A stretch of 64,000 nt of DNA from an uncultured Rikenellaceae bacterium. GTDB lineage: Bacteria; Bacteroidota; Bacteroidia; Bacteroidales; VadinHA17. Where the stretch lies: assembly GCA_964639725.1 (NCBI GenBank), contig CAZXFB010000020.1, forward strand, positions 2,384-66,383. The letters run 5' to 3'. A program made the position numbers and the translations under genes. Positions 1 to 64,000 of this stretch are shown here, piece by piece; within the stretch, counting starts at the first letter, position 1; the number at the start of each line of letters is the position of its first letter. The notes beneath the pieces were generated by a model. It was not told where the DNA came from. It ran no database searches and saw only the letters and a list, made by a program, of their open reading frames with translations.

Positions 1-822
1 GATCTGCTGGTAAAGGAAGGGCTTATTATCCGGGCAGGAATTAATGTTGGTAAAGATATTTCAGGATACGAACTAATGAACCAATTTGATGCTGTCTGTA
101 TAGCTGTTGGATCGAGTAATCCCCGCGATTTAATGGCAGAAGGAAGGGACCTGATGGGGATTCATTATGCCATGGACTTTCTGACGCTGCAGAACCGTGT
201 TAATTCAGGAATGATTAAAATGACTGATAACCCAATAAATGCTGAAGGAAAGAAAGTACTTGTTATAGGTGGAGGCGATACAGGTTCGGATTGTGTGGGT
301 ACTGCAATCCGTCAGAAAGCAGCAAGTGTGATACAGATTGAGATAATGCCGAAGCCAACAATGACCAGAACGGATGATAATCCCTGGCCATACTATGGTA
401 AAGTCTTGAAAACTTCAACATCACATGAAGAGGGTTGCGAAAGATTATGGAGTCGTAAAACCGTTAAATTTACAGGATCAGAAAATAATGTTACAGGTGT
501 TGAAACAGAAGATGTTGTATGGGAATATAAAAATGGCCGTCATTCAATGGAAATAATCCCTGGAACCAGAAGAAAGATTGATGCCGGGTTGATTCTACTT
601 GCAATGGGGTTTATCCATCCAGTCATGGATAGTCTCCTTGCAGAGCTAGATCTGGGACCAAATAGTGGAAGAAATATCCTTAATAGCCGGGAGATATTGA
701 GCAGCAACCCAAAAGTATTTGCTGCCGGTGACATTGTTAGTGGTGCCAGCCTGGTCGTAAATGCAATTGCATCAGGAAGGAAAGCTGCCAAGGATATTGA
801 TAAGTTTCTGATGAAACATTAA
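1..822 (+). CDS. gltD: Glutamate synthase small (beta) subunit-like NAD(P)H oxidoreductase, 5-prime truncated by window edge
   Basis: Frame 1 is open from nt 1 (DLLVKEGLIIRAGINVGKDI...) into ORF 76..822. It has the GGGDTGSDCVGTAIRQ dinucleotide motif and a C-terminal AAGDIVSGASLVVNAIASGRKAA FAD motif typical of GltD. Confidence 0.8.
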   Translation, partial: DLLVKEGLIIRAGINVGKDISGYELMNQFDAVCIAVGSSNPRDLMAEGRDLMGIHYAMDFLTLQNRVNSGMIKMTDNPINAEGKKVLVIGGGDTGSDCVGTAIRQKAASVIQIEIMPKPTMTRTDDNPWPYYGKVLKTSTSHEEGCERLWSRKTVKFTGSENNVTGVETEDVVWEYKNGRHSMEIIPGTRRKIDAGLILLAMGFIHPVMDSLLAELDLGPNSGRNILNSREILSSNPKVFAAGDIVSGASLVVNAIASGRKAAKDIDKFLMKH

Positions 823-882
823 AGTCGAATTTTCTCTTTAAATGGCAGATAATGAAGGTTAGCATCTCATATTCTTAATCAA

Positions 883-2055
883 TCATCCGGATACCGGAAA
901 TTTCCTCATGATGTCTAAAGAAAATATTGTCCCCGATTCTTCATTACTTATAAAACTCACTTTGCCTTTAAGATAGTTTTCTGTCAGCAGCTTTATGCTA
1001 TAGGTGCCTATACCCCTGCCTTTCCCTTTTGTTGAGAAAGACCTCTGAAATATCTGCATCTGGACCTCTTTTGGCATTACTGAATCATTTTTTATCCAAA
1101 ATCTCACTCTATCACCTGAATTATCAATCCCTGCCGTAACAGAACCACCTGCCTCAGTTGCTTCAAGAGCATTTTTTAAAAGATTAATGAGTATTCGTTG
1201 AAGAAGCATAGCGTCTGACTCAATATCCGATTCATAAGAATTTTTGTCGGTATTTATTATTCTTGTCTTTGCACAATCATGATATTGAATACTTTTTATT
1301 GCCAGATTTAGAGTTTTCAGGGTACCTAACTTTTCAATCTTTACCTTCATTTCTCCATCCTCTGCAGCCTTTAACTGCTTAAAGAACATGATCTGTTCAA
1401 TCAGACTCCTGCTTGCTTCTTCAGAAAGGTCAATAAGTTCATGCGTTTCCTTTGGGTCGGTTCCATCTTTTAGAATCTGTAGCAAACCATTTAGTCCTCC
1501 GGCAATGTTAATAATATCATGAAAAAAAATTCTTTCAAGTGCAATCCGTCTTTTCTCATCGCTTTTGTCCTCAAGAGTCAAAATATAAAAATCCTGACCC
1601 GTGATATTGACTGGTGTTGATTTAACGTACAGATCCCAACTCTTCATCTGGCCATTGATCATTGAAGTTATTCGTGTCTCTCTGCCAATCTGCTTCCCAC
1701 TCCTCTGGCTCTCCAGAATAGTATTTACTGCTCCACAATATACACATGACATAGATGTCCCGCACCCTCCGGTTTCTTCATCAGAATGCACACATGATAA
1801 GATCTCACCTGGCCTCTTTCCTAAAATTGGTATTAATGACTTTAATCCTAATAAGTCAAGAAGATCATTATTGGCAAAAATTATCTGCCGGTTTTTATTG
1901 ATTATTGCGCCAATACCTGGAATTGATCCAAAAAAATCAGAAAAAAACTTCTGAGAATCAATAAGCTCATGGTCATTCATTAAGTCATGAACAGTAGATC
2001 TTGAAGCAGGAGCAAAATGAGTTTTTTCTTCCATCCAATAAAAAGAATAACACAA
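883..2055 (-). CDS. Cytoplasmic sensor histidine kinase with PAS-like N-domain carrying a Cys4 motif
   Basis: H-box FFHDIINIAGGL is present. The HATPase N/G boxes are LINLLKNALEA and STKGKGRGIGTYS. No TM segment is seen. C88-x9-C98-x5-C104-x2-C107 lies at nt 1735-1794. An alternative start is M8 at 2034. Confidence 0.75.
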   Translation of the reverse strand: MCYSFYWMEEKTHFAPASRSTVHDLMNDHELIDSQKFFSDFFGSIPGIGAIINKNRQIIFANNDLLDLLGLKSLIPILGKRPGEILSCVHSDEETGGCGTSMSCVYCGAVNTILESQRSGKQIGRETRITSMINGQMKSWDLYVKSTPVNITGQDFYILTLEDKSDEKRRIALERIFFHDIINIAGGLNGLLQILKDGTDPKETHELIDLSEEASRSLIEQIMFFKQLKAAEDGEMKVKIEKLGTLKTLNLAIKSIQYHDCAKTRIINTDKNSYESDIESDAMLLQRILINLLKNALEATEAGGSVTAGIDNSGDRVRFWIKNDSVMPKEVQMQIFQRSFSTKGKGRGIGTYSIKLLTENYLKGKVSFISNEESGTIFSLDIMRKFPVSG

Positions 2056-2440
2056 TTTCTATAAAAAAAAGGTATGTTGTTATTATTCAAAAAACGTAAA
2101 TATATAAATCATTCCCATATAAAATTACTTACAGAAAAGTAAATCATTACAAAAAAAACTTAAGAAGGTCTATCAGTATCAGTACATAGGAAATAATTCA
2201 TAGTAAAAGCTATTTAAAGTAAATTAAGTCAAAATTACTTTCAGTTAAAGACAATGATAACCAAGTGTCAGATACAAAAAATAAAAGAATAAGTTACAAT
2301 GAATGCATAATGCATATTCAGACTGCTTGATGTATCTTAGGGCAATGTGGTCTACTGGAAGTTTTTATTATATTCCCGTAAGAAAAAACTGATCGGATTA
2401 AGAGGCTGAATTTTATTAATATATTGTATAGCAATACTTT

Positions 2441-4450
2441 ATGACAAGAAAAATATTTCGTTTTATATATTTTTTTATAATAATCTCAGGGACAAATGAT
2501 TTGTTCTGTCAGGTGATCGATTCCACTACTTTCAGTTTAATTTCGCGGCAAAGTTTTTATTCCTTTGAGAAATCTGCCGAAATGGTGCTCTTTGTGCCAC
2601 CAACGATGACAGAAAGGAATATAGAAATAGATTTAAGAATTGAAGGTAAAACCATATATTCATGGAAAGGAAAGCCAGGTAATAGAATTATCAGGCTTTG
2701 CTTTCCAGTTGCTTTTACTCCTGCAGTTTATAAAACCGAAATAAATATTGTTACAGTTCCTTCCAATTCAATTCAATATTATTCAAAGACAAGCTTAAGA
2801 ATTCTGAATTATAAACCAAACGAAGTAAAGACAGACAGGATAACAGGCGGTTTAATAGTTAATAAAAGAGAATTCTTCCCGTTCGGATTTTACACTTACT
2901 CACCAGTATCCCCAACATTACCTGAGGAGGAAGTGGTCAGGGGATTTAATATGATTTCACCATATCAAAAGGTATTGCCGGAAACTCTGAACGAAAGGAA
3001 AGCTTATATGGATAGATGTGCTCAACTTGGTATGAAAGTCCACTATAACTTGCTATCGGTCTCAGGAGGAGGTGGTGTAGGATCAAAAATAGAGGGATTA
3101 TCAGAGGAAGATAAAAAATACATGTTGCTGGAAGAGATAAAAACATTCATGAATCATCCGGCCCTGCTGGCATGGTATATTTCTGATGAACCAACCGGGA
3201 ATAAAATAACCCCGGAACAACTTGAAAAAATATACAGAATGGTTCAGGAGGCTGATCCATGGCATCCTGTTTCAATAGTTTTTATGGCTCCGTTTATCCT
3301 TGCAAAAAAATATACCAATGCTCTTGACATTGTAATGGCAGATCCATATCCTGTTCCTGACTTACAGATATCCCTTGTTGGTGAAGTTACAAAACAATTA
3401 AAGGATGAATTTAAAGGCAAAAGGCCTGTATGGATTGTAACACAGGCTTTTGGAGGAGGCGAATGGTGGAGACGGGAACCGACAATTCAGGAGATTAGAT
3501 CAATGACTTACCAGGCTCTGATAAACGGGGCAACTGGTATTCAGTATTTTGTCCGCCAGGGGCCTAATTATTTTCCAAAATCAACCGCAACATGGGGCGA
3601 GTGTGGAAGAATGGCAACTGAGATTGCTGAATTAACTCCATGGTTATTATCAGAAGAAGTAGCTCCGGAAGTCAGAATATTCTCACAAAATATAATCGCT
3701 GCCACAAGAATTCACAACGGTCAGATGATAGTTTTGGCAGTTAACAGAAGGAATGAGCCATCCAGATCAGAGATATTGATCGAAAACGGCTATACTGGCA
3801 GGGCAAAGGTTTTGTTCGAAAACAGGAGTATAACAGTTATGGGTGGACTGATATCTGAATCAATACCTGCTTTTGGATCACAGGTATATCTGATAAATTT
3901 AAAACCTGTGCCAAAGGAACATTCAACATCCTCCGATAATCTAATAACAGATCCCGGGTTTGAAGATCTGTCATCTCCAGGAGTGCCAGCATCCTGTTAT
4001 GCCCGTCCCGGCGGTGACAGAGGTGCAACTTTCTTTACTGACACCAGGGAACATTTTCAGGGAACCCATTCACTCAGATTGATCACTCCTGAGAATAATA
4101 AAAGTGCTGTTGTCAGATTTTTTCCTGTTCAGGTTTCTGCCGGATGTTCCTATATGATCTCCTTATGGGCTAAAGCTGATCCTGAACAAAGACCTGGTAC
4201 TGGAGAATATTACAACTCTGTTAACAAAGGATTACCTGACTCAACACCTCAGTGGGTTGAAGTATCAGCAGGTGATTTTTCAAGAGCCAGGTTCGTTCCT
4301 GATGACCAATGGAGAAAATATGTAACATTTGTTACAATTCCATCTGACACTCTGCAAACATTTAAAACAAACATCCTTCTTAAAATGCCGGGAGCTGGGG
4401 TAGCTTGGTTCGATGATCTGGAGGTTATTAAAGATATTCTCCAGGAGTAG
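2441..4450 (+). CDS. Secreted putative clan GH-A TIM-barrel glycosidase with C-terminal CBM4/9-like module
   Basis: N-terminal signal peptide. LLAWYISDEP resembles the NEP/DEP acid-base strand of clan GH-A enzymes. The C-terminal NLITDPGFEDL...W...DDLEV region resembles a carbohydrate-binding jelly-roll. The family is not identified. Confidence 0.45.
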   Translation: MTRKIFRFIYFFIIISGTNDLFCQVIDSTTFSLISRQSFYSFEKSAEMVLFVPPTMTERNIEIDLRIEGKTIYSWKGKPGNRIIRLCFPVAFTPAVYKTEINIVTVPSNSIQYYSKTSLRILNYKPNEVKTDRITGGLIVNKREFFPFGFYTYSPVSPTLPEEEVVRGFNMISPYQKVLPETLNERKAYMDRCAQLGMKVHYNLLSVSGGGGVGSKIEGLSEEDKKYMLLEEIKTFMNHPALLAWYISDEPTGNKITPEQLEKIYRMVQEADPWHPVSIVFMAPFILAKKYTNALDIVMADPYPVPDLQISLVGEVTKQLKDEFKGKRPVWIVTQAFGGGEWWRREPTIQEIRSMTYQALINGATGIQYFVRQGPNYFPKSTATWGECGRMATEIAELTPWLLSEEVAPEVRIFSQNIIAATRIHNGQMIVLAVNRRNEPSRSEILIENGYTGRAKVLFENRSITVMGGLISESIPAFGSQVYLINLKPVPKEHSTSSDNLITDPGFEDLSSPGVPASCYARPGGDRGATFFTDTREHFQGTHSLRLITPENNKSAVVRFFPVQVSAGCSYMISLWAKADPEQRPGTGEYYNSVNKGLPDSTPQWVEVSAGDFSRARFVPDDQWRKYVTFVTIPSDTLQTFKTNILLKMPGAGVAWFDDLEVIKDILQE

Positions 4451-4536
4451 GTATCTGATAAGCTTAAGAGGGATGATCAGAGTCAGAGAATTAAAGGGAA
4501 TAAAAATGTGCAAATAAGAAATAAATTCTAAAACAT

Positions 4537-6597
4537 ATGAGACAAGTAATTACCACTCTGTTTATTGTATCATTGGTTTTACTTACAGGATGTAAAGATA
4601 AAAATGTGAACAGGTTTTATCACGGGAATCCGGAACCATTAATTCAGAATGCCTATATCAAACTACCTCTTGGTTCTATAAAACCAGCCGGATGGCTAAA
4701 GTCTCAGCTTGAGGTGCAAGCTGCAGGACTGACAGGAAACCTTGATGATTTCTGGCCTGACCTTGTTAATTCATCATGGAGGGGTGGAGATGGGGAAGCC
4801 TGGGAAAGAGGACCATATTTTCTCGATGGACTGATTCCTTTGGCATATATGCTTAACAATAATACTCTAATTGAAAAATCTGAAAAATGGATAGAAAAGA
4901 TTATCGCAAGTACGAGTGACTCAGGATGGTATGGACCGGTCAAGAACAAGGACAGGTGGCCACTTGCTGTAGCAAACAAAGTACTGATGCAATATTATGA
5001 GGCAACAGGCGATACAAATGCATTAAATGTACTTATCAGATATTTCCGCTACCTGCATAATACTCCTCCAGACTGGCCTGATAAGGAGTGGCGCGGGGTA
5101 AGAGCTATGGAGAATGCTGTTACAGGCTACTGGCTATACCGGCAGACAGGAGAGAAATGGATACTTGAGACTATTGAATCGATACAGAGAAACAGTTCTG
5201 ACTGGACCAGCTATTATGAAAAGTTCCCATGGGATTCAGCAGCTTCTGCCGATAATAAAATACCTCTTAACTGGAATTCCGATGGAATGACGGCTCATGT
5301 TGTTAATAACGCAATGGCTATAAAATATCCCGGACTATGGTATCAGCAGTCAAATGATGAAAGATTCAAAAATGCTGTTTTTGAAGGAATAAGCAAATAT
5401 GACAGGAATCACGGACAGGTTGGGGGAAGGTTTTCAGGTGATGAACATCTGTCCGGGAAAAATCCTACCAGGGGAACTGAGTTATGCTCTGTAGTTGAGT
5501 ACATGTATTCACTCGAGGAGCTTTATGCAATTTTTGGTGATAACAGATTGGCTGACCGGCTTGAATCACTTACTTTCAATGCGTTGCCAGGAACAACAAC
5601 ACCTGATTTATGGGCTCATCAGTATGACCAGCAATCTAACCAGATTCTTATCAATAGTGATAAAAGAGATTGGAGCACAAATGGCAATTTCTCAAATATT
5701 TATGGATTAATGCCTAACTATGGATGTTGTCTGGCGAATATGCATCAGGGATGGCCCAAATTCACCGGAAGTCTATGGATGGCAACAAATGACAATGGTC
5801 TTGTAGCAGTCGCTTATTGTCCATCAACAGTTAAGGCATTTGTAGGCAAAGGGACCGAGGTGACAATAAGTGAAGAAACAGAATATCCATTTAAGGGTTC
5901 TATAAAGCTGACAATCAACACAAAAAAAACTGTTAAATTTCCCCTATATCTCAGGATTCCAGGGTGGGCAGATACCGTTTCAATCAGTTTTAAAAACAAA
6001 TCTATTCAGGGAATCCCTGGCTCTACAGTGAAAATAATGGAAAAATGGAAAGATGGTGATATTGTATTTATGAATATCCCTTTGAAAATAAGAACTGAAA
6101 GACGCTTTAATAATTCAGTATCAATCCTTCGTGGTCCTCTTTATTTCTCACTAAGAATAGACAAGGATTACAAAAGTGTAAAAATCAACTATGATAATCC
6201 AAACTTTAAGGGAAGCATCGACTGGGAGATAAATCCAAAAAGCGATTGGAATTTTGGACTTATGATCGACATGTTTAATCTTAATAGAGGAATCAATGTA
6301 ACTGAGAATAATATTGAGAAATATCCATTTGCAGACAGAGGTGATATGATCTGGTCACCTGATTCCTCGGCATATAAGCTATGGGATAAGGATGCGCCAG
6401 TAGTCATAAAAACACGGGGATTAAAAATTCCCCAATGGACAACTAAAAACTCCTCAGCAGATATCCCGCCTCTAAGTCCTGTTAAGCCAGGAGGTAATCC
6501 TATTGTCATTGAATTAGTGCCATATGGATGTGCAAAGCTAAGAATAACAGAATTTCCGTTGATAGATGTTGTTTTTATGGAGACTGTTATAAAGTAA
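4537..6597 (+). CDS. DUF1680 / GH127-like beta-L-arabinofuranosidase family lipoprotein
   Basis: Lipobox LLTGC. GTELCSVVEY (Glu-x-Cys) and NYGCCLANMHQGWPKF (Cys-Cys) match the Zn/catalytic Cys signature known for GH127 HypBA1-type enzymes. Confidence 0.7.
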   Translation: MRQVITTLFIVSLVLLTGCKDKNVNRFYHGNPEPLIQNAYIKLPLGSIKPAGWLKSQLEVQAAGLTGNLDDFWPDLVNSSWRGGDGEAWERGPYFLDGLIPLAYMLNNNTLIEKSEKWIEKIIASTSDSGWYGPVKNKDRWPLAVANKVLMQYYEATGDTNALNVLIRYFRYLHNTPPDWPDKEWRGVRAMENAVTGYWLYRQTGEKWILETIESIQRNSSDWTSYYEKFPWDSAASADNKIPLNWNSDGMTAHVVNNAMAIKYPGLWYQQSNDERFKNAVFEGISKYDRNHGQVGGRFSGDEHLSGKNPTRGTELCSVVEYMYSLEELYAIFGDNRLADRLESLTFNALPGTTTPDLWAHQYDQQSNQILINSDKRDWSTNGNFSNIYGLMPNYGCCLANMHQGWPKFTGSLWMATNDNGLVAVAYCPSTVKAFVGKGTEVTISEETEYPFKGSIKLTINTKKTVKFPLYLRIPGWADTVSISFKNKSIQGIPGSTVKIMEKWKDGDIVFMNIPLKIRTERRFNNSVSILRGPLYFSLRIDKDYKSVKINYDNPNFKGSIDWEINPKSDWNFGLMIDMFNLNRGINVTENNIEKYPFADRGDMIWSPDSSAYKLWDKDAPVVIKTRGLKIPQWTTKNSSADIPPLSPVKPGGNPIVIELVPYGCAKLRITEFPLIDVVFMETVIK

Positions 6598-6617
6598 TAA
6601 TGAATAATTTATGAATA

Positions 6618-6650
6618 TCGGATAACTAATTGGAAGTTGCTTTTATCCGA
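6618..6650. terminator. Weak hairpin between convergent genes
   Basis: TCGGATAA (6618-6625) pairs perfectly with TTATCCGA (6643-6650) across a 17-nt loop. There is no strong T-run. Confidence 0.3.
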
Positions 6651-6671
6651 AATTTCATATACTACTCATTA

Positions 6672-8468
6672 TTAAATGATTAATGAGCTTGTCTTATCCT
6701 GTAACCATTCCTGTTCCTCAGACGTAAGATAAGGACTCAGTTTTTCGTAAACTTCGGCATGATATGAATTAAGCCAGTCAGTTTCACGTTTCCCCAGTAA
6801 GGATTTTTCAATCAAAGTTTTATCGATATAACATAAGGAAACTGTGTCGAATTTATAGAATTTCCCGAATTCAGTCTCTTCATCTTCATAACATATAAGC
6901 AGGTTTTCGATCCTGATTCCATACTTTCCTTCAAAATAAATGCCAGGTTCATCAGATATAAGCATTCCTGTTTCAATAATTGTCTTCAAGTCCTTACCAG
7001 ATGAAGGGCTTATATTTTGAGGGCCTTCATGAACATTTAGGCAGAATCCCACCCCATGCCCTGTGCCATGACCATAATTAAGTCCATTATCCCATAATGC
7101 TTTCCGGGCAATCATATCCAACTGGTATCCCTTTGTCCCGGCCGGGAATTTGGCCATTGCAAGATTAATAGTTCCCTTAAGTACCAGTGTGAAATTCCTT
7201 TTTTGTTCAGAGGATGGTTTCCCTAAAACAATTGTCCTGGTAATATCTGTTGTTCCATCAAGATAGTGGCCACCGGAATCAATTAGAAGTATCCCGTCGG
7301 ATCCGATTAATGAATCGGTTTCAGGTGTGGCAGAATAATGCGGCAGTGCCCCATGTTCATTATATGCAACAATAACTGAAAAAGCAGGACAGAGATAATT
7401 TTCCTGTTCTGATCTAAACTGCCTGAGCTTTTCTGCCAGGGAAAGTTCTGATATAGAAACTGATCCATGGTTATTTTCAAACCAGTAAAAAAACTTTGTC
7501 AAAGCCACACCATCCTTTATCATTACCCGTCCAATGTTTTCTATCTCAACTTTGTTCTTAACAGCTTTCATCCGGGTTGGTATACTTATATCTTCTTTAA
7601 TTGTCATCCCCGCAGGGATTGAATTATATAATGCCGCGGAGGTCGTTTCCGGAGTAATCAGGATTGTTGCCCTATGAGACAATGTTGACAACATTCCGGC
7701 TGTTTCTTCATAAGGGAGAAGAATAATAGAAAGCTTATCAAATTCAGTGGCAAGTTTCAATGGGATTTTTTCTTCCTCAGCAAACAAAAGAATCTGTGCT
7801 TCATCAATTATGGCGAACGATGTCAATAAAGGGCTGTATTTAAAATCATTGCCACGGATATTAAGAAGCCACATAATATCATCAACCGAGGTAAGAAGGT
7901 GATAATCCACACCTAGCCGACTCATCTCTGCACGGACTTCACTTATTTTGGCACTTCTATCTTTTCCACAAAAAACTTCAGGATGATCAAAGGCCGGAGA
8001 ACCTGAAATTGGAGGACGCTCCCTCCATAATTCAGAAATAAGATCACATTCAACGTCAATACAGATATTCTTTACTTCTGCCTGTGCCTTAAGATTCCTT
8101 AATTCCCCTATCGATATAGTTCGACCGTCAAGTGCAATTCTTTTTCCGGTGCTGACGTTATAAGTCAGCCATTCAATATAGCCATTCCTCTCAGGAGCGC
8201 CGTTTTTCATAAGAGTAAATACAGAACCAGTGAGTTGATTTTCAGCCTGGACAAAATAACGTGAGTCGGTCCAGAGACCAGCAAATGATTCTGTAATAAC
8301 CACAGTAGCAGCAGATCCGGCAAACCCTGTTAACCAATCAATTATACGCCAATGATCTGTTACGTTAAATCCTAGATGCGGATCCGTGGAAGGTATAATA
8401 TAGGCATCAATGTTATTTTTTCTCATTGAAACCCTCAGAAGGGAGACTCGTTCAGAGTAAGGATTCAT
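6672..8468 (-). CDS. pepP: Xaa-Pro aminopeptidase (M24B, creatinase-like N-domain)
   Basis: HGTGHGVGFCLNVHEGP and SDEPGIYFEGKYGIRIEN are M24 metal-ligand motifs. The start is taken at the internal Met MNPYSE (8468) rather than the ORF-track 8507. Confidence 0.85.
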   Translation of the reverse strand: MNPYSERVSLLRVSMRKNNIDAYIIPSTDPHLGFNVTDHWRIIDWLTGFAGSAATVVITESFAGLWTDSRYFVQAENQLTGSVFTLMKNGAPERNGYIEWLTYNVSTGKRIALDGRTISIGELRNLKAQAEVKNICIDVECDLISELWRERPPISGSPAFDHPEVFCGKDRSAKISEVRAEMSRLGVDYHLLTSVDDIMWLLNIRGNDFKYSPLLTSFAIIDEAQILLFAEEEKIPLKLATEFDKLSIILLPYEETAGMLSTLSHRATILITPETTSAALYNSIPAGMTIKEDISIPTRMKAVKNKVEIENIGRVMIKDGVALTKFFYWFENNHGSVSISELSLAEKLRQFRSEQENYLCPAFSVIVAYNEHGALPHYSATPETDSLIGSDGILLIDSGGHYLDGTTDITRTIVLGKPSSEQKRNFTLVLKGTINLAMAKFPAGTKGYQLDMIARKALWDNGLNYGHGTGHGVGFCLNVHEGPQNISPSSGKDLKTIIETGMLISDEPGIYFEGKYGIRIENLLICYEDEETEFGKFYKFDTVSLCYIDKTLIEKSLLGKRETDWLNSYHAEVYEKLSPYLTSEEQEWLQDKTSSLII

Positions 8469-8614
8469 TTTTAGCCAGTGCGAAAACCTTAAGTTCAGAA
8501 AATACAATCAGTTAACTGAAACAGGTACTGGAATTGTTTAAAGACACCTTCATAAAAATCTGCATTGCCCGGCAGAAAATATCTGAAATTTGACCTGTCC
8601 CACTTATGTTCATA

Positions 8615-8642
8615 AACTTTTAACCTGAAATGGTTAAAAGTT
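8615..8642 (-). terminator. Hairpin just downstream of pntB stop
   Basis: AACTTTTAACC (8615-8625) and GGTTAAAAGTT (8632-8642) form a perfect 11-bp stem with a 6-nt loop. The downstream tract is not U-rich. Confidence 0.3.
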
Positions 8643-8651
8643 ATTTCCTGG

Positions 8652-10088
8652 TTATAAACTTTTTACTTCGTTGACAAGGCTCTGGAGTGTACCCTTAGCG
8701 TCGCCAAACAGCATTCTTGTTTTATCGTTGAAGAAAAGCATATTTTCAATAGCTGCATAACCTTTCCCCATACCTCTTTTCATAACAATAATGTTTTTAG
8801 CATCACGTGCTTTAATAATTGGCATACCGTATATAGGACTTGAAGGATCATCCTCTGCAGCAGGATTAACAACATCATTAGCGCCGATTACAACAAGTAC
8901 ATCAGTGTTTGGAAGATCAGGATTGATCTCATCGCTTTCAATTAATTGCTCATAGGGTACATCTGCTTCAGCAAGTAAAACATTCATATGCCCAGGCATA
9001 CGTCCTGCAACAGGATGAATGGCATATTTCACTTCAACTCCCTTTTCTTCAAGAAGTTTATCCAGTTCATGACAAATATGTTGTGCCTGAGCAACTGCCA
9101 GCCCGTAGCCAGGAACTATTACTACTTTTTTGGAATAACTCAATAACACTGCAGAATCGGTAAGCGAGATTTCTTTCACTGAACCTCCGGCAACAATATT
9201 TGAGGCTCCACCTCCACCGAACACACCCACAATCACATTCAGAAGCGAACGGTTCATTGCACGACACATCAAAATCGTCAGGATAGTTCCGGCAGATCCA
9301 ACAAGTATTCCCCCGGTCAGCATTGCCTGGTTATTGTAAAGAAATCCTCCCATAGCTGCAGCAACACCGGTAAAAGAGTTCAGCAGCGATATAACCACTG
9401 GCATATCTGCACCTCCGATTGGCATTACAAACAGAACACCATATACCACAGAGATCACGAACATTATATATATCAAAGGAGTAAGCTCAGCACTGGCTTG
9501 AACATCGCGGGTCATGATATAGACAATGAAACCTATTAAAACACCTAAAATGGTCAGGTTCACATACTTCATTGCCTTAATACGCATATCGCCTATCCAT
9601 CCGTCAAGCTTACCAAATGCGATCATACTTCCTGCCCACGAAACTGTTCCGATCATAAGACCAAGTAGTATTGCAAGTACATGACCATTAGCCATTCCGC
9701 TTTTGGCAATAAGCTCAGGACTGACATGAGGGAATTCCATCATCGAGATTAGAGCTGCTGCTGCACCACCCATACCATTAAAGAAGGAAACAAGCTGAGG
9801 CATTGCTGTCATCTTGACCTTTTTGGCAATTACCCATCCGATAATTGTTCCAATTAATATCGCAGTTAATATTAAACCTATATTACCAATAGGCTTGCCA
9901 TCTTTCTGATGAAAAAGAATAGTTGCAATAATTGCGAGTACCATACCTGCCGCTGCAAGAATATTACCCTTTCGTGCTGTAAGAGGATGGCTCAGCATTT
10001 TGAGTCCTAGAATGAACAGTACAGATGCAATTATATAGGTTATTTCGAGTACTGATATTCCTGTGGTGAATTGAGATATATCGTTCAT
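8652..10088 (-). CDS. pntB: NAD(P) transhydrogenase subunit beta
   Basis: Multi-TM N-half plus a soluble C-terminal dIII domain (VIVPGYGLAVAQAQ, HPVAGRMPGHMNVLLAEA, GANDVVNP). Confidence 0.9.
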   Translation of the reverse strand: MNDISQFTTGISVLEITYIIASVLFILGLKMLSHPLTARKGNILAAAGMVLAIIATILFHQKDGKPIGNIGLILTAILIGTIIGWVIAKKVKMTAMPQLVSFFNGMGGAAAALISMMEFPHVSPELIAKSGMANGHVLAILLGLMIGTVSWAGSMIAFGKLDGWIGDMRIKAMKYVNLTILGVLIGFIVYIMTRDVQASAELTPLIYIMFVISVVYGVLFVMPIGGADMPVVISLLNSFTGVAAAMGGFLYNNQAMLTGGILVGSAGTILTILMCRAMNRSLLNVIVGVFGGGGASNIVAGGSVKEISLTDSAVLLSYSKKVVIVPGYGLAVAQAQHICHELDKLLEEKGVEVKYAIHPVAGRMPGHMNVLLAEADVPYEQLIESDEINPDLPNTDVLVVIGANDVVNPAAEDDPSSPIYGMPIIKARDAKNIIVMKRGMGKGYAAIENMLFFNDKTRMLFGDAKGTLQSLVNEVKSL

Positions 10089-10122
10089 TATGTTGATCTT
10101 TTGCGTTTAAACCTCAGATAAT

Positions 10123-10425
10123 TTATTTCTTCTTCTTGAACATTTCGAGCATTCTGTCGGTAACAACAAATCCGCCAACTACATTAAGTGTTCCCAGAAC
10201 GACTGCAAGAAAGCCTAAAATCACCGAACCCGTTGTTTCAGCATGTCCCATAACTATTATGGCACCAATTATTACAACACCATGTATGGCATTAGCACCC
10301 GACATAAGGGGAGTATGAAGAATTGCAGGTACATGGCTAATAACCTCAATACCTAAAAAAATTGAAAGGATAACAATGAATATTGCCTCTCTGTGTAATA
10401 AGAAAAAACCTAATATATTTTCCAT
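10123..10425 (-). CDS. pntA: NAD(P) transhydrogenase alpha subunit, membrane part (PntAB)
   Basis: A 100-aa, 3-TM protein with LMSGANAIHGVV, located between the pntAA-like and pntB genes. Confidence 0.85.
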   Translation of the reverse strand: MENILGFFLLHREAIFIVILSIFLGIEVISHVPAILHTPLMSGANAIHGVVIIGAIIVMGHAETTGSVILGFLAVVLGTLNVVGGFVVTDRMLEMFKKKK

Positions 10426-10433
10426 GAGTTGTC

Positions 10434-11564
10434 CTATTTGATATTTAGCATTTGTTTTACTCTCAGACTAATAAATTCTTTTGCATGTACAGCAGTTGTC
10501 CCATTTATTATGTCGTCCTGCATATTAAGTTGCAGGTTGCCCTCTTTATTCACCATTATCTTCAGGAGGTTAATAATATTGCAACCGAACATTTTGCTGG
10601 CATCAGTGGGCATATCGGACGGGTAATCAGATTTCCCGATAATATTTACTCCATTTACAATCAGATCTTTGCCATTTTGTGTCAGTTCACAGTTTCCACC
10701 TGTTGAAGCAGCAAGGTCAATAATTACAGAACCCGGTTTCATTGATGTTACTGTTTCTTTAAGTATGAGTAACGGAGCTTTTCTCCCGGGGATCTGCGCA
10801 GTAGCAATTACAACATCCGCTGCGATAGCCCTTTGCTGTATCAGTTCCTGCTGTTTCTTTTTAAACTCTTCTGTTTGTTCAACTGCATAACCTCCAGCTT
10901 GTGCATCTTCCTTTGCTCCTTCTACTTCAACAAATTTACCTCCAAGACTTTTAACCTCCTCTTTAACCGCAGATCTTACATCGAAGACCTCAACAATAGC
11001 TCCAAGTTTTCTGGCAATAGCAATAGCCTGTAATCCAGCCACTCCGGCTCCCAATATAAGTACTCTTGCAGGTTTAATAGTACCAGCTGCAGACATGAAC
11101 ATTGGGAAAAACCGTGGTAATAATGAAGCAGCAGTAAGAACAGCCTTGTAACCTGATACAGTGGCCATTGATGAAAGAATATCCATTGCCTGTGCCCTGG
11201 TTGTACGAGGAACAAGGTCAAGGGCCAGAACTGTTAATCCTCTCAAACGGGCTTTCTCAAGCCAACCGCTGTTCTCAACCGGATTAAGTACTGAACATAA
11301 TACTTGTCCTTCTTTGAATGAGTTAATATCGTCTTCCAGAGGCGGATTAACAGACAGAAGCATTTCTGCTGAGGATATAATTTCTTGTCTTTCAAGGATT
11401 CTGGCCCCTGCTGTCTGAAAATCCTTATCGGCAGCAAAAGCCTTTTCTCCGGCATGAAGCTCAACCAAAACCTCAATGCCCATCTTTTTTAATACGGCAG
11501 CTTCACCAGGAAGTATTGCTACCCTGTTTTCAGATCCCGTTTCTTTAAGGATGCCTAATATCAT
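10434..11564 (-). CDS. pntA: NAD(P) transhydrogenase alpha subunit, soluble dI part (alanine dehydrogenase-like)
   Basis: KETGSENRVA and the LGAGVAGLQAIAIARKLGA Rossmann motif. The start is taken at the internal Met MILGILKE (11564). Confidence 0.85.
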   Translation of the reverse strand: MILGILKETGSENRVAILPGEAAVLKKMGIEVLVELHAGEKAFAADKDFQTAGARILERQEIISSAEMLLSVNPPLEDDINSFKEGQVLCSVLNPVENSGWLEKARLRGLTVLALDLVPRTTRAQAMDILSSMATVSGYKAVLTAASLLPRFFPMFMSAAGTIKPARVLILGAGVAGLQAIAIARKLGAIVEVFDVRSAVKEEVKSLGGKFVEVEGAKEDAQAGGYAVEQTEEFKKKQQELIQQRAIAADVVIATAQIPGRKAPLLILKETVTSMKPGSVIIDLAASTGGNCELTQNGKDLIVNGVNIIGKSDYPSDMPTDASKMFGCNIINLLKIMVNKEGNLQLNMQDDIINGTTAVHAKEFISLRVKQMLNIK

Positions 11565-11648
11565 AAGATTTGTGTTTGGAGTAAAAATTTTGGCGAATAT
11601 ACTAAACAATAAATAATTTGCTGCTCTATGACTGGTAAATTTCGTTCA

Positions 11649-13817
11649 TTATTTACCAAAGAAATTTCTTAACCAGAAGTTATTGGCCTCCTTAAAAGAA
11701 TGAATTGCTTTGGCACCTGTATACCGGTGACGGTTACCAGGATATATCATGAAAAGGAAGGATTTGCCCTCCTCCTGCAACTTCGAAATAAAGTAAATGG
11801 AATTTTGCATATGCACATTATCATCCATATCCCCGTGAGTTAAGAAGAGTTTACCTTTAAGATATTTAGCATATGTAAGAGCTGAACCATTTCTGTATCC
11901 CTTGTAATTCTCTTCCGGAGTGTCCATATAACGTTCGGTGTAAATGTTATCATACAAACGGTAATCAGTTACCGGGGAACTGGCAAAACCATGAGTCCAG
12001 TAGTCAGCACCCATTGTCAGTGCAAGACATGTCAGGTAACCCCCATAAGAACTCCCGGTAATCCCTATTCTGGTACCATCAACATATGGCTTTTTAAGCA
12101 GCCATTTAACAGCATCTTCATAATCGAGGATCTCCCATCTGCCAAGGCTCCGGTACAAGAAGTCAAGACCTTTCTTTCCGAAATGACCTGATCCCCTGTG
12201 ATCAACAGAAAATGTAATAATGTCATTCACAGCATACCATGAAGGATTAGTTCCCTGCCATTTATTGTTCACATTTTTGCTATCAGGCCCGCCATAAATA
12301 GTAAATACCACAGGGTATCTCCTGGTGGGATCAAAATTGAGTGGATAAGTTATAATGGCCGGCATTTCGAACAACCCGTCTGATGTCGGGATCTTAACCA
12401 GTTCCGTTTTGAAACTTAAAGAAGGATTAAGGGAAGTTTGCTCAAACTTATGAATCTCTCTTATCACTCTTGCTTTTCTGTCAATAGCAACTATTGAACC
12501 AGGGTTGGAAACAGTGCACCATGTATCAATAAAATAGTTTCCTTCAGGTGAAATACTTACTTCATGAGTACCTGGTCCATTTGTCAGCTGAATGAGATTA
12601 TTTCCATCAAGTCCGACTCTGAAAAAGTGATTGTCAGTTGATTCAGTCCCGGTGGCAGAAAAATATACCACTTTCATTTCTTCATCAACTCTCTCAATAC
12701 CGGTAACACGGAAGTCCAGATTTGTAATTTGTGCAATCATTTTGCCATCCCAGTTGTAATAATAAAGGTTTTCCCAATTGCTTCTGCTGCTTTTTATTAT
12801 GAATCCTGAGCCATCATTCATTACATAAATATCTTCAAAGAATTCGACCCAGCTCTTCCTCTTTTCATTGTATATCTCTGTAAAATCCCCTGACGACGGG
12901 TCAGCCAGTAAAATCTTCAAGTCATTCTGATCTCTGTTAAGAACCTGGACAGCAATTTTTTTACTGTCAGGAGTCCAGAAAGGCCAGGCTATGTACTGAT
13001 CAATACTATAATCTGTCTTTATCCAGGCTGTTTTAAGAGTTTCTATATCGGCAACACCCATTTTAACTCTTGGATTGGGATCTCCAGCCTTGGGATATGG
13101 AACTATTTCCAATGTGCCATGAATCCCATCCTCTTCATCAAGCCTGTTCAGTGTAAAAAGAGGCACATCAGATTCATCAGTCCTCAACCAGGCAATCTTT
13201 GTCCCGTCAGGAGACCACCAGAATGCGGCATACTGACTTTGCCTGCCAAGTATCTCTTCCATATAAACCCACGAAGAATAACCGTTATATATCCGTTCGG
13301 AAGAATCAGAAGTCAGTTGTATTTCTCTCATCTTTACCAGGTCATATATAAATAAATCCTTGTTCTTCGTGTAGGCTATCTTTTTGCAGTCAGGAGAAAA
13401 ACGGATATTAATCTCAGGAAATAGATCATTTGTAAGTCTGACTAATACTTTATTATCTTCTGAATAAAAAAAGAGGTCATCTTCTTTATTAATGATTATG
13501 CCCCTGAAATCGGGACTTATAACATCATTTACATCTGGTTTGAATCTATCCGGCAGGGATTCGATGAACGCTTCCCTGTCATTAACTGGAGACTTAACTA
13601 TAATGCCTTTTCCTGTTTTGATACTGACTTTTTTAAATACAAGTTTTTTTTCAGCATCATAAGCTCTCATTAGATAATGAGAATCATCCGTCCATCCCTC
13701 AATTGACACCTGATAAAAATTGTTCACAGATATTTGAGACAACAATACCTTGGAAGAAACCGAAAATAAAATTAACAGACAAATATGACACCAGGAGCTG
13801 TAGAATCTTTTTTTCAT
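11649..13817 (-). CDS. Dipeptidyl-peptidase IV (S9B prolyl oligopeptidase family)
   Basis: Signal peptide, a beta-propeller region (WSPDGTKIAW), the nucleophile elbow GSSYGGY, and DDNVH near the C-terminus. Confidence 0.85.
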   Translation of the reverse strand: MKKRFYSSWCHICLLILFSVSSKVLLSQISVNNFYQVSIEGWTDDSHYLMRAYDAEKKLVFKKVSIKTGKGIIVKSPVNDREAFIESLPDRFKPDVNDVISPDFRGIIINKEDDLFFYSEDNKVLVRLTNDLFPEINIRFSPDCKKIAYTKNKDLFIYDLVKMREIQLTSDSSERIYNGYSSWVYMEEILGRQSQYAAFWWSPDGTKIAWLRTDESDVPLFTLNRLDEEDGIHGTLEIVPYPKAGDPNPRVKMGVADIETLKTAWIKTDYSIDQYIAWPFWTPDSKKIAVQVLNRDQNDLKILLADPSSGDFTEIYNEKRKSWVEFFEDIYVMNDGSGFIIKSSRSNWENLYYYNWDGKMIAQITNLDFRVTGIERVDEEMKVVYFSATGTESTDNHFFRVGLDGNNLIQLTNGPGTHEVSISPEGNYFIDTWCTVSNPGSIVAIDRKARVIREIHKFEQTSLNPSLSFKTELVKIPTSDGLFEMPAIITYPLNFDPTRRYPVVFTIYGGPDSKNVNNKWQGTNPSWYAVNDIITFSVDHRGSGHFGKKGLDFLYRSLGRWEILDYEDAVKWLLKKPYVDGTRIGITGSSYGGYLTCLALTMGADYWTHGFASSPVTDYRLYDNIYTERYMDTPEENYKGYRNGSALTYAKYLKGKLFLTHGDMDDNVHMQNSIYFISKLQEEGKSFLFMIYPGNRHRYTGAKAIHSFKEANNFWLRNFFGK

Positions 13818-13945
13818 ACTATTGATTTTGATGCTAAAGATTTGATTTCGGTCAAAAATAAGAATTTTCCGGATTGATCTGTGACAAATTGCGATTCAGA
13901 GTGAACACGATTTATCTTAAAGATTTTGTAATTTTACATTTATAA

Positions 13946-15256
13946 ATGAAGGGCAAAAGGATCTATACTCAACCTGCACATGAGGTTGAATGGCTAAAAC
14001 TTGATAATGCAGCAAAATTATTCCCGGCTATCATGTCGGATGAGTTAACTTCTGTATTCAGGATAACTGCATCCATTGACCAGCCAGTTAATTATGCAGC
14101 AATTAAAGAAGCTGTTGAAATTACCTCGAAGAGATATCCCTATTTTAACGTTTCATTGGGGAGTGGATTATTCTGGCATTATCTCGAATACAACACACTT
14201 GTTGCAAGAATTCAGACTGAAGAGAAGATACCATGTACTGCTTTTGCATCAAAAAGAAAAAATGAGCTTCTTTACCGGATTCTTGTAAAAGGTAACAGAA
14301 TATCAGTTGAATTCATTCATATACTTACAGATGGCAGTGGAGCTTTTGAATATCTCAAAACACTTCTTTACTCCTATTTCATGTTAACAGGGATCACTAT
14401 TAAACCTGCTGAAGGAATCATTTTACCCGGGACACCTGTTTTAAATGGAGAAAGGGAAGACAGCTATAACAGATTCTTTATCAAAAACCTTCCACCTCCA
14501 GTTAAGCTAACAAAAGCTTGGCATTTGCCTTTTCCTCTCAATGACAAACCCAGACTAAGAGTAATTACTTCTGAGATTCTCCTTCACCCTCTTCTTGAAG
14601 CAGTACAGAAATCCAAAGTAACAGTTACTGAGTATATTGTTGCAGTCTATCTTTTTTCGCTTCAGAATATTTATCTTGAAGAAAAACAGAGGGGAAAGAA
14701 GCAGAATAGAAAAGTTCTAAGGACTGAAGTTCCTGTAAATATGAGAAAAAAATATCCAAGTATTACAATGCGTAATTTCTCACTTTTTGTTATGCCTGAA
14801 ATTGACCTGAGACTTGGGTTTTATTCCTTTGAAGAAGTGTTAAAAATTGTGCATCATTTTTTACAGACAGGAACAGAAACAAAGCAGATAACCAGATTTC
14901 TGTCTCAAAATGTGAGTCATGAAAAGAGTTTGATTATACGACTTCTTCCTTTGTTTATCAAACGGTTGGTTATATCGACAGTGTATAAAAGGCTTGGATC
15001 AACAAGATGTTCCGGTATCATTACCAACCTTGGAGCAATAAAACTACCTCTGGAAATGGAAAATCATATTGACTCATTTGATCTTATTCCCACACCACCT
15101 AACAAACATGTAAAGGTTACATGCGGAATGGTTACATTTAAGAACAGAGTAAGGTTGACTTTCTGCAATATTTCTCAATCGCCGGCCTTGGAAAGACATT
15201 TTTTAAAACATCTTACTAATGCAGGCATACCTGTCAGAATTCTTAGTAACTTATAA
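13946..15256 (+). CDS. HxxxDG condensation/alcohol-acetyltransferase-like acyltransferase
   Basis: FIHILTDGSGAFEYL contains the HxxxDG catalytic motif of the condensation / WS-DGAT / AATase superfamily. Size is about 430 aa. Confidence 0.5.
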   Translation: MKGKRIYTQPAHEVEWLKLDNAAKLFPAIMSDELTSVFRITASIDQPVNYAAIKEAVEITSKRYPYFNVSLGSGLFWHYLEYNTLVARIQTEEKIPCTAFASKRKNELLYRILVKGNRISVEFIHILTDGSGAFEYLKTLLYSYFMLTGITIKPAEGIILPGTPVLNGEREDSYNRFFIKNLPPPVKLTKAWHLPFPLNDKPRLRVITSEILLHPLLEAVQKSKVTVTEYIVAVYLFSLQNIYLEEKQRGKKQNRKVLRTEVPVNMRKKYPSITMRNFSLFVMPEIDLRLGFYSFEEVLKIVHHFLQTGTETKQITRFLSQNVSHEKSLIIRLLPLFIKRLVISTVYKRLGSTRCSGIITNLGAIKLPLEMENHIDSFDLIPTPPNKHVKVTCGMVTFKNRVRLTFCNISQSPALERHFLKHLTNAGIPVRILSNL

Positions 15257-15266
15257 TTTGTTTGTC

Positions 15267-15971
15267 ATGAGTTTATGTTTAAATTGTGGAGTTGAACTTG
15301 GAGAAAATATTAAGCAATGCCCGCTTTGTGGCATTAATATAGGGGATTTGAAAAAAGAAGATTGGACCTCACCGAAAGAAACCTACCCATCCGACATTTT
15401 ACATATACATAAAGAAGAGATCCGAAGACACATCTGGGAACTTACAGGAGTAATAGCGTTTTCAGCAATAGCTGTTTGTACAATAGTTGATCTTGAAATT
15501 GAAAAAGGAATGAATTGGTCATTGTATGCAGATAGTGCAATCATTGGGACATGGATTTCTCTGTCACTTGTTCTATTGGCTTTCCGCAAATTCTTTATAA
15601 TAATCCCTGGATTGTTTATTACTATCTTGACAAGCTTGTTAATATTTGACCTGATATCACCTCCGTTAAATTGGTTCTTTCAAATCAGCCTTCCAATTAC
15701 AATTGGAGTCTTTATACTGATCAGTTGCATATATGTTTTGTGGAAAGTGGCTCATTTTAAAGGCTTTAACATTCTGGCTTTTGCTTTCCTGCTCTTATCC
15801 GGATTTTGTTTATTTACGGAAGTCTTCATCGATGGATTCCTCTATTCAAAAGTCAGCATACGGTGGTCTGCCATTGTTGCTGTTTCACTGCTTCCAATTG
15901 CCCTGATACTTCTCTTTGTCCATTACAGGATGAAAAAAGGAAAGAGACTTGATAGCTATTTTCACATTTAA
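15267..15971 (+). CDS. Zinc-ribbon membrane protein (about 5-6 TM), unknown function
   Basis: The N-terminal CLNCG-x13-CPLCG zinc ribbon is followed by hydrophobic helices. The start is taken at MSLCLNCG (15267), 11 nt after the upstream stop. Confidence 0.5.
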   Translation: MSLCLNCGVELGENIKQCPLCGINIGDLKKEDWTSPKETYPSDILHIHKEEIRRHIWELTGVIAFSAIAVCTIVDLEIEKGMNWSLYADSAIIGTWISLSLVLLAFRKFFIIIPGLFITILTSLLIFDLISPPLNWFFQISLPITIGVFILISCIYVLWKVAHFKGFNILAFAFLLLSGFCLFTEVFIDGFLYSKVSIRWSAIVAVSLLPIALILLFVHYRMKKGKRLDSYFHI

Positions 15972-15999
15972 GAATCCAAATGGTATATTAATACAAAAG

Positions 16000-16069
16000 A
16001 AAATAACAGTAAATGCTTATTTAGATATAATTTAAATTTCTGTTATTTTATTAACATTGTTATTTTATT
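16000..16069. promoter_or_regulatory. Three copies of TGTTATTTT upstream of the hydrogenase-linked operon (candidate operator)
   Basis: An exact 12-mer TGTTATTTTATT occurs at 16041-16052 and 16058-16069. An inverted 9-mer AAAATAACA occurs at 16000-16008. Confidence 0.3.
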
Positions 16070-16082
16070 CACACTAAATACT

Positions 16083-16090
16083 TATCTTTG
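16083..16090 (+). promoter_or_regulatory. Candidate Bacteroidota -7 promoter box TAnnTTTG
   Basis: TATCTTTG lies 69 nt upstream of the ATG at 16159 and matches the TAnnTTTG consensus described for Bacteroides promoters. Confidence 0.3.
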
Positions 16091-16158
16091 CATAAAATTA
16101 TAACTCACTATTATGTATAGTCATTGTTGTGAAATAATAAACAGAAGAAACTAAATAT

Positions 16159-16503
16159 ATGATTATAAGCGAAATAATTAAATTAATTGATGGGCATGTG
16201 AAATGTTGCGAAGAGAAGCTTATGACAAATGTAGAGTATGCCTTTGCCTCAGATCTGATGAGTGATGTGCTCACAATTGAAAAGGAAAATATGTTATTAA
16301 TAACAGGTCTTGCTAATCTTCAGGCAATCAGAACTGCAGAGATGTCGGAAATCAATTGTATAATTTTTGGAAGAGATAAAAAAATTAACAGCGATATTAT
16401 TTCTCTGGCAAAAGAAAATGGCATGGTAATAATTGAAAGTCCATTGTCTGTTTTCCGTATATCCGGGTTGCTTTATAAAGCTGGTATAAAACCAATTTTC
16501 TAG
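16159..16503 (+). CDS. Small DRTGG-like domain protein (hydrogenase-cluster associated), copy 1
   Basis: 114 aa. It shares ASDLMSDVL, LLITG and a C-terminal F-x-I-x-G-L-L pattern with the paralog at 18297. I assigned the family from memory of similar clusters. Confidence 0.5.
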   Translation: MIISEIIKLIDGHVKCCEEKLMTNVEYAFASDLMSDVLTIEKENMLLITGLANLQAIRTAEMSEINCIIFGRDKKINSDIISLAKENGMVIIESPLSVFRISGLLYKAGIKPIF

Positions 16504-16506
16504 GTC

Positions 16507-16932
16507 ATGCAATTAAAGCATAAAATAGCGGGTGGCGATTTCGCAAATGCAGGTAATGTGGCTAGTTCGGTGAAAAAAATTCTTCGTCAGCTGAATATTG
16601 ACCATACTATTTCAAAACGAATTGTCATAGCACTTTATGAGGGGGAAGTGAATGTTGTTGCTCATGCATATTCCGGTAATGTAGATATAGATATTGATGA
16701 AGATAAAATAAAAATTACAATCACTGATAAGGGTCCCGGAATATCTGATATAAACAAAGCAATGGAGGAAGGTTTTTCAACAGCATCTCCACAGGTAAGA
16801 GAAATGGGATTTGGAGCCGGAATGGGGTTATCGAATATGAAAAAAAACAGTGATCAGATGAAGCTATCCAGTGAATCAGGGAAAGGTACTGTCGTAGAAA
16901 TACTCACTTATCTTAAACCACATGCAAACTGA
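16507..16932 (+). CDS. RsbW/SpoIIAB-like Ser/Thr kinase (stand-alone HATPase_c)
   Basis: N-box EVNVVAHAY, G1 DKGPGI, G2 GFGAGMGLSNM. It has no HisKA/DHp domain. Confidence 0.65.
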   Translation: MQLKHKIAGGDFANAGNVASSVKKILRQLNIDHTISKRIVIALYEGEVNVVAHAYSGNVDIDIDEDKIKITITDKGPGISDINKAMEEGFSTASPQVREMGFGAGMGLSNMKKNSDQMKLSSESGKGTVVEILTYLKPHAN

Positions 16933-18310
16933 TAATCAAAACAGGGATTTTCATCATGCATTAACAGTTCACGATGAGTTGTGTACCGGATGTACCCATT
17001 GTATGAGTGTCTGTCCAACAAAAGCCATAAGGATCAGGGAAGGAAAAGCCAGGATTATTGCCAACCGATGTGTCGACTGCGGCGAATGTTATAAAGCTTG
17101 TCCTGTTTCTGCTATCGGAGTTGAACAGGATGACCTTGAGATGATTTTTAATTTTCCGGTAAGAGTAATTCTGATTCCAAGTATTTTAATTGGTCAGTTC
17201 CCTGCAAAAATAACTGCCTCCAGCATATATAAAGCTCTTAAAGAAATTGGATTTACACACGTCTATCAGGTTGAGAATACTGTTGATATGGTATTGGATG
17301 CTTACAGGCAATGTGGGAAGGATCAGAAAATACGCCCCCTTATTTCTTCGTTCTGTCCTGCAATTGTTCGTCTTATTCAGGTCAGATACCCCTCTCTTGT
17401 CGGCAACATAATGAGAGTAAATCCTCCGATTGATATGTCGGCACTTTATTATAAGGAAAAACTCAAAGCATCCGGATTTCCGCAAGGTGATATCGGATTA
17501 TTCTATGCAACACCATGTGCCGCAAAAATTGCAGCGATAAAAAGTCCTGTTGGCGAAACAGAATCAGTTGTTACTGGAGTAATTAATATGAATTTTCTTT
17601 ATAACAGAATTCAAAAATACTTACAGAGAAAATATATAGAAATAGATGAGCCTCACACTGACAACCTTTTAAGTTCAAGAGGTATATTATGGAGCCTGAC
17701 AGGAGGGGAAGTTATCCATTCAAAAGAGAGAGCCCTTGCAATAGATGGAATCAGAAATGTTACTGAAATTCTTGAAAGCATTGAAAATGAAAAACTTCAT
17801 GGAATAGACTTTCTTGAGCTAAGAGCCTGCGATGAGAGTTGCGCGGGTGGCATTCTTATCTCAGCGAACAGATTTCTGACAGTTGAGAGATTAAAAAATC
17901 TTGCATCTGAGTATGAAGCCAGGGAGAATTATCAAAACTTTAAAATGACTGAAGGCTTTATTAATATCAAGGAACATAGTTTTCTGGGAAACATAGGGCC
18001 TCGCCCTATTGAAAAACTTGATGAAGATATCTCCATTGCCCTGAGAAAGATGGAAAGAAAACGCAGAATGATGTGCTTTCTACCAGGTTTCGATTGTGGC
18101 GGCTGTGGGGCACCTGATTGCCAGACCCTCTCAGAAGATATTGTTCAGGGCAATGCACAGATCTCGCATTGTGTCTTTATTCAGCAGCAGATGATAAAAC
18201 AAAACCTTTTAGATCATGAGCATGCTTTTCGAATAACCGAAAATATCTGGGGACATGAAAGACTTGAAAAAAACTGTAATAAAATTGGAGCAGAAGATGA
18301 AAATAGCTGA
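16922..18310 (+). CDS. [FeFe]-hydrogenase-like putative sensory protein (2x[4Fe-4S] + H-domain paralog + C-terminal FeS domain)
   Basis: CTGCTHCMSVCP and CVDCGECYKACP. The H-cluster motif equivalents are SSFCPAIV, ATPCAAKIAA and ELRACDESCAGG. The C-terminal CFLPGFDCGGCGAPDC is an RnfB-type FeS motif. Confidence 0.75.
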   Translation: MQTDNQNRDFHHALTVHDELCTGCTHCMSVCPTKAIRIREGKARIIANRCVDCGECYKACPVSAIGVEQDDLEMIFNFPVRVILIPSILIGQFPAKITASSIYKALKEIGFTHVYQVENTVDMVLDAYRQCGKDQKIRPLISSFCPAIVRLIQVRYPSLVGNIMRVNPPIDMSALYYKEKLKASGFPQGDIGLFYATPCAAKIAAIKSPVGETESVVTGVINMNFLYNRIQKYLQRKYIEIDEPHTDNLLSSRGILWSLTGGEVIHSKERALAIDGIRNVTEILESIENEKLHGIDFLELRACDESCAGGILISANRFLTVERLKNLASEYEARENYQNFKMTEGFINIKEHSFLGNIGPRPIEKLDEDISIALRKMERKRRMMCFLPGFDCGGCGAPDCQTLSEDIVQGNAQISHCVFIQQQMIKQNLLDHEHAFRITENIWGHERLEKNCNKIGAEDENS

Positions 18311-18635
18311 TTTGGTTTCAACTCTGAACCTGAAAATCATATCAGGACAGGAAGGAATAAATAACGAAATAAAAGGAGGTTATGTATCAGATCTGCTGAG
18401 TGATGTAATAGGTTCGGCAAGTGAAGGAATGGTGTGGATAACACTTCAGACTCACCAGAATATCGTGGCAGTTGCTTCACTTAAAGATCTGGCAGGAATA
18501 ATTCTTGTCAAGGGGTTACACCCTGATACAGATACAATAAATAAAAGTAATTTTGAAAACATCCCTGTATTATCAACAGATTCTGATACTTTCACTATTA
18601 CGGGTCGTTTATTTGAATTATTAAGAAAGGAATGA
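18297..18635 (+). CDS. Small DRTGG-like domain protein, copy 2
   Basis: The start is taken at MKIADL (18297), overlapping the upstream stop by 14 nt. VSDLLSDVI, WITLQ and the FTITGRLFELL pattern parallel copy 1. Confidence 0.5.
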   Translation: MKIADLVSTLNLKIISGQEGINNEIKGGYVSDLLSDVIGSASEGMVWITLQTHQNIVAVASLKDLAGIILVKGLHPDTDTINKSNFENIPVLSTDSDTFTITGRLFELLRKE

Positions 18636-19369
18636 ATACTTACCGGGCTGACCTGCATATACATACGTTACTATCCCCATGCGGCGACCTTGATATGAGC
18701 CCGGTAAATATTATTTCTGAAGCTGTCCTGAAAAAGCTTGATATAATCGGGATTACCGATCATAATACGACCAGGCATTGCAAAATCATCAGCAAACTAG
18801 CTGAAGCGAAAGGAATATTTGTAATGCAGGGTGCTGAAGTTACAACAAAAGAAGAGGTACATTGCCTTGTGTTCTTTGAAAATACTGATACACTTGACCT
18901 GTTTCAGATATTTCTTGATATAAATCTTCCTGATATAAAGAATTATCCTTCAATATTTGGAGACCAGATACAGGTTGACGAAGATGAAAATATCATTTAT
19001 ACCGAAGAGAAACTTCTTTTAAATGCCATAAATGTTTCATTTAAGGAACTGGAATCTTATGTGCATAAAAATAATGGCCTCATTATTCCGGCCCATGTCG
19101 ACAGGATGAAAAACAGCATTTATAGTCAATTAGGATTTCTTCCGCCGGATATAAAAGCCGACGCACTGGAGATTTCAAGACGCAGTACACCTGAAATATT
19201 TTCAGCATTGCATCAGGAGATCGATTCATTTCCTCTGGTAACAAATTCCGATTCCCATCTTCTTGCTCAGATAGGGTCAGCATTTACAAGTTTTTATCTT
19301 GATCATCCCTCTTGGTCAGAGATCAGGATGGCACTTAAGAATGAAAATAAAAGAATGATAATCAGATGA
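18632..19369 (+). CDS. PHP-domain phosphoesterase
   Basis: DLHIHTLLSPCGD, ITDHNT and PAHVDR are His/Asp metal-ligand motifs of the PHP superfamily. A 4-nt ATGA overlap joins it to the upstream gene. Confidence 0.75.
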   Translation: MNTYRADLHIHTLLSPCGDLDMSPVNIISEAVLKKLDIIGITDHNTTRHCKIISKLAEAKGIFVMQGAEVTTKEEVHCLVFFENTDTLDLFQIFLDINLPDIKNYPSIFGDQIQVDEDENIIYTEEKLLLNAINVSFKELESYVHKNNGLIIPAHVDRMKNSIYSQLGFLPPDIKADALEISRRSTPEIFSALHQEIDSFPLVTNSDSHLLAQIGSAFTSFYLDHPSWSEIRMALKNENKRMIIR

Positions 19370-19920
19370 AAACACTCGCTCTAAATATTCTTGATATTGC
19401 TCAGAATTCTATCAGGGCAAAGGCAACTCAAATAGTGATAAATATCTCAGAATCAAAAAAGGGGGATAATATGGAGATTAGCATAAATGACAATGGAATC
19501 GGAATAAATAAAAATATGATTAACAAGGTAACCGATCCGTTTATAACCAGCAGAAAAACCCGAAGAATCGGGATGGGACTCCCTCTTCTTAAATATCACG
19601 CAAAAATTGCAGGCGGGGATATGATAATCAAATCTCAGGAAAATAATGGGACCAGTGTTAATGCTACTTTCTCGCTCTCTCATTTTGACAGACAGCCTTT
19701 GGGTGATATAGCCGGAGTAATGACAATACTAATTGCTGCTAATCCAGATATATGCTTCCTATACTCCCATACAACAGATTTGGGAGAATACCGGTTCTCA
19801 TCCACAGAGACTAAAGAATTTCTTGAAGTCAATACATTGAATGATTATATCTTGCTCGATATGATAAAAAGTATGATAAATGAAAACCTCAGGGGAATTA
19901 GTGTATCAGATATGAATTAG
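19366..19920 (+). CDS. Stand-alone histidine-kinase-like ATPase (HATPase_c) protein
   Basis: N-box LDIAQNS, G1 NDNGIGI, G2 RIGMGLPLL. It has no DHp or receiver domain. A 4-nt overlap joins it to the PHP gene. Confidence 0.65.
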   Translation: MKTLALNILDIAQNSIRAKATQIVINISESKKGDNMEISINDNGIGINKNMINKVTDPFITSRKTRRIGMGLPLLKYHAKIAGGDMIIKSQENNGTSVNATFSLSHFDRQPLGDIAGVMTILIAANPDICFLYSHTTDLGEYRFSSTETKEFLEVNTLNDYILLDMIKSMINENLRGISVSDMN

Positions 19921-20016
19921 TAAAATAATTGCTAATTAACAGGATATTATAAATATTTTGAATAATTTTAAAGAATTGATAATGAGATTAATTGAATTAA
20001 TTTAATAATAGAGTGT

Positions 20017-20418
20017 ATGTCAAAAATTATGTCTCTGGCGGATCTTAAAAAGAAACGCGAAGAATTAAAGGGCGGTCTGGACATCCGTATCAAGGCTATT
20101 GATCCTGAGAACCACGTACAAGTCAAGGTTGCTATGGCAACCTGTGGTATTGCTTCCGGGGCAAAAGCTGTAATGGAGTTCTTTCTTGAACAACTTCAGC
20201 GCAGAAATATTGAAGCTGTAGTTACCCAGACCGGGTGTATGGGATACTGTTATGCGGAACCTACTATTGAAGTAAAACTTCCGGGCCAGGATCCCGTAGT
20301 ATTTGGTTTTGTGGATCTAAAAAGGGCCGACCAGGTCATTGAAAAGTACATTAAGACGGGTGAACTGATTGATGGTATCATCCCGGTGAATTATGAAACT
20401 ATTGACTTAAACGAATAA
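20017..20418 (+). CDS. Thioredoxin-like [2Fe-2S] ferredoxin (HndB-like accessory hydrogenase subunit)
   Basis: MATCGIASGA ... TGCMGYCYAEP is a thioredoxin-like ferredoxin Cys pattern. The gene lies immediately upstream of the NuoF-like subunit. Confidence 0.7.
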   Translation: MSKIMSLADLKKKREELKGGLDIRIKAIDPENHVQVKVAMATCGIASGAKAVMEFFLEQLQRRNIEAVVTQTGCMGYCYAEPTIEVKLPGQDPVVFGFVDLKRADQVIEKYIKTGELIDGIIPVNYETIDLNE

Positions 20419-20429
20419 GGAGGATAAAT

Positions 20430-22223
20430 ATGTCAAAATACAGTATGCATCTTCTGGTTTGTGGTGGCACAGGCTGTCACGCTTCTGAAAGTGATGCTAT
20501 TGTCTGCAATTTGAGAGATGAACTGGAAGCAAAAGGCTTGCAGGAGACAGTTCAGGTTATATTGACCGGATGTTTTGGTTTTTGTGAAAAAGGACCAATC
20601 GTCAAAGTAATGCCAGACAATACATTTTATGTTCAGGTAAAACCTGAGGACGCCCAGATAATTGTTGAGGAGCATGTTATAAAGGGAAGAAAAGTCACTA
20701 AACTTTTATATCATGATCCTATTAATAAAAAACCTGTTGAGGATTCCAAACACATGGGATTCTATAAAAAACAGATCAGGATCGCACTAAGAAACTGTGG
20801 TTTCATCAACCCTGAAAATATTGATGAATATATTGCCCGTGATGGATACCAGGCATTGGGTAAAGTTCTTACAGAAATGACGCCCGATGAAGTAATAAGG
20901 GAAATAAAAGAATCGGGACAAAGAGGCCGTGGGGGTGGTGGATTCCCAACAGGTCTTAAATGGGAGATTGCAAGAAGAAACGTTTCGGATGAGAAATATG
21001 TAGTATGTAATGCCGATGAAGGTGATCCCGGCGCATTTATGGACCGCTCGGTCCTTGAGGGCGATCCTCACTCTGTACTTGAAGCTATGGCTATTTGCGG
21101 TTATAGTATCGGTGCCGGTAATGGTCTCATTTACATTCGTGCTGAATACCCGCTTGCCATTGAACGGTTAAAAATAGCCATAAAACAGGCAATGGAAAAT
21201 GGTTTGCTTGGAGATAACATACTTGGAACAGGTTTCAATTTTGATATTACTATCCGATATGGGGCCGGAGCGTTTGTATGCGGAGAGGAGACTGCCCTGA
21301 TACACTCTATGGAAGGTCACAGGGGAGAACCTACGGTTAAACCACCATATCCTGCTGAATCCGGTTATCGAAACAAACCTACAAACGTCAATAATGTTGA
21401 AACATTTGCTTCCATTCCGGCAATAATTCTTAAAGGTGCCAAATGGTACAGCAGTATCGGAACAGCAAAGTCAAAAGGAACAAAAGTTTTTGCCCTTGCA
21501 GGAAAGGTTAATAATGTAGGTCTGATAGAAGTTCCAATGGGAACTACACTTCGGGAAGTTATCTTTGAGATTGGTGGTGGTATTAGACATGGTAAAAAAT
21601 TCAAAGGGGTGCAAACTGGTGGCCCGTCAGGCGGTTGTATGACAGAAAAACATCTTGACACTCCGATTGATTTCGATAATCTTATTGCAGCAGGTTCAAT
21701 GATGGGTTCAGGTGCAATGATAGTTCTGGATGAAGATGACTGTATGGTTTCAATGGCGAAATATTTTCTTGAGTTTACTGTTGAAGAATCATGTGGTAAA
21801 TGTGCCCCTTGCCGAATTGGAAATAAACGTCTACATGAACTACTTGGCCATATATGTGACGGAAAAGGTACTCTTGAGGATCTTGACAGGCTGAAGAACA
21901 TGAGTCTTGTTATAAAAGATACAGCTCTTTGCGGATTGGGACAGACATCCCCTAACCCGGTTCTCTCAATGATGGAAAACTTCAGGGAGGAATACGTAAC
22001 CCATGTAACTGCCAAAAAGTGTCCGGCTGGTCAATGCCGGAGCCTTATGGAATATGTTATTAATCCCGAGAATTGCGTTGGGTGTACCGCCTGCGCAAGA
22101 GTATGCCCTGTTAATGCTATATCAGGGGAAAGAAAAGAGGTGCATCTTATTAATCCAGCAATTTGCATTAAATGCGGTGCATGTATGGAGAAATGTAAGT
22201 TTGATGCAATTTTTATCAGATAA
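20430..22223 (+). CDS. hydB: [FeFe]-hydrogenase NuoF-like flavoprotein subunit (HydB/HndC)
   Basis: The N-terminal [2Fe-2S] domain is LVCGGTGCHA..GCFGFCEKGP. GRGGGGFPTGLKW is the FMN site. CGKCAPCR is the N3-type cluster. C-terminal CVGCTACARVCP and CIKCGACMEKC motifs follow. Confidence 0.9.
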   Translation: MSKYSMHLLVCGGTGCHASESDAIVCNLRDELEAKGLQETVQVILTGCFGFCEKGPIVKVMPDNTFYVQVKPEDAQIIVEEHVIKGRKVTKLLYHDPINKKPVEDSKHMGFYKKQIRIALRNCGFINPENIDEYIARDGYQALGKVLTEMTPDEVIREIKESGQRGRGGGGFPTGLKWEIARRNVSDEKYVVCNADEGDPGAFMDRSVLEGDPHSVLEAMAICGYSIGAGNGLIYIRAEYPLAIERLKIAIKQAMENGLLGDNILGTGFNFDITIRYGAGAFVCGEETALIHSMEGHRGEPTVKPPYPAESGYRNKPTNVNNVETFASIPAIILKGAKWYSSIGTAKSKGTKVFALAGKVNNVGLIEVPMGTTLREVIFEIGGGIRHGKKFKGVQTGGPSGGCMTEKHLDTPIDFDNLIAAGSMMGSGAMIVLDEDDCMVSMAKYFLEFTVEESCGKCAPCRIGNKRLHELLGHICDGKGTLEDLDRLKNMSLVIKDTALCGLGQTSPNPVLSMMENFREEYVTHVTAKKCPAGQCRSLMEYVINPENCVGCTACARVCPVNAISGERKEVHLINPAICIKCGACMEKCKFDAIFIR

Positions 22224-22234
22224 TAAGAAAAGTA

Positions 22235-24013
22235 ATGGAGAATATAAAGCTTACTATAGATAATAAGGAGATTGAAGTACCAAAGGGTACAACAATATAT
22301 AAAGCAGCAAAAGAACTGGGTATTGATATCCCGACACTATGTTATATGCATTTGCACGACCTTAACATAGAAAATAAGCCTGCAGGATGCAGGATTTGTG
22401 TTGCTGAAGTTGATGGTCGTCGTAACCTCGCTCCCACCTGTTCAACAAATTGCGAACAGGGAATGGTCGTAAAAACTCACACACCCAGAGTATTAAATGC
22501 CCGACGTACTGTAATGGAGTTTATACTTTCAGACCATCCCAAAGATTGTCTTGTGTGCTCTAAATCAGGAAATTGCGACCTTCAAAACATGGCTCATCGG
22601 CTTGGGATCAGAGAGATACCTGGAGCAGAATTTGCTGCAGTCTCAACTTACCGGAAAGATACATCTCCCTCAATTATCAGGGATCTGGATAAATGTATCA
22701 TGTGCCGCAGATGTGAGACAATGTGTAATGACGTTCAGACTGTAGGTGCCCTGTCAGCCATAAACCGTGGTTTTATGGCAACAGTTGCTCCTGCATTCGA
22801 ACAAAATCTCGAACATTCCACCTGTACATATTGTGGACAATGTGTTGCTGTATGTCCAACAGGCGCATTAACTGAGGTCAATCATGTGCCAAATGTTCTC
22901 AGAGCTCTTGTTGATCCGACCAAAACAGTTGTTGTGCAGACAGCTCCTGCAGTTCGTGTTGCGCTGGGAGAAGAGTTCGGACTTGAACCGGGAACAATTG
23001 TGACTGGAAAAATGGTAGCTGCTTTGCGGGCTCTTGGTTTTGATTATGTATTTGATACGGATTTTGCTGCTGACCTGACAATTATGGAAGAAGGGACAGA
23101 GTTACTCGGAAGGTTGAAACGTCATCTTGACGGAGATAAAACAGCCAGGATTCCGATATTGACATCATGTTGTCCCGGCTGGGTAAACTTTTTTGAGGAG
23201 TATTTTCCCGATCTCAAGGACGTACCATCAACTTCAAAATCGCCTCAGCAAATGTTCGGTGCTATAGCAAAAACATATTTTGCGGATAAGATTGGTATAA
23301 ACCGTAAAGATATGGTCGTTGTTTCCATAATGCCATGCCTTGCCAAAAAATATGAGTGCCAGAGAGAGGAATTTTCTGTTGATAATAATCCTGATGTTGA
23401 TTTTTCAATTTCAACCAGGGAATTAGCTTCATTTATCAAGCAGGCGAATATTGATATTAAAAACCTGCATGATGAGGAGTTTGACTCCCCGCTTGGTGAA
23501 TCGACCGGTGCCGGAGTTATTTTTGGCGCAACCGGCGGAGTAATTGAAGCTGCATCCCGTACTGCTTATGAGCTATTCACAGGAAAAAAACTTGAGAGGT
23601 TGGACTTCACGGAACTAAGGGGTATGGAAGGTGTACGTGAAGCTACAATTGACTTTAATGGCACACCTGTCAGGATTGGAATAGCACATGGCCTTGGTAA
23701 CGCAAGAAAGCTTCTTAATGATGTAAGATCAGGACAATCATTATTTCATGCAATTGAAGTTATGGCATGCCCCGGAGGTTGTATCGGAGGTGGTGGACAA
23801 CCACTGCATCATGGTGACTCGGGGATAATAAAGTCAAGAGCTGCAGCAATTTATGCTGAAGACAGAAAGAAACCCCTGAGGAAATCTCATGAAAATCCTT
23901 TCATAATTAAACTGTATGAGGAGTTCCTGGGAGAACCTAATAGCGAGAAAGCTCATCATTTGCTTCATACGAAGTATTTTGACAAAAAGAAAAAGATCAT
24001 AATTAAACAATAG
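22235..24013 (+). CDS. hydA: [FeFe]-hydrogenase catalytic subunit (HydA/HndD)
   Basis: All three H-cluster motifs are present: TSCCPGW, MPCLAKKYE and EVMACPGGCIGGGGQP. There is an N-terminal [2Fe-2S], a His-ligated cluster (HPKDCLVCSKSGNC) and 2x[4Fe-4S]. Confidence 0.92.
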   Translation: MENIKLTIDNKEIEVPKGTTIYKAAKELGIDIPTLCYMHLHDLNIENKPAGCRICVAEVDGRRNLAPTCSTNCEQGMVVKTHTPRVLNARRTVMEFILSDHPKDCLVCSKSGNCDLQNMAHRLGIREIPGAEFAAVSTYRKDTSPSIIRDLDKCIMCRRCETMCNDVQTVGALSAINRGFMATVAPAFEQNLEHSTCTYCGQCVAVCPTGALTEVNHVPNVLRALVDPTKTVVVQTAPAVRVALGEEFGLEPGTIVTGKMVAALRALGFDYVFDTDFAADLTIMEEGTELLGRLKRHLDGDKTARIPILTSCCPGWVNFFEEYFPDLKDVPSTSKSPQQMFGAIAKTYFADKIGINRKDMVVVSIMPCLAKKYECQREEFSVDNNPDVDFSISTRELASFIKQANIDIKNLHDEEFDSPLGESTGAGVIFGATGGVIEAASRTAYELFTGKKLERLDFTELRGMEGVREATIDFNGTPVRIGIAHGLGNARKLLNDVRSGQSLFHAIEVMACPGGCIGGGGQPLHHGDSGIIKSRAAAIYAEDRKKPLRKSHENPFIIKLYEEFLGEPNSEKAHHLLHTKYFDKKKKIIIKQ

Positions 24014-24049
24014 AGTTATACCGTTAAGTCAAAAATAAAATTCAAGGTT

Positions 24050-24532
24050 ATGTCAAGTATAAAAATTGAATTAAGGAACGAGGATGTAGATTTTATAAAA
24101 AAAGTATGTTCCTCATTTAATAATGATCCTCAGGAACTTATTAATGTCCTGCACAGTTGTCAGGAACATTTTGGTTATCTGCCTGCCGAAGTACAGGAAG
24201 TTGTGTCTGATCAGCTAACCTTACCGGTTGCAAAAATCTATGGAGTAGTGACATTCTACTCATTCTTCTCCATGACGCCAAAGGGAAAACATCCTATAAG
24301 CATATGTATGGGAACAGCCTGTTATGTAAGGGGTGGTGAGAAAGTTCTGGATGAATTTAAAAAGGAACTTGGTATACAGGTAGGTCAGGTCACAAAAGAT
24401 AATAAATTTTCACTTTCAAGCCTTCGTTGTGTTGGTGCATGTGGATTAGCGCCGGTTGTTCTTGTAGGTGACAAAACCTACGGGAGAGTAGCTCCGGACG
24501 ATGTGAAAAATATATTAAAAGAATACGAATAA
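24050..24532 (+). CDS. hydC: [FeFe]-hydrogenase NuoE-like [2Fe-2S] subunit (HydC/HndA)
   Basis: CMGTACYVRG and CVGACGLAPV form the NuoE-type Cys pattern. Size is 160 aa. Confidence 0.85.
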   Translation: MSSIKIELRNEDVDFIKKVCSSFNNDPQELINVLHSCQEHFGYLPAEVQEVVSDQLTLPVAKIYGVVTFYSFFSMTPKGKHPISICMGTACYVRGGEKVLDEFKKELGIQVGQVTKDNKFSLSSLRCVGACGLAPVVLVGDKTYGRVAPDDVKNILKEYE

Positions 24533-24563
24533 AAAGTTTCTAATTGGTTTCTGGGTTTTATAA

Positions 24564-24598
24564 GACCGGGGCTATGGTTTGTCCCGGTTTTATTTTTC
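24564..24598 (+). terminator. Rho-independent terminator between the convergent hydrogenase and cytochrome operons
   Basis: ACCGGG (24565-24570) pairs with CCCGGT (24583-24588) and is followed by TTTTATTTTT. Confidence 0.6.
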
Positions 24599-24627
24599 TA
24601 ACTTAAGTATAGAAAATTGTCCAAAAA

Positions 24628-26247
24628 TCAAAACCTCTTTCGTACCTGCAGATACAACCTGTTATATTTGTCCCTTTCCTCAAATGTTCCCTCATAACTA
24701 ACTGATAATGATAAGTTTTTTACGGGTTGCCATGATAAACTCACCTCCCCTACATCCTGATGTATATCGAGAATGTTTTCAGGAAGAGTGTAATCAACAT
24801 AACGATAACCAATACCTGTTTGAACCTTACTTCTGAAAAAATCTCGGGAAAAGTTTAAACTGAATATCTTTCCGTTAATATAACCCGACAATAAGTATGT
24901 CGCAGAAATGGTTGAAGAGATGTTTAATGCCGGAATCTGGTTGTAAGTAAGATAACCATTGATATTTTCAGAACGATGAGGGTCCGATTTCAGAAAGCGA
25001 TAACCAGTCTGCAAACCAAACATTATATCCCTGGTAATCCGATAGTTGACCTGAACCCGAAAACCCTGTCTCAATTCATTTTCCAGAATGCGGTCAACGA
25101 ATGTCTTGTATGTCTCATAATATATAATATTTTTCCTCGCGTCATAAGACCCGTAAAGAGTAAGTTTCTTTCCTGGTTTATAACTCAGAGATAAGTAAAG
25201 ACCTGTCAGGTTCAGAGTATTCTGAGCCTTACTTGTTAATGAATCTCCTTTAAGCTGATAAAGATCTGCTTCTAAAGTGGTGAAAAAGGAAAGGTTATTA
25301 ATTAATGAATTTGAATGTTGAAAATAAATGAATCGACGGTCGGTTTTTGAATTATTGGTTTGCTGAATTAGAGCCAGCGAACTCTCGCTATAGCTGTTCT
25401 GTGTTTTAGTATTATAGGCAACATAGGTACCATATTGAAGCAGCCTAATATTAAAGCTATAATTCAAGTAATCAGGCCTTGTACCAATAAATGCACCCAT
25501 GGAAAACCTGTTTAAGGATTTCTCAAATTGCAAACCGTCAATTGCTCCGACACTTGATATTCTCGGGTTTATCTTTCGTCCCAGACTGATCTGAGTAGTT
25601 TTATTAAGGTCATACTTTACGGCCAGGCTAAAAATCTTGAGAGCATTAAAAACGTTGTTTTTTACCTCTTCCCATTCACCTGCCTTGTGCCTGAACGATA
25701 AATAGCTCTCAAGGGAGAGCTTTGAATTAGCGATATTCCGGGCATCTAATGAAAATGTATAGCGAAACCTCTGTGATTTACTTGTATTTGTACCTGAATT
25801 ATCGGAATAGGAATTCACTGAAACTGTTCCCCTGATTTTTTGTTTTAAGCCATCAGCGTGTGTGGGCATATTGGTTGAATCAATAGAGGCAGCAGGTATC
25901 TTTTCAACCTTCGCTATACTTTCGATAATCTCATTATCAGATTTCCTATCAGTGACTTTCACTCTTGCGATAATAAGATCAGCAACTAAAAAACTTTTCA
26001 TGGATAGAGGTGAGCAGACACACGAAGATGAGGATAAATTCTTTACCATAAGTGCAGGTAAAAAGTTACCATCTGACTGTGTAAAAAGTGTATCCCCTGG
26101 TGATATTCCTTTTGTAGATTTAAATTTAACATAAATATTCTGGGAACTGACAAATGATACTTGTCCGGACAAACTTTCCAATAATGTCTGACCAGGCAAT
26201 TCAACACATGAAATATATAGCAGAAATATCAGAATGGTTTTTCTCAT
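24628..26247 (-). CDS. Putative outer-membrane beta-barrel protein (last gene of the cytochrome operon)
   Basis: Signal peptide MRKTILIFLLYIS... Long stretches have alternating hydrophobic/polar residues rich in Y, S, N and G. The C-terminal residue is Phe (..YLQVRKRF). The family was not recognised. Confidence 0.55.
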   Translation of the reverse strand: MRKTILIFLLYISCVELPGQTLLESLSGQVSFVSSQNIYVKFKSTKGISPGDTLFTQSDGNFLPALMVKNLSSSSCVCSPLSMKSFLVADLIIARVKVTDRKSDNEIIESIAKVEKIPAASIDSTNMPTHADGLKQKIRGTVSVNSYSDNSGTNTSKSQRFRYTFSLDARNIANSKLSLESYLSFRHKAGEWEEVKNNVFNALKIFSLAVKYDLNKTTQISLGRKINPRISSVGAIDGLQFEKSLNRFSMGAFIGTRPDYLNYSFNIRLLQYGTYVAYNTKTQNSYSESSLALIQQTNNSKTDRRFIYFQHSNSLINNLSFFTTLEADLYQLKGDSLTSKAQNTLNLTGLYLSLSYKPGKKLTLYGSYDARKNIIYYETYKTFVDRILENELRQGFRVQVNYRITRDIMFGLQTGYRFLKSDPHRSENINGYLTYNQIPALNISSTISATYLLSGYINGKIFSLNFSRDFFRSKVQTGIGYRYVDYTLPENILDIHQDVGEVSLSWQPVKNLSLSVSYEGTFEERDKYNRLYLQVRKRF

Positions 26248-26256
26248 AAAATAAAT

Positions 26257-27498
26257 TTAGTCTGCATTTCCTTTAGGATGGCATCTGAAACAGGAGGCAC
26301 TGTCATATGAATAACCTGATTGACCCCGGTGTTCCTTATCCATATCCGTTTTATTGTGTTCGTGACAGCTTATACAGGTAAATTGTGAATAATTTGACGC
26401 ATTGGAATGACAGTCAGTACATGAATTCCATTCTCCCCTATGTTTCCCTGAATAGATCGGGAAAGATCTGCTATCATGTTGTGCATAAGATGCCGGTTTC
26501 CATTCAGGATTTGTAGTATGGCACTCTGTACAGGTAACAGAAAAACTCAATGTCTGGTGTTTCGGATTAATGGAATTATTATAATCATCCTTATGGCAGC
26601 TGAAGCAATCGGTTGGAGTAGATGCATAGTTGCCACCAATATGACAATCGATACATGCCGGAGTGGAATGACCAAGTGTAAGAGGAAAACGGCTGTGATC
26701 AAAACTTGCGGGTTTCCAACCAGGTGCAAGGGTATGGCAGTTTCCGCATGTAACAGGAAAATTGGAGGCAGTATGGTTTGGATTAATAGTTGCAAGGTAA
26801 TCCTTCTGATGGCATGAATTACATTCAGGCTGAGCGTCAGAATAGCGACCAGTTGTATGACAGTCAGTACATTTTACTGTTGAATGCCCTTGTAACAGGG
26901 CGAAGAAATTGTGATTAAAACCTGCCCCAGACCACTGAAATGAGTTTACTGGGTGACAGGTTGAACAATTTTCTGAAAATCCAGCATCAATATGTTTCGG
27001 ATTTGTAGTAGCCATAAAATCCTGACGGTGGCAATCGATACAGTTTGTACCGGTAACATCAAACCGGACAAGGTTCTCCGACTTGTGACATAAATAGCAA
27101 TCTGCAGATTTGTGAGCTCCTAAAAGAGGAAACCGGCTTGTCTGGTGAATTCCACTGATATTATTTACCAGCCATGAGTCGGGCGTATGACAACGTGAAC
27201 AATCTGAACCAACTGTAGACTGATGCACATCATTATGACATTGATAACATTCAGTATGTGCTTCTGAAAAAACAAGCGAAGGATGACAAAGTTTGCAGGT
27301 AACCTCATTATGTTGTCCAACCAGGGGAAACTTACTCTTTTTGTGATCAAAAGAGTAAATCTCTTTATCAACCTGCCATCCTTTAGAGCTGTGGCAGGAG
27401 CTGCAACTTTCCTTTAAAGAAGTACCGTGAGGCGATTTGGTCTTCTGGTTTGAAAAAAAGAGTATTGCAAATAAGATCAAAAGTGACAGGATTCGCAT
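26257..27498 (-). CDS. Multiheme c-type cytochrome, 16 CxxCH motifs
   Basis: Signal peptide, then 16 CxxCH motifs counted in 413 aa. Modules of the form F-D/N-H..F.L.G.H....CxxCH repeat. Confidence 0.9.
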   Translation of the reverse strand: MRILSLLILFAILFFSNQKTKSPHGTSLKESCSSCHSSKGWQVDKEIYSFDHKKSKFPLVGQHNEVTCKLCHPSLVFSEAHTECYQCHNDVHQSTVGSDCSRCHTPDSWLVNNISGIHQTSRFPLLGAHKSADCYLCHKSENLVRFDVTGTNCIDCHRQDFMATTNPKHIDAGFSENCSTCHPVNSFQWSGAGFNHNFFALLQGHSTVKCTDCHTTGRYSDAQPECNSCHQKDYLATINPNHTASNFPVTCGNCHTLAPGWKPASFDHSRFPLTLGHSTPACIDCHIGGNYASTPTDCFSCHKDDYNNSINPKHQTLSFSVTCTECHTTNPEWKPASYAQHDSRSFPIYSGKHRGEWNSCTDCHSNASNYSQFTCISCHEHNKTDMDKEHRGQSGYSYDSASCFRCHPKGNAD

Positions 27499-29075
27499 TT
27501 GAATTCTTTTAGTTTATAAATAACGTAGGTTTTTGATCCTTCTTGTTGTGTCCTGTGACATTTTTTGCATTCAACATTAATATGTTTTCCATCAAGCTTA
27601 AAAGAAGTATTATTATGATCGAATTTTGACAATTCCCAGTTTTCTGTAGTATGACATTCATTGCAATCAGTCATACCGTTTCTTTCAAATTGCCTGAAAT
27701 GGTTATCGGAATGGCATGAAGAACAATTTTTTGATAATCCTTCAAATTTTTGCCTGACAAAACCGTCGGAATCCTTTTTAAAGTGACAAGTACGGCATTT
27801 TTGACCTGTATGGGCTCCACTCAAAACAAACTCAGTTTTCGAATGATCAAAGATCACCTCCTCCCAGCGGGTTTCTGAATGACATGTTATGCAACTTCCA
27901 GCAGGATAATATCTGGCCGGAATTATATTTTGATGAATATCAGCATGGCAATCTTTACAATTAATGCCAATTTCCCTGAAACTCCACTTTTCCTGCTTCT
28001 TATGACACTCATAACAAGGTATAGCCCTGTGTGCTGCCTGCAACGGGAAACGACTCAAATTATGCTTTTCTACAGTAAACAAGAATTGAGCAAAACCTTT
28101 TACAGTATGACATTCTGAGCAATCCGGAGTAATATTGTTTTTTGAAAACTGATTGTTGTGGTAATCGGCATGACAATCAGTACACCTATCATGTTTTAAA
28201 GGATCTGTAAACTTTGTCTTATGACACGATCTGCAATTAACAATCAGGTGTTTCTCTTCGAGTTTGAAATCAGTTTTATTATGATCAAAATTTCTGATCC
28301 CGCTCACTATCTGGAAAGATTCTTCACTATGACACTGTCGACAATTCTGTCCGAATTTATTCAAATGCGGATCCTTATGGCAACTGGTGCAATTAATATA
28401 TTGAATGCCACGGAAGTGCTGAAACTTTTTTCCTTCTATCATTTCAACCTTATGGCATTTATTACAATCAACTTTTTTATGTTTGCCTGCAAGTTGAAAT
28501 CTTGCAGTATTATGATTAAAATTTGAAGCTGGTGTAAAGGATTCCGGGTTATGACAATTCAGACAGGAAGAAGAGAGTGTCCTGAGGTGATAATCAGCAT
28601 GACAGGTTAAACATTCTGGTTTTAAACCGAGATATGTGTTCTTTCTGTTAATAAATATCTGATCCGTAAAATTTTTTGCGTTATGACATTCATTACATTC
28701 CTGTTTGATATGAGGTGCGAATAATGAGAATCCGGTAAGGTTATGGTTAAAATTTTTAAGATCAAGACGTATCAGTTGAAAATTTTTGCCATTATGTTCG
28801 CTGTGACAGACAGAACATTGTTTCCCCTTTACTTCAACTGAGGAGTGATATCCCTTCTGAAGGTTAATCCTGGTCTCTATTTCCGTATGACAAATCAGAC
28901 ATTTATCATTTGAAACCTTGTTACCCAGGAGGTGACATTGTGTACAATTTGAAATTCCTTCCAAGTGAGAATGGGCATTAGACAAAACACCTGGTGAGAT
29001 CTGAGCCGATACTTTTAATAATGACAATAAGAAAATAAGAATGACCCCAGCTTTCTTTCCTGCTTTATCCTGCAT
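27477..29075 (-). CDS. Multiheme c-type cytochrome, 20 CxxCH motifs (tandem c7-like triheme modules)
   Basis: Signal peptide ..LLKVSAQ, then 20 CxxCH motifs counted in 532 aa. There are five complete repeats of about 75 aa with three hemes each. Confidence 0.9.
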   Translation of the reverse strand: MQDKAGKKAGVILIFLLSLLKVSAQISPGVLSNAHSHLEGISNCTQCHLLGNKVSNDKCLICHTEIETRINLQKGYHSSVEVKGKQCSVCHSEHNGKNFQLIRLDLKNFNHNLTGFSLFAPHIKQECNECHNAKNFTDQIFINRKNTYLGLKPECLTCHADYHLRTLSSSCLNCHNPESFTPASNFNHNTARFQLAGKHKKVDCNKCHKVEMIEGKKFQHFRGIQYINCTSCHKDPHLNKFGQNCRQCHSEESFQIVSGIRNFDHNKTDFKLEEKHLIVNCRSCHKTKFTDPLKHDRCTDCHADYHNNQFSKNNITPDCSECHTVKGFAQFLFTVEKHNLSRFPLQAAHRAIPCYECHKKQEKWSFREIGINCKDCHADIHQNIIPARYYPAGSCITCHSETRWEEVIFDHSKTEFVLSGAHTGQKCRTCHFKKDSDGFVRQKFEGLSKNCSSCHSDNHFRQFERNGMTDCNECHTTENWELSKFDHNNTSFKLDGKHINVECKKCHRTQQEGSKTYVIYKLKEFKCESCHF

Positions 29076-29100
29076 ACATTAATGAATATTTGACCATTAC

Positions 29101-30432
29101 CTAATGTTTCATAACTATTTCACCAAACTTTTTTGTAATCTTAATTCCTGCTTTTTCAAGGAACTGGATTGGCAACTCTCCTCCGGCAAAAATAAAGACC
29201 ATATCATTTGGTAATTCAATATTCTCACCATTCTCATTGATTGAAAGAGTAATAGTTGTATCTCCAATAGAAATAAGGTTTGTCTTTAATCTGACATCAA
29301 GCCTACTTTCCGTAACGGCTTTATTCAGGGAAATTGTGTTAAGTGGCTTGATTCGGTTAAAAACCTCATTCCTGTAGGAAAGGATAACATGATTATTATC
29401 TGCAAGAAGCAAAGCTGATTCGACAGCTGAGTCACCTCCACCAACAACTATGATATGTTTACCTGTAATATCTTCGGGTTCCAGCAGCCTGTAAGCTACT
29501 TTCTCCTTATCTTCTCCAGGGATATTCAATTTACGAGGTGTACCTCTTCTGCCAATGGCCATTAAAATTCTTGCGGCAGTAAATTGATCGCCATTTAGTG
29601 TAGTTACCTTCAGAATCGAATTATCAGAAACAATAGATTCTACTTTAGAGTTTTCACTAATATTGATACTGTTTTTCGAGAGTACAGTTTGCCATAATTC
29701 AAGCAATTCGGATTTACTGGTTTCAAAGAGCTTTATTTTCCCAAACAGCGGCAGATCCATTGGAGAAGTCATTATGATTTTCTTCCTGGGAAAAGTAAAA
29801 ACTGTCCCACCCAGAGTATCCTGTTCCAGTACTAAAAATCTCAATCCAAATTTTTTTGCTGCCAGGCATCCGGAAATTCCCGCAGGTCCAGCACCAATGA
29901 TAATAAGATCGTAATCAGCCTTATGATCTTTATTAAATGACTTAATAATATTTTCCACTGCCTGACGACCCTGCTCAACAGCATTTTTGATAAGGCCCAT
30001 ACCTCCTAATTCACCGGCAATAAATATTCCCGGAACATTTGACTCGAAATTAGCGCTTACATGAGGAAGTTCAACTCCCCGGAACTCTGTACCTATCCTT
30101 AGACTTATAGCTTCAGTCGGGCAAGCATGAAAGCAGGCACCATGTCCGATGCACCGTGAAGCATTTATAATAGTAGCTTTACCGTTACGTATTCCCAGAA
30201 TATCATGTTCAGGGCAAGCTGAAATACACGCACCGGTCTGAATACACCTGTTTACATCTACAACCGGGTGCAGTGAGATAGGTTCATGAAGTCCCTCATC
30301 CTTAGCTTTCCTAATCTTTTCTTCGACAACTTTTGATTCTCTGCTTTTCTTTCGCAGGTAAATAGCTACAACTATAACACATAGTAATATTGTCACAGAA
30401 TAAATCAGGATATTTTCTAATAGCAGTTCCAT
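29101..30432 (-). CDS. Membrane-anchored FeS-ferredoxin-domain / FAD-NAD(P) pyridine-nucleotide-disulfide-type oxidoreductase
   Basis: N-terminal TM followed by RKKSRESK. Ferredoxin-like CIQTGACISACP and CIGHGACFHACP. FAD motif DLIIIGAGPAG. NAD(P) motif IIVVGGGDSAVE. Confidence 0.75.
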   Translation of the reverse strand: MELLLENILIYSVTILLCVIVVAIYLRKKSRESKVVEEKIRKAKDEGLHEPISLHPVVDVNRCIQTGACISACPEHDILGIRNGKATIINASRCIGHGACFHACPTEAISLRIGTEFRGVELPHVSANFESNVPGIFIAGELGGMGLIKNAVEQGRQAVENIIKSFNKDHKADYDLIIIGAGPAGISGCLAAKKFGLRFLVLEQDTLGGTVFTFPRKKIIMTSPMDLPLFGKIKLFETSKSELLELWQTVLSKNSINISENSKVESIVSDNSILKVTTLNGDQFTAARILMAIGRRGTPRKLNIPGEDKEKVAYRLLEPEDITGKHIIVVGGGDSAVESALLLADNNHVILSYRNEVFNRIKPLNTISLNKAVTESRLDVRLKTNLISIGDTTITLSINENGENIELPNDMVFIFAGGELPIQFLEKAGIKITKKFGEIVMKH

Positions 30433-30434
30433 AG

Positions 30435-31304
30435 TTAAAAAATCCAGCGGTAACCGAAAAGAATTGTAACACCGACATGAATCACCATAATTATCAACAT
30501 CACAAGAGCAAAGGGCAGATGGGCAACATGCCAGTATTTAAATAAATTCTGCATAGAATCCAGTCTTTCAATTCTGCGGTTTAATAATATATCTTCTTTT
30601 ACCAGGTTAAGTATTTTTTTATAATCTGAACCGGATAATTTATTTTTTTTTAGAACACTTTTAACTAACCTGATAGATCTTTGGTCATCCAGATGCTTTT
30701 CTATATATCGGAGTATCGGATTCTTCCTGTATAATACAACCTTCTTTTTTATAGAATCAAGCAAAATATTGTAACTCTCCTCATTAAGATTGTATGTATT
30801 TCTAACTATTACGGCAATATCACTTTTCATTCCCTTCACTTCATTTAAACTTAGTTCTCTTCCTTCTATTGATCGAGGTATCTGAATATAAATGAAGCGT
30901 CCAATAATTCCACTCAAAAAAACTGCAACCATACTCCAGAAACTAATAGCAACCAATCCTCCGAATTTATATGAAGTATGAAAAAGAATAAGAATGGGAC
31001 CAAGTGTGCAAAGAAAAATATGAACTTCGAGCCAATGCTTCAGCAACCCTATCCTGGACAAAAAACGGTATCTTTTTCGCGCCATATATGAACCCATCCC
31101 GATGATCATCAAAAAAGACCCAAGTATCCCAATGCCGTGCCCGATAGTCCCACTAGGTTTAAGCAATAAATGATCAGGATGGAAGACCCTTTCTTCAAGC
31201 CCGGATCTGTAATATGACAATCCTCTGTAAAAAAGGAAAATCGCAGTTATAATCACAATTGAAACCAATATGACTAAAAATATTCTGTGAGTAATTCGGG
31301 ACAT
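30435..31304 (-). CDS. Integral membrane protein, candidate di-heme b-type cytochrome (unknown family)
   Basis: About 5 TM helices. H95-x13-H109 and H262-x13-H276 lie inside predicted helices. A long K/R-rich loop spans roughly residues 145-255. Confidence 0.5.
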   Translation of the reverse strand: MSRITHRIFLVILVSIVIITAIFLFYRGLSYYRSGLEERVFHPDHLLLKPSGTIGHGIGILGSFLMIIGMGSYMARKRYRFLSRIGLLKHWLEVHIFLCTLGPILILFHTSYKFGGLVAISFWSMVAVFLSGIIGRFIYIQIPRSIEGRELSLNEVKGMKSDIAVIVRNTYNLNEESYNILLDSIKKKVVLYRKNPILRYIEKHLDDQRSIRLVKSVLKKNKLSGSDYKKILNLVKEDILLNRRIERLDSMQNLFKYWHVAHLPFALVMLIIMVIHVGVTILFGYRWIF

Positions 31305-31391
31305 TAAATAAAGATATTTCTTTTCAAAATCTATTGTAACAATTTATGAACATTAGTAAAAATAGTGTTTTTTACCTTTTGTGAAACTGCC

Positions 31392-31415
31392 ACGATAATA
31401 AAACAAAATTATCGT
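31392..31415. promoter_or_regulatory. Perfect 8-bp inverted repeat between ygiQ and the cytochrome operon (terminator or operator)
   Basis: ACGATAAT (31392-31399) and ATTATCGT (31408-31415) flank an 8-nt spacer. On the minus strand the spacer region reads TAATTTTG, a TAnnTTTG-like box. Confidence 0.3.
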
Positions 31416-31433
31416 CGCCTCTAAAACTTTTAG

Positions 31434-33266
31434 TTATTGTTCCTTTCCTCCCACTCTTCTTCTCTCAGGTCTTCCATGTTCAGGATAATATGGTTTCTGC
31501 TGGTTCTCTTTATTATACCAGAAAAAATATCCCTTCTGTCTTCTTTTATCCTCAATACTTTTTGCAACATATACTTTCTTTCGGGAGAATGGATCAACTC
31601 CGGTATAATACATCAGTGTTGACAGAGTCATTGGTGTCGGAGTAAAATCCTGGACCTGTTCAGGCTTGATACCCAAACTTTTAACTTCAGCAACCAATGC
31701 TTTCATGTCGGCATCGGTACAACCAGGGTGGGACGAGATAAAATATGGAATTATCTCATATTTAAGATCATATTTCTTTCTGATATTATCAAACCGCTTT
31801 TTAAGATTCTTAAAAAGATCAAAAGGTGCTTTACGCATATGTGCCAGAACATGTGGGGAGGTGTGTTCAGGAGCAACTTTCAGCCGGCCTGATACATGGT
31901 TTGCAACAAGCTCCTCGAGGTATTCACCTTCATCCCTGCCGGCACTCTTATTCCATTCGGGGAATAACAGATCATACCGCACACCACTTCCTATAAAAGA
32001 TTTTTTTATTCCATCCATCATATCCACCTTTCGGTAAAGATCAGTAAGTTGTTTATGATTTGTATCAAGGTTTTTACAAATTGAAGGCCAGATACATGAT
32101 GGTCTGGAACAAACCTCACAAAGATCCATATTCTTGCCCTTCATCCTATACATATTTGCTGAAGGTCCTCCAAGATCAGATAAATAACCTTTAAAATCAG
32201 GTAACCGGGAGATTTTGCTAATTTCAGTGAGAATGGATTTTTCAGACCTGCTCACAATCTGTTTTCCCTGATGTGCCGCAATGGCACAGAAACTGCATCC
32301 CCCAAAACAACCTCGATGAATATTTACAGAAAATTTGATCATCTCATATGCAGGAATACTTCCCTTTTTATGATAACGAGGGTGAGGCAAATACATATAG
32401 GGAAGATCATAGGAGCTATCAGCCTCTGATTCTGTCATTGGATGAAAAGGTGGATTTATGATAACCCTGTTATCACCGGAAGGTTCAATAAGACGCGCTG
32501 ATTCAATCCTGTTTGATTCTTTTTCAAACTTCAAAAAATTCTCTGCAAATAGGATCTTGTCATCAACGCATTTTTCAAATGAATGAAGTGAGATATCTTT
32601 CCACATTTTCTGTGCAGGAATGGTCTCATCTCCTTTAACAACAATTGCTGTCTGTGCAATTGTTTTAAGAGATGAAAAAGGAACTCCTTTCATCAGGAGT
32701 CTTAAAAGTTCTCGCAATGGTTGTTCGCCCATTCCATATATAAGCATATCAGCACCACTACTCAATAATATTGATGGCTCCAGTTTATCTTTCCAGTAAT
32801 CGTAGTGGGTAAGTCGCCGCATCGAAGCTTCAATTCCGCCGATCAAAACAGGAACGTCCGGAAATATCTCCTTAAGGATCTTTGTGTAAACAATTGTCGG
32901 ATAGTCAGGTCTGAAACCTGATTTCCCTCCCGGTGTATAGGCATCATCAGATCTTAACCTGCGGGCAGCAGTATAATGGTTTACCATTGAATCCATATTC
33001 CCTGCTGAGACCCCGAAGAAGTATTTAGGTCTTCCCAGTTTCCGGAAATCGCGCAAATCGTCTTTCCAGTTTGGCTGAGGGACAATTGCAACATGTAATC
33101 CCTCATCCTCAATGACTCTTCCGATAACAGCGGATCCGAATGATGGATGATCAACATATGCATCACCGGTAAAGATTATCACATCGGGTTGATCCCATCC
33201 CAGTAATTCAACCTCCTTTTTAGTGGTTGGAAGCCATTTCTCAGCTGAAGAAGTCATTGTATTCAC
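31434..33266 (-). CDS. ygiQ: YgiQ-family (UPF0313) radical SAM protein
   Basis: LGWDQPDVIIFTGDAYVDHPSFG is the N-terminal signature of YgiQ. The radical-SAM cluster motif is CFGGCSFC. Confidence 0.85.
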   Translation of the reverse strand: MNTMTSSAEKWLPTTKKEVELLGWDQPDVIIFTGDAYVDHPSFGSAVIGRVIEDEGLHVAIVPQPNWKDDLRDFRKLGRPKYFFGVSAGNMDSMVNHYTAARRLRSDDAYTPGGKSGFRPDYPTIVYTKILKEIFPDVPVLIGGIEASMRRLTHYDYWKDKLEPSILLSSGADMLIYGMGEQPLRELLRLLMKGVPFSSLKTIAQTAIVVKGDETIPAQKMWKDISLHSFEKCVDDKILFAENFLKFEKESNRIESARLIEPSGDNRVIINPPFHPMTESEADSSYDLPYMYLPHPRYHKKGSIPAYEMIKFSVNIHRGCFGGCSFCAIAAHQGKQIVSRSEKSILTEISKISRLPDFKGYLSDLGGPSANMYRMKGKNMDLCEVCSRPSCIWPSICKNLDTNHKQLTDLYRKVDMMDGIKKSFIGSGVRYDLLFPEWNKSAGRDEGEYLEELVANHVSGRLKVAPEHTSPHVLAHMRKAPFDLFKNLKKRFDNIRKKYDLKYEIIPYFISSHPGCTDADMKALVAEVKSLGIKPEQVQDFTPTPMTLSTLMYYTGVDPFSRKKVYVAKSIEDKRRQKGYFFWYNKENQQKPYYPEHGRPERRRVGGKEQ

Positions 33267-33305
33267 GCCATAAAGTTACTGAAAATTACTATCTTGCTAC
33301 AAATT

Positions 33306-35639
33306 ATGCTAAATATCAAGATGTTTCTCAAAGCAGCAATTAAAATATCATTTCATGATTGCAGCATAAGAGACTTTTTAAAAGTTTTCCCCGCTGGTTA
33401 CATAATAATTTTAATACTTATTTATCCATCACCTAAATGTGACATACTGGCTCAGGTAAATGTAGAGAGACCCGGGATAGGACTTGTACTAAGTGGAGGG
33501 GGCGCTCTCGGAATGGCACATTTAGGAGTAATAAAAGTAATGGAGGAATCAGGACTGAGACCTGATTACATTACTGGAGTCAGTATGGGAAGTATTATTG
33601 GCGGGATGTACGCATTAGGGTATTCCTCAGACAGTCTTCAGAAGCTGCTAAACGCTGTTAACTGGGAAGTCACATTGTCAAACAAAATTCCGGAGAATAA
33701 AATAATTTTCCTTGAAAAGAAATATTTCTATAACAGTATTATTTCATTACCGGTAACTTTAAGAAAGGTTATGTTTCCTTCTGGTTTGATCAACGGACAA
33801 ATAGTTGAAAATACACTTAGTTTTTTTGCATGGCCTGCCGCAGATATCAATGTTTTCAATAAGCTGCCGATCCCATTTATGTGTGTTGCCACGGATATAC
33901 TTACCTGTAAAAGAGTCGACCTGAAATCAGGATATCTTCCCGATGCAATAAGGGCAAGTATTGCTGTTCCATCAATACTTACACCGATTAAAATTGATAC
34001 TGCATTGCTTCTGGATGGAGGCATGATAAGAAACTTCGCAGCAAGCGAAGTAAAAAATATGGGAGCTGACATAGTTATCGGATCATATGTCGGATTTCAC
34101 CGTTATACAGAAGAAGAACTTCAATCTGTATCAGGGATTATTAAGCAATTCAGTTTTTCGAGGAGTATTGAAGATTACGATGAAGAGAAAAAGCTGGTTG
34201 ATCTGCTAATAGTTCCGGATATAAAGGATCTTTCAGTTATGGATTTCAGCAATCCTGATACAATTATTCAGAGGGGTTATAAGGCTGCCTCATCACACCG
34301 CAGTTATTTTACAAAGCTTGCGGATTCACTGAACAGGTTTGGAGTTCAAAAACCGATAAAGAATATTCTGGATAAGCAATACTATGCTTTTGACAGGATT
34401 GATATTATTGGAAATGAAATAAATTCAGATGCACAGATATTAGGGATTCTCGATATAAATCCGGGAGAGAAAGTTGACAAAAATATGTTAAGCAACAGAA
34501 TTGATATGCTTTATGGCAAGGCATGGTTTGAGAAAATAAAATACAGGTTTTTACCCCGGAATGATTCTTTGATCCTGGTAATTGAATGCATAGAAAGACC
34601 AAAAACAATGCTTTATGGATCTGTACATTATGACAATTCGCTCAGTTTCGGATTTTTACTTTCGATGTCAATAAAAAACCTTCTTACACCCAGATCGGTG
34701 TTAGATGTTGATTCCTATATTGGTCAGTATTTCAGGTTCAGGGCAAATATCATTCAATTTTTAGACAGAAATCAGAAATTCGGATTGTCAGCTAATGTTT
34801 ATTCTGATAATACGTTGCTTCCAATGCTAAGATTTCAAGGCGAAAATAAGAATATAGTCAGTCGGAATGTTTCAACAGGACTAACAATTAACCGGAGATT
34901 GGGATTAAATTATCTGATCGGATTCTCATCAAGTATTGAAAATAATTACCTGATGCCACGGTTCCCTTATAATACCTATTTAAAGCATATTACATATAAT
35001 TACTTTACATCCAGCTTTGACTATCAGATAAATACCCTTGATTCAAAACATTTCCCTGATAAAGGACTGATACTTAATATCTCGGCTAGTACCTCCAGGC
35101 TCATGTCTGGAAATATTAAAACTGAATATTTAAAAACAGTATATAAAGACTATACACCGGGGAATTTTGATTTTGACAGATTTTTCACTCTTTATGGAAA
35201 CATGAAACAATATTTTAATGTTGGCAACAAATTGACAATTGCATTAAGGGGAGATGCCCTATTCATTTCGCAATGTGATTCTATATCTGCACAAAACAAT
35301 TTCTTTCTATTGGGTGGTTTTGAATCCCTTAATAAAAGATCAATTCCAATGATTGGGTTTCATGCGAATGAAATACCCATTAAGAAGCTCATTGGAATAA
35401 AAACAGAATTCGACCTTAAATTATATGATGAAATTCATCTGGACTTAAGCATGAATATTTTTGCTGCCCAGGAAGCAGAAAGGGATAAAGGATTATCAAT
35501 TCTAGCAGGATATGGAATCGGAGTTGGTTATATGTCAATTATCGGGCCCATTAAGGCCGGATTGATGCAAGGAAAGTACAGAAACGAAAAATACTTCAAA
35601 GAAATTAAAGGCTATTTAAGCATAGGTTACAATTTCTGA
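33306..35639 (+). CDS. Patatin-like phospholipase fused to POTRA + Omp85-type beta-barrel (PlpD-like, type Vd autotransporter architecture)
   Basis: GGGALGMAHLGV oxyanion motif, GVSMGS nucleophile and DGG Asp motif. A POTRA-like segment (FDRIDIIGNE..) follows. The barrel ends in ..IGYNF. The start is uncertain (TTG 33294, ATG 33306 or ATG 33321). Confidence 0.75.
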   Translation: MLNIKMFLKAAIKISFHDCSIRDFLKVFPAGYIIILILIYPSPKCDILAQVNVERPGIGLVLSGGGALGMAHLGVIKVMEESGLRPDYITGVSMGSIIGGMYALGYSSDSLQKLLNAVNWEVTLSNKIPENKIIFLEKKYFYNSIISLPVTLRKVMFPSGLINGQIVENTLSFFAWPAADINVFNKLPIPFMCVATDILTCKRVDLKSGYLPDAIRASIAVPSILTPIKIDTALLLDGGMIRNFAASEVKNMGADIVIGSYVGFHRYTEEELQSVSGIIKQFSFSRSIEDYDEEKKLVDLLIVPDIKDLSVMDFSNPDTIIQRGYKAASSHRSYFTKLADSLNRFGVQKPIKNILDKQYYAFDRIDIIGNEINSDAQILGILDINPGEKVDKNMLSNRIDMLYGKAWFEKIKYRFLPRNDSLILVIECIERPKTMLYGSVHYDNSLSFGFLLSMSIKNLLTPRSVLDVDSYIGQYFRFRANIIQFLDRNQKFGLSANVYSDNTLLPMLRFQGENKNIVSRNVSTGLTINRRLGLNYLIGFSSSIENNYLMPRFPYNTYLKHITYNYFTSSFDYQINTLDSKHFPDKGLILNISASTSRLMSGNIKTEYLKTVYKDYTPGNFDFDRFFTLYGNMKQYFNVGNKLTIALRGDALFISQCDSISAQNNFFLLGGFESLNKRSIPMIGFHANEIPIKKLIGIKTEFDLKLYDEIHLDLSMNIFAAQEAERDKGLSILAGYGIGVGYMSIIGPIKAGLMQGKYRNEKYFKEIKGYLSIGYNF

Positions 35640-35798
35640 AATTACCATTAAACAGAGACAATTAAATGTCCTCTAAAATTACTCATATCCTGACTATCAA
35701 TTCAAACGGACAGATGTTAACGGCCTGATTGTTGCAGTACATATGTTTGGAAATATTGAAATGAATATCTTTTAAGTTTCGTTTCACAACAAAAATTT

Positions 35799-38030
35799 AT
35801 GGACATAAATAAAGTAATACGGGAACACAAAAAGCTAAGTAAACTGGTATCAGAAAAAAAACTCAAGCAAAGTTTTGATATTCTGCTAAATATAATTTCA
35901 GGTTCAGCATCAGGAGAGCTTAAGGATGATTATGAGAATCTGGTAACAACCTACAGGACTATGCTCAGCTATACCATAGAAGGTATTAATGATCCTGAAC
36001 GTGATAAAGTATATCTGAAACTCATGCAGTCAATCCTGCGAATAGCCGACAGGGCAAAACAAGACATATTGTCACATTATTCAGGATGGCACACTTACTG
36101 GATAAAACAACAGGTTGAAAAGGAGCAGCAGCTTAGTGGGAAGAGTATAATTGATACAGTTGATGATCTTTTATTCAAATCAGAACTTGATGAATGGCTA
36201 AAATTAAGTAATGAGATAAATCCTGATCCTGATTCCGGTATCTCAAGAAAGTATAAACAGCTGATGAAAAATATCTTTAACCACCTGTGGCTTACAGATT
36301 ATTACGGAGAGGCTGAAAAGAGTCTGATAAATATAATTCTTCAATCTGATAAATTAAGATGGCACGAGTCCAGTATTTTTACAACAGCCATCACATTGAG
36401 CTCATTGAGAATATGGCAATCTGAAAAGTTATTATACCTGATCAACATTTATAATTCAGGAAAAGAACAGGTAATGGAAAGGGCACTTGCAGGTCTGATA
36501 CTGAACCTTCATTACTATAACGAGAGAATAATACTATATCCTGAGATCACAACAGCAATAAACAGGCTTAGCCAGAACAGAAGATTCAAAGAGCACTGCA
36601 GGATAATTGTATTACAGACGATAAGATCACGTGAAACTGAAAAGCTTGGGCGGAAATTGCAGGACGAAATACTGCCAAAGGTTGCAAAGCTGAGACCCAG
36701 GATCGAAGAGAAGCTTGATCTTGATAATATTCTCCCGAAAGACAAAAATGATGAGAAGAATCCCGACTGGTCTGAAATGTTCAATGAGTCAGAGGAAGTT
36801 TTTAAAACTATGGAGGAGCTGACAAAACTACAGATGGAAGGTGCTGATGTTTATATGTCTGCCTTTGCTAACCTGAAGCATTTTGATTTTTTCAAGGATT
36901 TTCAAAATTGGTTTGTTCCTTTTTATCCTGATCATGAAGCAGTTAATGAGATATTCAGAGATGAAATACTTGGTTCCGGAACCAATGAGTTGGCCGAAGC
37001 ACTATATAAGACACCTTTTATTTGTAATTCAGACAAATATTCTCTCATCCTGAATTTGAAATATCTGCCTGCAGCACAAAAAAAAATGATGCTGAAGGTA
37101 TTCCGTATGGAGCTAGAAGGATTGCAGCAACTAAATGATGAGGATTCACCCTCAGATCCGGATAAAAAATTCCGAACATATGTCACCCAATATCTTCAGG
37201 ATCTTTACAGGTTTTTTAAACTTTCTACCTATAAAAAAGAGTTTGAAGATCTGTTTGCAGGAAAGATGGATATTTATAACTCTGAGTTCTTCAGAATGAC
37301 TAGCCAGACACCAGAAGCTGAGGCAGGTCTTGCTGATTATTTCTTCAGTAAGAATTACTATGAGGATGCACTTCCCTTATACATAAAACAAATAGGTGAG
37401 AAACCAGTTGATTCTCAGTTATACGAAAAGTCAGGCTATTGTTGCCAGGAGACTGGCAATTATGATGAAGCAATTAAGTATTACAGGAGAGCAGAATTAA
37501 TTGACAGAAAGACCTGGACCATAAAAAAGATTGGCTTTTGCCTGCGGAGGCTTGGAAAAAACCAGGAAGCTCTTGAATACTATCTTCAGGCCAGTGATAT
37601 GGAACCTGAAAATATACATACTGCGATAATGACAGCGCATTGCTATCTGGATCTGAAAGAATATGAATCTGCATTGAAATATTACTTCAGAGTAGAATAT
37701 AGTGATCCAGGGAACCTTAAGATATTAAGGCCGATAGCATATTGTTATTTTGCCCTTGGGCGTTTTGATGATTCTGAGAAATATTATGACCGGTTATCAT
37801 ATGGAAAATTAAATTCACATGACCTTATAAACAAGGGCCACCTGGCGCTGTGCAGGGGGAAGAAAAAAGAGGCAATCGACCTTTACAAACAAAGCATTAT
37901 TGGTGGGGAGATTTCAAAAGAGGAGTTTATGACAATATTCACGGAAGATAAACCTTTGCTCTTATTACATGGAGTAGATCCTGATGATCTTCCAATACTT
38001 CTCGATTATCTGTTATTTATTATCGGGTAA
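35799..38030 (+). CDS. Large TPR-repeat protein, unknown function
   Basis: The C-terminal third has repeated 34-aa TPR-like units (..YDEAIKYYRRAELID.., ..NQEALEYYLQASDMEP.., ..YESALKYYFRVEYSDP..). Confidence 0.6.
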   Translation: MDINKVIREHKKLSKLVSEKKLKQSFDILLNIISGSASGELKDDYENLVTTYRTMLSYTIEGINDPERDKVYLKLMQSILRIADRAKQDILSHYSGWHTYWIKQQVEKEQQLSGKSIIDTVDDLLFKSELDEWLKLSNEINPDPDSGISRKYKQLMKNIFNHLWLTDYYGEAEKSLINIILQSDKLRWHESSIFTTAITLSSLRIWQSEKLLYLINIYNSGKEQVMERALAGLILNLHYYNERIILYPEITTAINRLSQNRRFKEHCRIIVLQTIRSRETEKLGRKLQDEILPKVAKLRPRIEEKLDLDNILPKDKNDEKNPDWSEMFNESEEVFKTMEELTKLQMEGADVYMSAFANLKHFDFFKDFQNWFVPFYPDHEAVNEIFRDEILGSGTNELAEALYKTPFICNSDKYSLILNLKYLPAAQKKMMLKVFRMELEGLQQLNDEDSPSDPDKKFRTYVTQYLQDLYRFFKLSTYKKEFEDLFAGKMDIYNSEFFRMTSQTPEAEAGLADYFFSKNYYEDALPLYIKQIGEKPVDSQLYEKSGYCCQETGNYDEAIKYYRRAELIDRKTWTIKKIGFCLRRLGKNQEALEYYLQASDMEPENIHTAIMTAHCYLDLKEYESALKYYFRVEYSDPGNLKILRPIAYCYFALGRFDDSEKYYDRLSYGKLNSHDLINKGHLALCRGKKKEAIDLYKQSIIGGEISKEEFMTIFTEDKPLLLLHGVDPDDLPILLDYLLFIIG

Positions 38031-38528
38031 CCTTATTGTATCTTGTCCTGGTAAAGGTGGTGGACCGAATGGAGATGATTTTCCCTCATGGAAGGATTTT
38101 CTTTTATATTCACCCTGATGATCATCACGGAATCTGAGTGAATCATTATGCTGATTATTCTTTCTGTTTTGCCTGATCATCTCCTGCCTTCTGTCGTCCA
38201 TCTCTTTCAGTCTTGCCAGCTGTTCTTTTGTCAGATTAGAATCGAGCTCTTTTCTGAACTCTTTCATAGTCGAATCGAGGTTTTTCCTATAAGCATTCTG
38301 GAATTCGCTATTGATTTTTGCGTACTTATCAAGTATATGGTCTATTTTTGATTTTTGCTGTTCGTCAGGTTCAATGGCTCTATAGAAACCATCTCTGAAC
38401 CTTTGCTCTGAGAAATATACTCTCATAGGTTTAAGTTTATTAAATCTGATCTGGGCAGATGTTAACATTCCCAATATAAATCCAATTAAGAGAGTAAGAA
38501 TGACTAATAGAATAGGCTTAGCTTTCAT
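38013..38528 (-). CDS. Membrane-anchored periplasmic Spy/CpxP-like (LTxxQ) protein
   Basis: N-terminal TM, then a helical K/E/R-rich region with LTKEQLARLKEM. It is the last gene of the ECF sigma operon. Confidence 0.5.
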   Translation of the reverse strand: MKAKPILLVILTLLIGFILGMLTSAQIRFNKLKPMRVYFSEQRFRDGFYRAIEPDEQQKSKIDHILDKYAKINSEFQNAYRKNLDSTMKEFRKELDSNLTKEQLARLKEMDDRRQEMIRQNRKNNQHNDSLRFRDDHQGEYKRKSFHEGKSSPFGPPPLPGQDTIRLPDNK

Positions 38529-38538
38529 AATTACATTT

Positions 38539-38892
38539 TTAAATACCTGTTAACAAACAAACAATACTTTCCCCATCAGAGTCGCTAAGCCCCAAAAAAG
38601 AGTTAAAAGAGAGTGAGCCCTCCATCAGAAAAATTGAAACAAGCAAAACAACTATTGCTGCAACTCCGGTAAGAGCAATTCTGTAGAAAATGAAATTCAG
38701 ATTCCTTAAAAACTCTATTTCACTTTTAGCAGTATTAATTGTATTAAATATCCTGTCAAGAACTTTGTCGTTGAAGCCAGGTTTGAAACTGAATAATACC
38801 CCAGCTGCTTCAAGCTTTCCTGGGATTTCCTCAGTTGAAACATTCGAATCCAGCGATTTGATAATCAATTCTTTTATGTCAGTTCGGTTCAT
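38539..38892 (-). CDS. Small single-TM protein, candidate anti-sigma factor
   Basis: 117 aa with one TM (ALTGVAAIVVLLVSIFL). It lies 4 nt downstream of the ECF sigma gene. No zinc anti-sigma motif is present. Confidence 0.35.
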   Translation of the reverse strand: MNRTDIKELIIKSLDSNVSTEEIPGKLEAAGVLFSFKPGFNDKVLDRIFNTINTAKSEIEFLRNLNFIFYRIALTGVAAIVVLLVSIFLMEGSLSFNSFLGLSDSDGESIVCLLTGI

Positions 38893-38896
38893 ATAA

Positions 38897-39457
38897 TTAA
38901 AGCTTTTTCAAAATATCTTTTAATTGCTCCTGTGCTCTCGATAGCCGTGAAAGAACGGTTCCCAAAGGAAGGTCAAGAATCTCTGCTGTCTCTTTCGTTG
39001 AATATCCCTGCAGCATCCTCATAATTACAATGACACGAAATTTTGGATCGAGACTCATTAATGCTTTTCCAACAATTTCTGATGCCTCTTTTCTCTTTTC
39101 AGCTTCATCGTCAGCAACTTCAAATTCGTACATCTCATTATTGCCTTTCTGAGAAAACATGGAGAAAAATCTTTTTCTTCGCTTTATCTCATTCAGGGTC
39201 AGATTTACTGCAATCTTTTGAATATATGTCGACAACTTTGATTCTCCTCTGAATTCTGATAATGAATAAAAGAGTTTAATAAATACTTCCTGCCCAATGT
39301 CATCAGCAAATACTGAATCACCAATCATCCCTTTCACTGTACGCGCAACCATTCCCTTATATCGGGTAACAATCTCTTCAAAGGCCTGTCTGTCGCCATT
39401 AAGCGATGCTTTCACCAGGTCATCTTCCACGTATTGCCTATACGATATCTTTACCAT
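38897..39457 (-). CDS. ECF-type RNA polymerase sigma-70 factor
   Basis: Region 2 is IGQEVFIKLF..LSTYIQKIAVNL. Region 4 is the helix-turn-helix YSTKETAEILDLPLGTVLSRLSRA. Confidence 0.85.
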   Translation of the reverse strand: MVKISYRQYVEDDLVKASLNGDRQAFEEIVTRYKGMVARTVKGMIGDSVFADDIGQEVFIKLFYSLSEFRGESKLSTYIQKIAVNLTLNEIKRRKRFFSMFSQKGNNEMYEFEVADDEAEKRKEASEIVGKALMSLDPKFRVIVIMRMLQGYSTKETAEILDLPLGTVLSRLSRAQEQLKDILKKL

Positions 39458-39570
39458 TAATACACTTAATAGACAATTAATATCAGGGTATTATTCCCGA
39501 TTGTTAATTTTTGTTAACATAAAAACTTTATCAGGAAATATCTTAAAAAGTAACTTCCTCTCAGGTTTGA

Positions 39571-41541
39571 TTATTTCCCTTCCAGAAGTTCTATTATATA
39601 ATTACCGGTATACTTTATAAGATAGAGCTTCTGATTTTCAAATCCGTCGGTTTGCTGAACTCTAATGAAGTCATATTGGGTTTGCAATAAGTCAGGATTA
39701 TGTATCTCGGGGTGTAAAAGAAACTCTTTTCCATGTATGGCCAATCCGCTTAAAAAATAATAAGCAATATCATATCCCTGCCAGGAATAACTCATTTCTA
39801 ATGGCTCGGTAAGAAATTTATGACGAAAATCGGAATTGAATTGTTTTACATCTTTCGTGGTACCATCTATCCAGAAAGGGGTATATAACATTACACCGAG
39901 GTCGTAATAATATTTCGGATCCAGATTATTCTGATTAATCAGATCTCTCATAACCGGATATCCGAAAACTTTAATATCGAACCTCTTTAGAAACCCATGA
40001 ATTTCCTGAAGTGTCTCGCTTAATACAGGGCCATCTTCTGAAGCGATGATTACTATATTCTTCGATTTATCAGTAAGGGCATGACCTAGCCTGTTAATTG
40101 AATCATTATCAAAAGAAGACCTGTTGTAGAAAAGAAATTCTTTGAACCTTATCTCTTCGTAAGGCATTTTATTACTCAGCTCACTTAATATCATTTCTTT
40201 AAAATGCTTTACATCCTGATCTGTTCCTGAGGTATCGGCATGTATAAAGACAAAATTATGATCATAATATTCACTTACCTTTTTCGAGAGGTTTTTCTGG
40301 GCGACTTCCAGTGATGAATTTGTGAGAAAGAGGTTTGGATTATTTATCAGCACCTTATTATCAAACAGAAGAACAGGAGAAATAACCGGTATCCCAAGCG
40401 GCCCTGCATAAGCAGCCATAATTGATAAGTTATCAGACCATACAGGTCCAATAATAAGGTCCATATCTGCAAGTTTTCCCTGTTCAATAAGTTTTATCAA
40501 TTCAAGAGTATCGCTTTTGATATCAAAAACATTAAGTTTTACATCCATTCCAAGTGAACTTAAAGTATCAACAGCAAGTAATATGCCCTGGTAAAGTTCA
40601 ACGAAATCTTTACTCCAGTCATATACCCATCCTTCGGGCCTGTTTATTACCTTATAAATCTTTTTACCCCTTACCGACTTGGAAGAATCAATATATGAAC
40701 GCTGAGCGTTCTCATGCAGGTAGAAAGGAAGTATAACAGCTAAATTAAATGAGCCGCTGAGATTTCTGACAGGTGTATAACCAGCCGGTTTCATAAAAAC
40801 AACAGATGGTTCAACTGTTACAATCTTAACACTATCGGATTTAACCGGTTCTGCTTCTGTAATCTCAGAATAATTAAGATTCGGGACTCTCATGTAATCA
40901 CCAACCTGAGGGAATCGAAGATCCCTGTTTTCTTTTCTCAATTCTCTGATGGTGAGTCCATACTTCATAGCAATTGACCCAAGTGATTCACCTTTTAATA
41001 CTTTATGGTAAATATACCTGGTATTCTGATCATTGAATTTTTGTTTATCATTCATGAAATCCCTGCGTGGAATAGCAATCTCTGCATTAACAGGCATTTT
41101 ATTAATATCAATCCCGGGGTTACTGGAAATTATTTCATTTTCAGATACACCATAAGATTTTGACAAAAAATAAACTGTTTCTCCCGGTTTAAGATAATGA
41201 TAGATGTATTTATTTTCATCATGTTTTGAATGTAACTGTTGCGGCACCGCTACGACTGCATCTGAAACCTCTCTGACAGGAATCCTCAGGGCCTGACCCT
41301 CAATAACTCCATAAAGAGCCGGGGGGTTTTCCTTTGTCAACTCCTCAACAGTAATTCCATAAGCTTTGGAAATTGAATATGCAGTCTCTCCTTTTTTTAC
41401 AATATGAACATAATATGGCACGCCGGAAATTATCACTTTATCTTTCGAGCGTTCAACCGCTACCTGAGAATAAATGGTTAAGTTTAAAATAAAAAATATG
41501 AATGTTGTCAGCAGTAATTCTGAACTGATTTTGCGATTCAT
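39571..41541 (-). CDS. LysM-repeat protein fused to a periplasmic-binding-protein-like domain
   Basis: Three LysM units (HIVKKGETAYSISKAYGITVEEL, HYLKPGETVYFLSKSYGVSENEI, HKVLKGESLGSIAMKYGLTIREL) are followed by a type-I PBP-like region. Confidence 0.75.
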   Translation of the reverse strand: MNRKISSELLLTTFIFFILNLTIYSQVAVERSKDKVIISGVPYYVHIVKKGETAYSISKAYGITVEELTKENPPALYGVIEGQALRIPVREVSDAVVAVPQQLHSKHDENKYIYHYLKPGETVYFLSKSYGVSENEIISSNPGIDINKMPVNAEIAIPRRDFMNDKQKFNDQNTRYIYHKVLKGESLGSIAMKYGLTIRELRKENRDLRFPQVGDYMRVPNLNYSEITEAEPVKSDSVKIVTVEPSVVFMKPAGYTPVRNLSGSFNLAVILPFYLHENAQRSYIDSSKSVRGKKIYKVINRPEGWVYDWSKDFVELYQGILLAVDTLSSLGMDVKLNVFDIKSDTLELIKLIEQGKLADMDLIIGPVWSDNLSIMAAYAGPLGIPVISPVLLFDNKVLINNPNLFLTNSSLEVAQKNLSKKVSEYYDHNFVFIHADTSGTDQDVKHFKEMILSELSNKMPYEEIRFKEFLFYNRSSFDNDSINRLGHALTDKSKNIVIIASEDGPVLSETLQEIHGFLKRFDIKVFGYPVMRDLINQNNLDPKYYYDLGVMLYTPFWIDGTTKDVKQFNSDFRHKFLTEPLEMSYSWQGYDIAYYFLSGLAIHGKEFLLHPEIHNPDLLQTQYDFIRVQQTDGFENQKLYLIKYTGNYIIELLEGK

Positions 41542-41551
41542 CTTCCCAATC

Positions 41552-42505
41552 TTATTTAAATGTTTTAAGGAATGCCATGCAATTTTTTTCTATCCTTTCA
41601 GGAATTTCAGATATATCTGCCCTGATAAACTTCTCGCCGGTTATTTTTTCATAAAGTTCAATATATCTTTCTGAGATCTCGTTAACAAAAGCTTCCGTCA
41701 TGTCAGGAACTTTTTGTCCCTCTTTGCCCTGGAATCCATTATCCATGAGCCATTCCCTGACAAACTCTTTTGACAATTGTTTCTGAGGAAGACCTTTTTC
41801 AAACCTTTCCAGGTACCCGTCAGCATAAAAATATCTTGATGAATCAGGTGTATTTATCTCATCGATAAGATATATACGGCCATCTTTGTTCCCAAATTCA
41901 TATTTGGTATCAACAAGAATCAAACCATGCTCAGCAGCAATCTCAGATCCCCTGACAAATACCTCCATAGCATATTTTTCTATCAGTGTATATTCCTGTT
42001 CAGGAATGAGACCCTTCTTAATTATCTGCTCGCGCGAAATATCTTCATCATGTTTCCCTTGCTCGGCTTTCGTTGTAGGAGTTAATATAGGTTTTTCGAA
42101 CCGCTGATGCTCCTTCATTCCGTCAGGTATTGAAATACCACATATATTCCTTAAACCGGCTTTGTAAGCTCTCCATGAACTTCCAGTCAGGTATGCTCTT
42201 ACGATCATCTCTACAGGATATGGGTCACATCTGTGCCCAAAAGTAACTGCAGGATCCGGTGTTGCAATTTTCCAGTTCGGTACAATATCGCTTGTAGCGT
42301 CAAGAAATTTTGATGCTATCTGATTTAAAACCTGTCCTTTATACGGAATACCTTTGGGAAGAACAACATCAAAAGCTGAAATCCTGTCTGATACTATCAT
42401 CAGAAGATAATCATTTGAAATGGTATAAACATCTCTAACTTTTCCCTTATACAGACTCTTTTGCCCAGGAAAATTGTAGCTGGAACTAAGGATTGTTTTT
42501 GCCAT
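41552..42505 (-). CDS. purC: Phosphoribosylaminoimidazole-succinocarboxamide synthase
   Basis: [17 protein letters not shown] and [11 protein letters not shown] are SAICAR synthetase motifs. Confidence 0.9.
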
Positions 42506-42640
42506 AATTTTTAAAATTTGATAACTATTTATATATGCTATAGTAAAATGCTGTTACAGATTTTTAAATGTCCTTGTATCATGCTTATCTTAAATTTGTT
42601 ATATATGACCAGCAATATGGTTCAGAGTTTAAGATAACCA

Positions 42641-43633
42641 TCATTTTTTAAATCCTTCAATTACAGGTTTATTTGATCTGACAATTTCACTTTCTTCCTG
42701 CTCATAAGCCCTTACAATCTTCTTCACGAGTTTATGCCGTACTATATCCCTTTCATCAAATTTAATTATAGATATACCATCTATTCCTTCAAGGATCCTC
42801 ATTGCCTGAAGGAGACCGGAATCGCTTTTTCTCGGCAGGTCAATCTGTGTTGTATCGCCGGTCATTATAAACTTTGAGCTGACTCCCATCCTGGTAAGAA
42901 ACATTTTTAGCTGACTTATTGTTGCATTCTGGGCTTCATCAAGAATAACAAATGCGTTTTCGAGGGTTCTGCCCCGCATAAATGCCAGAGGTGCGATCTG
43001 AACAGTTCCATCCTCAATCCAGGTCTCCAGCTTCTTATAAGGGAGCATATCATGAAGAGCATCATAAAGTGGTTGAAGATATGGATCAAGTTTCTCCTTC
43101 ATGTCACCCGGAAGGAATCCAAGTCTCTCTCCTGCTTCTACTGCAGGACGTGTTAAGACTATTTTCTTTACTTCTCTTTCCTTCAGTGCTCTCACTGCCA
43201 GGGCAATGGAAGTATAGGTTTTGCCTGTTCCCGCAGGTCCTTCCGCAATTACAAGATCATTTGTTTTATAATCATTTACAAGCATAAGTTGATTTGCTGT
43301 CCTTGCCCTTACGGGTTTTCCGCTTGTACCAAATACTATTACCTGTTCAAATTCACCATTTGATGCCGACTTCATATGTTCTGCATCAAAAAAATACTTC
43401 TCAATGTCGTGTTCATCAAGACGATTATATTTTCGATAATACTCAATGATATCATTGAACTTCTCTGCAAAAACAGTAATCTCCGATTCTTCTCCAATGC
43501 ACTTTATTTCATTACCTCTGGCAAGGATCTTTATCTTGGGGAAGAAACTCCGGATTTTGTCAAGCAAAATATTATTGGTGCCGAAAAAGACCACAGGATC
43601 AATATCCTCAATAAATATTACTATCTCTGTCAT
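42641..43633 (-). CDS. phoH: PhoH-family ATPase
   Basis: Walker A GPAGTGKT and Walker B FVILDEAQN, plus the PhoH signature TGDTTQIDLP. Confidence 0.9.
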   Translation of the reverse strand: MTEIVIFIEDIDPVVFFGTNNILLDKIRSFFPKIKILARGNEIKCIGEESEITVFAEKFNDIIEYYRKYNRLDEHDIEKYFFDAEHMKSASNGEFEQVIVFGTSGKPVRARTANQLMLVNDYKTNDLVIAEGPAGTGKTYTSIALAVRALKEREVKKIVLTRPAVEAGERLGFLPGDMKEKLDPYLQPLYDALHDMLPYKKLETWIEDGTVQIAPLAFMRGRTLENAFVILDEAQNATISQLKMFLTRMGVSSKFIMTGDTTQIDLPRKSDSGLLQAMRILEGIDGISIIKFDERDIVRHKLVKKIVRAYEQEESEIVRSNKPVIEGFKK

Positions 43634-43776
43634 TAAACTAAAAAAATTATGCCTGACTACCCTGATTCTAAATTAATCCTTCGCAGATTAAATAGTTTAT
43701 AAAAAAGAATTATTGAACGATACAAAGTAAGTTTAATTTTCCTTAGAACATTATCTTTGTCTTAAGTTTTTTCCCT

Positions 43777-44571
43777 ATGCAGATAGTTACATTGACAACA
43801 GAATGGAAACCTGATGATATATTTTCGGGTATCATAAAAGGGAAGTTATGCAGTTTGTTTCCCGGAGTCACAATAGTTGATAATGCTACCGGGATTCCTC
43901 CATTTAATATCTCACATGCATCTTTTGTTGTACGAAATACTTATAATAATTACCCAAAGGGATCGATACATATAATCTGTGTACATTATGAGGCAAAAAA
44001 GAATCAGGATCATCTCATTGTTAAAGCAAAGGAACATTTTTTCATAGGGACTGATAATGGAATATTCAACCTGATACTAAACTCGGAACCAGATGAAGTT
44101 ATAAGGATCGAGCATGATGACATTACAGATGAACTGGAAATTTTTGCAAGAGCTGCAGCAGGTCTGTTATCTGGTAAAAACCCGGCAGAACTTGGAACCA
44201 ATGCAAAAAGTATTATTGAAAGATTTCCTTTCAGGGCAACAATCGAAAAGGATGTAATTATAGGAAGTATTATCTTTATAGATTCTTACGGAAACGCCAT
44301 TTCAAATATAACAAGAGAAGTATTTCTCAGGGTATTTGAGAACAAAGATTTCCGTATTTTGATTCAGAGCAATAAAAATTATACAGAACAGATATCACTT
44401 AAATACAGCGAAGTACCTGTCGGTGAAATGCTTTCAAGGTTTAATTCTCTCGATCTTCTTGAAATTTCGATTAATGGCGCTAACGTTTCAGAATTACTGA
44501 GTCTCTCCATTGGATCAGTTTTAAGGATAGAAATGACATCCAAAAAAGCATCTCCAAACCGTTTATTTTAA
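43777..44571 (+). CDS. SAM hydroxide adenosyltransferase / SAM hydrolase family (DUF62)
   Basis: The two-domain layout and the IDSYGNAISNI motif are characteristic of DUF62 proteins. Confidence 0.7.
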   Translation: MQIVTLTTEWKPDDIFSGIIKGKLCSLFPGVTIVDNATGIPPFNISHASFVVRNTYNNYPKGSIHIICVHYEAKKNQDHLIVKAKEHFFIGTDNGIFNLILNSEPDEVIRIEHDDITDELEIFARAAAGLLSGKNPAELGTNAKSIIERFPFRATIEKDVIIGSIIFIDSYGNAISNITREVFLRVFENKDFRILIQSNKNYTEQISLKYSEVPVGEMLSRFNSLDLLEISINGANVSELLSLSIGSVLRIEMTSKKASPNRLF

Positions 44572-44582
44572 AACTATTCCTG

Positions 44583-45365
44583 ATGAATGATAAGAATAAG
44601 AGCCTTGATGAGTTTAATAAATTACTTAATATTATTGATGAGTTAAGAGTAAAATGTCCCTGGGATAAAAAACAGACAAATGAGACTCTTCGAAAGTTAA
44701 CAATTGAAGAGACCTATGAGCTGGCTGAGGCAATACTTTCAGATAATAATGATGGAATTAAAAATGAACTGGGTGACCTTATGCTTCATATAGTATTCTA
44801 TGCAAAAATAGGAGAAGAAAAAGGATTGTTTTCAATGACAGATGTACTGAAAGGGATAAATGAAAAGCTCACATACAGGCATCCTCATGTATTTGGAAAT
44901 GTGAAAGTATCAGGATCAAAAGAAGTTGAACAGAACTGGGAAAATCTTAAAATCAATGAAAATAATGGTTATAAACCTGTGTTATCAGGTGTTCCACAGT
45001 CATTGCCTGCAATGGTGAAAGCAAACAGAATTCAGGAAAAAGTGAGAGGAGTAGGATTCGATTGGGAAAATCGCAATCAGATATGGGATAAAGTTCTTGA
45101 AGAGATATATGAACTCAGGAAAGAAATAGACAACCATAACACCGAGAGCATAGAATCTGAACTGGGAGATGTGCTTTTTTCGATCATAAATGCTTCACGA
45201 CTCTATGACATTGACCCTGAAGCTGCCCTGGAAAAGACAAACCGGAAATTCACCAAACGGTTCAATTACCTTGAAAAAGAGACAATAAAAAAGGGTATCT
45301 CACTTCATGATATGAGTCTTGATGAGATGAATACAATTTGGGAAGAGGCTAAAAAGGATGAATAA
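44583..45365 (+). CDS. mazG: Nucleoside triphosphate pyrophosphohydrolase MazG
   Basis: Tandem MazG domains carry the EETYELAEA..ELGDLML and EEIYEL..ELGDVLF EExxE motifs. Confidence 0.85.
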   Translation: MNDKNKSLDEFNKLLNIIDELRVKCPWDKKQTNETLRKLTIEETYELAEAILSDNNDGIKNELGDLMLHIVFYAKIGEEKGLFSMTDVLKGINEKLTYRHPHVFGNVKVSGSKEVEQNWENLKINENNGYKPVLSGVPQSLPAMVKANRIQEKVRGVGFDWENRNQIWDKVLEEIYELRKEIDNHNTESIESELGDVLFSIINASRLYDIDPEAALEKTNRKFTKRFNYLEKETIKKGISLHDMSLDEMNTIWEEAKKDE

Positions 45366-45434
45366 CAGAGATTTCAACAATAATGATCCTTCAACTTACA
45401 AATCAAATTATAAGTAACCATAAGGAGTATCTGA

Positions 45435-46271
45435 TCATGAGAATCTGTAGCTGAGAAGCTGATAGATAATCTTTGCTGCAATAAAATCAGATGTTTTAGT
45501 GGCAGGCGATGGGCATAATTCAACAATATCAAAGCCGACCACATTCCTTACTTTAATTACATCCCTCAGAAAATGAAGCAATTCAAAATATTCTGGTCCT
45601 CCTGGTTCAGGAGTACCCGTTGAAGGCATTATTGAAGGATCAAAAACATCCAGATCAATTGTTATATAGACGTTATCGGTAAGCTTATCCAAAGCTTTGG
45701 TATATAAATTTTTATTGTAGTAGAGCTCATGTGAATAAAATATCCTGTCTTTATCAACAAAAGGCAATTCCCCTGCCGACATGCTTCTGATACCAACCTG
45801 TACTATCTGAGCCCAATTACGGGCACGAGCCATGGCACATGCATGATTAAACTGAGAACCTTCATATTCCTGTCTCAGGTCAGAATGTGCATCAAGCTGA
45901 AGCACCGAAAGGTTGTCAAAATATTCTGAAAATGATTTAATTGCTCCGATACTTACAGTATGGTTACCTCCAACAATTACCGGAAATTTTTTATCTGCTA
46001 AAAGAGTTGATGTTCTTTGATATACAGCGTTTACAAGAGCTTCAGGTGATGATTTTTCAGTAATAGGATCAATTGTGTGGATGCCTTTCAGATGTGCTTC
46101 AGATGCTGTTTCAATATCAAAGAATTCAAGATTAACTGAGGCTTCCATTATGGCTTCAGGCCCCTTATCAGCACCTTTCATCCAGGAGCTTGTTTCGTCA
46201 TAAGGTACAGGCATGATAATTATCCCTGAACCGGAATAATCATAAATCACCTCATTGCCTCCGAAGTTCAT
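45435..46271 (-). CDS. speB: Agmatinase (ureohydrolase family)
   Basis: GGNHTVS, LDAHSDL and DLDVFDP are Mn-ligand motifs of the arginase/agmatinase family. Confidence 0.85.
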   Translation of the reverse strand: MNFGGNEVIYDYSGSGIIIMPVPYDETSSWMKGADKGPEAIMEASVNLEFFDIETASEAHLKGIHTIDPITEKSSPEALVNAVYQRTSTLLADKKFPVIVGGNHTVSIGAIKSFSEYFDNLSVLQLDAHSDLRQEYEGSQFNHACAMARARNWAQIVQVGIRSMSAGELPFVDKDRIFYSHELYYNKNLYTKALDKLTDNVYITIDLDVFDPSIMPSTGTPEPGGPEYFELLHFLRDVIKVRNVVGFDIVELCPSPATKTSDFIAAKIIYQLLSYRFS

Positions 46272-46296
46272 AGAAAATTTACTATTTACGTTTAAA

Positions 46297-46785
46297 TCAA
46301 ACCTTTGGCTTGGTAGGAGTTTTGGATTTTTTCTTTACCTCCGACGGTTTCTTTTCGGCTTCCTCAGGAACTTCAGGTTTTTCAGGTGTTTTTTCGGGTT
46401 CATCCGGCAAAAGCAGATTCAGTTTATGCAGGAGATTATACCATTGAATAACCTTTTTGATGTCACTGGCATAAACTTTTTCTTTTGCATATTCCGGAAG
46501 GATTTCCTCAAAATAGCTTTTTAGCTTACTTACATCGCTTTTTGCATCGATTGCTTCTCCACCTTTTTCTTTCTCATTTATAAGGTCAAATACCTTTCCC
46601 AGAGGCATATCTTCTTTTTCAGTAAAAATTGCAATATCTTCAAGGGAGCTTACTTTTGCTGAGCTTTGAGCACTACTTCTTTTTTTAGTTTCAAGATGTT
46701 CAACTATAATAGCATTTTTACCCTGGGCAATAAATCTAAACAAGCCAGGTTCGCCTGAAATCGAAATAATATCTTTTAAATTCAT
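46297..46785 (-). CDS. DUF5606-like protein with K/P/E-rich tail
   Basis: The conserved N-terminus ISISGEPGLFRFIAQGKNAIIVE recalls Bacteroidota DUF5606. The tail is low-complexity. Confidence 0.45.
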   Translation of the reverse strand: MNLKDIISISGEPGLFRFIAQGKNAIIVEHLETKKRSSAQSSAKVSSLEDIAIFTEKEDMPLGKVFDLINEKEKGGEAIDAKSDVSKLKSYFEEILPEYAKEKVYASDIKKVIQWYNLLHKLNLLLPDEPEKTPEKPEVPEEAEKKPSEVKKKSKTPTKPKV

Positions 46786-46862
46786 CTTTTATCTCTTTAG
46801 AGTGCAAATTTAATCCTTGTATTGGAAAGTCTGTTGAAACATGAGTGTTTTTTTATAAGCTT

Positions 46863-47591
46863 TCAGATTATATTTCTTTCTTTCTTAATCTTCTCATAGG
46901 CTTCGTTAACTTTTTTGAATTTTTCTTCAGCAGATTTTTTGAAATCGTCGCCGAGGTGGCTTACTTTATCAGGGTGGTACTTCATGGCCATTCTCCGGTA
47001 TGCTTTCTTAAGTTCATCATTTGATGAGGAAGGATCTATCTCCAGAATCTTATAAGAAGAGTCCGTTTCAGGGATGAACATATTCTTCAGTGAGAGATAA
47101 TCAGATGATGCAACACCAAGGTACCTGTAGATACGTTCAATAACTTCAATCTCTGAAGGATGAAGCTTTCCATCAGAAATTGAAACATTAAATAAAAGGT
47201 GCAATAACTGAAGACGCGATGAGTAGTCCATGTTCCTCTCAATCTGTTCACAAACATCCTGTAAAGGAATATCCTTTTTAAGAAGGTCTTTAAGCAAAAT
47301 GAGTGCTTCCCTTGCACTCTCGTATCCAAACTGCCTGTTAAAAAACTGTTTGACATAGTCGAGTTCTGATTTTACAACCTTCCCATCAGCTTTCATCACC
47401 GCAGCTATTAGCACTAACAGGCTAACACCAAAAGCACCTGGGGTGGTATGCTTTTCAACTGAAGTATAGGAAGATGACTGGGAGGTTGTACTATCAACCA
47501 TTGAACCGACCAGAAATCCCAGAAGGCCACCTATCGGTCCACCCATTACCCAACCTAGCCCTCCTCCTATTAATTTGCCAAAATTTCCCAT
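46863..47591 (-). CDS. TerB-like domain + C-terminal J-domain co-chaperone (DjlA-like)
   Basis: Gly-rich membrane N-terminus. The C-terminal J-domain reads [30 protein letters not shown]. Confidence 0.7.
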
Positions 47592-47592
47592 G

Positions 47593-48186
47593 TTAAGAAG
47601 CCATATTTAAATGATCCAGAATATCTTCATGAATCGTCAGAATAGCTGGAATTATCATGTCGTTCTCAGAATTCGGTATCACATAATCTGACAATTTAAT
47701 TCTTAGTTCATCCCCGATCTGGTTACGGATTCTATCCATTACCTGAGTCCTTGTCAGTTTATTCCTTTTAATTACTCTTTCAACCCTTTCCTCAACCGGA
47801 GCAATAACTGTAACAATCTTGTCTACAAGTTTTGAGGCTCCACTTTCAAAGAGAATAGCTGCTTCCATAATCACATAAGGAGAATTCTGATCAGCGGCCC
47901 ATCTTTTAAAATAGTCAAAAACAACAGGATGTACAAGAGAATTAATTTTTTCCAGGAGTGTCCGGTCATTAAAGATTAATGAGGCAAGCTTCACCCGGTC
48001 AAGCAATCCATCATGGTAAAGATTGATTCCGGCAATGGAACTAATACCTCTGATAATATCTTCATTTGTATCCATAATTCTGCTTGCCTCAGGATCAGCA
48101 GAAAAAACTGGTATGCCTAGTACACTAAACACTCTGCAAACAGAAGTTTTACCACTTCCTATACCGCCTGTAACTCCAAGCTTCAT
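47593..48186 (-). CDS. coaE: Dephospho-CoA kinase
   Basis: The P-loop [11 protein letters not shown] lies at the N-terminus. The start is taken at MKLGVTGG (48186). Confidence 0.85.
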
Positions 48187-48273
48187 AACAGAACTATTTA
48201 TTATACTCATTATTTGTCCAATTTATCTTCACTGAATAAAGTTTAGAAAAAAACTATCATTAGCTGAGGATAA

Positions 48274-48747
48274 TTATTTTAATACCGACTTTTCCAATGA
48301 AAAAAAAATTGTGTCGGGTTTTATAGAAATAATCTTGCATTCAGTTCTCATCTGTGTTGTAAAATTCTTAATCAGACCTGAAGTAACCAAATAATAGTCT
48401 GATCCCGGACTACCCTGAATTCTCTTATAATTTATTTTAGAAATATCAATTAACAGTGGCACAAAGTTCCCTGAGTGCTTCAACTTGAATATTGAGAACC
48501 CCGGGCCCTTGATGTTCAGGTTAATTTTTGAAGGAACCTGCTCAGTGAATATCCTGTCTTTGGGCAGGTTTATAAAACTTACCGGATACTTTAAATCAGC
48601 CTCCAATTCTTTTCCCAGGGCATTAAGGTACCAGAAAATGAATGAGAGAATAAGAAAGAAAGCAAAAACCAAAATACTGCGTCTGGATATACTTACTGCC
48701 TTCCCTGAGATTCTCTTTGAGTCAATTTCAGCTTCTCCTTTCACCAT
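48274..48747 (-). CDS. YbbR-like domain membrane protein
   Basis: A single N-terminal TM followed by a beta-rich domain. The assignment is tentative. Confidence 0.4.
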   Translation of the reverse strand: MVKGEAEIDSKRISGKAVSISRRSILVFAFFLILSFIFWYLNALGKELEADLKYPVSFINLPKDRIFTEQVPSKINLNIKGPGFSIFKLKHSGNFVPLLIDISKINYKRIQGSPGSDYYLVTSGLIKNFTTQMRTECKIISIKPDTIFFSLEKSVLK

Positions 48748-48770
48748 TGGCTATTTAAAGTGCACTAAAA

Positions 48771-49097
48771 CTATTCGCTATCAGAAGATGGATCCTTAAT
48801 TAAAGCACTTTTATCGACTTTAAGTTTAATATCTCCACCAGCTTCCATCATAATATAGTTCTCTTTTACTTCATAAACTCTACCATAAATTCCACCGGTA
48901 GTTATTACCTTATCTCCTCTTTTCAGTGAGTTCCTGTAATTAGTCATCTCTTTCTGTTTCTTCATCTGAGGTCTTATCATAAAGAAATAAAATACCACAA
49001 ATACAAGGATTAGAGGCAGGAATGTCACAAGAGGATTACTCTGGCCAGCTGCTCCGGCAGGTTGGCCCATTAAAAACAAATAAGCAAAATTGGTCAT
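48771..49097 (-). CDS. yajC: Preprotein translocase subunit YajC
   Basis: FFMIRPQMKKQKE...GDKVITTGGIYGRV is the YajC signature. Confidence 0.8.
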   Translation of the reverse strand: MTNFAYLFLMGQPAGAAGQSNPLVTFLPLILVFVVFYFFMIRPQMKKQKEMTNYRNSLKRGDKVITTGGIYGRVYEVKENYIMMEAGGDIKLKVDKSALIKDPSSDSE

Positions 49098-49108
49098 CGT
49101 TTCAAGTT

Positions 49109-49558
49109 TTAATTATTATTACTGGTTAATATTTCGGCTGTTATCTTTAACAGGACTACAGGTTTTGAAGCGTTTGATTTTACAGTTATAGTTTTAGTCT
49201 GCCTGCCATTTTTACCGGATGAATCAAATAAAACTTCAATATTTCCGCTCGCACCGGGAAAAATCGGTTTGGTATCATACTCAGGAATCGTGCATCCGCA
49301 ACTTGTTGTTACAGAAGATATTACAAGTCTTCCTGTACCCCGGTTTAAAAAAGTAAAAATATATGATACTTTTTCATCTTCAGCAACTTTACCAAAATCA
49401 TGTTCATACTCTTTGAAGGCAATAACAGCTTTTCCTGTATCAGAAGATGTCAATGAAGTTTTGTTCAAATCCTTATGAGAAGCATTGCCACACTTTGGGA
49501 AGATTAAAACAGTTAAAAGAAATAATGATATTACCCCTATCTTATTCATAAAAATCAA
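49109..49558 (-). CDS. DUF1573 domain protein
   Basis: HDFGKV...F.F.N.G...L.I..V.TSCGCT is the pattern typical of DUF1573. Confidence 0.65.
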   Translation of the reverse strand: MIFMNKIGVISLFLLTVLIFPKCGNASHKDLNKTSLTSSDTGKAVIAFKEYEHDFGKVAEDEKVSYIFTFLNRGTGRLVISSVTTSCGCTIPEYDTKPIFPGASGNIEVLFDSSGKNGRQTKTITVKSNASKPVVLLKITAEILTSNNN

Positions 49559-49567
49559 AACAATAAT

Positions 49568-50536
49568 CTATTCTGGTTTTTCTGTTAATATTTCGCCAAC
49601 CAGTCCCCTGCCGGTTTTATTAAAATCGCCTGTCTCCCTTATCTCTTTGACTATATTATCTAAAATTCCGTTCACAAATGTACTGCTTTTTGAAGTACAA
49701 TAGTATTTGGCAATCTCAATGTATTCATTAAGAGTAACCTTTACAGGTATCTCAGGAAACTCAAGTATTTCAGTTATTGCAAGTTGCATCACCAGGATAT
49801 CCATAAGTGCAATCCTTTCCACCTCCCAGTTTGTAGTATTTTTATCGATAAGTTCCGAGCACTTTTTTGAATGTATTATTGCTTTACGGAATAACATTTT
49901 AACAAAATCCTCATCCTCCTGGTTTTTAAATAATGGCATAAGTGCTATATTCTCACCTGAATCTGATTTAAATTTCTTAATGGTTTTTTCAATCATGGCT
50001 GTAACATATTCCATGTCGTCATTCCAATATATACTTTGTTCCTCAAGATTCGAATTAAGGTCTTCCGAATTTGCAAATAATCCGGTAATAAGTCTTATAA
50101 TGAATTTTTTATCGGAAGAGTAATTACTCTCTTCTGATTGCATATATTCTTCATACACTTCCCAAGCTATCATCTTATTATAAATGATTCTGGGAAGATG
50201 CGGGTAGTTTGCCCATGAAAGTTTTTTAGAAGACAGATAGTTAAGAAATGAAAGGTTTTTTCGCAGCTGTGCTATGACTAAATTATCAACGAAACGTCTT
50301 TTGGGATTAAGGTCTTCGGGGGCCGGCATTCTCTTTTGAAGGCCCTGGTCAATTTTTTCACTGGCAATATCAGCAACTTCAATTATAAGAAGCATCAGAT
50401 AATGATATAAATCGAAAGTTTTCCCGATACTGAACATAAGTTCTGTTTCAGCCTGGGCTATAGTGTCATCCTCTCTGCGGTTAAAAGCATAAAGAGCCAG
50501 TAGGGCTTTTATCCGTAATAATCTTCTGCTTATCAT
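49568..50536 (-). CDS. nusB: Transcription antitermination factor NusB (long Bacteroidota form)
   Basis: N-terminal RRLLRIKALLALY and C-terminal NEYIEIAKYY..FVNGILD are NusB motifs. Confidence 0.75.
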   Translation of the reverse strand: MISRRLLRIKALLALYAFNRREDDTIAQAETELMFSIGKTFDLYHYLMLLIIEVADIASEKIDQGLQKRMPAPEDLNPKRRFVDNLVIAQLRKNLSFLNYLSSKKLSWANYPHLPRIIYNKMIAWEVYEEYMQSEESNYSSDKKFIIRLITGLFANSEDLNSNLEEQSIYWNDDMEYVTAMIEKTIKKFKSDSGENIALMPLFKNQEDEDFVKMLFRKAIIHSKKCSELIDKNTTNWEVERIALMDILVMQLAITEILEFPEIPVKVTLNEYIEIAKYYCTSKSSTFVNGILDNIVKEIRETGDFNKTGRGLVGEILTEKPE

Positions 50537-50700
50537 TTATAAAGAACCTCAAATTTCCGTTGCAAAAATACTCTTTTTCCCTTATCATCAAAATAAGAAT
50601 GCAAATTATAACCACAATTTTATACCCATATTTTGATTTGATAAAATATTTGTTACATTTGACAATACAAAATAAATCCCTAACACTAACTGACTTAGAA

Positions 50701-51102
50701 ATGGAAGAAGAAGAAGCCGGAATTAAAGAAGTTGTAAACGGGCATGATGAAAGGATTGTAAAGGAGGAGATTTTCACCAAGGTTGTACGGGCCGGGAAAA
50801 GAACCTATTTTTTCGATGTCAAATCTACACGTAAGGAGGATTATTATCTGACTATAACTGAAAGCAAGAAGCGTTTAGGTAAGGAAGGTAAGATCTTCTA
50901 TGAAAAACATAAGATCTTTCTGTATAAAGAAGATTTTGAAAAATTTACTGAAGGATTAAGAGATGCGGTAACCTATATTGATTTTGGAAAAAACGAGTTA
51001 AGATCACCTGAACTTTCTGAAATTGAAACCATCCAGGAGGGTAGTGTTCTTTCAGCCCAGGAGTTTTCAAACATTGAATTTGATGACCTTGGAAAAAAGT
51101 AA
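50701..51102 (+). CDS. PUR-alpha-like nucleic-acid-binding protein (DUF3276)
   Basis: RAGKRTYFFDVKSTRKEDYYLTITESKK is present. The start is taken at ATG 50701, because the upstream part of the ORF lies in the promoter region. Confidence 0.65.
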   Translation: MEEEEAGIKEVVNGHDERIVKEEIFTKVVRAGKRTYFFDVKSTRKEDYYLTITESKKRLGKEGKIFYEKHKIFLYKEDFEKFTEGLRDAVTYIDFGKNELRSPELSEIETIQEGSVLSAQEFSNIEFDDLGKK

Positions 51103-51142
51103 GTAACCCTGCTCAGAATTGAATTTCTAAGAATTCTTTTAA

Positions 51143-51622
51143 ATGTATGACTACTTTTTCCTTATTTTAGGGATCATCCTTATGATACTTGGCATTATAG
51201 GTTGTCTGGTTCCTGTTCTGCCCGGCCCACCCCTGAGTTTTCTTGGTATAATATTGCTTCACATCACCAGATTCGGACACTTTTCCAAAACTACACTAAT
51301 AATACTTGCTGGAATAGCAGTTGTCGTTACAATTATGGATTTTATTGTTCCGGTTTGGGGGACAAAAAAATTTGGTGGTTCCAAATATGGTATCAGGGGA
51401 GCTACTGTTGGCTTGATTGCAGGACTGTTTTTCGGACCGATAGGTATTATAATAGGCCCTTTGATTGGTGCATTTGTTGGGGAGATGTTATTTAAAGACG
51501 ATATGAACTATGCTTTGAAAGCTGGTTTCGGAAGCCTGTTAGGTTTTCTTACAGGTATCGGATTGAAACTTGCAGCATCTTTAATAATGGCATTCTACTT
51601 TGTAAAAGAGTGGATAAACTGA
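51143..51622 (+). CDS. DUF456 family membrane protein
   Basis: Four TM helices, an LPGPPLSF motif and Gly-rich helices. Confidence 0.6.
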   Translation: MYDYFFLILGIILMILGIIGCLVPVLPGPPLSFLGIILLHITRFGHFSKTTLIILAGIAVVVTIMDFIVPVWGTKKFGGSKYGIRGATVGLIAGLFFGPIGIIIGPLIGAFVGEMLFKDDMNYALKAGFGSLLGFLTGIGLKLAASLIMAFYFVKEWIN

Positions 51623-51735
51623 AACAGAGGGTACATTGTAAGAAAGCTGGATAATATAATACATGAACCGGTTTATAATAAGATCTTAGAAGAAACATTT
51701 TATCCTAAACACCCTTTGCTCCCCGTCTCAGGTAT

Positions 51736-52737
51736 TCATTTACCGAGTGTTGCAACCATAACCGCTTTAATTGTGTGCAACCTGTTTTCTGCTTCTTCAA
51801 ATACGATTGAATGTTTTGATTCAAACACATCCTCAGTTACTTCCATTCCACTAAGGCCAAATTTAAGGAAGATATCCTCCCCAACTTTCGTCTCCCTGTT
51901 ATGAAATGCCGGAAGGCAATGCAGAAACTTAACATTTGGATTACCAGTCATTTTAAGTACTGACATATTTACCTGGTACGCTCTTAAATGCTTAATCCTC
52001 TCCTCCCAAACAGATTCAGGTTCTCCCATCGATACCCAAACGTCGGTATAAAGAAAATCAGCATCTTTTACTGCAACTTCAACACTATCGGTGATAGTAA
52101 TTCTGGCACCGGTCTCCTTTGCAATAGCCCGGCATTTGTCTACCAGCTCTTCTGAAGGCTGATAAATCGCCGGAGCTGCAATACGGAAATCAATTCCCAT
52201 TTTAGCAGAACCTACCATAAGCGAATTCCCCATATTATAACGTGCATCACCAAGGTAGCAGAATCTCATCTTATCCAAAGGTTTATCAGAGTTCTCAATC
52301 ATTGTAAGAAAATCGGCCAATATCTGGGTGGGATGGAATTCGTTGGTAAGACCGTTCCAAACAGGGACCCCGGCATATCTGGCAAGTTCTTCAACTATCT
52401 CCTGACCGAAACCACGATATTCTATTCCATCATACATTCCTCCAAGTACCCTGGCGGTATCCTTCATTGATTCCTTCTGGCCTATCTGCGATCCGGTAGG
52501 TCCCAGATATGTTACATGAGCTCCCTGATCATAAGCTGCTACTTCAAAAGCACAACGTGTTCTTGTTGATGCTTTTTCAAATATCAGAGCAATGTTTCTG
52601 CCTTTCAGTTTCTGCTGTTCGGTTCCATTTTTCTTTGCCTTCTTCAGATCAGCTGAAAGATCTAAAAGATATTTTATCTCCTCTGGGGTAAAATCCAGAA
52701 GCTTAAGAAAATGCTTGTTATGAAGGTTAATGGACAT
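51736..52737 (-). CDS. argF: Ornithine carbamoyltransferase
   Basis: STRTRCAFE (carbamoyl-phosphate site), DVWVSMGE and HCLPAFH motifs are present. Confidence 0.85.
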
Positions 52738-53088
52738 ATTTCTTATATTTTAAGTGCTCAAGGGACCTGTATTCAAAGGTTGAAAATATCGGACAAATAT
52801 AATAATTAATTTATTTCAGTTGCTTAAGCAGAGCTCAAGTCAATGCCAGATGCATGAATATTTAACAGATAATCATAAATATAATAACCTGATAGAAATT
52901 AATAAGATTCAATATTTATAAAGATTTTAAGATCAGGGCATTTCACAAATATTTTCACTCAAGATAAGAGGAAGTCCATTCATAGAGGTGACAGCACAAT
53001 TGACTATTAAAGTGAACTAAATTGCTGGTTAAGGAATTGAAATAAAAAAAAAATATTACATTTACATAATTCAAAATTCCATATATAA

Positions 53089-53775
53089 GTGAGATATAGG
53101 ATCAGTTTAGTTATTTTAATATTTTTTGCATTGTCCAGTTACTCCTGCAAAGAAAAGGGAGGCAAGTTCATAGACCAGGGTGAGATTCATTATACTATTG
53201 ATTATTTAGGTAATCTTGGTCCTGTACCAAGAGAGATTATGCCAAAAAATCTTATTGTTTCTTTTAAAAAGAATAAGATTCTTTTCGAGATCAGCTCCCC
53301 ATTTGGTGATTCCGGTATTCTCAACCTGGCTAATCCTGAGGAGGGTATTTTTGATACCTACTTCAGTATGTTCACAATGCGATATTATTATGCTGCCAAG
53401 TCTGGAGAACAGCATCCAGGTTTTGAGAGTATGGAAGGAATGGAGATTAAAAAAACCTCAAGGACATCTGTTATTTGTGGATTCAATTGTAAAAATGCAG
53501 AGGTAACCTTTCCATCCGACAGAAATAAAGTTTATAATATCTGGTACACCAACGAAATAAATATAAAAAATCCTAATATGTCTACTCCTTTCAGCCAGAT
53601 AGATGGTGTGCTGATGAGCTTTTTCTTTTTTATGGGTAAAACAGAACTGCACTTTAATGCTGAAACAGTCTATAAAAAAGAGATTCCTGAAAATACATTT
53701 GAAAGAAGACAAACTTACACAAGAGTAACCAGAGAACAGATCAACTCTCTTATCGGTAAAATGATAAGCATATAG
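53089..53775 (+). CDS. Hypothetical lipoprotein (GTG start)
   Basis: The signal plus lipobox is ..ALSSYSC. No family was recognised. Confidence 0.4.
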   Translation: MRYRISLVILIFFALSSYSCKEKGGKFIDQGEIHYTIDYLGNLGPVPREIMPKNLIVSFKKNKILFEISSPFGDSGILNLANPEEGIFDTYFSMFTMRYYYAAKSGEQHPGFESMEGMEIKKTSRTSVICGFNCKNAEVTFPSDRNKVYNIWYTNEINIKNPNMSTPFSQIDGVLMSFFFFMGKTELHFNAETVYKKEIPENTFERRQTYTRVTREQINSLIGKMISI

Positions 53776-53935
53776 TGTTAATGGTGGGTAAGTGCTCTCA
53801 AAACAGGGTAAAAAAATCATAGCAAAATTATATCTGATCTTAAGGGTAGTTCAAATTTATTACCTTTGGATTACGTTTTTATAAGATATATGGTATTATA
53901 CAACCGATTTTAAGTCTGATGAAATTTTTGAAGAA

Positions 53936-56395
53936 ATGTCTAAAGAGAAGGAAGAAAACAGCAAGAAAACCATAAAAAATGCAAAGGTTTCTGACAAATC
54001 AAAATCCTTTTTTTCTGATGAAAGAATAAAATTTGTATTCGGTATATTCATCTCTGGTTTTGCATTATACCTTCTACTTGCTTGTGTCTCATACCTGTTC
54101 TGGTGGAAAACTGATCTGAGCCTTCCTGGTAAAGATGTAATATCAGGGCCAGAAATTGCTGTAAAAAACTGGGCCGGTAAAAGCGGATTCTGGCTGGCTG
54201 ATATGATAATTGGATTCGGATTCGGATATGGTGCTTTTTTTCTTCCTTTTATCTTCGGATCAATTGGTCTTTATCTTCTTAATTTTCCTAAAATAAGGCT
54301 TTGGAGCCTTATCACTAAATTTACTTTTGCAGCTATAATACTCTCTTTTATTTTAGGTTATATTTTTGGTGAGGCCGGAGGATATTTAAGAAGCGGACCT
54401 GGCGGAGCACAGGGATATATTGTAACCAGATGGTTAAACGCTTTTATGGGGATGATAGGGACCGGGGTTTTACTTGTTTTTGTGACAATCTCCTATCTCA
54501 TATTCGCTTTGAAGTTCAAACCTGAATCTTTTGGAATCAGATTACCGGAATTCATGAAGTTTAAAAAACCAAAATCAGAAGCAGACTCATCTACAGAGAC
54601 GCTTGCTGCGAATGAGGATATAGACGGGAACGAGAATGAAAATGATGATTTAGCAGTGGCTGGCCTGAATGAGATTGAGCAACCGATGGAGTTTATTGTC
54701 AGGAACACCAATAGTGAAAAAGATTCATATGATTTTGAAAAGGAGCCAGTTGCAGCGGCAAGGGGTTCAATTATTCATGACTTTGAAAATGAAAATGAGG
54801 AGGTGGTACAACAGAGTGACAGCGTACCTCTGAATATAACAAGACCTGAGGTAAACGATATTCTTTCTGATGAAGAGGTTGAAGAGATAATGGGAGACTA
54901 TGATCCGCGTCTCGACCTGTCACGCTACAAATTTCCACCAGTATCAATTCTTAAAGAGCATAAATCAGAAACTGCCTTTGATAATACTGAAGTATTTGAG
55001 AATAAAGAAAATATTATTAAAACTCTCGGGGACCATAAGATTGCTATTAAAAGTATAGCAGCAACAGTAGGACCAACAGTTACTCTTTATGAGATTGTTC
55101 CTGAGCGTGGAGTAAGGCTTGCCCGTATCAAGTCGCTTGAAGATGACATTGCACTTAACCTTTCAGCTCTGGGAATCAGAATAATTGCTCCTATTCCTGG
55201 AAGAGGAACCGTTGGTATTGAGGTTCCAAATAAAAAGCCGGAGATGGTTTCCATGAGGTCGCTTATCACTTCAAAAGCTTTTCAGGAGACAAAGTTTGAT
55301 ATAGCCCTTGCTCTTGGACGCACTATTACCAACGAACCCTATATAATTGATCTTACTAAAATGCCTCATCTCCTTGTTGCAGGAGCTACGGGACAGGGCA
55401 AATCCGTTGGAATAAATGCAATTATTACTTCGATACTTTACAAAAAGCACCCCTCAGAAGTTAAGTTTGTACTTATTGATCCTAAACGGGTGGAGCTTCC
55501 ACTTTATATGAAGATAGAACGGCATTTTCTGGCTAAGCTACCTGGTGAAGAAGATGCTATAATAACGGATACTCAAAAAGTTATTAATACACTTAACTCT
55601 TTATGCATTGAGATGGACAACAGACTGGAACTGTTGAAAGCAGCACAGTCGCGTAATATAAAAGAGTATAATGAAAAGTTCATCTCAAGAAAACTAAATC
55701 CGGAAAAGGGTCATAAATATCTACCATACATCGTACTTATTATTGATGAGTTCGCTGATCTTATTATGACTGCTGGACGGGAAATAGAAGGTCCTATTGG
55801 AAGACTGGCCCAGCTTGCAAGAGCAATCGGAATACATCTTATAATATCAACTCAGCGTCCGTCAGCTAATATCATAACTGGATTTATTAAGGCTAACTTT
55901 CCGACACGTATTGCTTTCAGAGTATTTTCATCGATCGATTCAAGAACGATACTTGATGCTACAGGGGCTGACAGACTGGTTGGCCGTGGCGATATGCTTG
56001 TATCCTCAGGAAACGAACCTGTCAGGGTACAGTGCGCTTTTATCGATACTCCTGAAATTGAAGAACTAACTGAATTTATTGGTTCACAGCAAGGATACCC
56101 CGATGCAATGCATCTCCCTGAATATATAGATGACAGTGAAAGTGGTGTTGCTGATATAGATCTCAAAAAAAGAGATTCAATGTTCGATGAGGCTGCCCGG
56201 CTTGTAGTGCAGCACCAACAGGGATCCACCTCTCTTATACAAAGAAAACTATCAATAGGCTACAACAGGGCAGGAAGGATAATTGACCAGCTTGAAGCAG
56301 CCGGAATTGTGGGTACCTTTGAGGGAAGTAAAGCAAGGGATGTTCTTTGCTCCGACTTTATTGCTTTGGAACAGATTTTGAAGCGTCTTGAATAA
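53936..56395 (+). CDS. ftsK: DNA translocase FtsK
   Basis: N-terminal TM helices, an acidic linker, Walker A GATGQGKS, Walker B LIIDEFADL, and a C-terminal gamma winged-helix (LIQRKLSIGYNRAGRIIDQLE). Confidence 0.9.
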   Translation: MSKEKEENSKKTIKNAKVSDKSKSFFSDERIKFVFGIFISGFALYLLLACVSYLFWWKTDLSLPGKDVISGPEIAVKNWAGKSGFWLADMIIGFGFGYGAFFLPFIFGSIGLYLLNFPKIRLWSLITKFTFAAIILSFILGYIFGEAGGYLRSGPGGAQGYIVTRWLNAFMGMIGTGVLLVFVTISYLIFALKFKPESFGIRLPEFMKFKKPKSEADSSTETLAANEDIDGNENENDDLAVAGLNEIEQPMEFIVRNTNSEKDSYDFEKEPVAAARGSIIHDFENENEEVVQQSDSVPLNITRPEVNDILSDEEVEEIMGDYDPRLDLSRYKFPPVSILKEHKSETAFDNTEVFENKENIIKTLGDHKIAIKSIAATVGPTVTLYEIVPERGVRLARIKSLEDDIALNLSALGIRIIAPIPGRGTVGIEVPNKKPEMVSMRSLITSKAFQETKFDIALALGRTITNEPYIIDLTKMPHLLVAGATGQGKSVGINAIITSILYKKHPSEVKFVLIDPKRVELPLYMKIERHFLAKLPGEEDAIITDTQKVINTLNSLCIEMDNRLELLKAAQSRNIKEYNEKFISRKLNPEKGHKYLPYIVLIIDEFADLIMTAGREIEGPIGRLAQLARAIGIHLIISTQRPSANIITGFIKANFPTRIAFRVFSSIDSRTILDATGADRLVGRGDMLVSSGNEPVRVQCAFIDTPEIEELTEFIGSQQGYPDAMHLPEYIDDSESGVADIDLKKRDSMFDEAARLVVQHQQGSTSLIQRKLSIGYNRAGRIIDQLEAAGIVGTFEGSKARDVLCSDFIALEQILKRLE

Positions 56396-56405
56396 AAGAG
56401 ACCGG

Positions 56406-57044
56406 ATGAAAATATTCAGACTTATTCTTACTGCATTTTTCTTCATTAACCTGAATGTATCAGGCCAAAATGACCGGGCAGCAATTGACATTCTTAATAA
56501 ATTTTCGTCAAATGCTCTTGGTGCCCCTTCAGTCACAATGAAGTTTGATCTTAAATCCTCCGACCTGGCAGAAAACAGAAATGATACTCTTTCAGGTTTC
56601 ATAACTATAAGTAATAATAAATATAAATTAGAGTTACCTGATAACATTATATGGTTCAATGGTGAAATATCGTGGAGTTATCTTCCTGCTGAAAAAGAAG
56701 TTACAATAACAAAACCTGACAGAAAAGATGATTCATTTCAAAGCAGGCCATCTGCCATCTTCTCTATGTATAAAAAGGGCTACAAATGCAGGCTCATTGA
56801 GGAAAAGAGTGAATCATATATTATTGATCTTTATCCCGAAGATCTTAAGAGTGATCTTATCAGGGTGAGGCTTTCTGTCTCCAAACCATTAATGAACCTA
56901 AAGAGTCTCGAGTATAAAAAAAGAGATGGATTAACTATTACACTTTCAGTTAAAGAATATAATCTGAAAACAAAACCCGAACCTGATTTTTTTACGTTTA
57001 ACCCTGACAAATTCAAGGGTATTGAAATTATTGATATCCGTTAG
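56406..57044 (+). CDS. LolA-like outer-membrane lipoprotein carrier family protein
   Basis: The signal peptide is MKIFRLILTAFFFINLNVSGQ. The position downstream of ftsK is typical of Bacteroidota. The start is taken at 56406. Confidence 0.6.
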   Translation: MKIFRLILTAFFFINLNVSGQNDRAAIDILNKFSSNALGAPSVTMKFDLKSSDLAENRNDTLSGFITISNNKYKLELPDNIIWFNGEISWSYLPAEKEVTITKPDRKDDSFQSRPSAIFSMYKKGYKCRLIEEKSESYIIDLYPEDLKSDLIRVRLSVSKPLMNLKSLEYKKRDGLTITLSVKEYNLKTKPEPDFFTFNPDKFKGIEIIDIR

Positions 57045-58437
57045 AATCCCTCCCGGGATAAGCTACCCTAGCATGGTAGATGTTAACTAATCGCTTAATA
57101 AATACATCTTTAATATCCGAAATATCTTTGAATGTCAGCGGAGCGCCTGAAAACTGATCGTCCATTTCCTGCAGATAGATTATCCTATCTACCAACTGCC
57201 TTATATTCTCTTCTGAGTAATTTACCAGACTTCTTGAAGATGCTTCAATCGCATCTGACATCATTACAATTGCTGTCTCTTTTGAAAAAGGTTTAGGTCC
57301 GGGATACATAAATTCATTTTTCATTTCAATTTTCTGTGGATTCTCATCAAGAAATTTTTTATAGAAAAAATAGGCAGTAGTTGTCCCATGGTGAGTTTTT
57401 ATGAAGTCAATTATCTGTACAGGGAGCTTGTAAGACCGTGCCAGCTCTAATCCTCGTGAAATATGATCTTTAATCATGCAGGCACTCGACAGAGAATCAA
57501 TATTAGAGTGGGGGCTTAATCCTTCTGAAAGATTTTCAATAAAATATTCTGGGTTAATAATTTTCCCGATATCATGGTATAAGGCTCCTGCTCTTACAAG
57601 AAGAGGGTTTGCTCCCACTTTTCTGGCTGCTTCTTCAGCAAGATTGGCAACTTGTAATGAATGCTGAAAGGAACCGGGAGCTTCTTCACTTAGTCTTCTT
57701 AAAAGCGGTTGGGTTGAATCTGACAACTCCATCAATGTGGAATCAGATAAAAAATAGAACTTTCTTTCAAATATTGAAATAACAGGATAACTAAGAAGAA
57801 TAAGAAAAGCGTTTCCAACAAACCATTTGAATTCTGACTGGAAAGTATTTTTAATGTTTTCTTCTTCCAACAGGTTAATACCCAAGAATATAATTGAATA
57901 TGTTATTATAACCATAAGGGATGAAAAAAGATATTTTGCCCGGCCATATGTATTTGTAAGAGAAAATATTGCAACTAATCCTGAAAGAAAAGTAAGGAAT
58001 ACAAATTCGAATGGTTCAGGAACCAGGAATCCTGCCAGCATTATTGTAATGAGAAGGATAAAAAGAGCCAGGCGTGCATCAAAAAATGTCCTTATTACAA
58101 TAGGAATTATTGTGAAAGGTATCAGATAAATACTCATCTCAGGTCTGTCAGAGACAATCCGGGTAATTAAAATAAAGGAAAACACAGTAATAAATATAAA
58201 CAGGGTTTTCCGCTTGACTTCAAGTACCTCCGGACGAAACTGATGCAAGAAAATATACAGGACAAGGTAGCATGAAGAAACCATAATAAGGTTTCCAAGA
58301 ATTATATATAAACTTTCATTTTCCTTATGATGGAATGAAGCAGTAACCGCTATTATACTCAACAGGAAGAAAACAAGATGATAAGGGTAATTTCTTCTTA
58401 TTTTACCATATTCTTCGGATCGAAATCTATAAGCCAT
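57028..58437 (-). CDS. 7TM-HD (HDIG) membrane phosphohydrolase, PgpH-like, lacking the usual large N-terminal extracellular domain
   Basis: Seven hydrophobic helices are followed by HSLQVANLAE..LYHDIGK..HH HD-domain motifs. The protein is only 469 aa. Confidence 0.75.
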   Translation of the reverse strand: MAYRFRSEEYGKIRRNYPYHLVFFLLSIIAVTASFHHKENESLYIILGNLIMVSSCYLVLYIFLHQFRPEVLEVKRKTLFIFITVFSFILITRIVSDRPEMSIYLIPFTIIPIVIRTFFDARLALFILLITIMLAGFLVPEPFEFVFLTFLSGLVAIFSLTNTYGRAKYLFSSLMVIITYSIIFLGINLLEEENIKNTFQSEFKWFVGNAFLILLSYPVISIFERKFYFLSDSTLMELSDSTQPLLRRLSEEAPGSFQHSLQVANLAEEAARKVGANPLLVRAGALYHDIGKIINPEYFIENLSEGLSPHSNIDSLSSACMIKDHISRGLELARSYKLPVQIIDFIKTHHGTTTAYFFYKKFLDENPQKIEMKNEFMYPGPKPFSKETAIVMMSDAIEASSRSLVNYSEENIRQLVDRIIYLQEMDDQFSGAPLTFKDISDIKDVFIKRLVNIYHARVAYPGRDSNGYQ

Positions 58438-58958
58438 TCAGAGTAAATCGATTTACACCTGTAAAATTAGATTTATTTCTTAATATATGATCTTCACAAA
58501 AAAATATCAAATGTTAAAACAAAATATAAATTGAGTGGCCGGAATGAATAATAATAACAGTGACTATTTTTCTATTTTGCATAAACTCATCCCTCCTGCC
58601 CCGTTGACATCGCTGATTCCGTAAGCGGGATTCTCTTGCAAGCATAAAAATGTGTTGAAACAGCTTTTATACCCTCTTTGCGAAGCAGAGAGAGATTGAG
58701 GTGATTACATGAAGACAAATAACTGATATTCAGATATTTTATATGTCTTATGATTTATATTTTTTACTCATATAATATAATACCAGGGGATAGTATTTAT
58801 TCAATTTAGATTAATACAGGGTAACTATCAATATAAGATATATCGCAAAGAGAATAACTGTAAACTGACCAAAATGAATGCAGGGAAACAAGGATGCCAG
58901 AAGATAAATTGTAAAGGAAATCAGCTTTAATTACTATTTTTGAGAAAAATAGAGGAAT

Positions 58959-59723
58959 ATGGAGAGGTATATATGTGAGAATATTTTTGTGCCATTGCGC
59001 TCTGGTCCAGCGCATCAATCAGAGATGTTAAGCCAGGTACTTTTTGGTGAGAAGTATGTATCTCTGGAAAAAATCGGTCACTGGATGAAGGTCGAAACTG
59101 AATACGACAAATACAGAGGGTGGATTGATATTGATCATATCCAGCAATCAGTGGACTCAAAATCTTCAATTGGCTTTGTTCTAAACAGATCCTTGATCTG
59201 TTATAAAAATGACAGGTCAAAGTTATCACTTGAGGCAGGATGTGAAATATATAATCCTGATTTTGACAAAAAAATATTTTCAGTTGGTAAGAACATCTAT
59301 AACACTGATAATGATTTTAATCCCAGCTATATTACCTCAAATGAACCATTGAATGAAATCGCAATGAAATTTATTAATAGTCCGTATTTATGGGGTGGTC
59401 GTATACCCTCAGGGATTGATTGTTCAGGTTTTACACAACTTGTTTACAAGATCTTTGGCAGAGAAATACCTCGTGATAGCAGGGAACAATCAGCTATTGG
59501 TTTGAATGTGGACTTTATAGATGAATCGGTAACCGGAGACCTGGTATTTTTCGATGATGAAAGGGGAAGAATATCACATGTTGGTATGGTTTTATCAAAG
59601 GGATTAGTAATCCATGCGTCGGGAAGGGTCAGGATTGATACTATTGATCATCAGGGTATTTTTAAGAAGGAAAAGGGGGATTATTCTCATCATTTACGTA
59701 TGATAAAGAGAATTCTTCTTTAA
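58959..59723 (+). CDS. NlpC/P60 (C40) cell-wall peptidase with N-terminal SH3b-like domain
   Basis: The catalytic Cys context is GIDCSGFTQLVY. The His context is ISHVGMVL. Confidence 0.8.
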   Translation: MERYICENIFVPLRSGPAHQSEMLSQVLFGEKYVSLEKIGHWMKVETEYDKYRGWIDIDHIQQSVDSKSSIGFVLNRSLICYKNDRSKLSLEAGCEIYNPDFDKKIFSVGKNIYNTDNDFNPSYITSNEPLNEIAMKFINSPYLWGGRIPSGIDCSGFTQLVYKIFGREIPRDSREQSAIGLNVDFIDESVTGDLVFFDDERGRISHVGMVLSKGLVIHASGRVRIDTIDHQGIFKKEKGDYSHHLRMIKRILL

Positions 59724-59770
59724 AGTGGTTACAAGATATTATTTTACAAAATATGACTATCACCTATCAG

Positions 59771-59804
59771 TAATAATCTCAAAAAAATGAATATGAGATT
59801 ATTA
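59771..59804. terminator. AT-rich hairpin between convergent genes
   Basis: TAATAATCTCA (59771-59781) pairs perfectly with TGAGATTATTA (59794-59804) across a 12-nt loop. Confidence 0.3.
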
Positions 59805-59868
59805 AAGCATTTAATGACAGCGCTGTATGTGATATAGGAAGATTCAGTCTATATGTTAATATGAGTTA

Positions 59869-61539
59869 TTATTTCAGGTTACTCTTAATAATAGCAGATT
59901 CAACAATCTTCAAAATCGCTTCCTCTTCCAGAATGGATTTAGCCTCTATATCACAACCTTTTGAAATTATTTCTTTTGCAAAAACCTTATCGTCAAGGCC
60001 TGCAGCATTTATCTTCACATTGAGGAAAGCACCTCTAATGCAGGAGCACAAAGCCAATGCCCCTACTCCACCATCTGTAACTGAGTTGGGATTTCCCTTT
60101 TCAACCATCTCTCTAATAAGTTCAAAACCGGGGAAAGCAGTTTCCATCACTTTGAATGGTATTAAAATGGCATTTTTTATAGCTTCCTGAACAGCAATAC
60201 TTCTTAGCATTTTATCACTTTCTGACTCATGAGGCAGAGCATATGCCTCAATGATCTTATTGAAAGCAATTGTATCCTCATCTACAATATCCAGAAGATT
60301 GTTCTGTATTGCTTTCCCTTTTTCAGCCCATTGGGAGAACTCTTTCCACCTGTCATCCCAACCACGTTTATGACACGATAGATTAGCTACCATTGTTCCG
60401 AGTGCAACTCCAAGGGTTCCGATATATGCAGCGACTGACCCTCCTCCTGGAGCCGGTGATTCAGAAGCAGTCTCATTCATGAATTCTTTTAAATCCATTT
60501 CAATTAGTCTGGTGCTCTCTTTTTCTGCCATGACATATTCAATAATCTTCTCTTCAGGTTTAAATTCGTGAATATCATTCAAGCCAAGCGAACGGATTGC
60601 AATTTTAATAAGTTCATCATCAGAGACACCTGCTGACCTTTGTTGTTTCAAAAGGAAGTATCGTCCTGCATCGAGCATGCTTTTAAGAGGGATTAATCCG
60701 ACAAGTTCTGACCCTGTAACCCGGATACCTCTTATATCGGCTTTCCGGCAAACCTCATCAAATGCTGTATGAACAGGAGTGACAGAAATATTTGTAAGAT
60801 TCATAGATATCTGAGCAATTCCATACTCCTTTATATACCAGCCTATTGCTTTAACATTTTTAAGTGTACCAGGTACATTTATTCTCTCTCCATTTTCATT
60901 TTTAACAATCCGCCCTTTTTCTCTTACATCAAAAGCTATTGCATTTGCACGTCGAACAGAAGTTGTGTTCAGATTAACATTGAATGCAACAAGGAAATCC
61001 CTTGCACCAACTACAGTAGCTCCTGCTCTCTTGTTAAAAATTGCAGGGCCGAAATCTGGTTTCCAAAATGGATCAGTGAGTTTCTTCTCAAGTCCCTCAT
61101 ACTCTCCGGATCGGCAATTTGCAAGGTTTCTACGCTCCTCCTTGAATGCGGCATTCTCATAACAGTATACCGGAATCTGTAATTCTTTACCTATTCTTTC
61201 AGCAAGTTTACGGGCATAGAATACAGTTTCTTCCATAGTTATGCCTGAAACCGGTACTAATGGACAAACATCAGTAGCACCAATACGCGGATGTTCACCA
61301 CGATGTTTAGTCATATCAATAAGTTCAGCGGCTATTTTTACAGAACGGAATGCTGCTTCACAAACTTCTTCAGGATTACCGACAAATGTTACAACTGTCC
61401 TGTTCGTATCTTTCCCGGGATCAATATCCAGAAGCTTAACCCCTTTAACAGACTCAACTGCATCAGTTATCTGTTTTATTACTTCCATGTTTCTGCCCTC
61501 ACTGAAGTTAGGCACGCATTCAATAATCTTCTTCACCAT
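59869..61539 (-). CDS. ftcD: Bifunctional glutamate formimidoyltransferase / formimidoyltetrahydrofolate cyclodeaminase
   Basis: The N-terminal ECVPNFSEGR is the formiminotransferase signature. The C-terminal half, about 200 aa, is a helical cyclodeaminase domain (ASESPAPGGGSVAA). Confidence 0.85.
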   Translation of the reverse strand: MVKKIIECVPNFSEGRNMEVIKQITDAVESVKGVKLLDIDPGKDTNRTVVTFVGNPEEVCEAAFRSVKIAAELIDMTKHRGEHPRIGATDVCPLVPVSGITMEETVFYARKLAERIGKELQIPVYCYENAAFKEERRNLANCRSGEYEGLEKKLTDPFWKPDFGPAIFNKRAGATVVGARDFLVAFNVNLNTTSVRRANAIAFDVREKGRIVKNENGERINVPGTLKNVKAIGWYIKEYGIAQISMNLTNISVTPVHTAFDEVCRKADIRGIRVTGSELVGLIPLKSMLDAGRYFLLKQQRSAGVSDDELIKIAIRSLGLNDIHEFKPEEKIIEYVMAEKESTRLIEMDLKEFMNETASESPAPGGGSVAAYIGTLGVALGTMVANLSCHKRGWDDRWKEFSQWAEKGKAIQNNLLDIVDEDTIAFNKIIEAYALPHESESDKMLRSIAVQEAIKNAILIPFKVMETAFPGFELIREMVEKGNPNSVTDGGVGALALCSCIRGAFLNVKINAAGLDDKVFAKEIISKGCDIEAKSILEEEAILKIVESAIIKSNLK

Positions 61540-61622
61540 AATAGTTTAATCTTCTAAATGGATGCATTTATAAAGTTATTCACTCCTTATCTTTCAATAG
61601 GTAACAATTGTATAATAATTGA

Positions 61623-62891
61623 TTAACAGGCATTTTTATTTATCTGCATTCCTTTTAGTATTATTGTTTCAATAAGATCACTTCCAAAAGCATATGGCAT
61701 AAATTGATATGAAGGCATTTCTCTGGTAATAAACACATTTGCAACTTTACCACGGGCAATTGAGCCATGGGTTTCCGACAATCCCATAGCATAAGCAGAG
61801 TTGATTGTTACAGCATTAATTACCTCCTCCGGAAGCATTCTGAGTTTAATGCACCCCAGCGACATAATAAGCTTCATATTGCCTGAAGGTGATGATCCAG
61901 GGTTATAATCAGAAGCCAGGGCCACAGGAAGTCCAGCATTAATCATCATCCTGACAGGAGGATCAGGCAAACCTAAAAAAAATGCTGATCCGGGTAGAAG
62001 TGTAGGTATCGTATCGGATGACAGAAGAGACTCTATTTCAGCTTCAGAGGACGATTCGAGGTGATCGACTGAAAGAGCATTATACTTTACGCCAACCTGT
62101 ACACCACCTGAAAAGTCAAGTTCATTGGCATGGAGTTTTGCCTGTAATCCATATTTTATTCCGGCCATCAGTATTCTTTCCGTGTCTTCAACAGAAAAAA
62201 AACCTTTGTCGCAAAATACATCAATATAATCAGCTAATTCTTCGGAAGCGACAACAGGGATCATTTCATTTATTACAATATCAATATACTTTTCTCTGTT
62301 ATTAATAAATTCTTCTGGAAATGTATGGGCACCCAAGAAAGTAGCTTTTACTTCGAGAGGACAATTCTGCTTAATCCTCCTTATTACCCGCAACATTTTA
62401 AGTTCATCCGTTAAGTTGAGACCATAACCACTTTTAATCTCAATAGCTCCTGTTCCTAAACTGATAATTTCATTTATTCTGATCATTGATTGACGAAACA
62501 ACTCATCCTCAGATGTTTCATGCAACATTTTTGCAGAACTAAGAATCCCTCCTCCTTTCCGTGCTATCTCTTCATATGAAATTCCCTTGATCTTGTCTGT
62601 AAATTCATATTCACGGCTTCCTGCATAAACTATATGTGAATGTGAATCACAAAACGAAGGAAAAACGAATTTTCCGGAGGCATTAATTTCAACTACATTA
62701 GGATCATCATTTATAAGAGGTTGCTGAGAAAGCTGCCTCATAGTACCAAAATCTTTGATAAGTCCGTCCTCAATAAGAATAAATGCATCTGAAATTGTGT
62801 CCAGCTCAGACATCTCCCTGCCCTTAACAAGAAGTTTAGGATTATTCTCTACCTGAACCATGCACTTTATATTTTTGATGAGCAATTGCAT
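61623..62891 (-). CDS. hutI: Imidazolonepropionase
   Basis: The amidohydrolase metal motifs are DSHSHIVYAG, KLHANEL and ASDYNPGSSP. Confidence 0.9.
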   Translation of the reverse strand: MQLLIKNIKCMVQVENNPKLLVKGREMSELDTISDAFILIEDGLIKDFGTMRQLSQQPLINDDPNVVEINASGKFVFPSFCDSHSHIVYAGSREYEFTDKIKGISYEEIARKGGGILSSAKMLHETSEDELFRQSMIRINEIISLGTGAIEIKSGYGLNLTDELKMLRVIRRIKQNCPLEVKATFLGAHTFPEEFINNREKYIDIVINEMIPVVASEELADYIDVFCDKGFFSVEDTERILMAGIKYGLQAKLHANELDFSGGVQVGVKYNALSVDHLESSSEAEIESLLSSDTIPTLLPGSAFFLGLPDPPVRMMINAGLPVALASDYNPGSSPSGNMKLIMSLGCIKLRMLPEEVINAVTINSAYAMGLSETHGSIARGKVANVFITREMPSYQFMPYAFGSDLIETIILKGMQINKNAC

Positions 62892-62997
62892 AAGTATTTA
62901 GTCGTAAAAATTACTCCTAAGGTAGCAAATATTAAAAAAAGAGGCCGTAATTTCCATTTTTCTTTATCTTTAGCGCTATAAACCAAAACCATAAGTT

Positions 62998-64000
62998 ATG
63001 AAAAAAAGCTTTTCAATTTTACTTTTATCACTGCTGGTACTCACAGTTTCTGCGCAGGAAAAAAAGGTAAAAACCGGATGGAAGTTCGGTGGCGCCCTGC
63101 CTGCAATAACATTTGATTCGGACCTTGGATTTCAGTATGGTGCCCTTGTAGAATTTTTCAATTATGGCGATGGTAGCAAATATCCCGAATACTTTGATCA
63201 TACCTACACTGAAATTTCACATTTTACCAAAGGTAGTGGGATTTACAGGTTCATGTATGAATCAAATCATTTAATACCTGGAGTAGAATTGACAACTGAT
63301 CTTAGCTATCTGCCCGACCAGGCAAATCATTTTTATGGTTTTAATGGCTACGAATCGGTATATAATAAAGATTGGATGGATGATGATTTAGAGAGTCCTC
63401 CATACAGATCCAGAATGTTCTACCGTTTTGAAAGGAACCAGTTCCGGTTTAAAAATGATTTCCAGGGAAAACTTTCAGGGGAACATATAAAATGGAGCGC
63501 AGGTTTTGCTTTCCAGAATTTTGAAAATAAATCAGTTAACATTGATAAGCTTAACAAGGGTAAGGATCCGGCAGAACAATTACCATCAATTGATGCGATG
63601 CCCGGTCTGTTCGAACGTTATCAGGATCTTGGTATAATCTCAGGTAATGAAGCTGATGGTGGATGGGTCAATACAATAAAAGCCGGGTTGATGTGGGATA
63701 GTCGTGACAACAGACCAAATCCCATGAAAGGTTTGTGGACAGAGATCGGAGTTGAAATGGCACCGAAATTCCTCGGGAATGACTGGGGATTTTCAAAATT
63801 CTATATTACACATCGCCAATACTTTACTTTAATAGAGAATGATCTGTCCTTCGTATACAGGTTAGGATATCAGGCAACTTTATCGGGAGATGTTCCATTT
63901 TTCTACCAGTCGCAGTTAATTACTTCAAGACTTACAGGTTACTCTTCCGAAGGACTTGGAGGTTCGAGTACTTTAAGGGGAATAAAAAGGAACAGAGTTG
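62998..64000 (+). CDS. BamA/TamA-family (Omp85) outer-membrane protein, 3-prime truncated by window edge
   Basis: This ORF is absent from the ORF track because it has no stop in the window. My translation from ATG 62998 gives the signal peptide MKKSFSILLLSLLVLTVSAQE. It continues through a beta-rich sequence containing WDSRDNRPNP.KG and GGSSTLRG, which are Omp85 motifs. Confidence 0.6.
   Translation, partial: MKKSFSILLLSLLVLTVSAQEKKVKTGWKFGGALPAITFDSDLGFQYGALVEFFNYGDGSKYPEYFDHTYTEISHFTKGSGIYRFMYESNHLIPGVELTTDLSYLPDQANHFYGFNGYESVYNKDWMDDDLESPPYRSRMFYRFERNQFRFKNDFQGKLSGEHIKWSAGFAFQNFENKSVNIDKLNKGKDPAEQLPSIDAMPGLFERYQDLGIISGNEADGGWVNTIKAGLMWDSRDNRPNPMKGLWTEIGVEMAPKFLGNDWGFSKFYITHRQYFTLIENDLSFVYRLGYQATLSGDVPFFYQSQLITSRLTGYSSEGLGGSSTLRGIKRNRV

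Follow-up and report, generated by a model that had tools for sequence, protein, structure and literature searches.

Putative sensory [FeFe]-hydrogenases of group D (M2e), referred to as HydS, are encoded upstream of bifurcating hydrogenases and beside "kinase-like" genes (PMC8163306, PMC3561251, PMC5037454). [quoted passage not shown] Group C systems (T. maritima HydS, R. albus HydS, and Thermoanaerobacterium hfsABCD) are also linked to hydrogenase genes and phospho-signalling-type proteins, share the C-terminal Cx2Cx4Cx16C cluster and have no proton relay, although in them HydS is fused to a PAS domain and accompanied by a PP2C Ser/Thr phosphatase (PMC8163306, PMC11837493). The [NiFe] regulatory hydrogenase HoxBC, with HoxJ and HoxA, follows the same concept, i.e., a low-activity hydrogenase serving as the H2 sensor that controls an energy-converting hydrogenase, although its proteins are unrelated and include a genuine histidine kinase together with a response regulator that binds DNA, both absent from the module described below. 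In the partner-switching loci rsbV-rsbW-sigB and spoIIAA-spoIIAB-sigF, the gene for a small dimeric GHKL Ser-kinase-like protein lies between those for a small single-domain protein and a sigma factor. Finally, the bifurcating operon hydC-hydE-hydD-hydB-hydA1 of Acetobacterium woodii contains an orphan HATPase-like gene followed by one for a small cofactor-poor protein (PMC3315566).

Gene order and probable transcription unit

The window, i.e., the whole stretch of 64,000 nucleotides analyzed here, contains six tightly packed genes at 16159-19920 on the + strand, encoding a DRTGG protein (g1, D1), an RsbW/SpoIIAB-like ATPase (g2, W), a hydrogenase-like FeS protein (g3, S), a second DRTGG protein (g4, D2), a PHP enzyme (g5, P), and a HATPase_c protein (g6, E). 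This order and these domains had been proposed in a first-pass annotation; all six open reading frames are confirmed on the + strand, and the Pfam domains agree. The reported junctions of +3, -11, -14, -4, and -4 nt were reproduced from the sequence, as was the 96-nt gap before the gene at 20017, in which no terminator-like site was found, and the close linkage of g1-g6 with the hydABC genes is upheld. Conservation in g3 and g4 favours the start codons that give the overlaps of -11 and -14 nt: one public gene call (435 aa) uses an alternative start downstream of the invariant g3 cluster cysteines C21, C24, and C27, and nearly all g4 homologues comprise 112 aa. A weak candidate for a Bacteroidota -7 promoter box, read from the sequence (TATCTTTG, TAnnTTTG; 16084-16091, + strand), lies 68 nt upstream of g1; a search with the full -33/-7 pattern gave no match in this region, and the pattern is not enriched in the window.

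The hydrogenase genes follow on the same strand. The first (20017-20418) encodes a HydD-like protein of 133 aa with a weak Pfam 2Fe-2S_thioredx match and a thioredoxin-like [2Fe-2S] fold in which no more than three Cys are conserved; its match to NF041613 (4.9e-8) is under the cut-off, and such genes (d) always occur in the arrangement E-d-B. HydB (20430-22223, 597 aa) is a NuoF-like flavoprotein subunit with Complex1_51K, NADH_4Fe-4S, Fer4, and N-terminal 2Fe-2S_thioredx domains in Pfam. The catalytic [FeFe]-hydrogenase subunit HydA (22235-24013, 592 aa), also identified by Pfam, scores 897.5 bits against NF040763 (NADH-dependent [FeFe] hydrogenase group A6; cut-off 765), and the NuoE-like [2Fe-2S] subunit HydC (24050-24532, 160 aa) scores 173.6 bits against Pfam 2Fe-2S_thioredx and 141.9 bits against NF005722 (cut-off 141). 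One strong intrinsic terminator-like hairpin with a 13-bp stem and a T-run (24560-24593, + strand) lies after hydC and closes the ten-gene unit; g1-g6 are probably co-transcribed with the HydABC(D)-type electron-bifurcating hydrogenase in this genome. Relatives with a 73% identical HydS carry these ten genes in the same order and at almost the same sizes, and the set is also encountered in different phyla; the arrangement is therefore far beyond chance.

HydS and its companion proteins

Gene g3 (16922-18310, + strand) encodes 462 aa with two Fer4 domains, Fe_hyd_lg_C (81.4), and PF04060 FeS (41.7) in Pfam. The N-terminus carries two [4Fe-4S] motifs, and the H-domain contains the four H-cluster cysteines (C145, C199, C303, and C307), with the proton-relay Cys replaced by F144 and Met353 by T197, followed by the C-terminal motif C392x2C395x4C400x16C417. 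On these sequence features, g3 is a group D (M2e) putative sensory HydS, every group D signature defined in PMC8163306 being present. Phe occupies the proton-relay position in 37 of 142 family members, whereas Ala is commoner. This architecture and these active-site substitutions are shared by TamHydS, Athe_1292, Csac_1857, and Teth39_1463, whose genes likewise precede those of a bifurcating hydrogenase, trimeric or tetrameric, and have kinase-like neighbours (PMC8163306, PMC3561251, PMC5037454). An earlier likening of the locus to the hfs-type loci of Firmicutes and Thermotogae does not hold, and the module is instead of the group D/M2e type of Caldicellulosiruptor and Thermoanaerobacter (PMC3561251); the hfs/Thermotoga type was rejected as group C, with a PAS-containing HydS and a PP2C phosphatase (PMC11837493, PMC8163306), neither of which is present in the window, where DRTGG proteins and the PHP enzyme take the corresponding places.

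The two DRTGG proteins are paralogues, 21% identical without gaps: the single-domain protein g1 (16159-16503, + strand; 114 aa) scores 28.9 bits against Pfam DRTGG (cut-off 25.2) and g4 (18297-18635, + strand; 112 aa) scores 35.3 bits. Across 86 homologues, the g1 family conserves the motif SDLMSDVL...LITGLxNxQxxRTAEM...R-x-K. Between g1 and HydS, g2 (16507-16932, + strand; 141 aa; HATPase_c 47.7 and HATPase_c_2 44.3 bits) has conserved N, G1, and G2 boxes. Among PDB entries, it comes closest to SpoIIAB and RsbW (anti-sigma F factor 1TIL, E = 1.2e-6), and its best NCBIfam match, TIGR01925, reaches 62.5 bits, under the cut-off of 135. The order D1-W-S mirrors that of the rsb and spoIIA loci, including the conserved ATP-binding boxes and the position of the ATPase gene beside a presumed partner, although the window module has no STAS antagonist, sigma factor, or PP2C and scores under the equivalog cut-offs. 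Natural HydS-DRTGG, DRTGG-HydS, and RsbW-like-HydS fusions occur in several lineages and recur in independent assemblies, which suggests a physical association of HydS with the DRTGG and RsbW-like proteins. In four of these fusions, a g4-type DRTGG domain is joined to the HydS C-terminus (P0255, P0271, and P0329, each recurring in independent assemblies, and P0363, a single-member cluster), the position at which group C HydS carries its PAS domain.

The PHP-family metal-dependent phosphoesterase g5 (18632-19369, + strand; 245 aa; Pfam PHP 30.3 and PHP_C 27.3) conserves all metal ligands together with an invariant LSPC cysteine next to the HxH motif; the invariant residues are D7, H9, H11, C17, D43, H44, E69, H77, H155, D207, and H209. 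Against the PDB, its family profile matched EndoQ (3.6e-14), 3E0F, RNase AM (7UG9), and the pAp phosphatase Cv1693 (2YB1), with no match to the CpsB/YwqE protein phosphatases; the family thus resembles EndoQ, RNase AM, and pAp-phosphatase-type enzymes rather than known PHP protein phosphatases.

The last protein, g6 (19366-19920, + strand; 184 aa; Pfam HATPase_c 54.6), consists of a Bergerat-fold HATPase_c domain (residues 1-105) and, after it, a small alpha/beta domain in which the motif H-x-D-x-x-P-L-G-D is conserved. In Foldseek searches with its AF2 model (pLDDT 87.7), MutL, PMS2, and TopoVI-B matched over the full length, whereas histidine kinase CA domains covered only the N-terminal ~105 residues; the whole protein accordingly resembles GHL ATPases (MutL/TopoVI-B) more than kinases in the predicted model, at TM-scores of only 0.5-0.59. 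In favour of functional competence, conservation exceeds 90% in the ATP-binding boxes of both ATPases (g2 and g6) and at every metal ligand of PHP. Neither ATPase has a DHp/HisKA or His-phosphotransfer domain. The first-pass annotation had suggested that two kinase-like ATPases and one phosphoesterase act in a phospho-relay or partner switch; its H2/redox-sensing part stands, and PMC8163306 and PMC13104023 likewise describe group D HydS as sensory with an unresolved mechanism, although the kinase and phosphatase roles are not established, the PHP family siding with nucleic acid and nucleotide enzymes and g6 being GHL-like.

Distribution of the gene set

In approximately 200 loci from more than ten phyla, the genes fall into two conserved triads, DRTGG1-RsbW-like-HydS and DRTGG2-PHP-HATPase, which occur in both orders in E-anchored metagenome loci. 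The order D1-W-S-D2-P is kept in 80-91% of evaluable loci (120 species genomes, more than ten phyla), with median junctions of -1, 2, -1, and -4 nt: a g1-type gene lies upstream of HydS in 81 of 89 evaluable genome loci, a g2-type gene adjoins it in 87 of 96, a g4-type gene adjoins it downstream in 75 of 94, and a g5-type gene follows downstream in 74 of 81. Because of this conservation, the triads in both orders, and the tight junctions, the six genes are judged from comparative sequence data to form a system. The six-gene module proposed earlier is hence real and recurrent as a set, although it is a composite of two triads in which g6 appears to play the part of HydE in hydC-E-D-B-A operons. 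Genes of the g6 type are coupled either to PHP, as in 85 pairs with a median spacing of -4 nt, or to hydC, as in 46 pairs with a median of 3 nt, and HydE-like genes are also found in C-E-d-B-A hydABC operons without the sensor. The likeness to A. woodii is one of gene context; its C-E-d-B-A order is found in many loci, whereas g6 of the window is translationally coupled to PHP and not to hydC.

Many Clostridia carry the cassette between hydC and hydE, and the order D1-W-S-D2-P-(C)-E-d-B-A agrees with the reported Caldicellulosiruptor locus-tag spacing. By contrast, hydC is last in the window (E-d-B-A-C), as in other Bacteroidota, and PHP and hydE adjoin without a gap. Approximately one-third of cassettes lie in 8-kb blocks without a neighbouring hydrogenase gene; HydABC is therefore not necessarily always the target. 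Occurrence in Bacteroidota, earlier considered noteworthy, is ordinary: more than 100 clusters at 71-82% identity were recovered, many from Bacteroidales MAGs, and the genes also occur together in Draconibacterium mangrovi, Prolixibacteraceae, Rikenellaceae, and Muribaculaceae. Since its genes are the widespread group D HydS accessory set in front of an electron-bifurcating hydrogenase, the locus is one more ordinary example of a gene set that is known, though unexplained.

A possible H2-responsive switch on HydABC

We consider it slightly better than an even chance that the module senses H2 and, as a protein switch driven by ATP, acts on HydABC after translation. In the proposed mechanism, HydS binds H2 at its intact H-cluster site and, because the proton-relay Cys is absent, reports the H2 or redox state rather than turning over rapidly. 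It may reside in a complex with g2 and both DRTGG proteins, DRTGG2 standing where group C sensors have their PAS domain. An H2-dependent conformational change could alter the ATP-dependent binding of g2 to the DRTGG proteins or their Ser/Thr phosphorylation by g2, a step that would parallel the RsbV-RsbW partner switch; the candidate acceptor is the invariant Ser35 in the SDxMSDV motif common to both DRTGG proteins. The PHP enzyme would reset this modification, and g6, which travels with DRTGG2-PHP or with hydC-hydD-hydB-hydA, would pass the signal to the enzyme, modulating HydABC activity, direction, or assembly and not transcription. A post-translational output is favoured by the absence of STAS, sigma, receiver, and DNA-binding domains from the six proteins in Pfam, as noted earlier, by the absence of a conserved regulator gene after PHP, by the clostridial cassettes between hydC and hydE, by the HydE-like genes in sensor-free operons, and by the separate Rex site of the C. 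bescii hydC-E-D-B-A operon (PMC6391272). Counting against the mechanism are the PHP enzyme closest to nucleases and nucleotide phosphoesterases, the MutL/TopoVI-B-like g6, the cassettes without a hydrogenase gene beside them, and the DRTGG domains, for which, to our knowledge, there is no known phospho-acceptor role.

It is unlikely, but deserves weighing, that the switch is transcriptional, with g2 as an anti-sigma factor or anti-regulator, HydS and the DRTGG proteins as input and antagonist side, and a sigma or transcription factor encoded elsewhere that controls hyd and fermentation genes. The closest solved relatives of g2 and its best NCBIfam match are indeed of the anti-sigma type, group C sensors of R. 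albus and Thermoanaerobacterium appear to affect the expression of other hydrogenases (PMC11837493), and the cassettes without adjoining hyd genes fit this reading. However, no conserved sigma factor, STAS, or DNA-binding gene was found in or beside the cassette in the ~200 loci, g2 scores far under the SpoIIAB/RsbW equivalog cut-offs, the phyla that carry the module differ greatly in their sets of sigma factors, and the g2-HydS fusions suggest HydS rather than a sigma factor as the partner of g2.

Distinctly improbable is a nucleotide-signal module, in which PHP would hydrolyse either a nucleotide or a nucleotidyl modification, with pAp, dinucleotides (cyclic or linear), and AMPylated proteins as conceivable substrates. 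The DRTGG proteins would then be receptors for small ligands, and the two GHKL proteins would act as ATP-operated clamps, not kinases, so that H2 status would be translated into a state of hydrogenase assembly that depends on nucleotides. The PDB and NCBIfam matches of PHP, which include no protein phosphatase, and the full-length fold of g6 argue for it, as does the presence of DRTGG domains in nucleotide-regulated CBS-pyrophosphatases and Pta. However, the nucleotides of CBS-pyrophosphatases are reported to be bound by CBS domains and not by DRTGG, the locus has no conserved nucleotide cyclase or synthetase, and the structural resemblance between g6 and GHL enzymes is limited.

That the six proteins mature, assemble, or repair HydABC without signalling, in which case HydS would be a scaffold or carry the H-cluster and g6 would be an ATPase acting like a chaperone, is very improbable: although the genes are probably co-transcribed with the structural genes and the A. 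woodii genome paper suggested that HydE "may be involved in assembly or signalling" (PMC3315566), HydABC is active from organisms or constructs without the cassette (A. woodii, T. maritima; PMC3315566, PMC3003633), the kinetics of TamHydS are sensor-like (PMC8163306), and metallocentre assembly offers no precedent for RsbW-like, DRTGG, and PHP proteins. The group D/M2e loci possibly correspond to HydDB class C1, "histidine kinase-linked".

The ten-gene unit and its proteins

The six genes at 16159–19920 are all encoded on the forward strand and, as ORFs read from the window sequence, comprise g1 (a DRTGG protein, D1), g2 (an RsbW-like ATPase, W), g3 (HydS, S), g4 (a second DRTGG protein, D2), g5 (a PHP phosphoesterase, P), and g6 (a HydE-like HATPase_c ATPase, E). 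Their positions are exactly those of the first-pass annotation, their Pfam assignments match the domain types it had named, and the same spacings were read: junctions of +3, −11, −14, −4, and −4 nt and a 96-nt gap from g6 to the HydD-like gene, in which a sequence scan found no terminator-like site. The starts of g3 and g4 that give the two larger overlaps are right, because the later g3 start of one public gene call would leave out the invariant cysteines C21, C24, and C27 and the homologues of g4 are, with few exceptions, 112 aa long. In the public gene calls for L005, a locus with a sequence identical to the window, HydS is cut to 435 aa and thereby loses three of the ligands that hold the first [4Fe-4S] cluster, and PHP is cut to 224 aa, with loss of its HxH motif; these calls are annotation errors, by which the overlapping starts are hidden.

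Downstream of the gap, the HydD-like gene (20017–20418; 133 aa) is followed by HydB, HydA, and HydC, and a terminator-like hairpin of 13 pairs with a T-run at 24560–24593 ends the ten-gene unit. The identical ten genes, of equal sizes, are found in relatives within Bacteroidota that show 73% identity in HydS. A search of the window for the full Bacteroidota −33/−7 promoter pattern gave nothing informative. HydA scores 897.5 bits, against a cut-off of 765, with the NCBIfam model NF040763 ("NADH-dependent [FeFe] hydrogenase, group A6"), HydB carries the Pfam domains Complex1_51K/NADH_4Fe-4S, and HydC carries 2Fe-2S_thioredx. These genes are assigned to a group A3/A6 HydA, a NuoF-like HydB, and a NuoE-like HydC of the electron-bifurcating HydABC type, for which bifurcation is predicted. 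The HydD-like protein retains family-wide three of the four thioredoxin-like [2Fe-2S] cysteines (VgMATCGIA...QTGC.G.C) and may carry an unusual cluster or none, which fits the A. woodii description, in which there is no cofactor site.

HydS contains two Fer4 domains, Fe_hyd_lg_C, and a PF04060 FeS domain according to Pfam. The cysteines of its N-terminal [4Fe-4S] motifs (C21, C24, C27, C31, C50, C53, C56, and C60) are invariant, and its H-cluster cysteines C145, C199, C303, and C307, which match the L1/L2/L3 cysteines in alignment, are conserved in 142/142 distinct family members collected in this analysis. Among these members, the proton-relay position (CpI C299), which is F144 in g3, is occupied by A (79), F (37), Y (8), S (5), or T (3) and never by Cys, and the Met353 position, which is T197 in g3, is T in 72 and S in 61. 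The C-terminal Cx2Cx4Cx16C motif was read from the sequence as C392-C395-C400-C417. The group D (M2e) signature, including replacement of Met353 by Ser/Thr and the missing relay cysteine, was defined by Land et al. (PMC8163306), and g3 is assigned, with the full signature, to the group D (M2e) [FeFe]-hydrogenases. H-cluster binding and an H2 response have been demonstrated in group D for Thermoanaerobacter mathranii HydS (TamHydS) only (PMC8163306); g3 is a putative H2 sensor with an apparently intact sensor-type H-cluster site. M2e enzymes have been described upstream of trimeric bifurcating hydrogenases with "protein kinases" in between (PMC3561251), and HydDB has an entry for a putative sensory class, "histidine kinase-linked" (PMC5037454). 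Furthermore, a 2026 paper on group D HydS reported that H2 does not reduce the C-terminal cluster and that interaction partners are still to be identified (PMC13104023). In the group C sensors of the hfs/Thermotoga type, HydS carries a PAS domain and is accompanied by a PP2C phosphatase (PMC11837493, PMC8163306), whereas Pfam searches found no PAS domain, in g3 or elsewhere in g1–g6, and no PP2C; the earlier comparison with hfs-type loci is accordingly set aside.

The DRTGG proteins g1 and g4 score 28.9 and 35.3 bits with PF07085 (cut-off 25.2), are 21% identical in an ungapped alignment, and are distant paralogues. Both contain an SDxMSDV motif with the invariant residues D32, S35, D36, and V37, and this motif is family-specific because the family profile matches the solved DRTGG structures (3L2B/3L31 and 2IOJ) over the C-terminal half only. 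In g2, Pfam identifies HATPase_c and HATPase_c_2 (44.3 bits; cut-off 27.4), the structure matches are SpoIIAB and RsbW (PDB 1TIL, E=1.2e-6), and the N box (YExExN..H), G1 (DxGPGI), and G2 (GFGAGMGLPN) are more than 90% conserved. Identification of g2 as a curated RsbW/SpoIIAB equivalog was rejected, as its scores are far under the cut-offs (TIGR01925, 62.5 vs 135 bits; RsbW models, 32–33 vs 145–155) and its operon has no STAS or sigma-factor partner.

The PHP protein g5 (18632–19369) contains PHP (30.3 bits; cut-off 26.4) and PHP_C domains with invariant metal ligands H9, H11, D43/H44, E69, H77, H155, D207, and H209. Its family profile matches EndoQ (3.6e-14), 3E0F, RNase AM 7UG9, and pAp phosphatase 2YB1 in a PDB profile search; none of the 11 matches at E ≤ 0.01 bears a CpsB/YwqE or protein-phosphatase name, and sequence kinship with the CpsB/YwqE-type PHP protein phosphatases was rejected on this ground. 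An invariant Cys17 (LSPC), specific to the hydrogenase-associated PHP family, stands right after the HxH metal-binding motif and might confer sensitivity to redox state or to an extra metal. The ATPase g6, with a Pfam HATPase_c domain, is predicted (pLDDT 87.7) to consist of a Bergerat ATPase domain and a small alpha/beta domain with a conserved HxDxxPLGD motif. Over its full length, Foldseek matches the model to TopoVI-B and to the N-terminal domain of MutL/PMS2 (TMq 0.5–0.59), and histidine-kinase CA domains span the first ~105 residues only. The ATP sites of g2 and g6 and the metal sites of g5 appear intact. Two-component histidine kinases were considered for g2 and g6 and rejected: Pfam finds HATPase_c-type domains only in both, a helical hairpin is absent from the g6 model, and the locus has no receiver gene. 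Because neither protein has DHp/HisKA, the name "histidine kinase" is wrong for g2 and g6 alike.

Conservation of the cassette, its two triads, and natural fusions

At E ≤ 1e-30, the HydS family comprises 305 clusters (50% identity). From species-level genomes, 120 8-kb blocks were retrieved with a degenerate DNA motif for PxxDCGxCGAPxC, and their ORFs were classed by HMMs made from the ten proteins of the window; a Methanoculleus match (L015) was a false positive carrying the FeS motif only. The blocks belong to Bacillota (the majority), Bacteroidota, Spirochaetota, Zixibacteria, Aminicenantes, Chloroflexota, Desulfobacterota, Armatimonadota, Acidobacteriota, and Acholeplasmataceae. Among loci with sufficient flanking sequence, HydS has an RsbW-like gene directly upstream in 87/96 and a DRTGG gene on its upstream side in 81/89; downstream, a DRTGG gene adjoins it in 75/94 and PHP is present in 74/81; the next gene after PHP is a g6-type ATPase (31), hydC (13), or another gene (25). 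By its composition, the set in the window is assigned to the group D/M2e sensory-hydrogenase loci, in which the six-gene set is conserved across phyla. Its occurrence in Bacteroidota, which had been singled out as worth noting, is common: Bacteroidales, Rikenellaceae, Muribaculaceae, Prolixibacteraceae, and Draconibacterium mangrovi are all represented. The phylogenetic placement of this copy is therefore not noteworthy, and the copy is a clean, complete Bacteroidota example that is otherwise not unusual. A search with g4 returned close relatives only and was uninformative on fusions.

The position of hydC is variable: in Bacteroidota it is the last gene, and in loci labelled Bacillota it stands ahead of the cassette or follows PHP. 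Where the layout is divergent, g6 remains with hydC-d-B-A (d, the HydD-like gene), and g6 was on this basis placed outside the cassette, a reading overturned by the recurrence of a D2-P-E triad among 80 g6-anchored metagenome loci. This triad precedes D1-W-S in L148, L161, L164, L168, L172, and L208, and the two-triad structure follows from these permuted loci. The hydrogenase genes are on the opposite strand in L168 and L172 and likewise in L150 and L159, where another gene stands between the triads, and D2-P-E also occurs without hydrogenase genes in the available flanking DNA. Median spacings, in which overlaps are perhaps slightly overestimated since each ORF start is the first possible start codon, are −1 nt (D1-W), 2 nt (S-D2), −1 nt (D2-P), −4 nt (P-E), 3 nt (C-E), and 251 nt, never ≤ 20, for P-hydC. 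These junction statistics speak for two triads with translational coupling, and the P-hydC gap corresponds to a transcription-unit boundary; in C. bescii a Rex site lies in this gap (PMC6391272). Homologues of g6 stand between hydC and hydD in bifurcating hydrogenase operons (46 C-E and 96 E-d pairs), and g6 follows PHP instead in the window. The g6-type ATPase is common to the sensor set and the enzyme operon and probably corresponds to the HydE of sensor-less operons. Two variants were also observed. A second HydB-HydA pair lies directly upstream of DRTGG1 in L131, L132, L135, L084, and L041, where the sensor set therefore stands between two hydrogenase sets (B A / D1 W S D2 P E d B A C), and in the Ruminococcus-type loci L128 and L129, HydS and DRTGG2 are separated by an extra gene of ~120 aa without a Pfam hit, and PHP and hydC by ~900 nt.

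Among long family members, HydS-DRTGG fusions occur in the HydS protein clusters P0255, P0271, P0329, and P0363, DRTGG-HydS fusions in P0295 and P0297, and an HATPase_c_2-HydS fusion in P0303; RsbW-like-HydS fusions are also found in two Spirochaetota genome loci. Most of the fusions in these clusters were seen in independent assemblies, among them a 1.5-Mb contig and the record "bacterium 210820-DFI.6.37", and P0363 and P0297 are single-member clusters. What looks like a D1-W-S triple fusion in L052 is an artefact of ORF calling. In the HydS-DRTGG fusions, the DRTGG domain comes after the C-terminal cluster motif, where group C sensors carry their PAS domain (PMC8163306); a single-sequence AF2 prediction of the P0329 fusion gave pLDDT 33. 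The natural fusions are offered as evidence that HydS may physically contact the DRTGG proteins and the RsbW-like ATPase.

A proposed switch acting on HydABC

In the proposed mechanism, g2 and the DRTGG proteins would form an ATP-dependent switch to which HydS reports H2, either as a partner switch or through phosphorylation of Ser, for which Ser35 is the candidate acceptor; the PHP enzyme would undo the modification, and the HydE-like ATPase g6 would hand the state to HydABC post-translationally. Overall, an H2-sensing, ATP-driven switch acting on HydABC is the mechanism that we infer and somewhat favor. The specific phospho-Ser/PHP-phosphatase step is tentative, being weakened by the affinities of PHP (EndoQ, RNase AM, and pAp phosphatase) and g6 (MutL and TopoVI-B). 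It is possible, if doubtful, that the set is an undescribed partner-switch or phospho-relay with DRTGG in place of the STAS antagonist, PHP in place of PP2C, the H2 sensor in place of the sigma factor, and output through the HydE ATPase. If true, this would be a gas-sensing switch on the enzyme activity, not the transcription, of an electron-bifurcating hydrogenase.

Control of a remote sigma factor or transcription factor by the RsbW-like ATPase is unlikely. Cognate STAS antagonist and sigma-factor genes were found in none of ~200 loci, and the six proteins include no STAS, sigma-factor, receiver, or DNA-binding component, in agreement with the first-pass annotation. Where hydrogenase genes are absent, no conserved gene, including any regulator, follows PHP; apparent MarR- and LysR-type regulators, judged from N-terminal sequence, follow it at single loci each, and other genes there look like peptidases and a tRNA synthetase. 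A nucleotide-signal module, for which the RNase AM and pAp phosphatase matches of g5 speak, is improbable, and a role of the proteins as assembly factors is very improbable.

The comparison of loci points to the two DRTGG proteins, the RsbW-like ATPase, the PHP enzyme, and HydE as candidate partners of HydS, and with the fusions and the two-triad architecture it makes the partner question directly testable with the TamHydS reagents that exist or in Anaerocellum and Thermoanaerobacter, which are open to genetic work. Electron-bifurcating hydrogenases govern the H2 balance where communities live by fermentation, in gut, rumen, sediments, and digesters. In the searchable literature, DRTGG, PHP, and hydrogenase are nowhere mentioned together, and the explicit six-protein composition, the two-triad organization, the natural fusions, and the correspondence of g6 to the HydE of sensor-less operons are likewise not found there.

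Genes flanking the unit

Five genes at 24628–31304 on the reverse strand extend from the hydC terminator to a radical-SAM gene (31434–33266) and encode a 539-aa protein without a Pfam hit, multihaem c-type cytochromes of 413 and 532 aa, an oxidoreductase with Fer4 and Pyr_redox_3, and a 289-aa protein of unknown function. The relatives L001–L004 are without these genes and have the radical-SAM gene directly after hydC, and contig L006 has the first two in common with the window; the region may be an extracellular-electron-transfer-like island in a Bacteroidota genome. Upstream, a 436-aa protein without a Pfam hit and a DUF6320 protein (13946–15971, forward strand) are encoded between a DPP-IV-like peptidase and the module, at a position occupied by M14 and M28 peptidases in L001–L004. 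Furthermore, the PntAB NAD(P) transhydrogenase genes (8652–11609, reverse strand) are a conserved upstream neighbor of the hydrogenase locus in L001–L005, which may reflect a functional link of NADH/NADPH balance to the bifurcating hydrogenase.

Follow-up and report, generated by a model that had tools for sequence, protein, structure and literature searches.

The question raised by this locus, which lies within the 64,000-nucleotide stretch of DNA analysed here (the window), is what role can be assigned to a small membrane protein with paired intramembrane histidines that is encoded ahead of a flavoprotein and two very haem-rich cytochromes c. The reading favoured by this work, at a probability of roughly 0.55, is that the operon comprises five genes specifying a trans-envelope electron conduit, fed by NAD(P)H and leading to the cell exterior, in which this protein is the di-haem transmembrane relay. 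The sequence features with their conservation, the topology argument, the linkage of the genes and the cofactor motifs in the partner proteins come directly from the analysis; within this reading, we infer the binding of haem, the order of the carriers, the direction of flow, the NAD(P)H donor and the independence from quinones. The genes and their bounding elements are:

31305..31433, minus strand: 129-nt intergenic region upstream of the membrane protein gene, with a promoter-like site at 31360-31333 (consensus scan; weak alone)
30435..31304, minus strand: gene for the predicted di-haem b subunit (PCC3-type IMP, see below), from the open reading frame and its translation; 289 aa, five helices
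29101..30432, minus strand: 443-aa flavoprotein, with an N-terminal transmembrane anchor, a ferredoxin-like domain and an FAD- and NAD(P)-binding body
27477..29075, minus strand: 532-aa cytochrome c with a signal peptide and 20 CxxCH motifs (Pfam Cytochrome_C7, c3 and MtrC-like domains)
26257..27498, minus strand: 413-aa cytochrome c with a signal peptide and 16 CxxCH motifs (motif count, Pfam)
24628..26247, minus strand: 539-aa presumed outer-membrane barrel (porin), with a signal peptide, a C-terminal Phe and no Pfam match
24560..24593, no strand: GC-rich terminator-like hairpin, separating the end of the operon from the convergent hydrogenase genes

The membrane protein gene had been described beforehand as the first of its operon, and the related loci agree, as a YgiQ radical-SAM gene upstream of it is syntenic in only three of 80, while the downstream genes are conserved; the operon start is placed here because synteny is lost upstream. 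This survey ran with the narrower alignment of relatives, the broader one being too diverse. The 20-CxxCH cytochrome was found in 77 of the 80 loci, and the 16-CxxCH cytochrome, the gene for which overlaps its neighbour by 22 nt, in 76, the two together containing 36 CxxCH motifs. The presumed barrel was present in 54, with many of the other loci ending at a contig or flank edge. Genes for an electron-bifurcating [FeFe]-hydrogenase adjoin the operon, and the host genome encodes ResB, a cytochrome c maturation protein.

Both hydropathy and structural modelling place the histidine pairs within hydrophobic segments, as the preliminary description had supposed. Kyte-Doolittle analysis of the 289-residue product identified five transmembrane segments, at about residues 8-26, 56-74, 93-110, 117-140 and 259-282, and the helices of the AlphaFold2 model (pLDDT 92.9, pTM 0.83) span residues 3-33, 53-78, 88-109, 116-141 and 225-282. 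Four parts of the protein matter to the argument:

30975..31043, minus strand: transmembrane helix 3 (residues 88-110), with W91-x3-H95-x13-H109 (conservation; model helix 88-109)
30882..30959, minus strand: transmembrane helix 4 (residues 116-141), with S131-G132-x-x-G135 (conservation; the SGXXG motif of He et al. 2017)
30534..30881, minus strand: K/R-rich cytoplasmic helical insert (residues 142-257), variable in sequence and conserved in length
30459..30533, minus strand: transmembrane helix 5 (residues 258-282), with W258-x3-H262-x13-H276, plus H259 (conservation)

The two peptides previously reported are exact in the translation, reading H95-IFLCTLGPILILF-H109 and H262-LPFALVMLIIMVI-H276, with the histidine codons at 31020-31022 (H95), 30978-30980 (H109), 30519-30521 (H262) and 30477-30479 (H276). 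Across 107 full-length relatives, sharing 28-59% identity, the four residues are retained in 106, 107, 99 and 100 sequences respectively, ranking them among the best conserved positions of the protein, with H109 forming one of only two invariant columns. The tryptophans preceding each pair are similarly maintained (W91 in 92% and W258 in 96% of these relatives), as is the S131-G132-I-I-G135 motif of helix 4 (98%, 99% and 100% for the Ser and two Gly residues), which is accompanied by the invariant-like M125, R136 and Y139; H259 is present in 93 of the 107. When the protein's sequence was shuffled 200,000 times, at least two H-x13-H pairs arose in 4.6% of cases and at least three in 0.36%, and the observed two W-x3-H-x13-H motifs in 0.001%. 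A third such pair (H42/H56), lying in the first periplasmic loop and at the start of helix 2, is only partly conserved.

The loop between helices 4 and 5 (residues 141-258) is helical and contains 25 K/R against 15 D/E, agreeing with the earlier suggestion of a K/R-rich, presumably cytoplasmic, loop of about 110 residues. By the positive-inside rule, this loop and the N-terminus are cytoplasmic, and therefore H95 and H262 are close to the cytoplasmic surface of the membrane, with H109 and H276 close to its periplasmic surface. The helices bearing the histidines run in the same direction, with one residue of each pair at either face of the membrane, upholding the bis-haem-like geometry first proposed; as predicted from the sequence, this is the arrangement required for two stacked bis-His haems, and the protein very probably binds two b-type haems. 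The insert is modelled as helices at 153-170, 175-185 and 196-220, together with the start of 225-282, and 87 of 103 relatives have their two tryptophans 160-179 residues apart. Rare variants with short inserts (P0234 and P0182) are still encoded in operons with the flavoprotein or cytochromes. The idea that the insert is a docking platform for the flavoprotein, by which short-insert forms were expected to lack this partner, does not hold as a strict rule, since P0234, with a loop of about 30 residues, has an operon that still ends with the flavoprotein gene.

The preliminary description did not recognise the family, but the protein bears the exact signature of the "conserved inner membrane protein" (IMP) of the PCC3 and PCC4 porin-cytochrome clusters, described by He, Barco, Emerson & Roden (2017, Front Microbiol 8:1584; PMC5566968), where the idea of two b haems per IMP had already been published as a prediction from genomes. 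[quoted passage not shown] Firstly, the window protein is of the appropriate size (289 aa, to about 300 for the class), with five helices in both the hydropathy analysis and the AlphaFold2 model. Secondly, W-x3-H-x13-H occurs on both helices 3 and 5, and is 92-100% conserved among the 107 relatives. Thirdly, helix 4 carries a conserved SGXXG. Fourthly, the gene is clustered with those for two multihaem cytochromes c and a presumed porin, in an arrangement conserved in related loci. Judged on these features, the window protein is a PCC3/PCC4-type IMP, a class that is defined by signature rather than by sequence homology.

Such proteins are common: at least 6798 homologues of the window IMP were found in a search of 5.8 billion proteins, and 2564 clusters at 50% identity in a representative search. 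The full-length form occurs in about 10% of the sampled Bacteroidota genomes, and in Gemmatimonadota too. These homologues are still annotated as 'hypothetical protein' or, wrongly, 'DsrC/TusE'; the corresponding JGI name for the IMP, 'sulfur relay DsrC/TusE', is supported by neither domain nor context.

Searches of Pfam, NCBIfam and the PDB did not recognise the IMP, with no curated family exceeding its threshold, and PDB sequence searches with either the single sequence or a 106-sequence profile returned nothing beyond coiled-coil noise in the region of the cytoplasmic insert. The nearest approach was to DUF4405, at 14.5 bits (E 0.054) over residues 257-279 only, below the gathering threshold of 26.7 bits (Pfam PF14358); a 75%-identical homologue passes this cut-off, at 29.7 bits. 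Among 106 relatives, 51 matched DUF4405 (E<0.1), and weak matches were found to Ferric_reduct in 22 and to Ni_hydr_CYTB in 20. Alignment by hhalign to canonical DUF4405 covered 24 columns of helix 5 at a probability of 35%, and this single helix is the sole stretch of the IMP resembling that family. The shared W-x3-H-x13-H transmembrane helix likewise forms the core conserved within DUF4405, in the alignment of which W53, H57 and H71 are invariant. A purified DUF4405 member binds haem b, and a role as a transmembrane electron carrier has been proposed for the family (Huang et al. 2024, mSystems, PMC11334425). Its partners, however, are ApbE flavinylation or ferrosomes, rather than the multihaem cytochromes found with the IMP. 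A separate canonical DUF4405 gene lies elsewhere in the host genome.

The profile comparisons proposed at the outset gave no homology support for the ferric-reductase, cytochrome b561 or cytochrome b families. The IMP had no Pfam match to the ferric-reductase domain (PF01794), and hhalign against two Bacteroidia proteins with this domain gave 0.2%; the probability for Ni_hydr_CYTB/cytochrome b561 (PF01292) was 0.8%; and cytochrome b of bc1/b6f (PF00033) gave no Pfam match and an hhalign probability of 5.6%, in a region without the histidines. As the templates for these three comparisons came from related genomes and were shallow profiles of 2-6 sequences, such null results are weak negative evidence. 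Foldseek searches with the full IMP model were dominated by F-BAR-like long helices, with no significant match. The short-insert relative P0234 was modelled (pLDDT 87.5) to take the insert away, and its best haem-protein comparisons, to cytochrome b561 (best TM 0.38-0.41; 4o7g/4o6y at TM 0.36-0.41, E>1.9) and STEAP2 (TM 0.34, E 3.3), were not significant either.

The adjacent flavoprotein had been put forward as a partner, and this association proved robust. Its gene starts 2 nt past the IMP stop codon, and it adjoins the IMP in all 80 Bacteroidota loci. Among relatives of 28-45% identity, it is kept even where the gene order has been shuffled: it precedes the IMP in L081, follows it in L084 and L086, and closes the operon in L119. 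The sequence data point to an almost obligatory partnership within the long-form family. The protein contains two Fe-S motifs, Cx2Tx2Cx3CP and Cx2Hx2Cx3CP, and a body of the thioredoxin-reductase/YpdA type without the redox disulfide (no CxxC), with its motifs invariant in 75 orthologues. It matches Pyr_redox_3 (2e-40) and Fer4 families in Pfam, and its relatives in the PDB are YpdA/Bdr, TrxR and the TrxR-type ferredoxin-NADP reductases. A 'redox protein' of 412-425 aa accompanies the IMP in some of the published clusters (Supplementary Table 6, PMC5566968), the IMP being described from 'MHC + IMP + redox protein' clusters in addition to PCC3 and PCC4. An apparent natural fusion of the IMP and flavoprotein (P0202, 418 aa) has no ferredoxin domain and has lost half of each partner, and is likely a chimera of assembly or gene calling; it was left out of the argument.

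In the conduit that we favour, the flavoprotein, tethered by its one helix, would be the point of entry, passing electrons from NAD(P)H to FAD and then to its two Fe-S clusters. These would reduce the two haems of the IMP, one near the cytoplasmic face, ligated by H95 and H262, and the second near the periplasmic face, ligated by H109 and H276, with a separation of about 21 Å, as 14 residues of helix lie between them. From there, electrons would reach the periplasmic 20-haem cytochrome and then its 16-haem counterpart, which would either pass through the outer-membrane barrel or rest on it. The final acceptor would lie outside the cell, and could for example be Fe(III), humics or a partner cell. 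The conduit would thereby provide a second sink for fermentative reducing equivalents in a hydrogenase-bearing anaerobic Bacteroidales host. More tentatively, and with somewhat less than even odds, the IMP and the membrane-anchored NAD(P)H-FAD-FeS protein may constitute a NOX-like NAD(P)H:multihaem-cytochrome oxidoreductase, split over two polypeptides, from which electrons do not pass through the quinone pool. The pair would then be an unrecognised module by which electrons enter the extracellular route, widespread among Bacteroidota and Gemmatimonadota and probably more broadly.

The independence of such a conduit from quinones is plausible, and the alternative that best survives is that the IMP is instead a quinone-active cytochrome b, either oxidising quinol or reducing quinone, in which the two haems link the menaquinone pool with the periplasmic cytochromes and the flavoprotein is a parallel or regulatory input rather than the obligatory donor. 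This is the published hypothesis for the IMP class (PMC5566968). It also accords with the short IMP homologues of green sulfur bacteria, which in 44 of 44 sampled cases are encoded with a 14-16-haem cytochrome and no flavoprotein within 5 kb (Chlorobium ferrooxidans and others being listed likewise in Table S6 of PMC5566968), and therefore the haem core may use another redox partner, such as quinone. Nor can the host be assumed to lack the substrate: MenA was not found in its genome, but an argument from an absence of menaquinone was dropped because an MqnP-like prenyltransferase is present, and, with MenA in 12 of 28 other carrier genomes, the gene content suggests that the host probably makes menaquinone and has a quinone pool. 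Yet the near-absolute linkage to the flavoprotein in the long-form family, surviving changes in gene order, is hard to square with a dispensable input, no quinone-site motif is known for the IMP or was identified in it, and the shallow hhalign profiles revealed no similarity to quinone-reactive cytochrome b families. On balance, this alternative is rather unlikely.

Less probable still is that the same carriers work in reverse, with electrons from Fe(II), a cathode or a partner cell entering through the di-haem protein to the flavoprotein and NAD(P)H. In principle, multihaem wires can carry electrons either way, and the TrxR-type ferredoxin-NADP reductases are reversible too. The first hosts in which PCC3 and PCC4 were discovered were, furthermore, Fe(II) oxidisers (PMC5566968). 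However, inward transfer to a -320 mV couple would have to overcome the redox gradient as well as the membrane potential, and the operon encodes no coupling device; the PCC3 genes of S. lithotrophicus are down-regulated on Fe(II); and the host is a fermentative-looking anaerobe with an adjacent electron-bifurcating [FeFe]-hydrogenase, and therefore electron disposal is favoured over uptake. Least credible is that the IMP binds no haem, its histidines being structural or binding another metal and the protein merely anchoring or scaffolding the flavoprotein and cytochromes, which would suit the failure to match any curated family above threshold, or any solved haem protein significantly in sequence or fold, but not the four intramembrane histidines, which lie on a pair of parallel helices with the canonical spacing of 14 residues and W-x3 ahead of each pair, nor their conservation over thousands of sequences, always beside haem-rich partners, nor the experimental binding of haem b by the same helix motif in DUF4405 (PMC11334425), and which would leave the Fe-S flavoprotein electrically cut off from the periplasmic cytochromes.

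If the IMP binds two haems, and the flavoprotein reduces it, then a cytoplasm-fed route of electron export would be defined. To our knowledge, every characterised Gram-negative pathway of extracellular electron transfer (CymA, CbcL, ImcH, MtoC) begins at the quinone pool. The proposed conduit would alter the part assigned to fermentative Bacteroidota, in sediments, digesters and wastewater, in the cycling of iron and humics and in interspecies electron exchange and, were the split NOX-like arrangement correct, fermenters could use minerals, humics or partner cells as direct sinks for NAD(P)H. As the IMP-flavoprotein pair is small, and should be expressible, the two-haem prediction made in 2017 is directly testable.

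The operon can be compared with several known systems. The NOX and ferric-reductase domain proteins, and MsrQ-Fre, combine cytoplasmic NAD(P)H and flavin with two bis-His haems on helices 3 and 5, sending electrons outward. The IMP likewise has its histidines on helices 3 and 5, although it has five helices, rather than the six of the ferric-reductase domain, and is without a sequence or fold match to these proteins; the likeness is one of concept, and was also noted by He et al. (PMC5566968). In the window, by contrast, the flavin module is on a separate membrane-anchored polypeptide, with two Fe-S clusters between it and the haems.

The Tmc and Hmc complexes of sulfate reducers also form a transmembrane path, from a cytoplasmic Fe-S protein through a membrane cytochrome b to a periplasmic multihaem cytochrome c. 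However, their subunits (HdrD-like, NarI-like) are unrelated to those of the window, and they are without the flavin/NAD(P)H module and the outer-membrane part of its operon. PtdF, of the ptdABCDEFG operon, is a 'ferric reductase-like' membrane protein (Elbon, Stewart & Glass, bioRxiv 10.1101/2023.11.21.568154), and resembles the IMP, by description, as the membrane protein of a porin-multihaem operon. Its partners are penta-, tetra- and decahaem proteins, with Fe-S and flavin on separate proteins, one with a cNMP domain, and its hosts are marine Proteobacteria, Nitrospirales and Planctomycetes. The IMPs of He et al. share with the window protein both the two very haem-rich cytochromes c and porin encoded alongside, and the predicted transfer of electrons across the inner membrane. 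Whereas those IMPs come mostly from Proteobacteria that oxidise Fe(II), and were drawn as quinone-reactive cytochromes b with no discussion of a flavoprotein donor, that of the window belongs to an anaerobic Bacteroidales bacterium, in which the gene for a flavoprotein lies directly behind it.

The preliminary description had claimed that the first gene of an operon encodes a membrane protein with two intramembrane H-x13-H pairs, the spacing used by di-haem b proteins. This observation holds, as the quoted peptides match the translation exactly, with H95-x13-H109 in TM3 and H262-x13-H276 in TM5 of a protein here termed IMP, after the 'conserved inner membrane protein' of published porin-cytochrome clusters. 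The operon is tightly packed, with spacings of 2, 25, -22 and 9 nt between its genes:

30435-31304, minus strand: IMP, first gene, 289 aa
31020-31022, 30978-30980, 30519-30521, 30477-30479, minus strand: codons of H95, H109, H262, H276
29101-30432, minus strand: flavoprotein, second gene, 443 aa
Third gene, minus strand: cytochrome c, 532 aa, 20 CxxCH motifs
Fourth gene, minus strand: cytochrome c, 413 aa, 16 CxxCH motifs
Fifth gene, minus strand: presumed barrel, 539 aa, secreted, C-terminal Phe, without Pfam match

Hydropathy identified five membrane segments in IMP (about 8-26, 56-74, 93-110, 117-140 and 259-282), and an AlphaFold2 model made from 106 diverse relatives was confident (pLDDT 92.9, pTM 0.83), with helices at 3-33, 53-78, 88-109 and 116-141, three shorter ones in the long loop, and a 58-residue helix at 225-282, of which TM5 is the final third. 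The charge distribution (+2 at the N-terminus; six K/R and no acidic residues in loop 74-92; 25 K/R against 15 D/E in loop 141-258) supports a cytoplasmic N-terminus and long loop, and TM3 and TM5 would therefore run in the same direction. This predicted topology would place H95 and H262 a few residues inside the cytoplasmic face and the other two ligand candidates, H109 and H276, near the periplasmic one. At least two H-x13-H pairs arose by chance in 4.6% of shuffled IMP sequences, and two W-x3-H-x13-H motifs, as in the real protein, in 0.001%; a third pair, H42/H56, located in the first periplasmic loop, is conserved in part only.

The family is large, with at least 6798 homologues in a search of 5.8 billion proteins (the closest named one among the matches listed coming from a Bacteroidales MAG), and 2564 clusters at E<=0.001 when representatives at 50% identity were searched exhaustively. 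Across 107 full-length members of 28-59% identity, each histidine was kept in 99-107 sequences (H95, 106; H109, 107; H262, 99; H276, 100), the H262 and H276 misses being located in a region aligned across the variable loop. Only H109 and G135 (100%) were invariant, with W91 at 92%, W258 at 96%, S131 at 98% and G132 at 99%. Loss of the four His among homologues, which the preliminary description had named as a refuting outcome, is thus not what the alignment shows. We put the probability that IMP binds haem, as predicted, at roughly 0.8.

The di-haem interpretation is supported as far as sequence goes, but most of it had already been put forward by He et al. [quoted passage not shown] Every element of this signature is met by the window protein. 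Hence the signature of the family, which the preliminary description did not recognise, was already published, although curated resources miss the protein: NCBIfam and PDB sequence searches (single sequence and profile) gave no matches to IMP, and Pfam gave only a sub-threshold DUF4405 match, which covers TM5 and scores 14.5 bits where 26.7 are required. Clusters of the kind 'MHC + IMP + redox protein', some with redox proteins of 412-425 aa, appear in Supplementary Table 6 of the same study as well (PMC5566968). Later Gallionellaceae and Sideroxydans papers still call PCC3 functionally unverified, and a preprint describes a similar 'ferric reductase-like' protein, PtdF, its function given as unknown, in an operon with an FAD/NAD(P) oxidoreductase and a 2x[4Fe-4S] protein. 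The value of the present finding is that an eight-year-old prediction becomes easy to test. Many orthologues (P0026, P0056, P0059 and others) are named 'sulfur relay (sulfurtransferase) DsrC/TusE family protein' by JGI, which looks like a propagated mis-annotation, unsupported by sequence or context. The representative search also returned P0202 (418 aa), in which the N-terminal half of an IMP is followed by the C-terminal half of the flavoprotein, probably a chimera created by assembly or gene calling, while P0174 (513 aa) carries a complete IMP behind a 236-aa DUF6572-like extension.

The strongest evidence that IMP and the flavoprotein work together is a linkage that survives rearrangement. 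Among 80 loci from named genomes, all Bacteroidota-type MAGs (Bacteroidales, Marinilabiliales, Prolixibacteraceae, Draconibacterium, Saprospiraceae, Lewinellaceae and one 'Chlorobiota'), the flavoprotein was present in 80, the 20-haem cytochrome in 77, the 16-haem cytochrome in 76, the barrel in 54 (many loci being truncated) and an upstream YgiQ in three. The same partners recur in other orders around relatives of 28-45% identity, with the flavoprotein gene preceding that of IMP with a 4-nt overlap (locus L081), following it (L084, L086), or ending the operon behind the barrel (L119); the lineage of homologue P0234 includes Gemmatimonadota. Strict tracking of the flavoprotein by the 110-aa cytoplasmic insert of IMP was tested and does not hold.

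The flavoprotein combines an N-terminal TM helix, with basic residues directly after it, and a ferredoxin-like domain (Cx2Tx2Cx3CP and Cx2Hx2Cx3CP) with a thioredoxin-reductase/YpdA-type body, its nearest solved relatives being YpdA/Bdr, TrxR and TrxR-type ferredoxin-NADP reductases. It has no CxxC redox disulfide, and is therefore not a disulfide reductase. The second Cys is missing from both ferredoxin-type motifs (residues 63-74 and 94-105), which across 75 orthologues read C-x2-T/S-x2-C-x3-C-P and C-x2-H-x2-C-x3-C-P with T/S66 and H97 invariant; the sequence suggests [3Fe-4S] clusters or a His-ligated [4Fe-4S] cluster. Most likely, electrons would pass from NAD(P)H through FAD and two Fe-S clusters to a haem b at H95/H262, onwards to a haem b at H109/H276 and the 20-haem cytochrome, and through the 16-haem cytochrome and barrel to an extracellular acceptor, a possible cytoplasm-fed entry to extracellular electron transfer. 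Direct transfer from flavoprotein to haem is somewhat more likely than not. An [FeFe]-hydrogenase gene set (16922-24532, plus strand; sensory-type and electron-bifurcating-type) converges on the operon and ends 95 nt from it, with a hairpin common to both between them (24560-24593), and thus two alternative sinks of reducing equivalents lie side by side.

That IMP acts independently of quinone is more tentative, falling a little short of even odds. A quinone pool is likely, because the window's genome encodes an MqnP-like UbiA prenyltransferase and MenA is present in 12 of 28 other carrier genomes, and IMP may well react with quinone; MenA was not found in the window's own genome. Full-length IMP occurs in ~30 of 301 sampled genomes of the phylum, and a ~200-aa homologue in all 44 genomes of one family, the green sulfur bacteria, identified through their FMO protein. 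This short form retains both His pairs and adjoins a 14-16-haem cytochrome c, with no flavoprotein within 5 kb, and the haem core can therefore have another partner. Examples lie at 4792-5418 (minus strand, locus L108), just downstream of a Cyc2-like fused cytochrome-porin (6004-7269), and at 4907-5512 (plus strand, L109), and He et al. 2017 listed this for Chlorobium ferrooxidans only (PMC5566968). The window's genome also carries a haem o synthase-like gene, a long cytochrome c maturation gene of the fused ResB/CcsA type with a Ni_hydr_CYTB-type cytochrome b ~8 kb away, and one canonical DUF4405 protein; the positions recorded for these genes and the prenyltransferase are C13:44253-44987, C3:1098-1844, C31:10516-10749, C31:18114-18698 and C2:141797-142000.

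Membership of PF01794, PF01292 or PF00033, families that the preliminary description had proposed for comparison, was not borne out by profile: IMP showed no similarity to small profiles made for the ferric-reductase, cytochrome b561-type and cytochrome b groups. Taken one by one, 106 relatives weakly matched almost only two-haem-cytochrome-type families (DUF4405, 51; Ferric_reduct, 22; Ni_hydr_CYTB, 20; PepSY_TM, 3). Fold searches with the full model and that of a natural short-insert relative gave no significant match, the best haem proteins being cytochrome b561 (TM 0.38-0.41) and STEAP2 (0.34), all at E>1. IMP would thus resemble haem-b families in its workings on paper, membership of any not being demonstrable. 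The DUF4405 threshold was passed by a 75%-identical homologue, and W-x3-H-x13-H is invariant in canonical DUF4405 proteins from related genomes; hhalign paired this motif with W258, H262 and H276, over 24 columns only and at a probability of 35%. Haem b was present in one DUF4405 member after purification (PMC11334425), and the haem-ligating helix motif that DUF4405 and IMP have in common is the sole link between IMP and the proven haem-b families.
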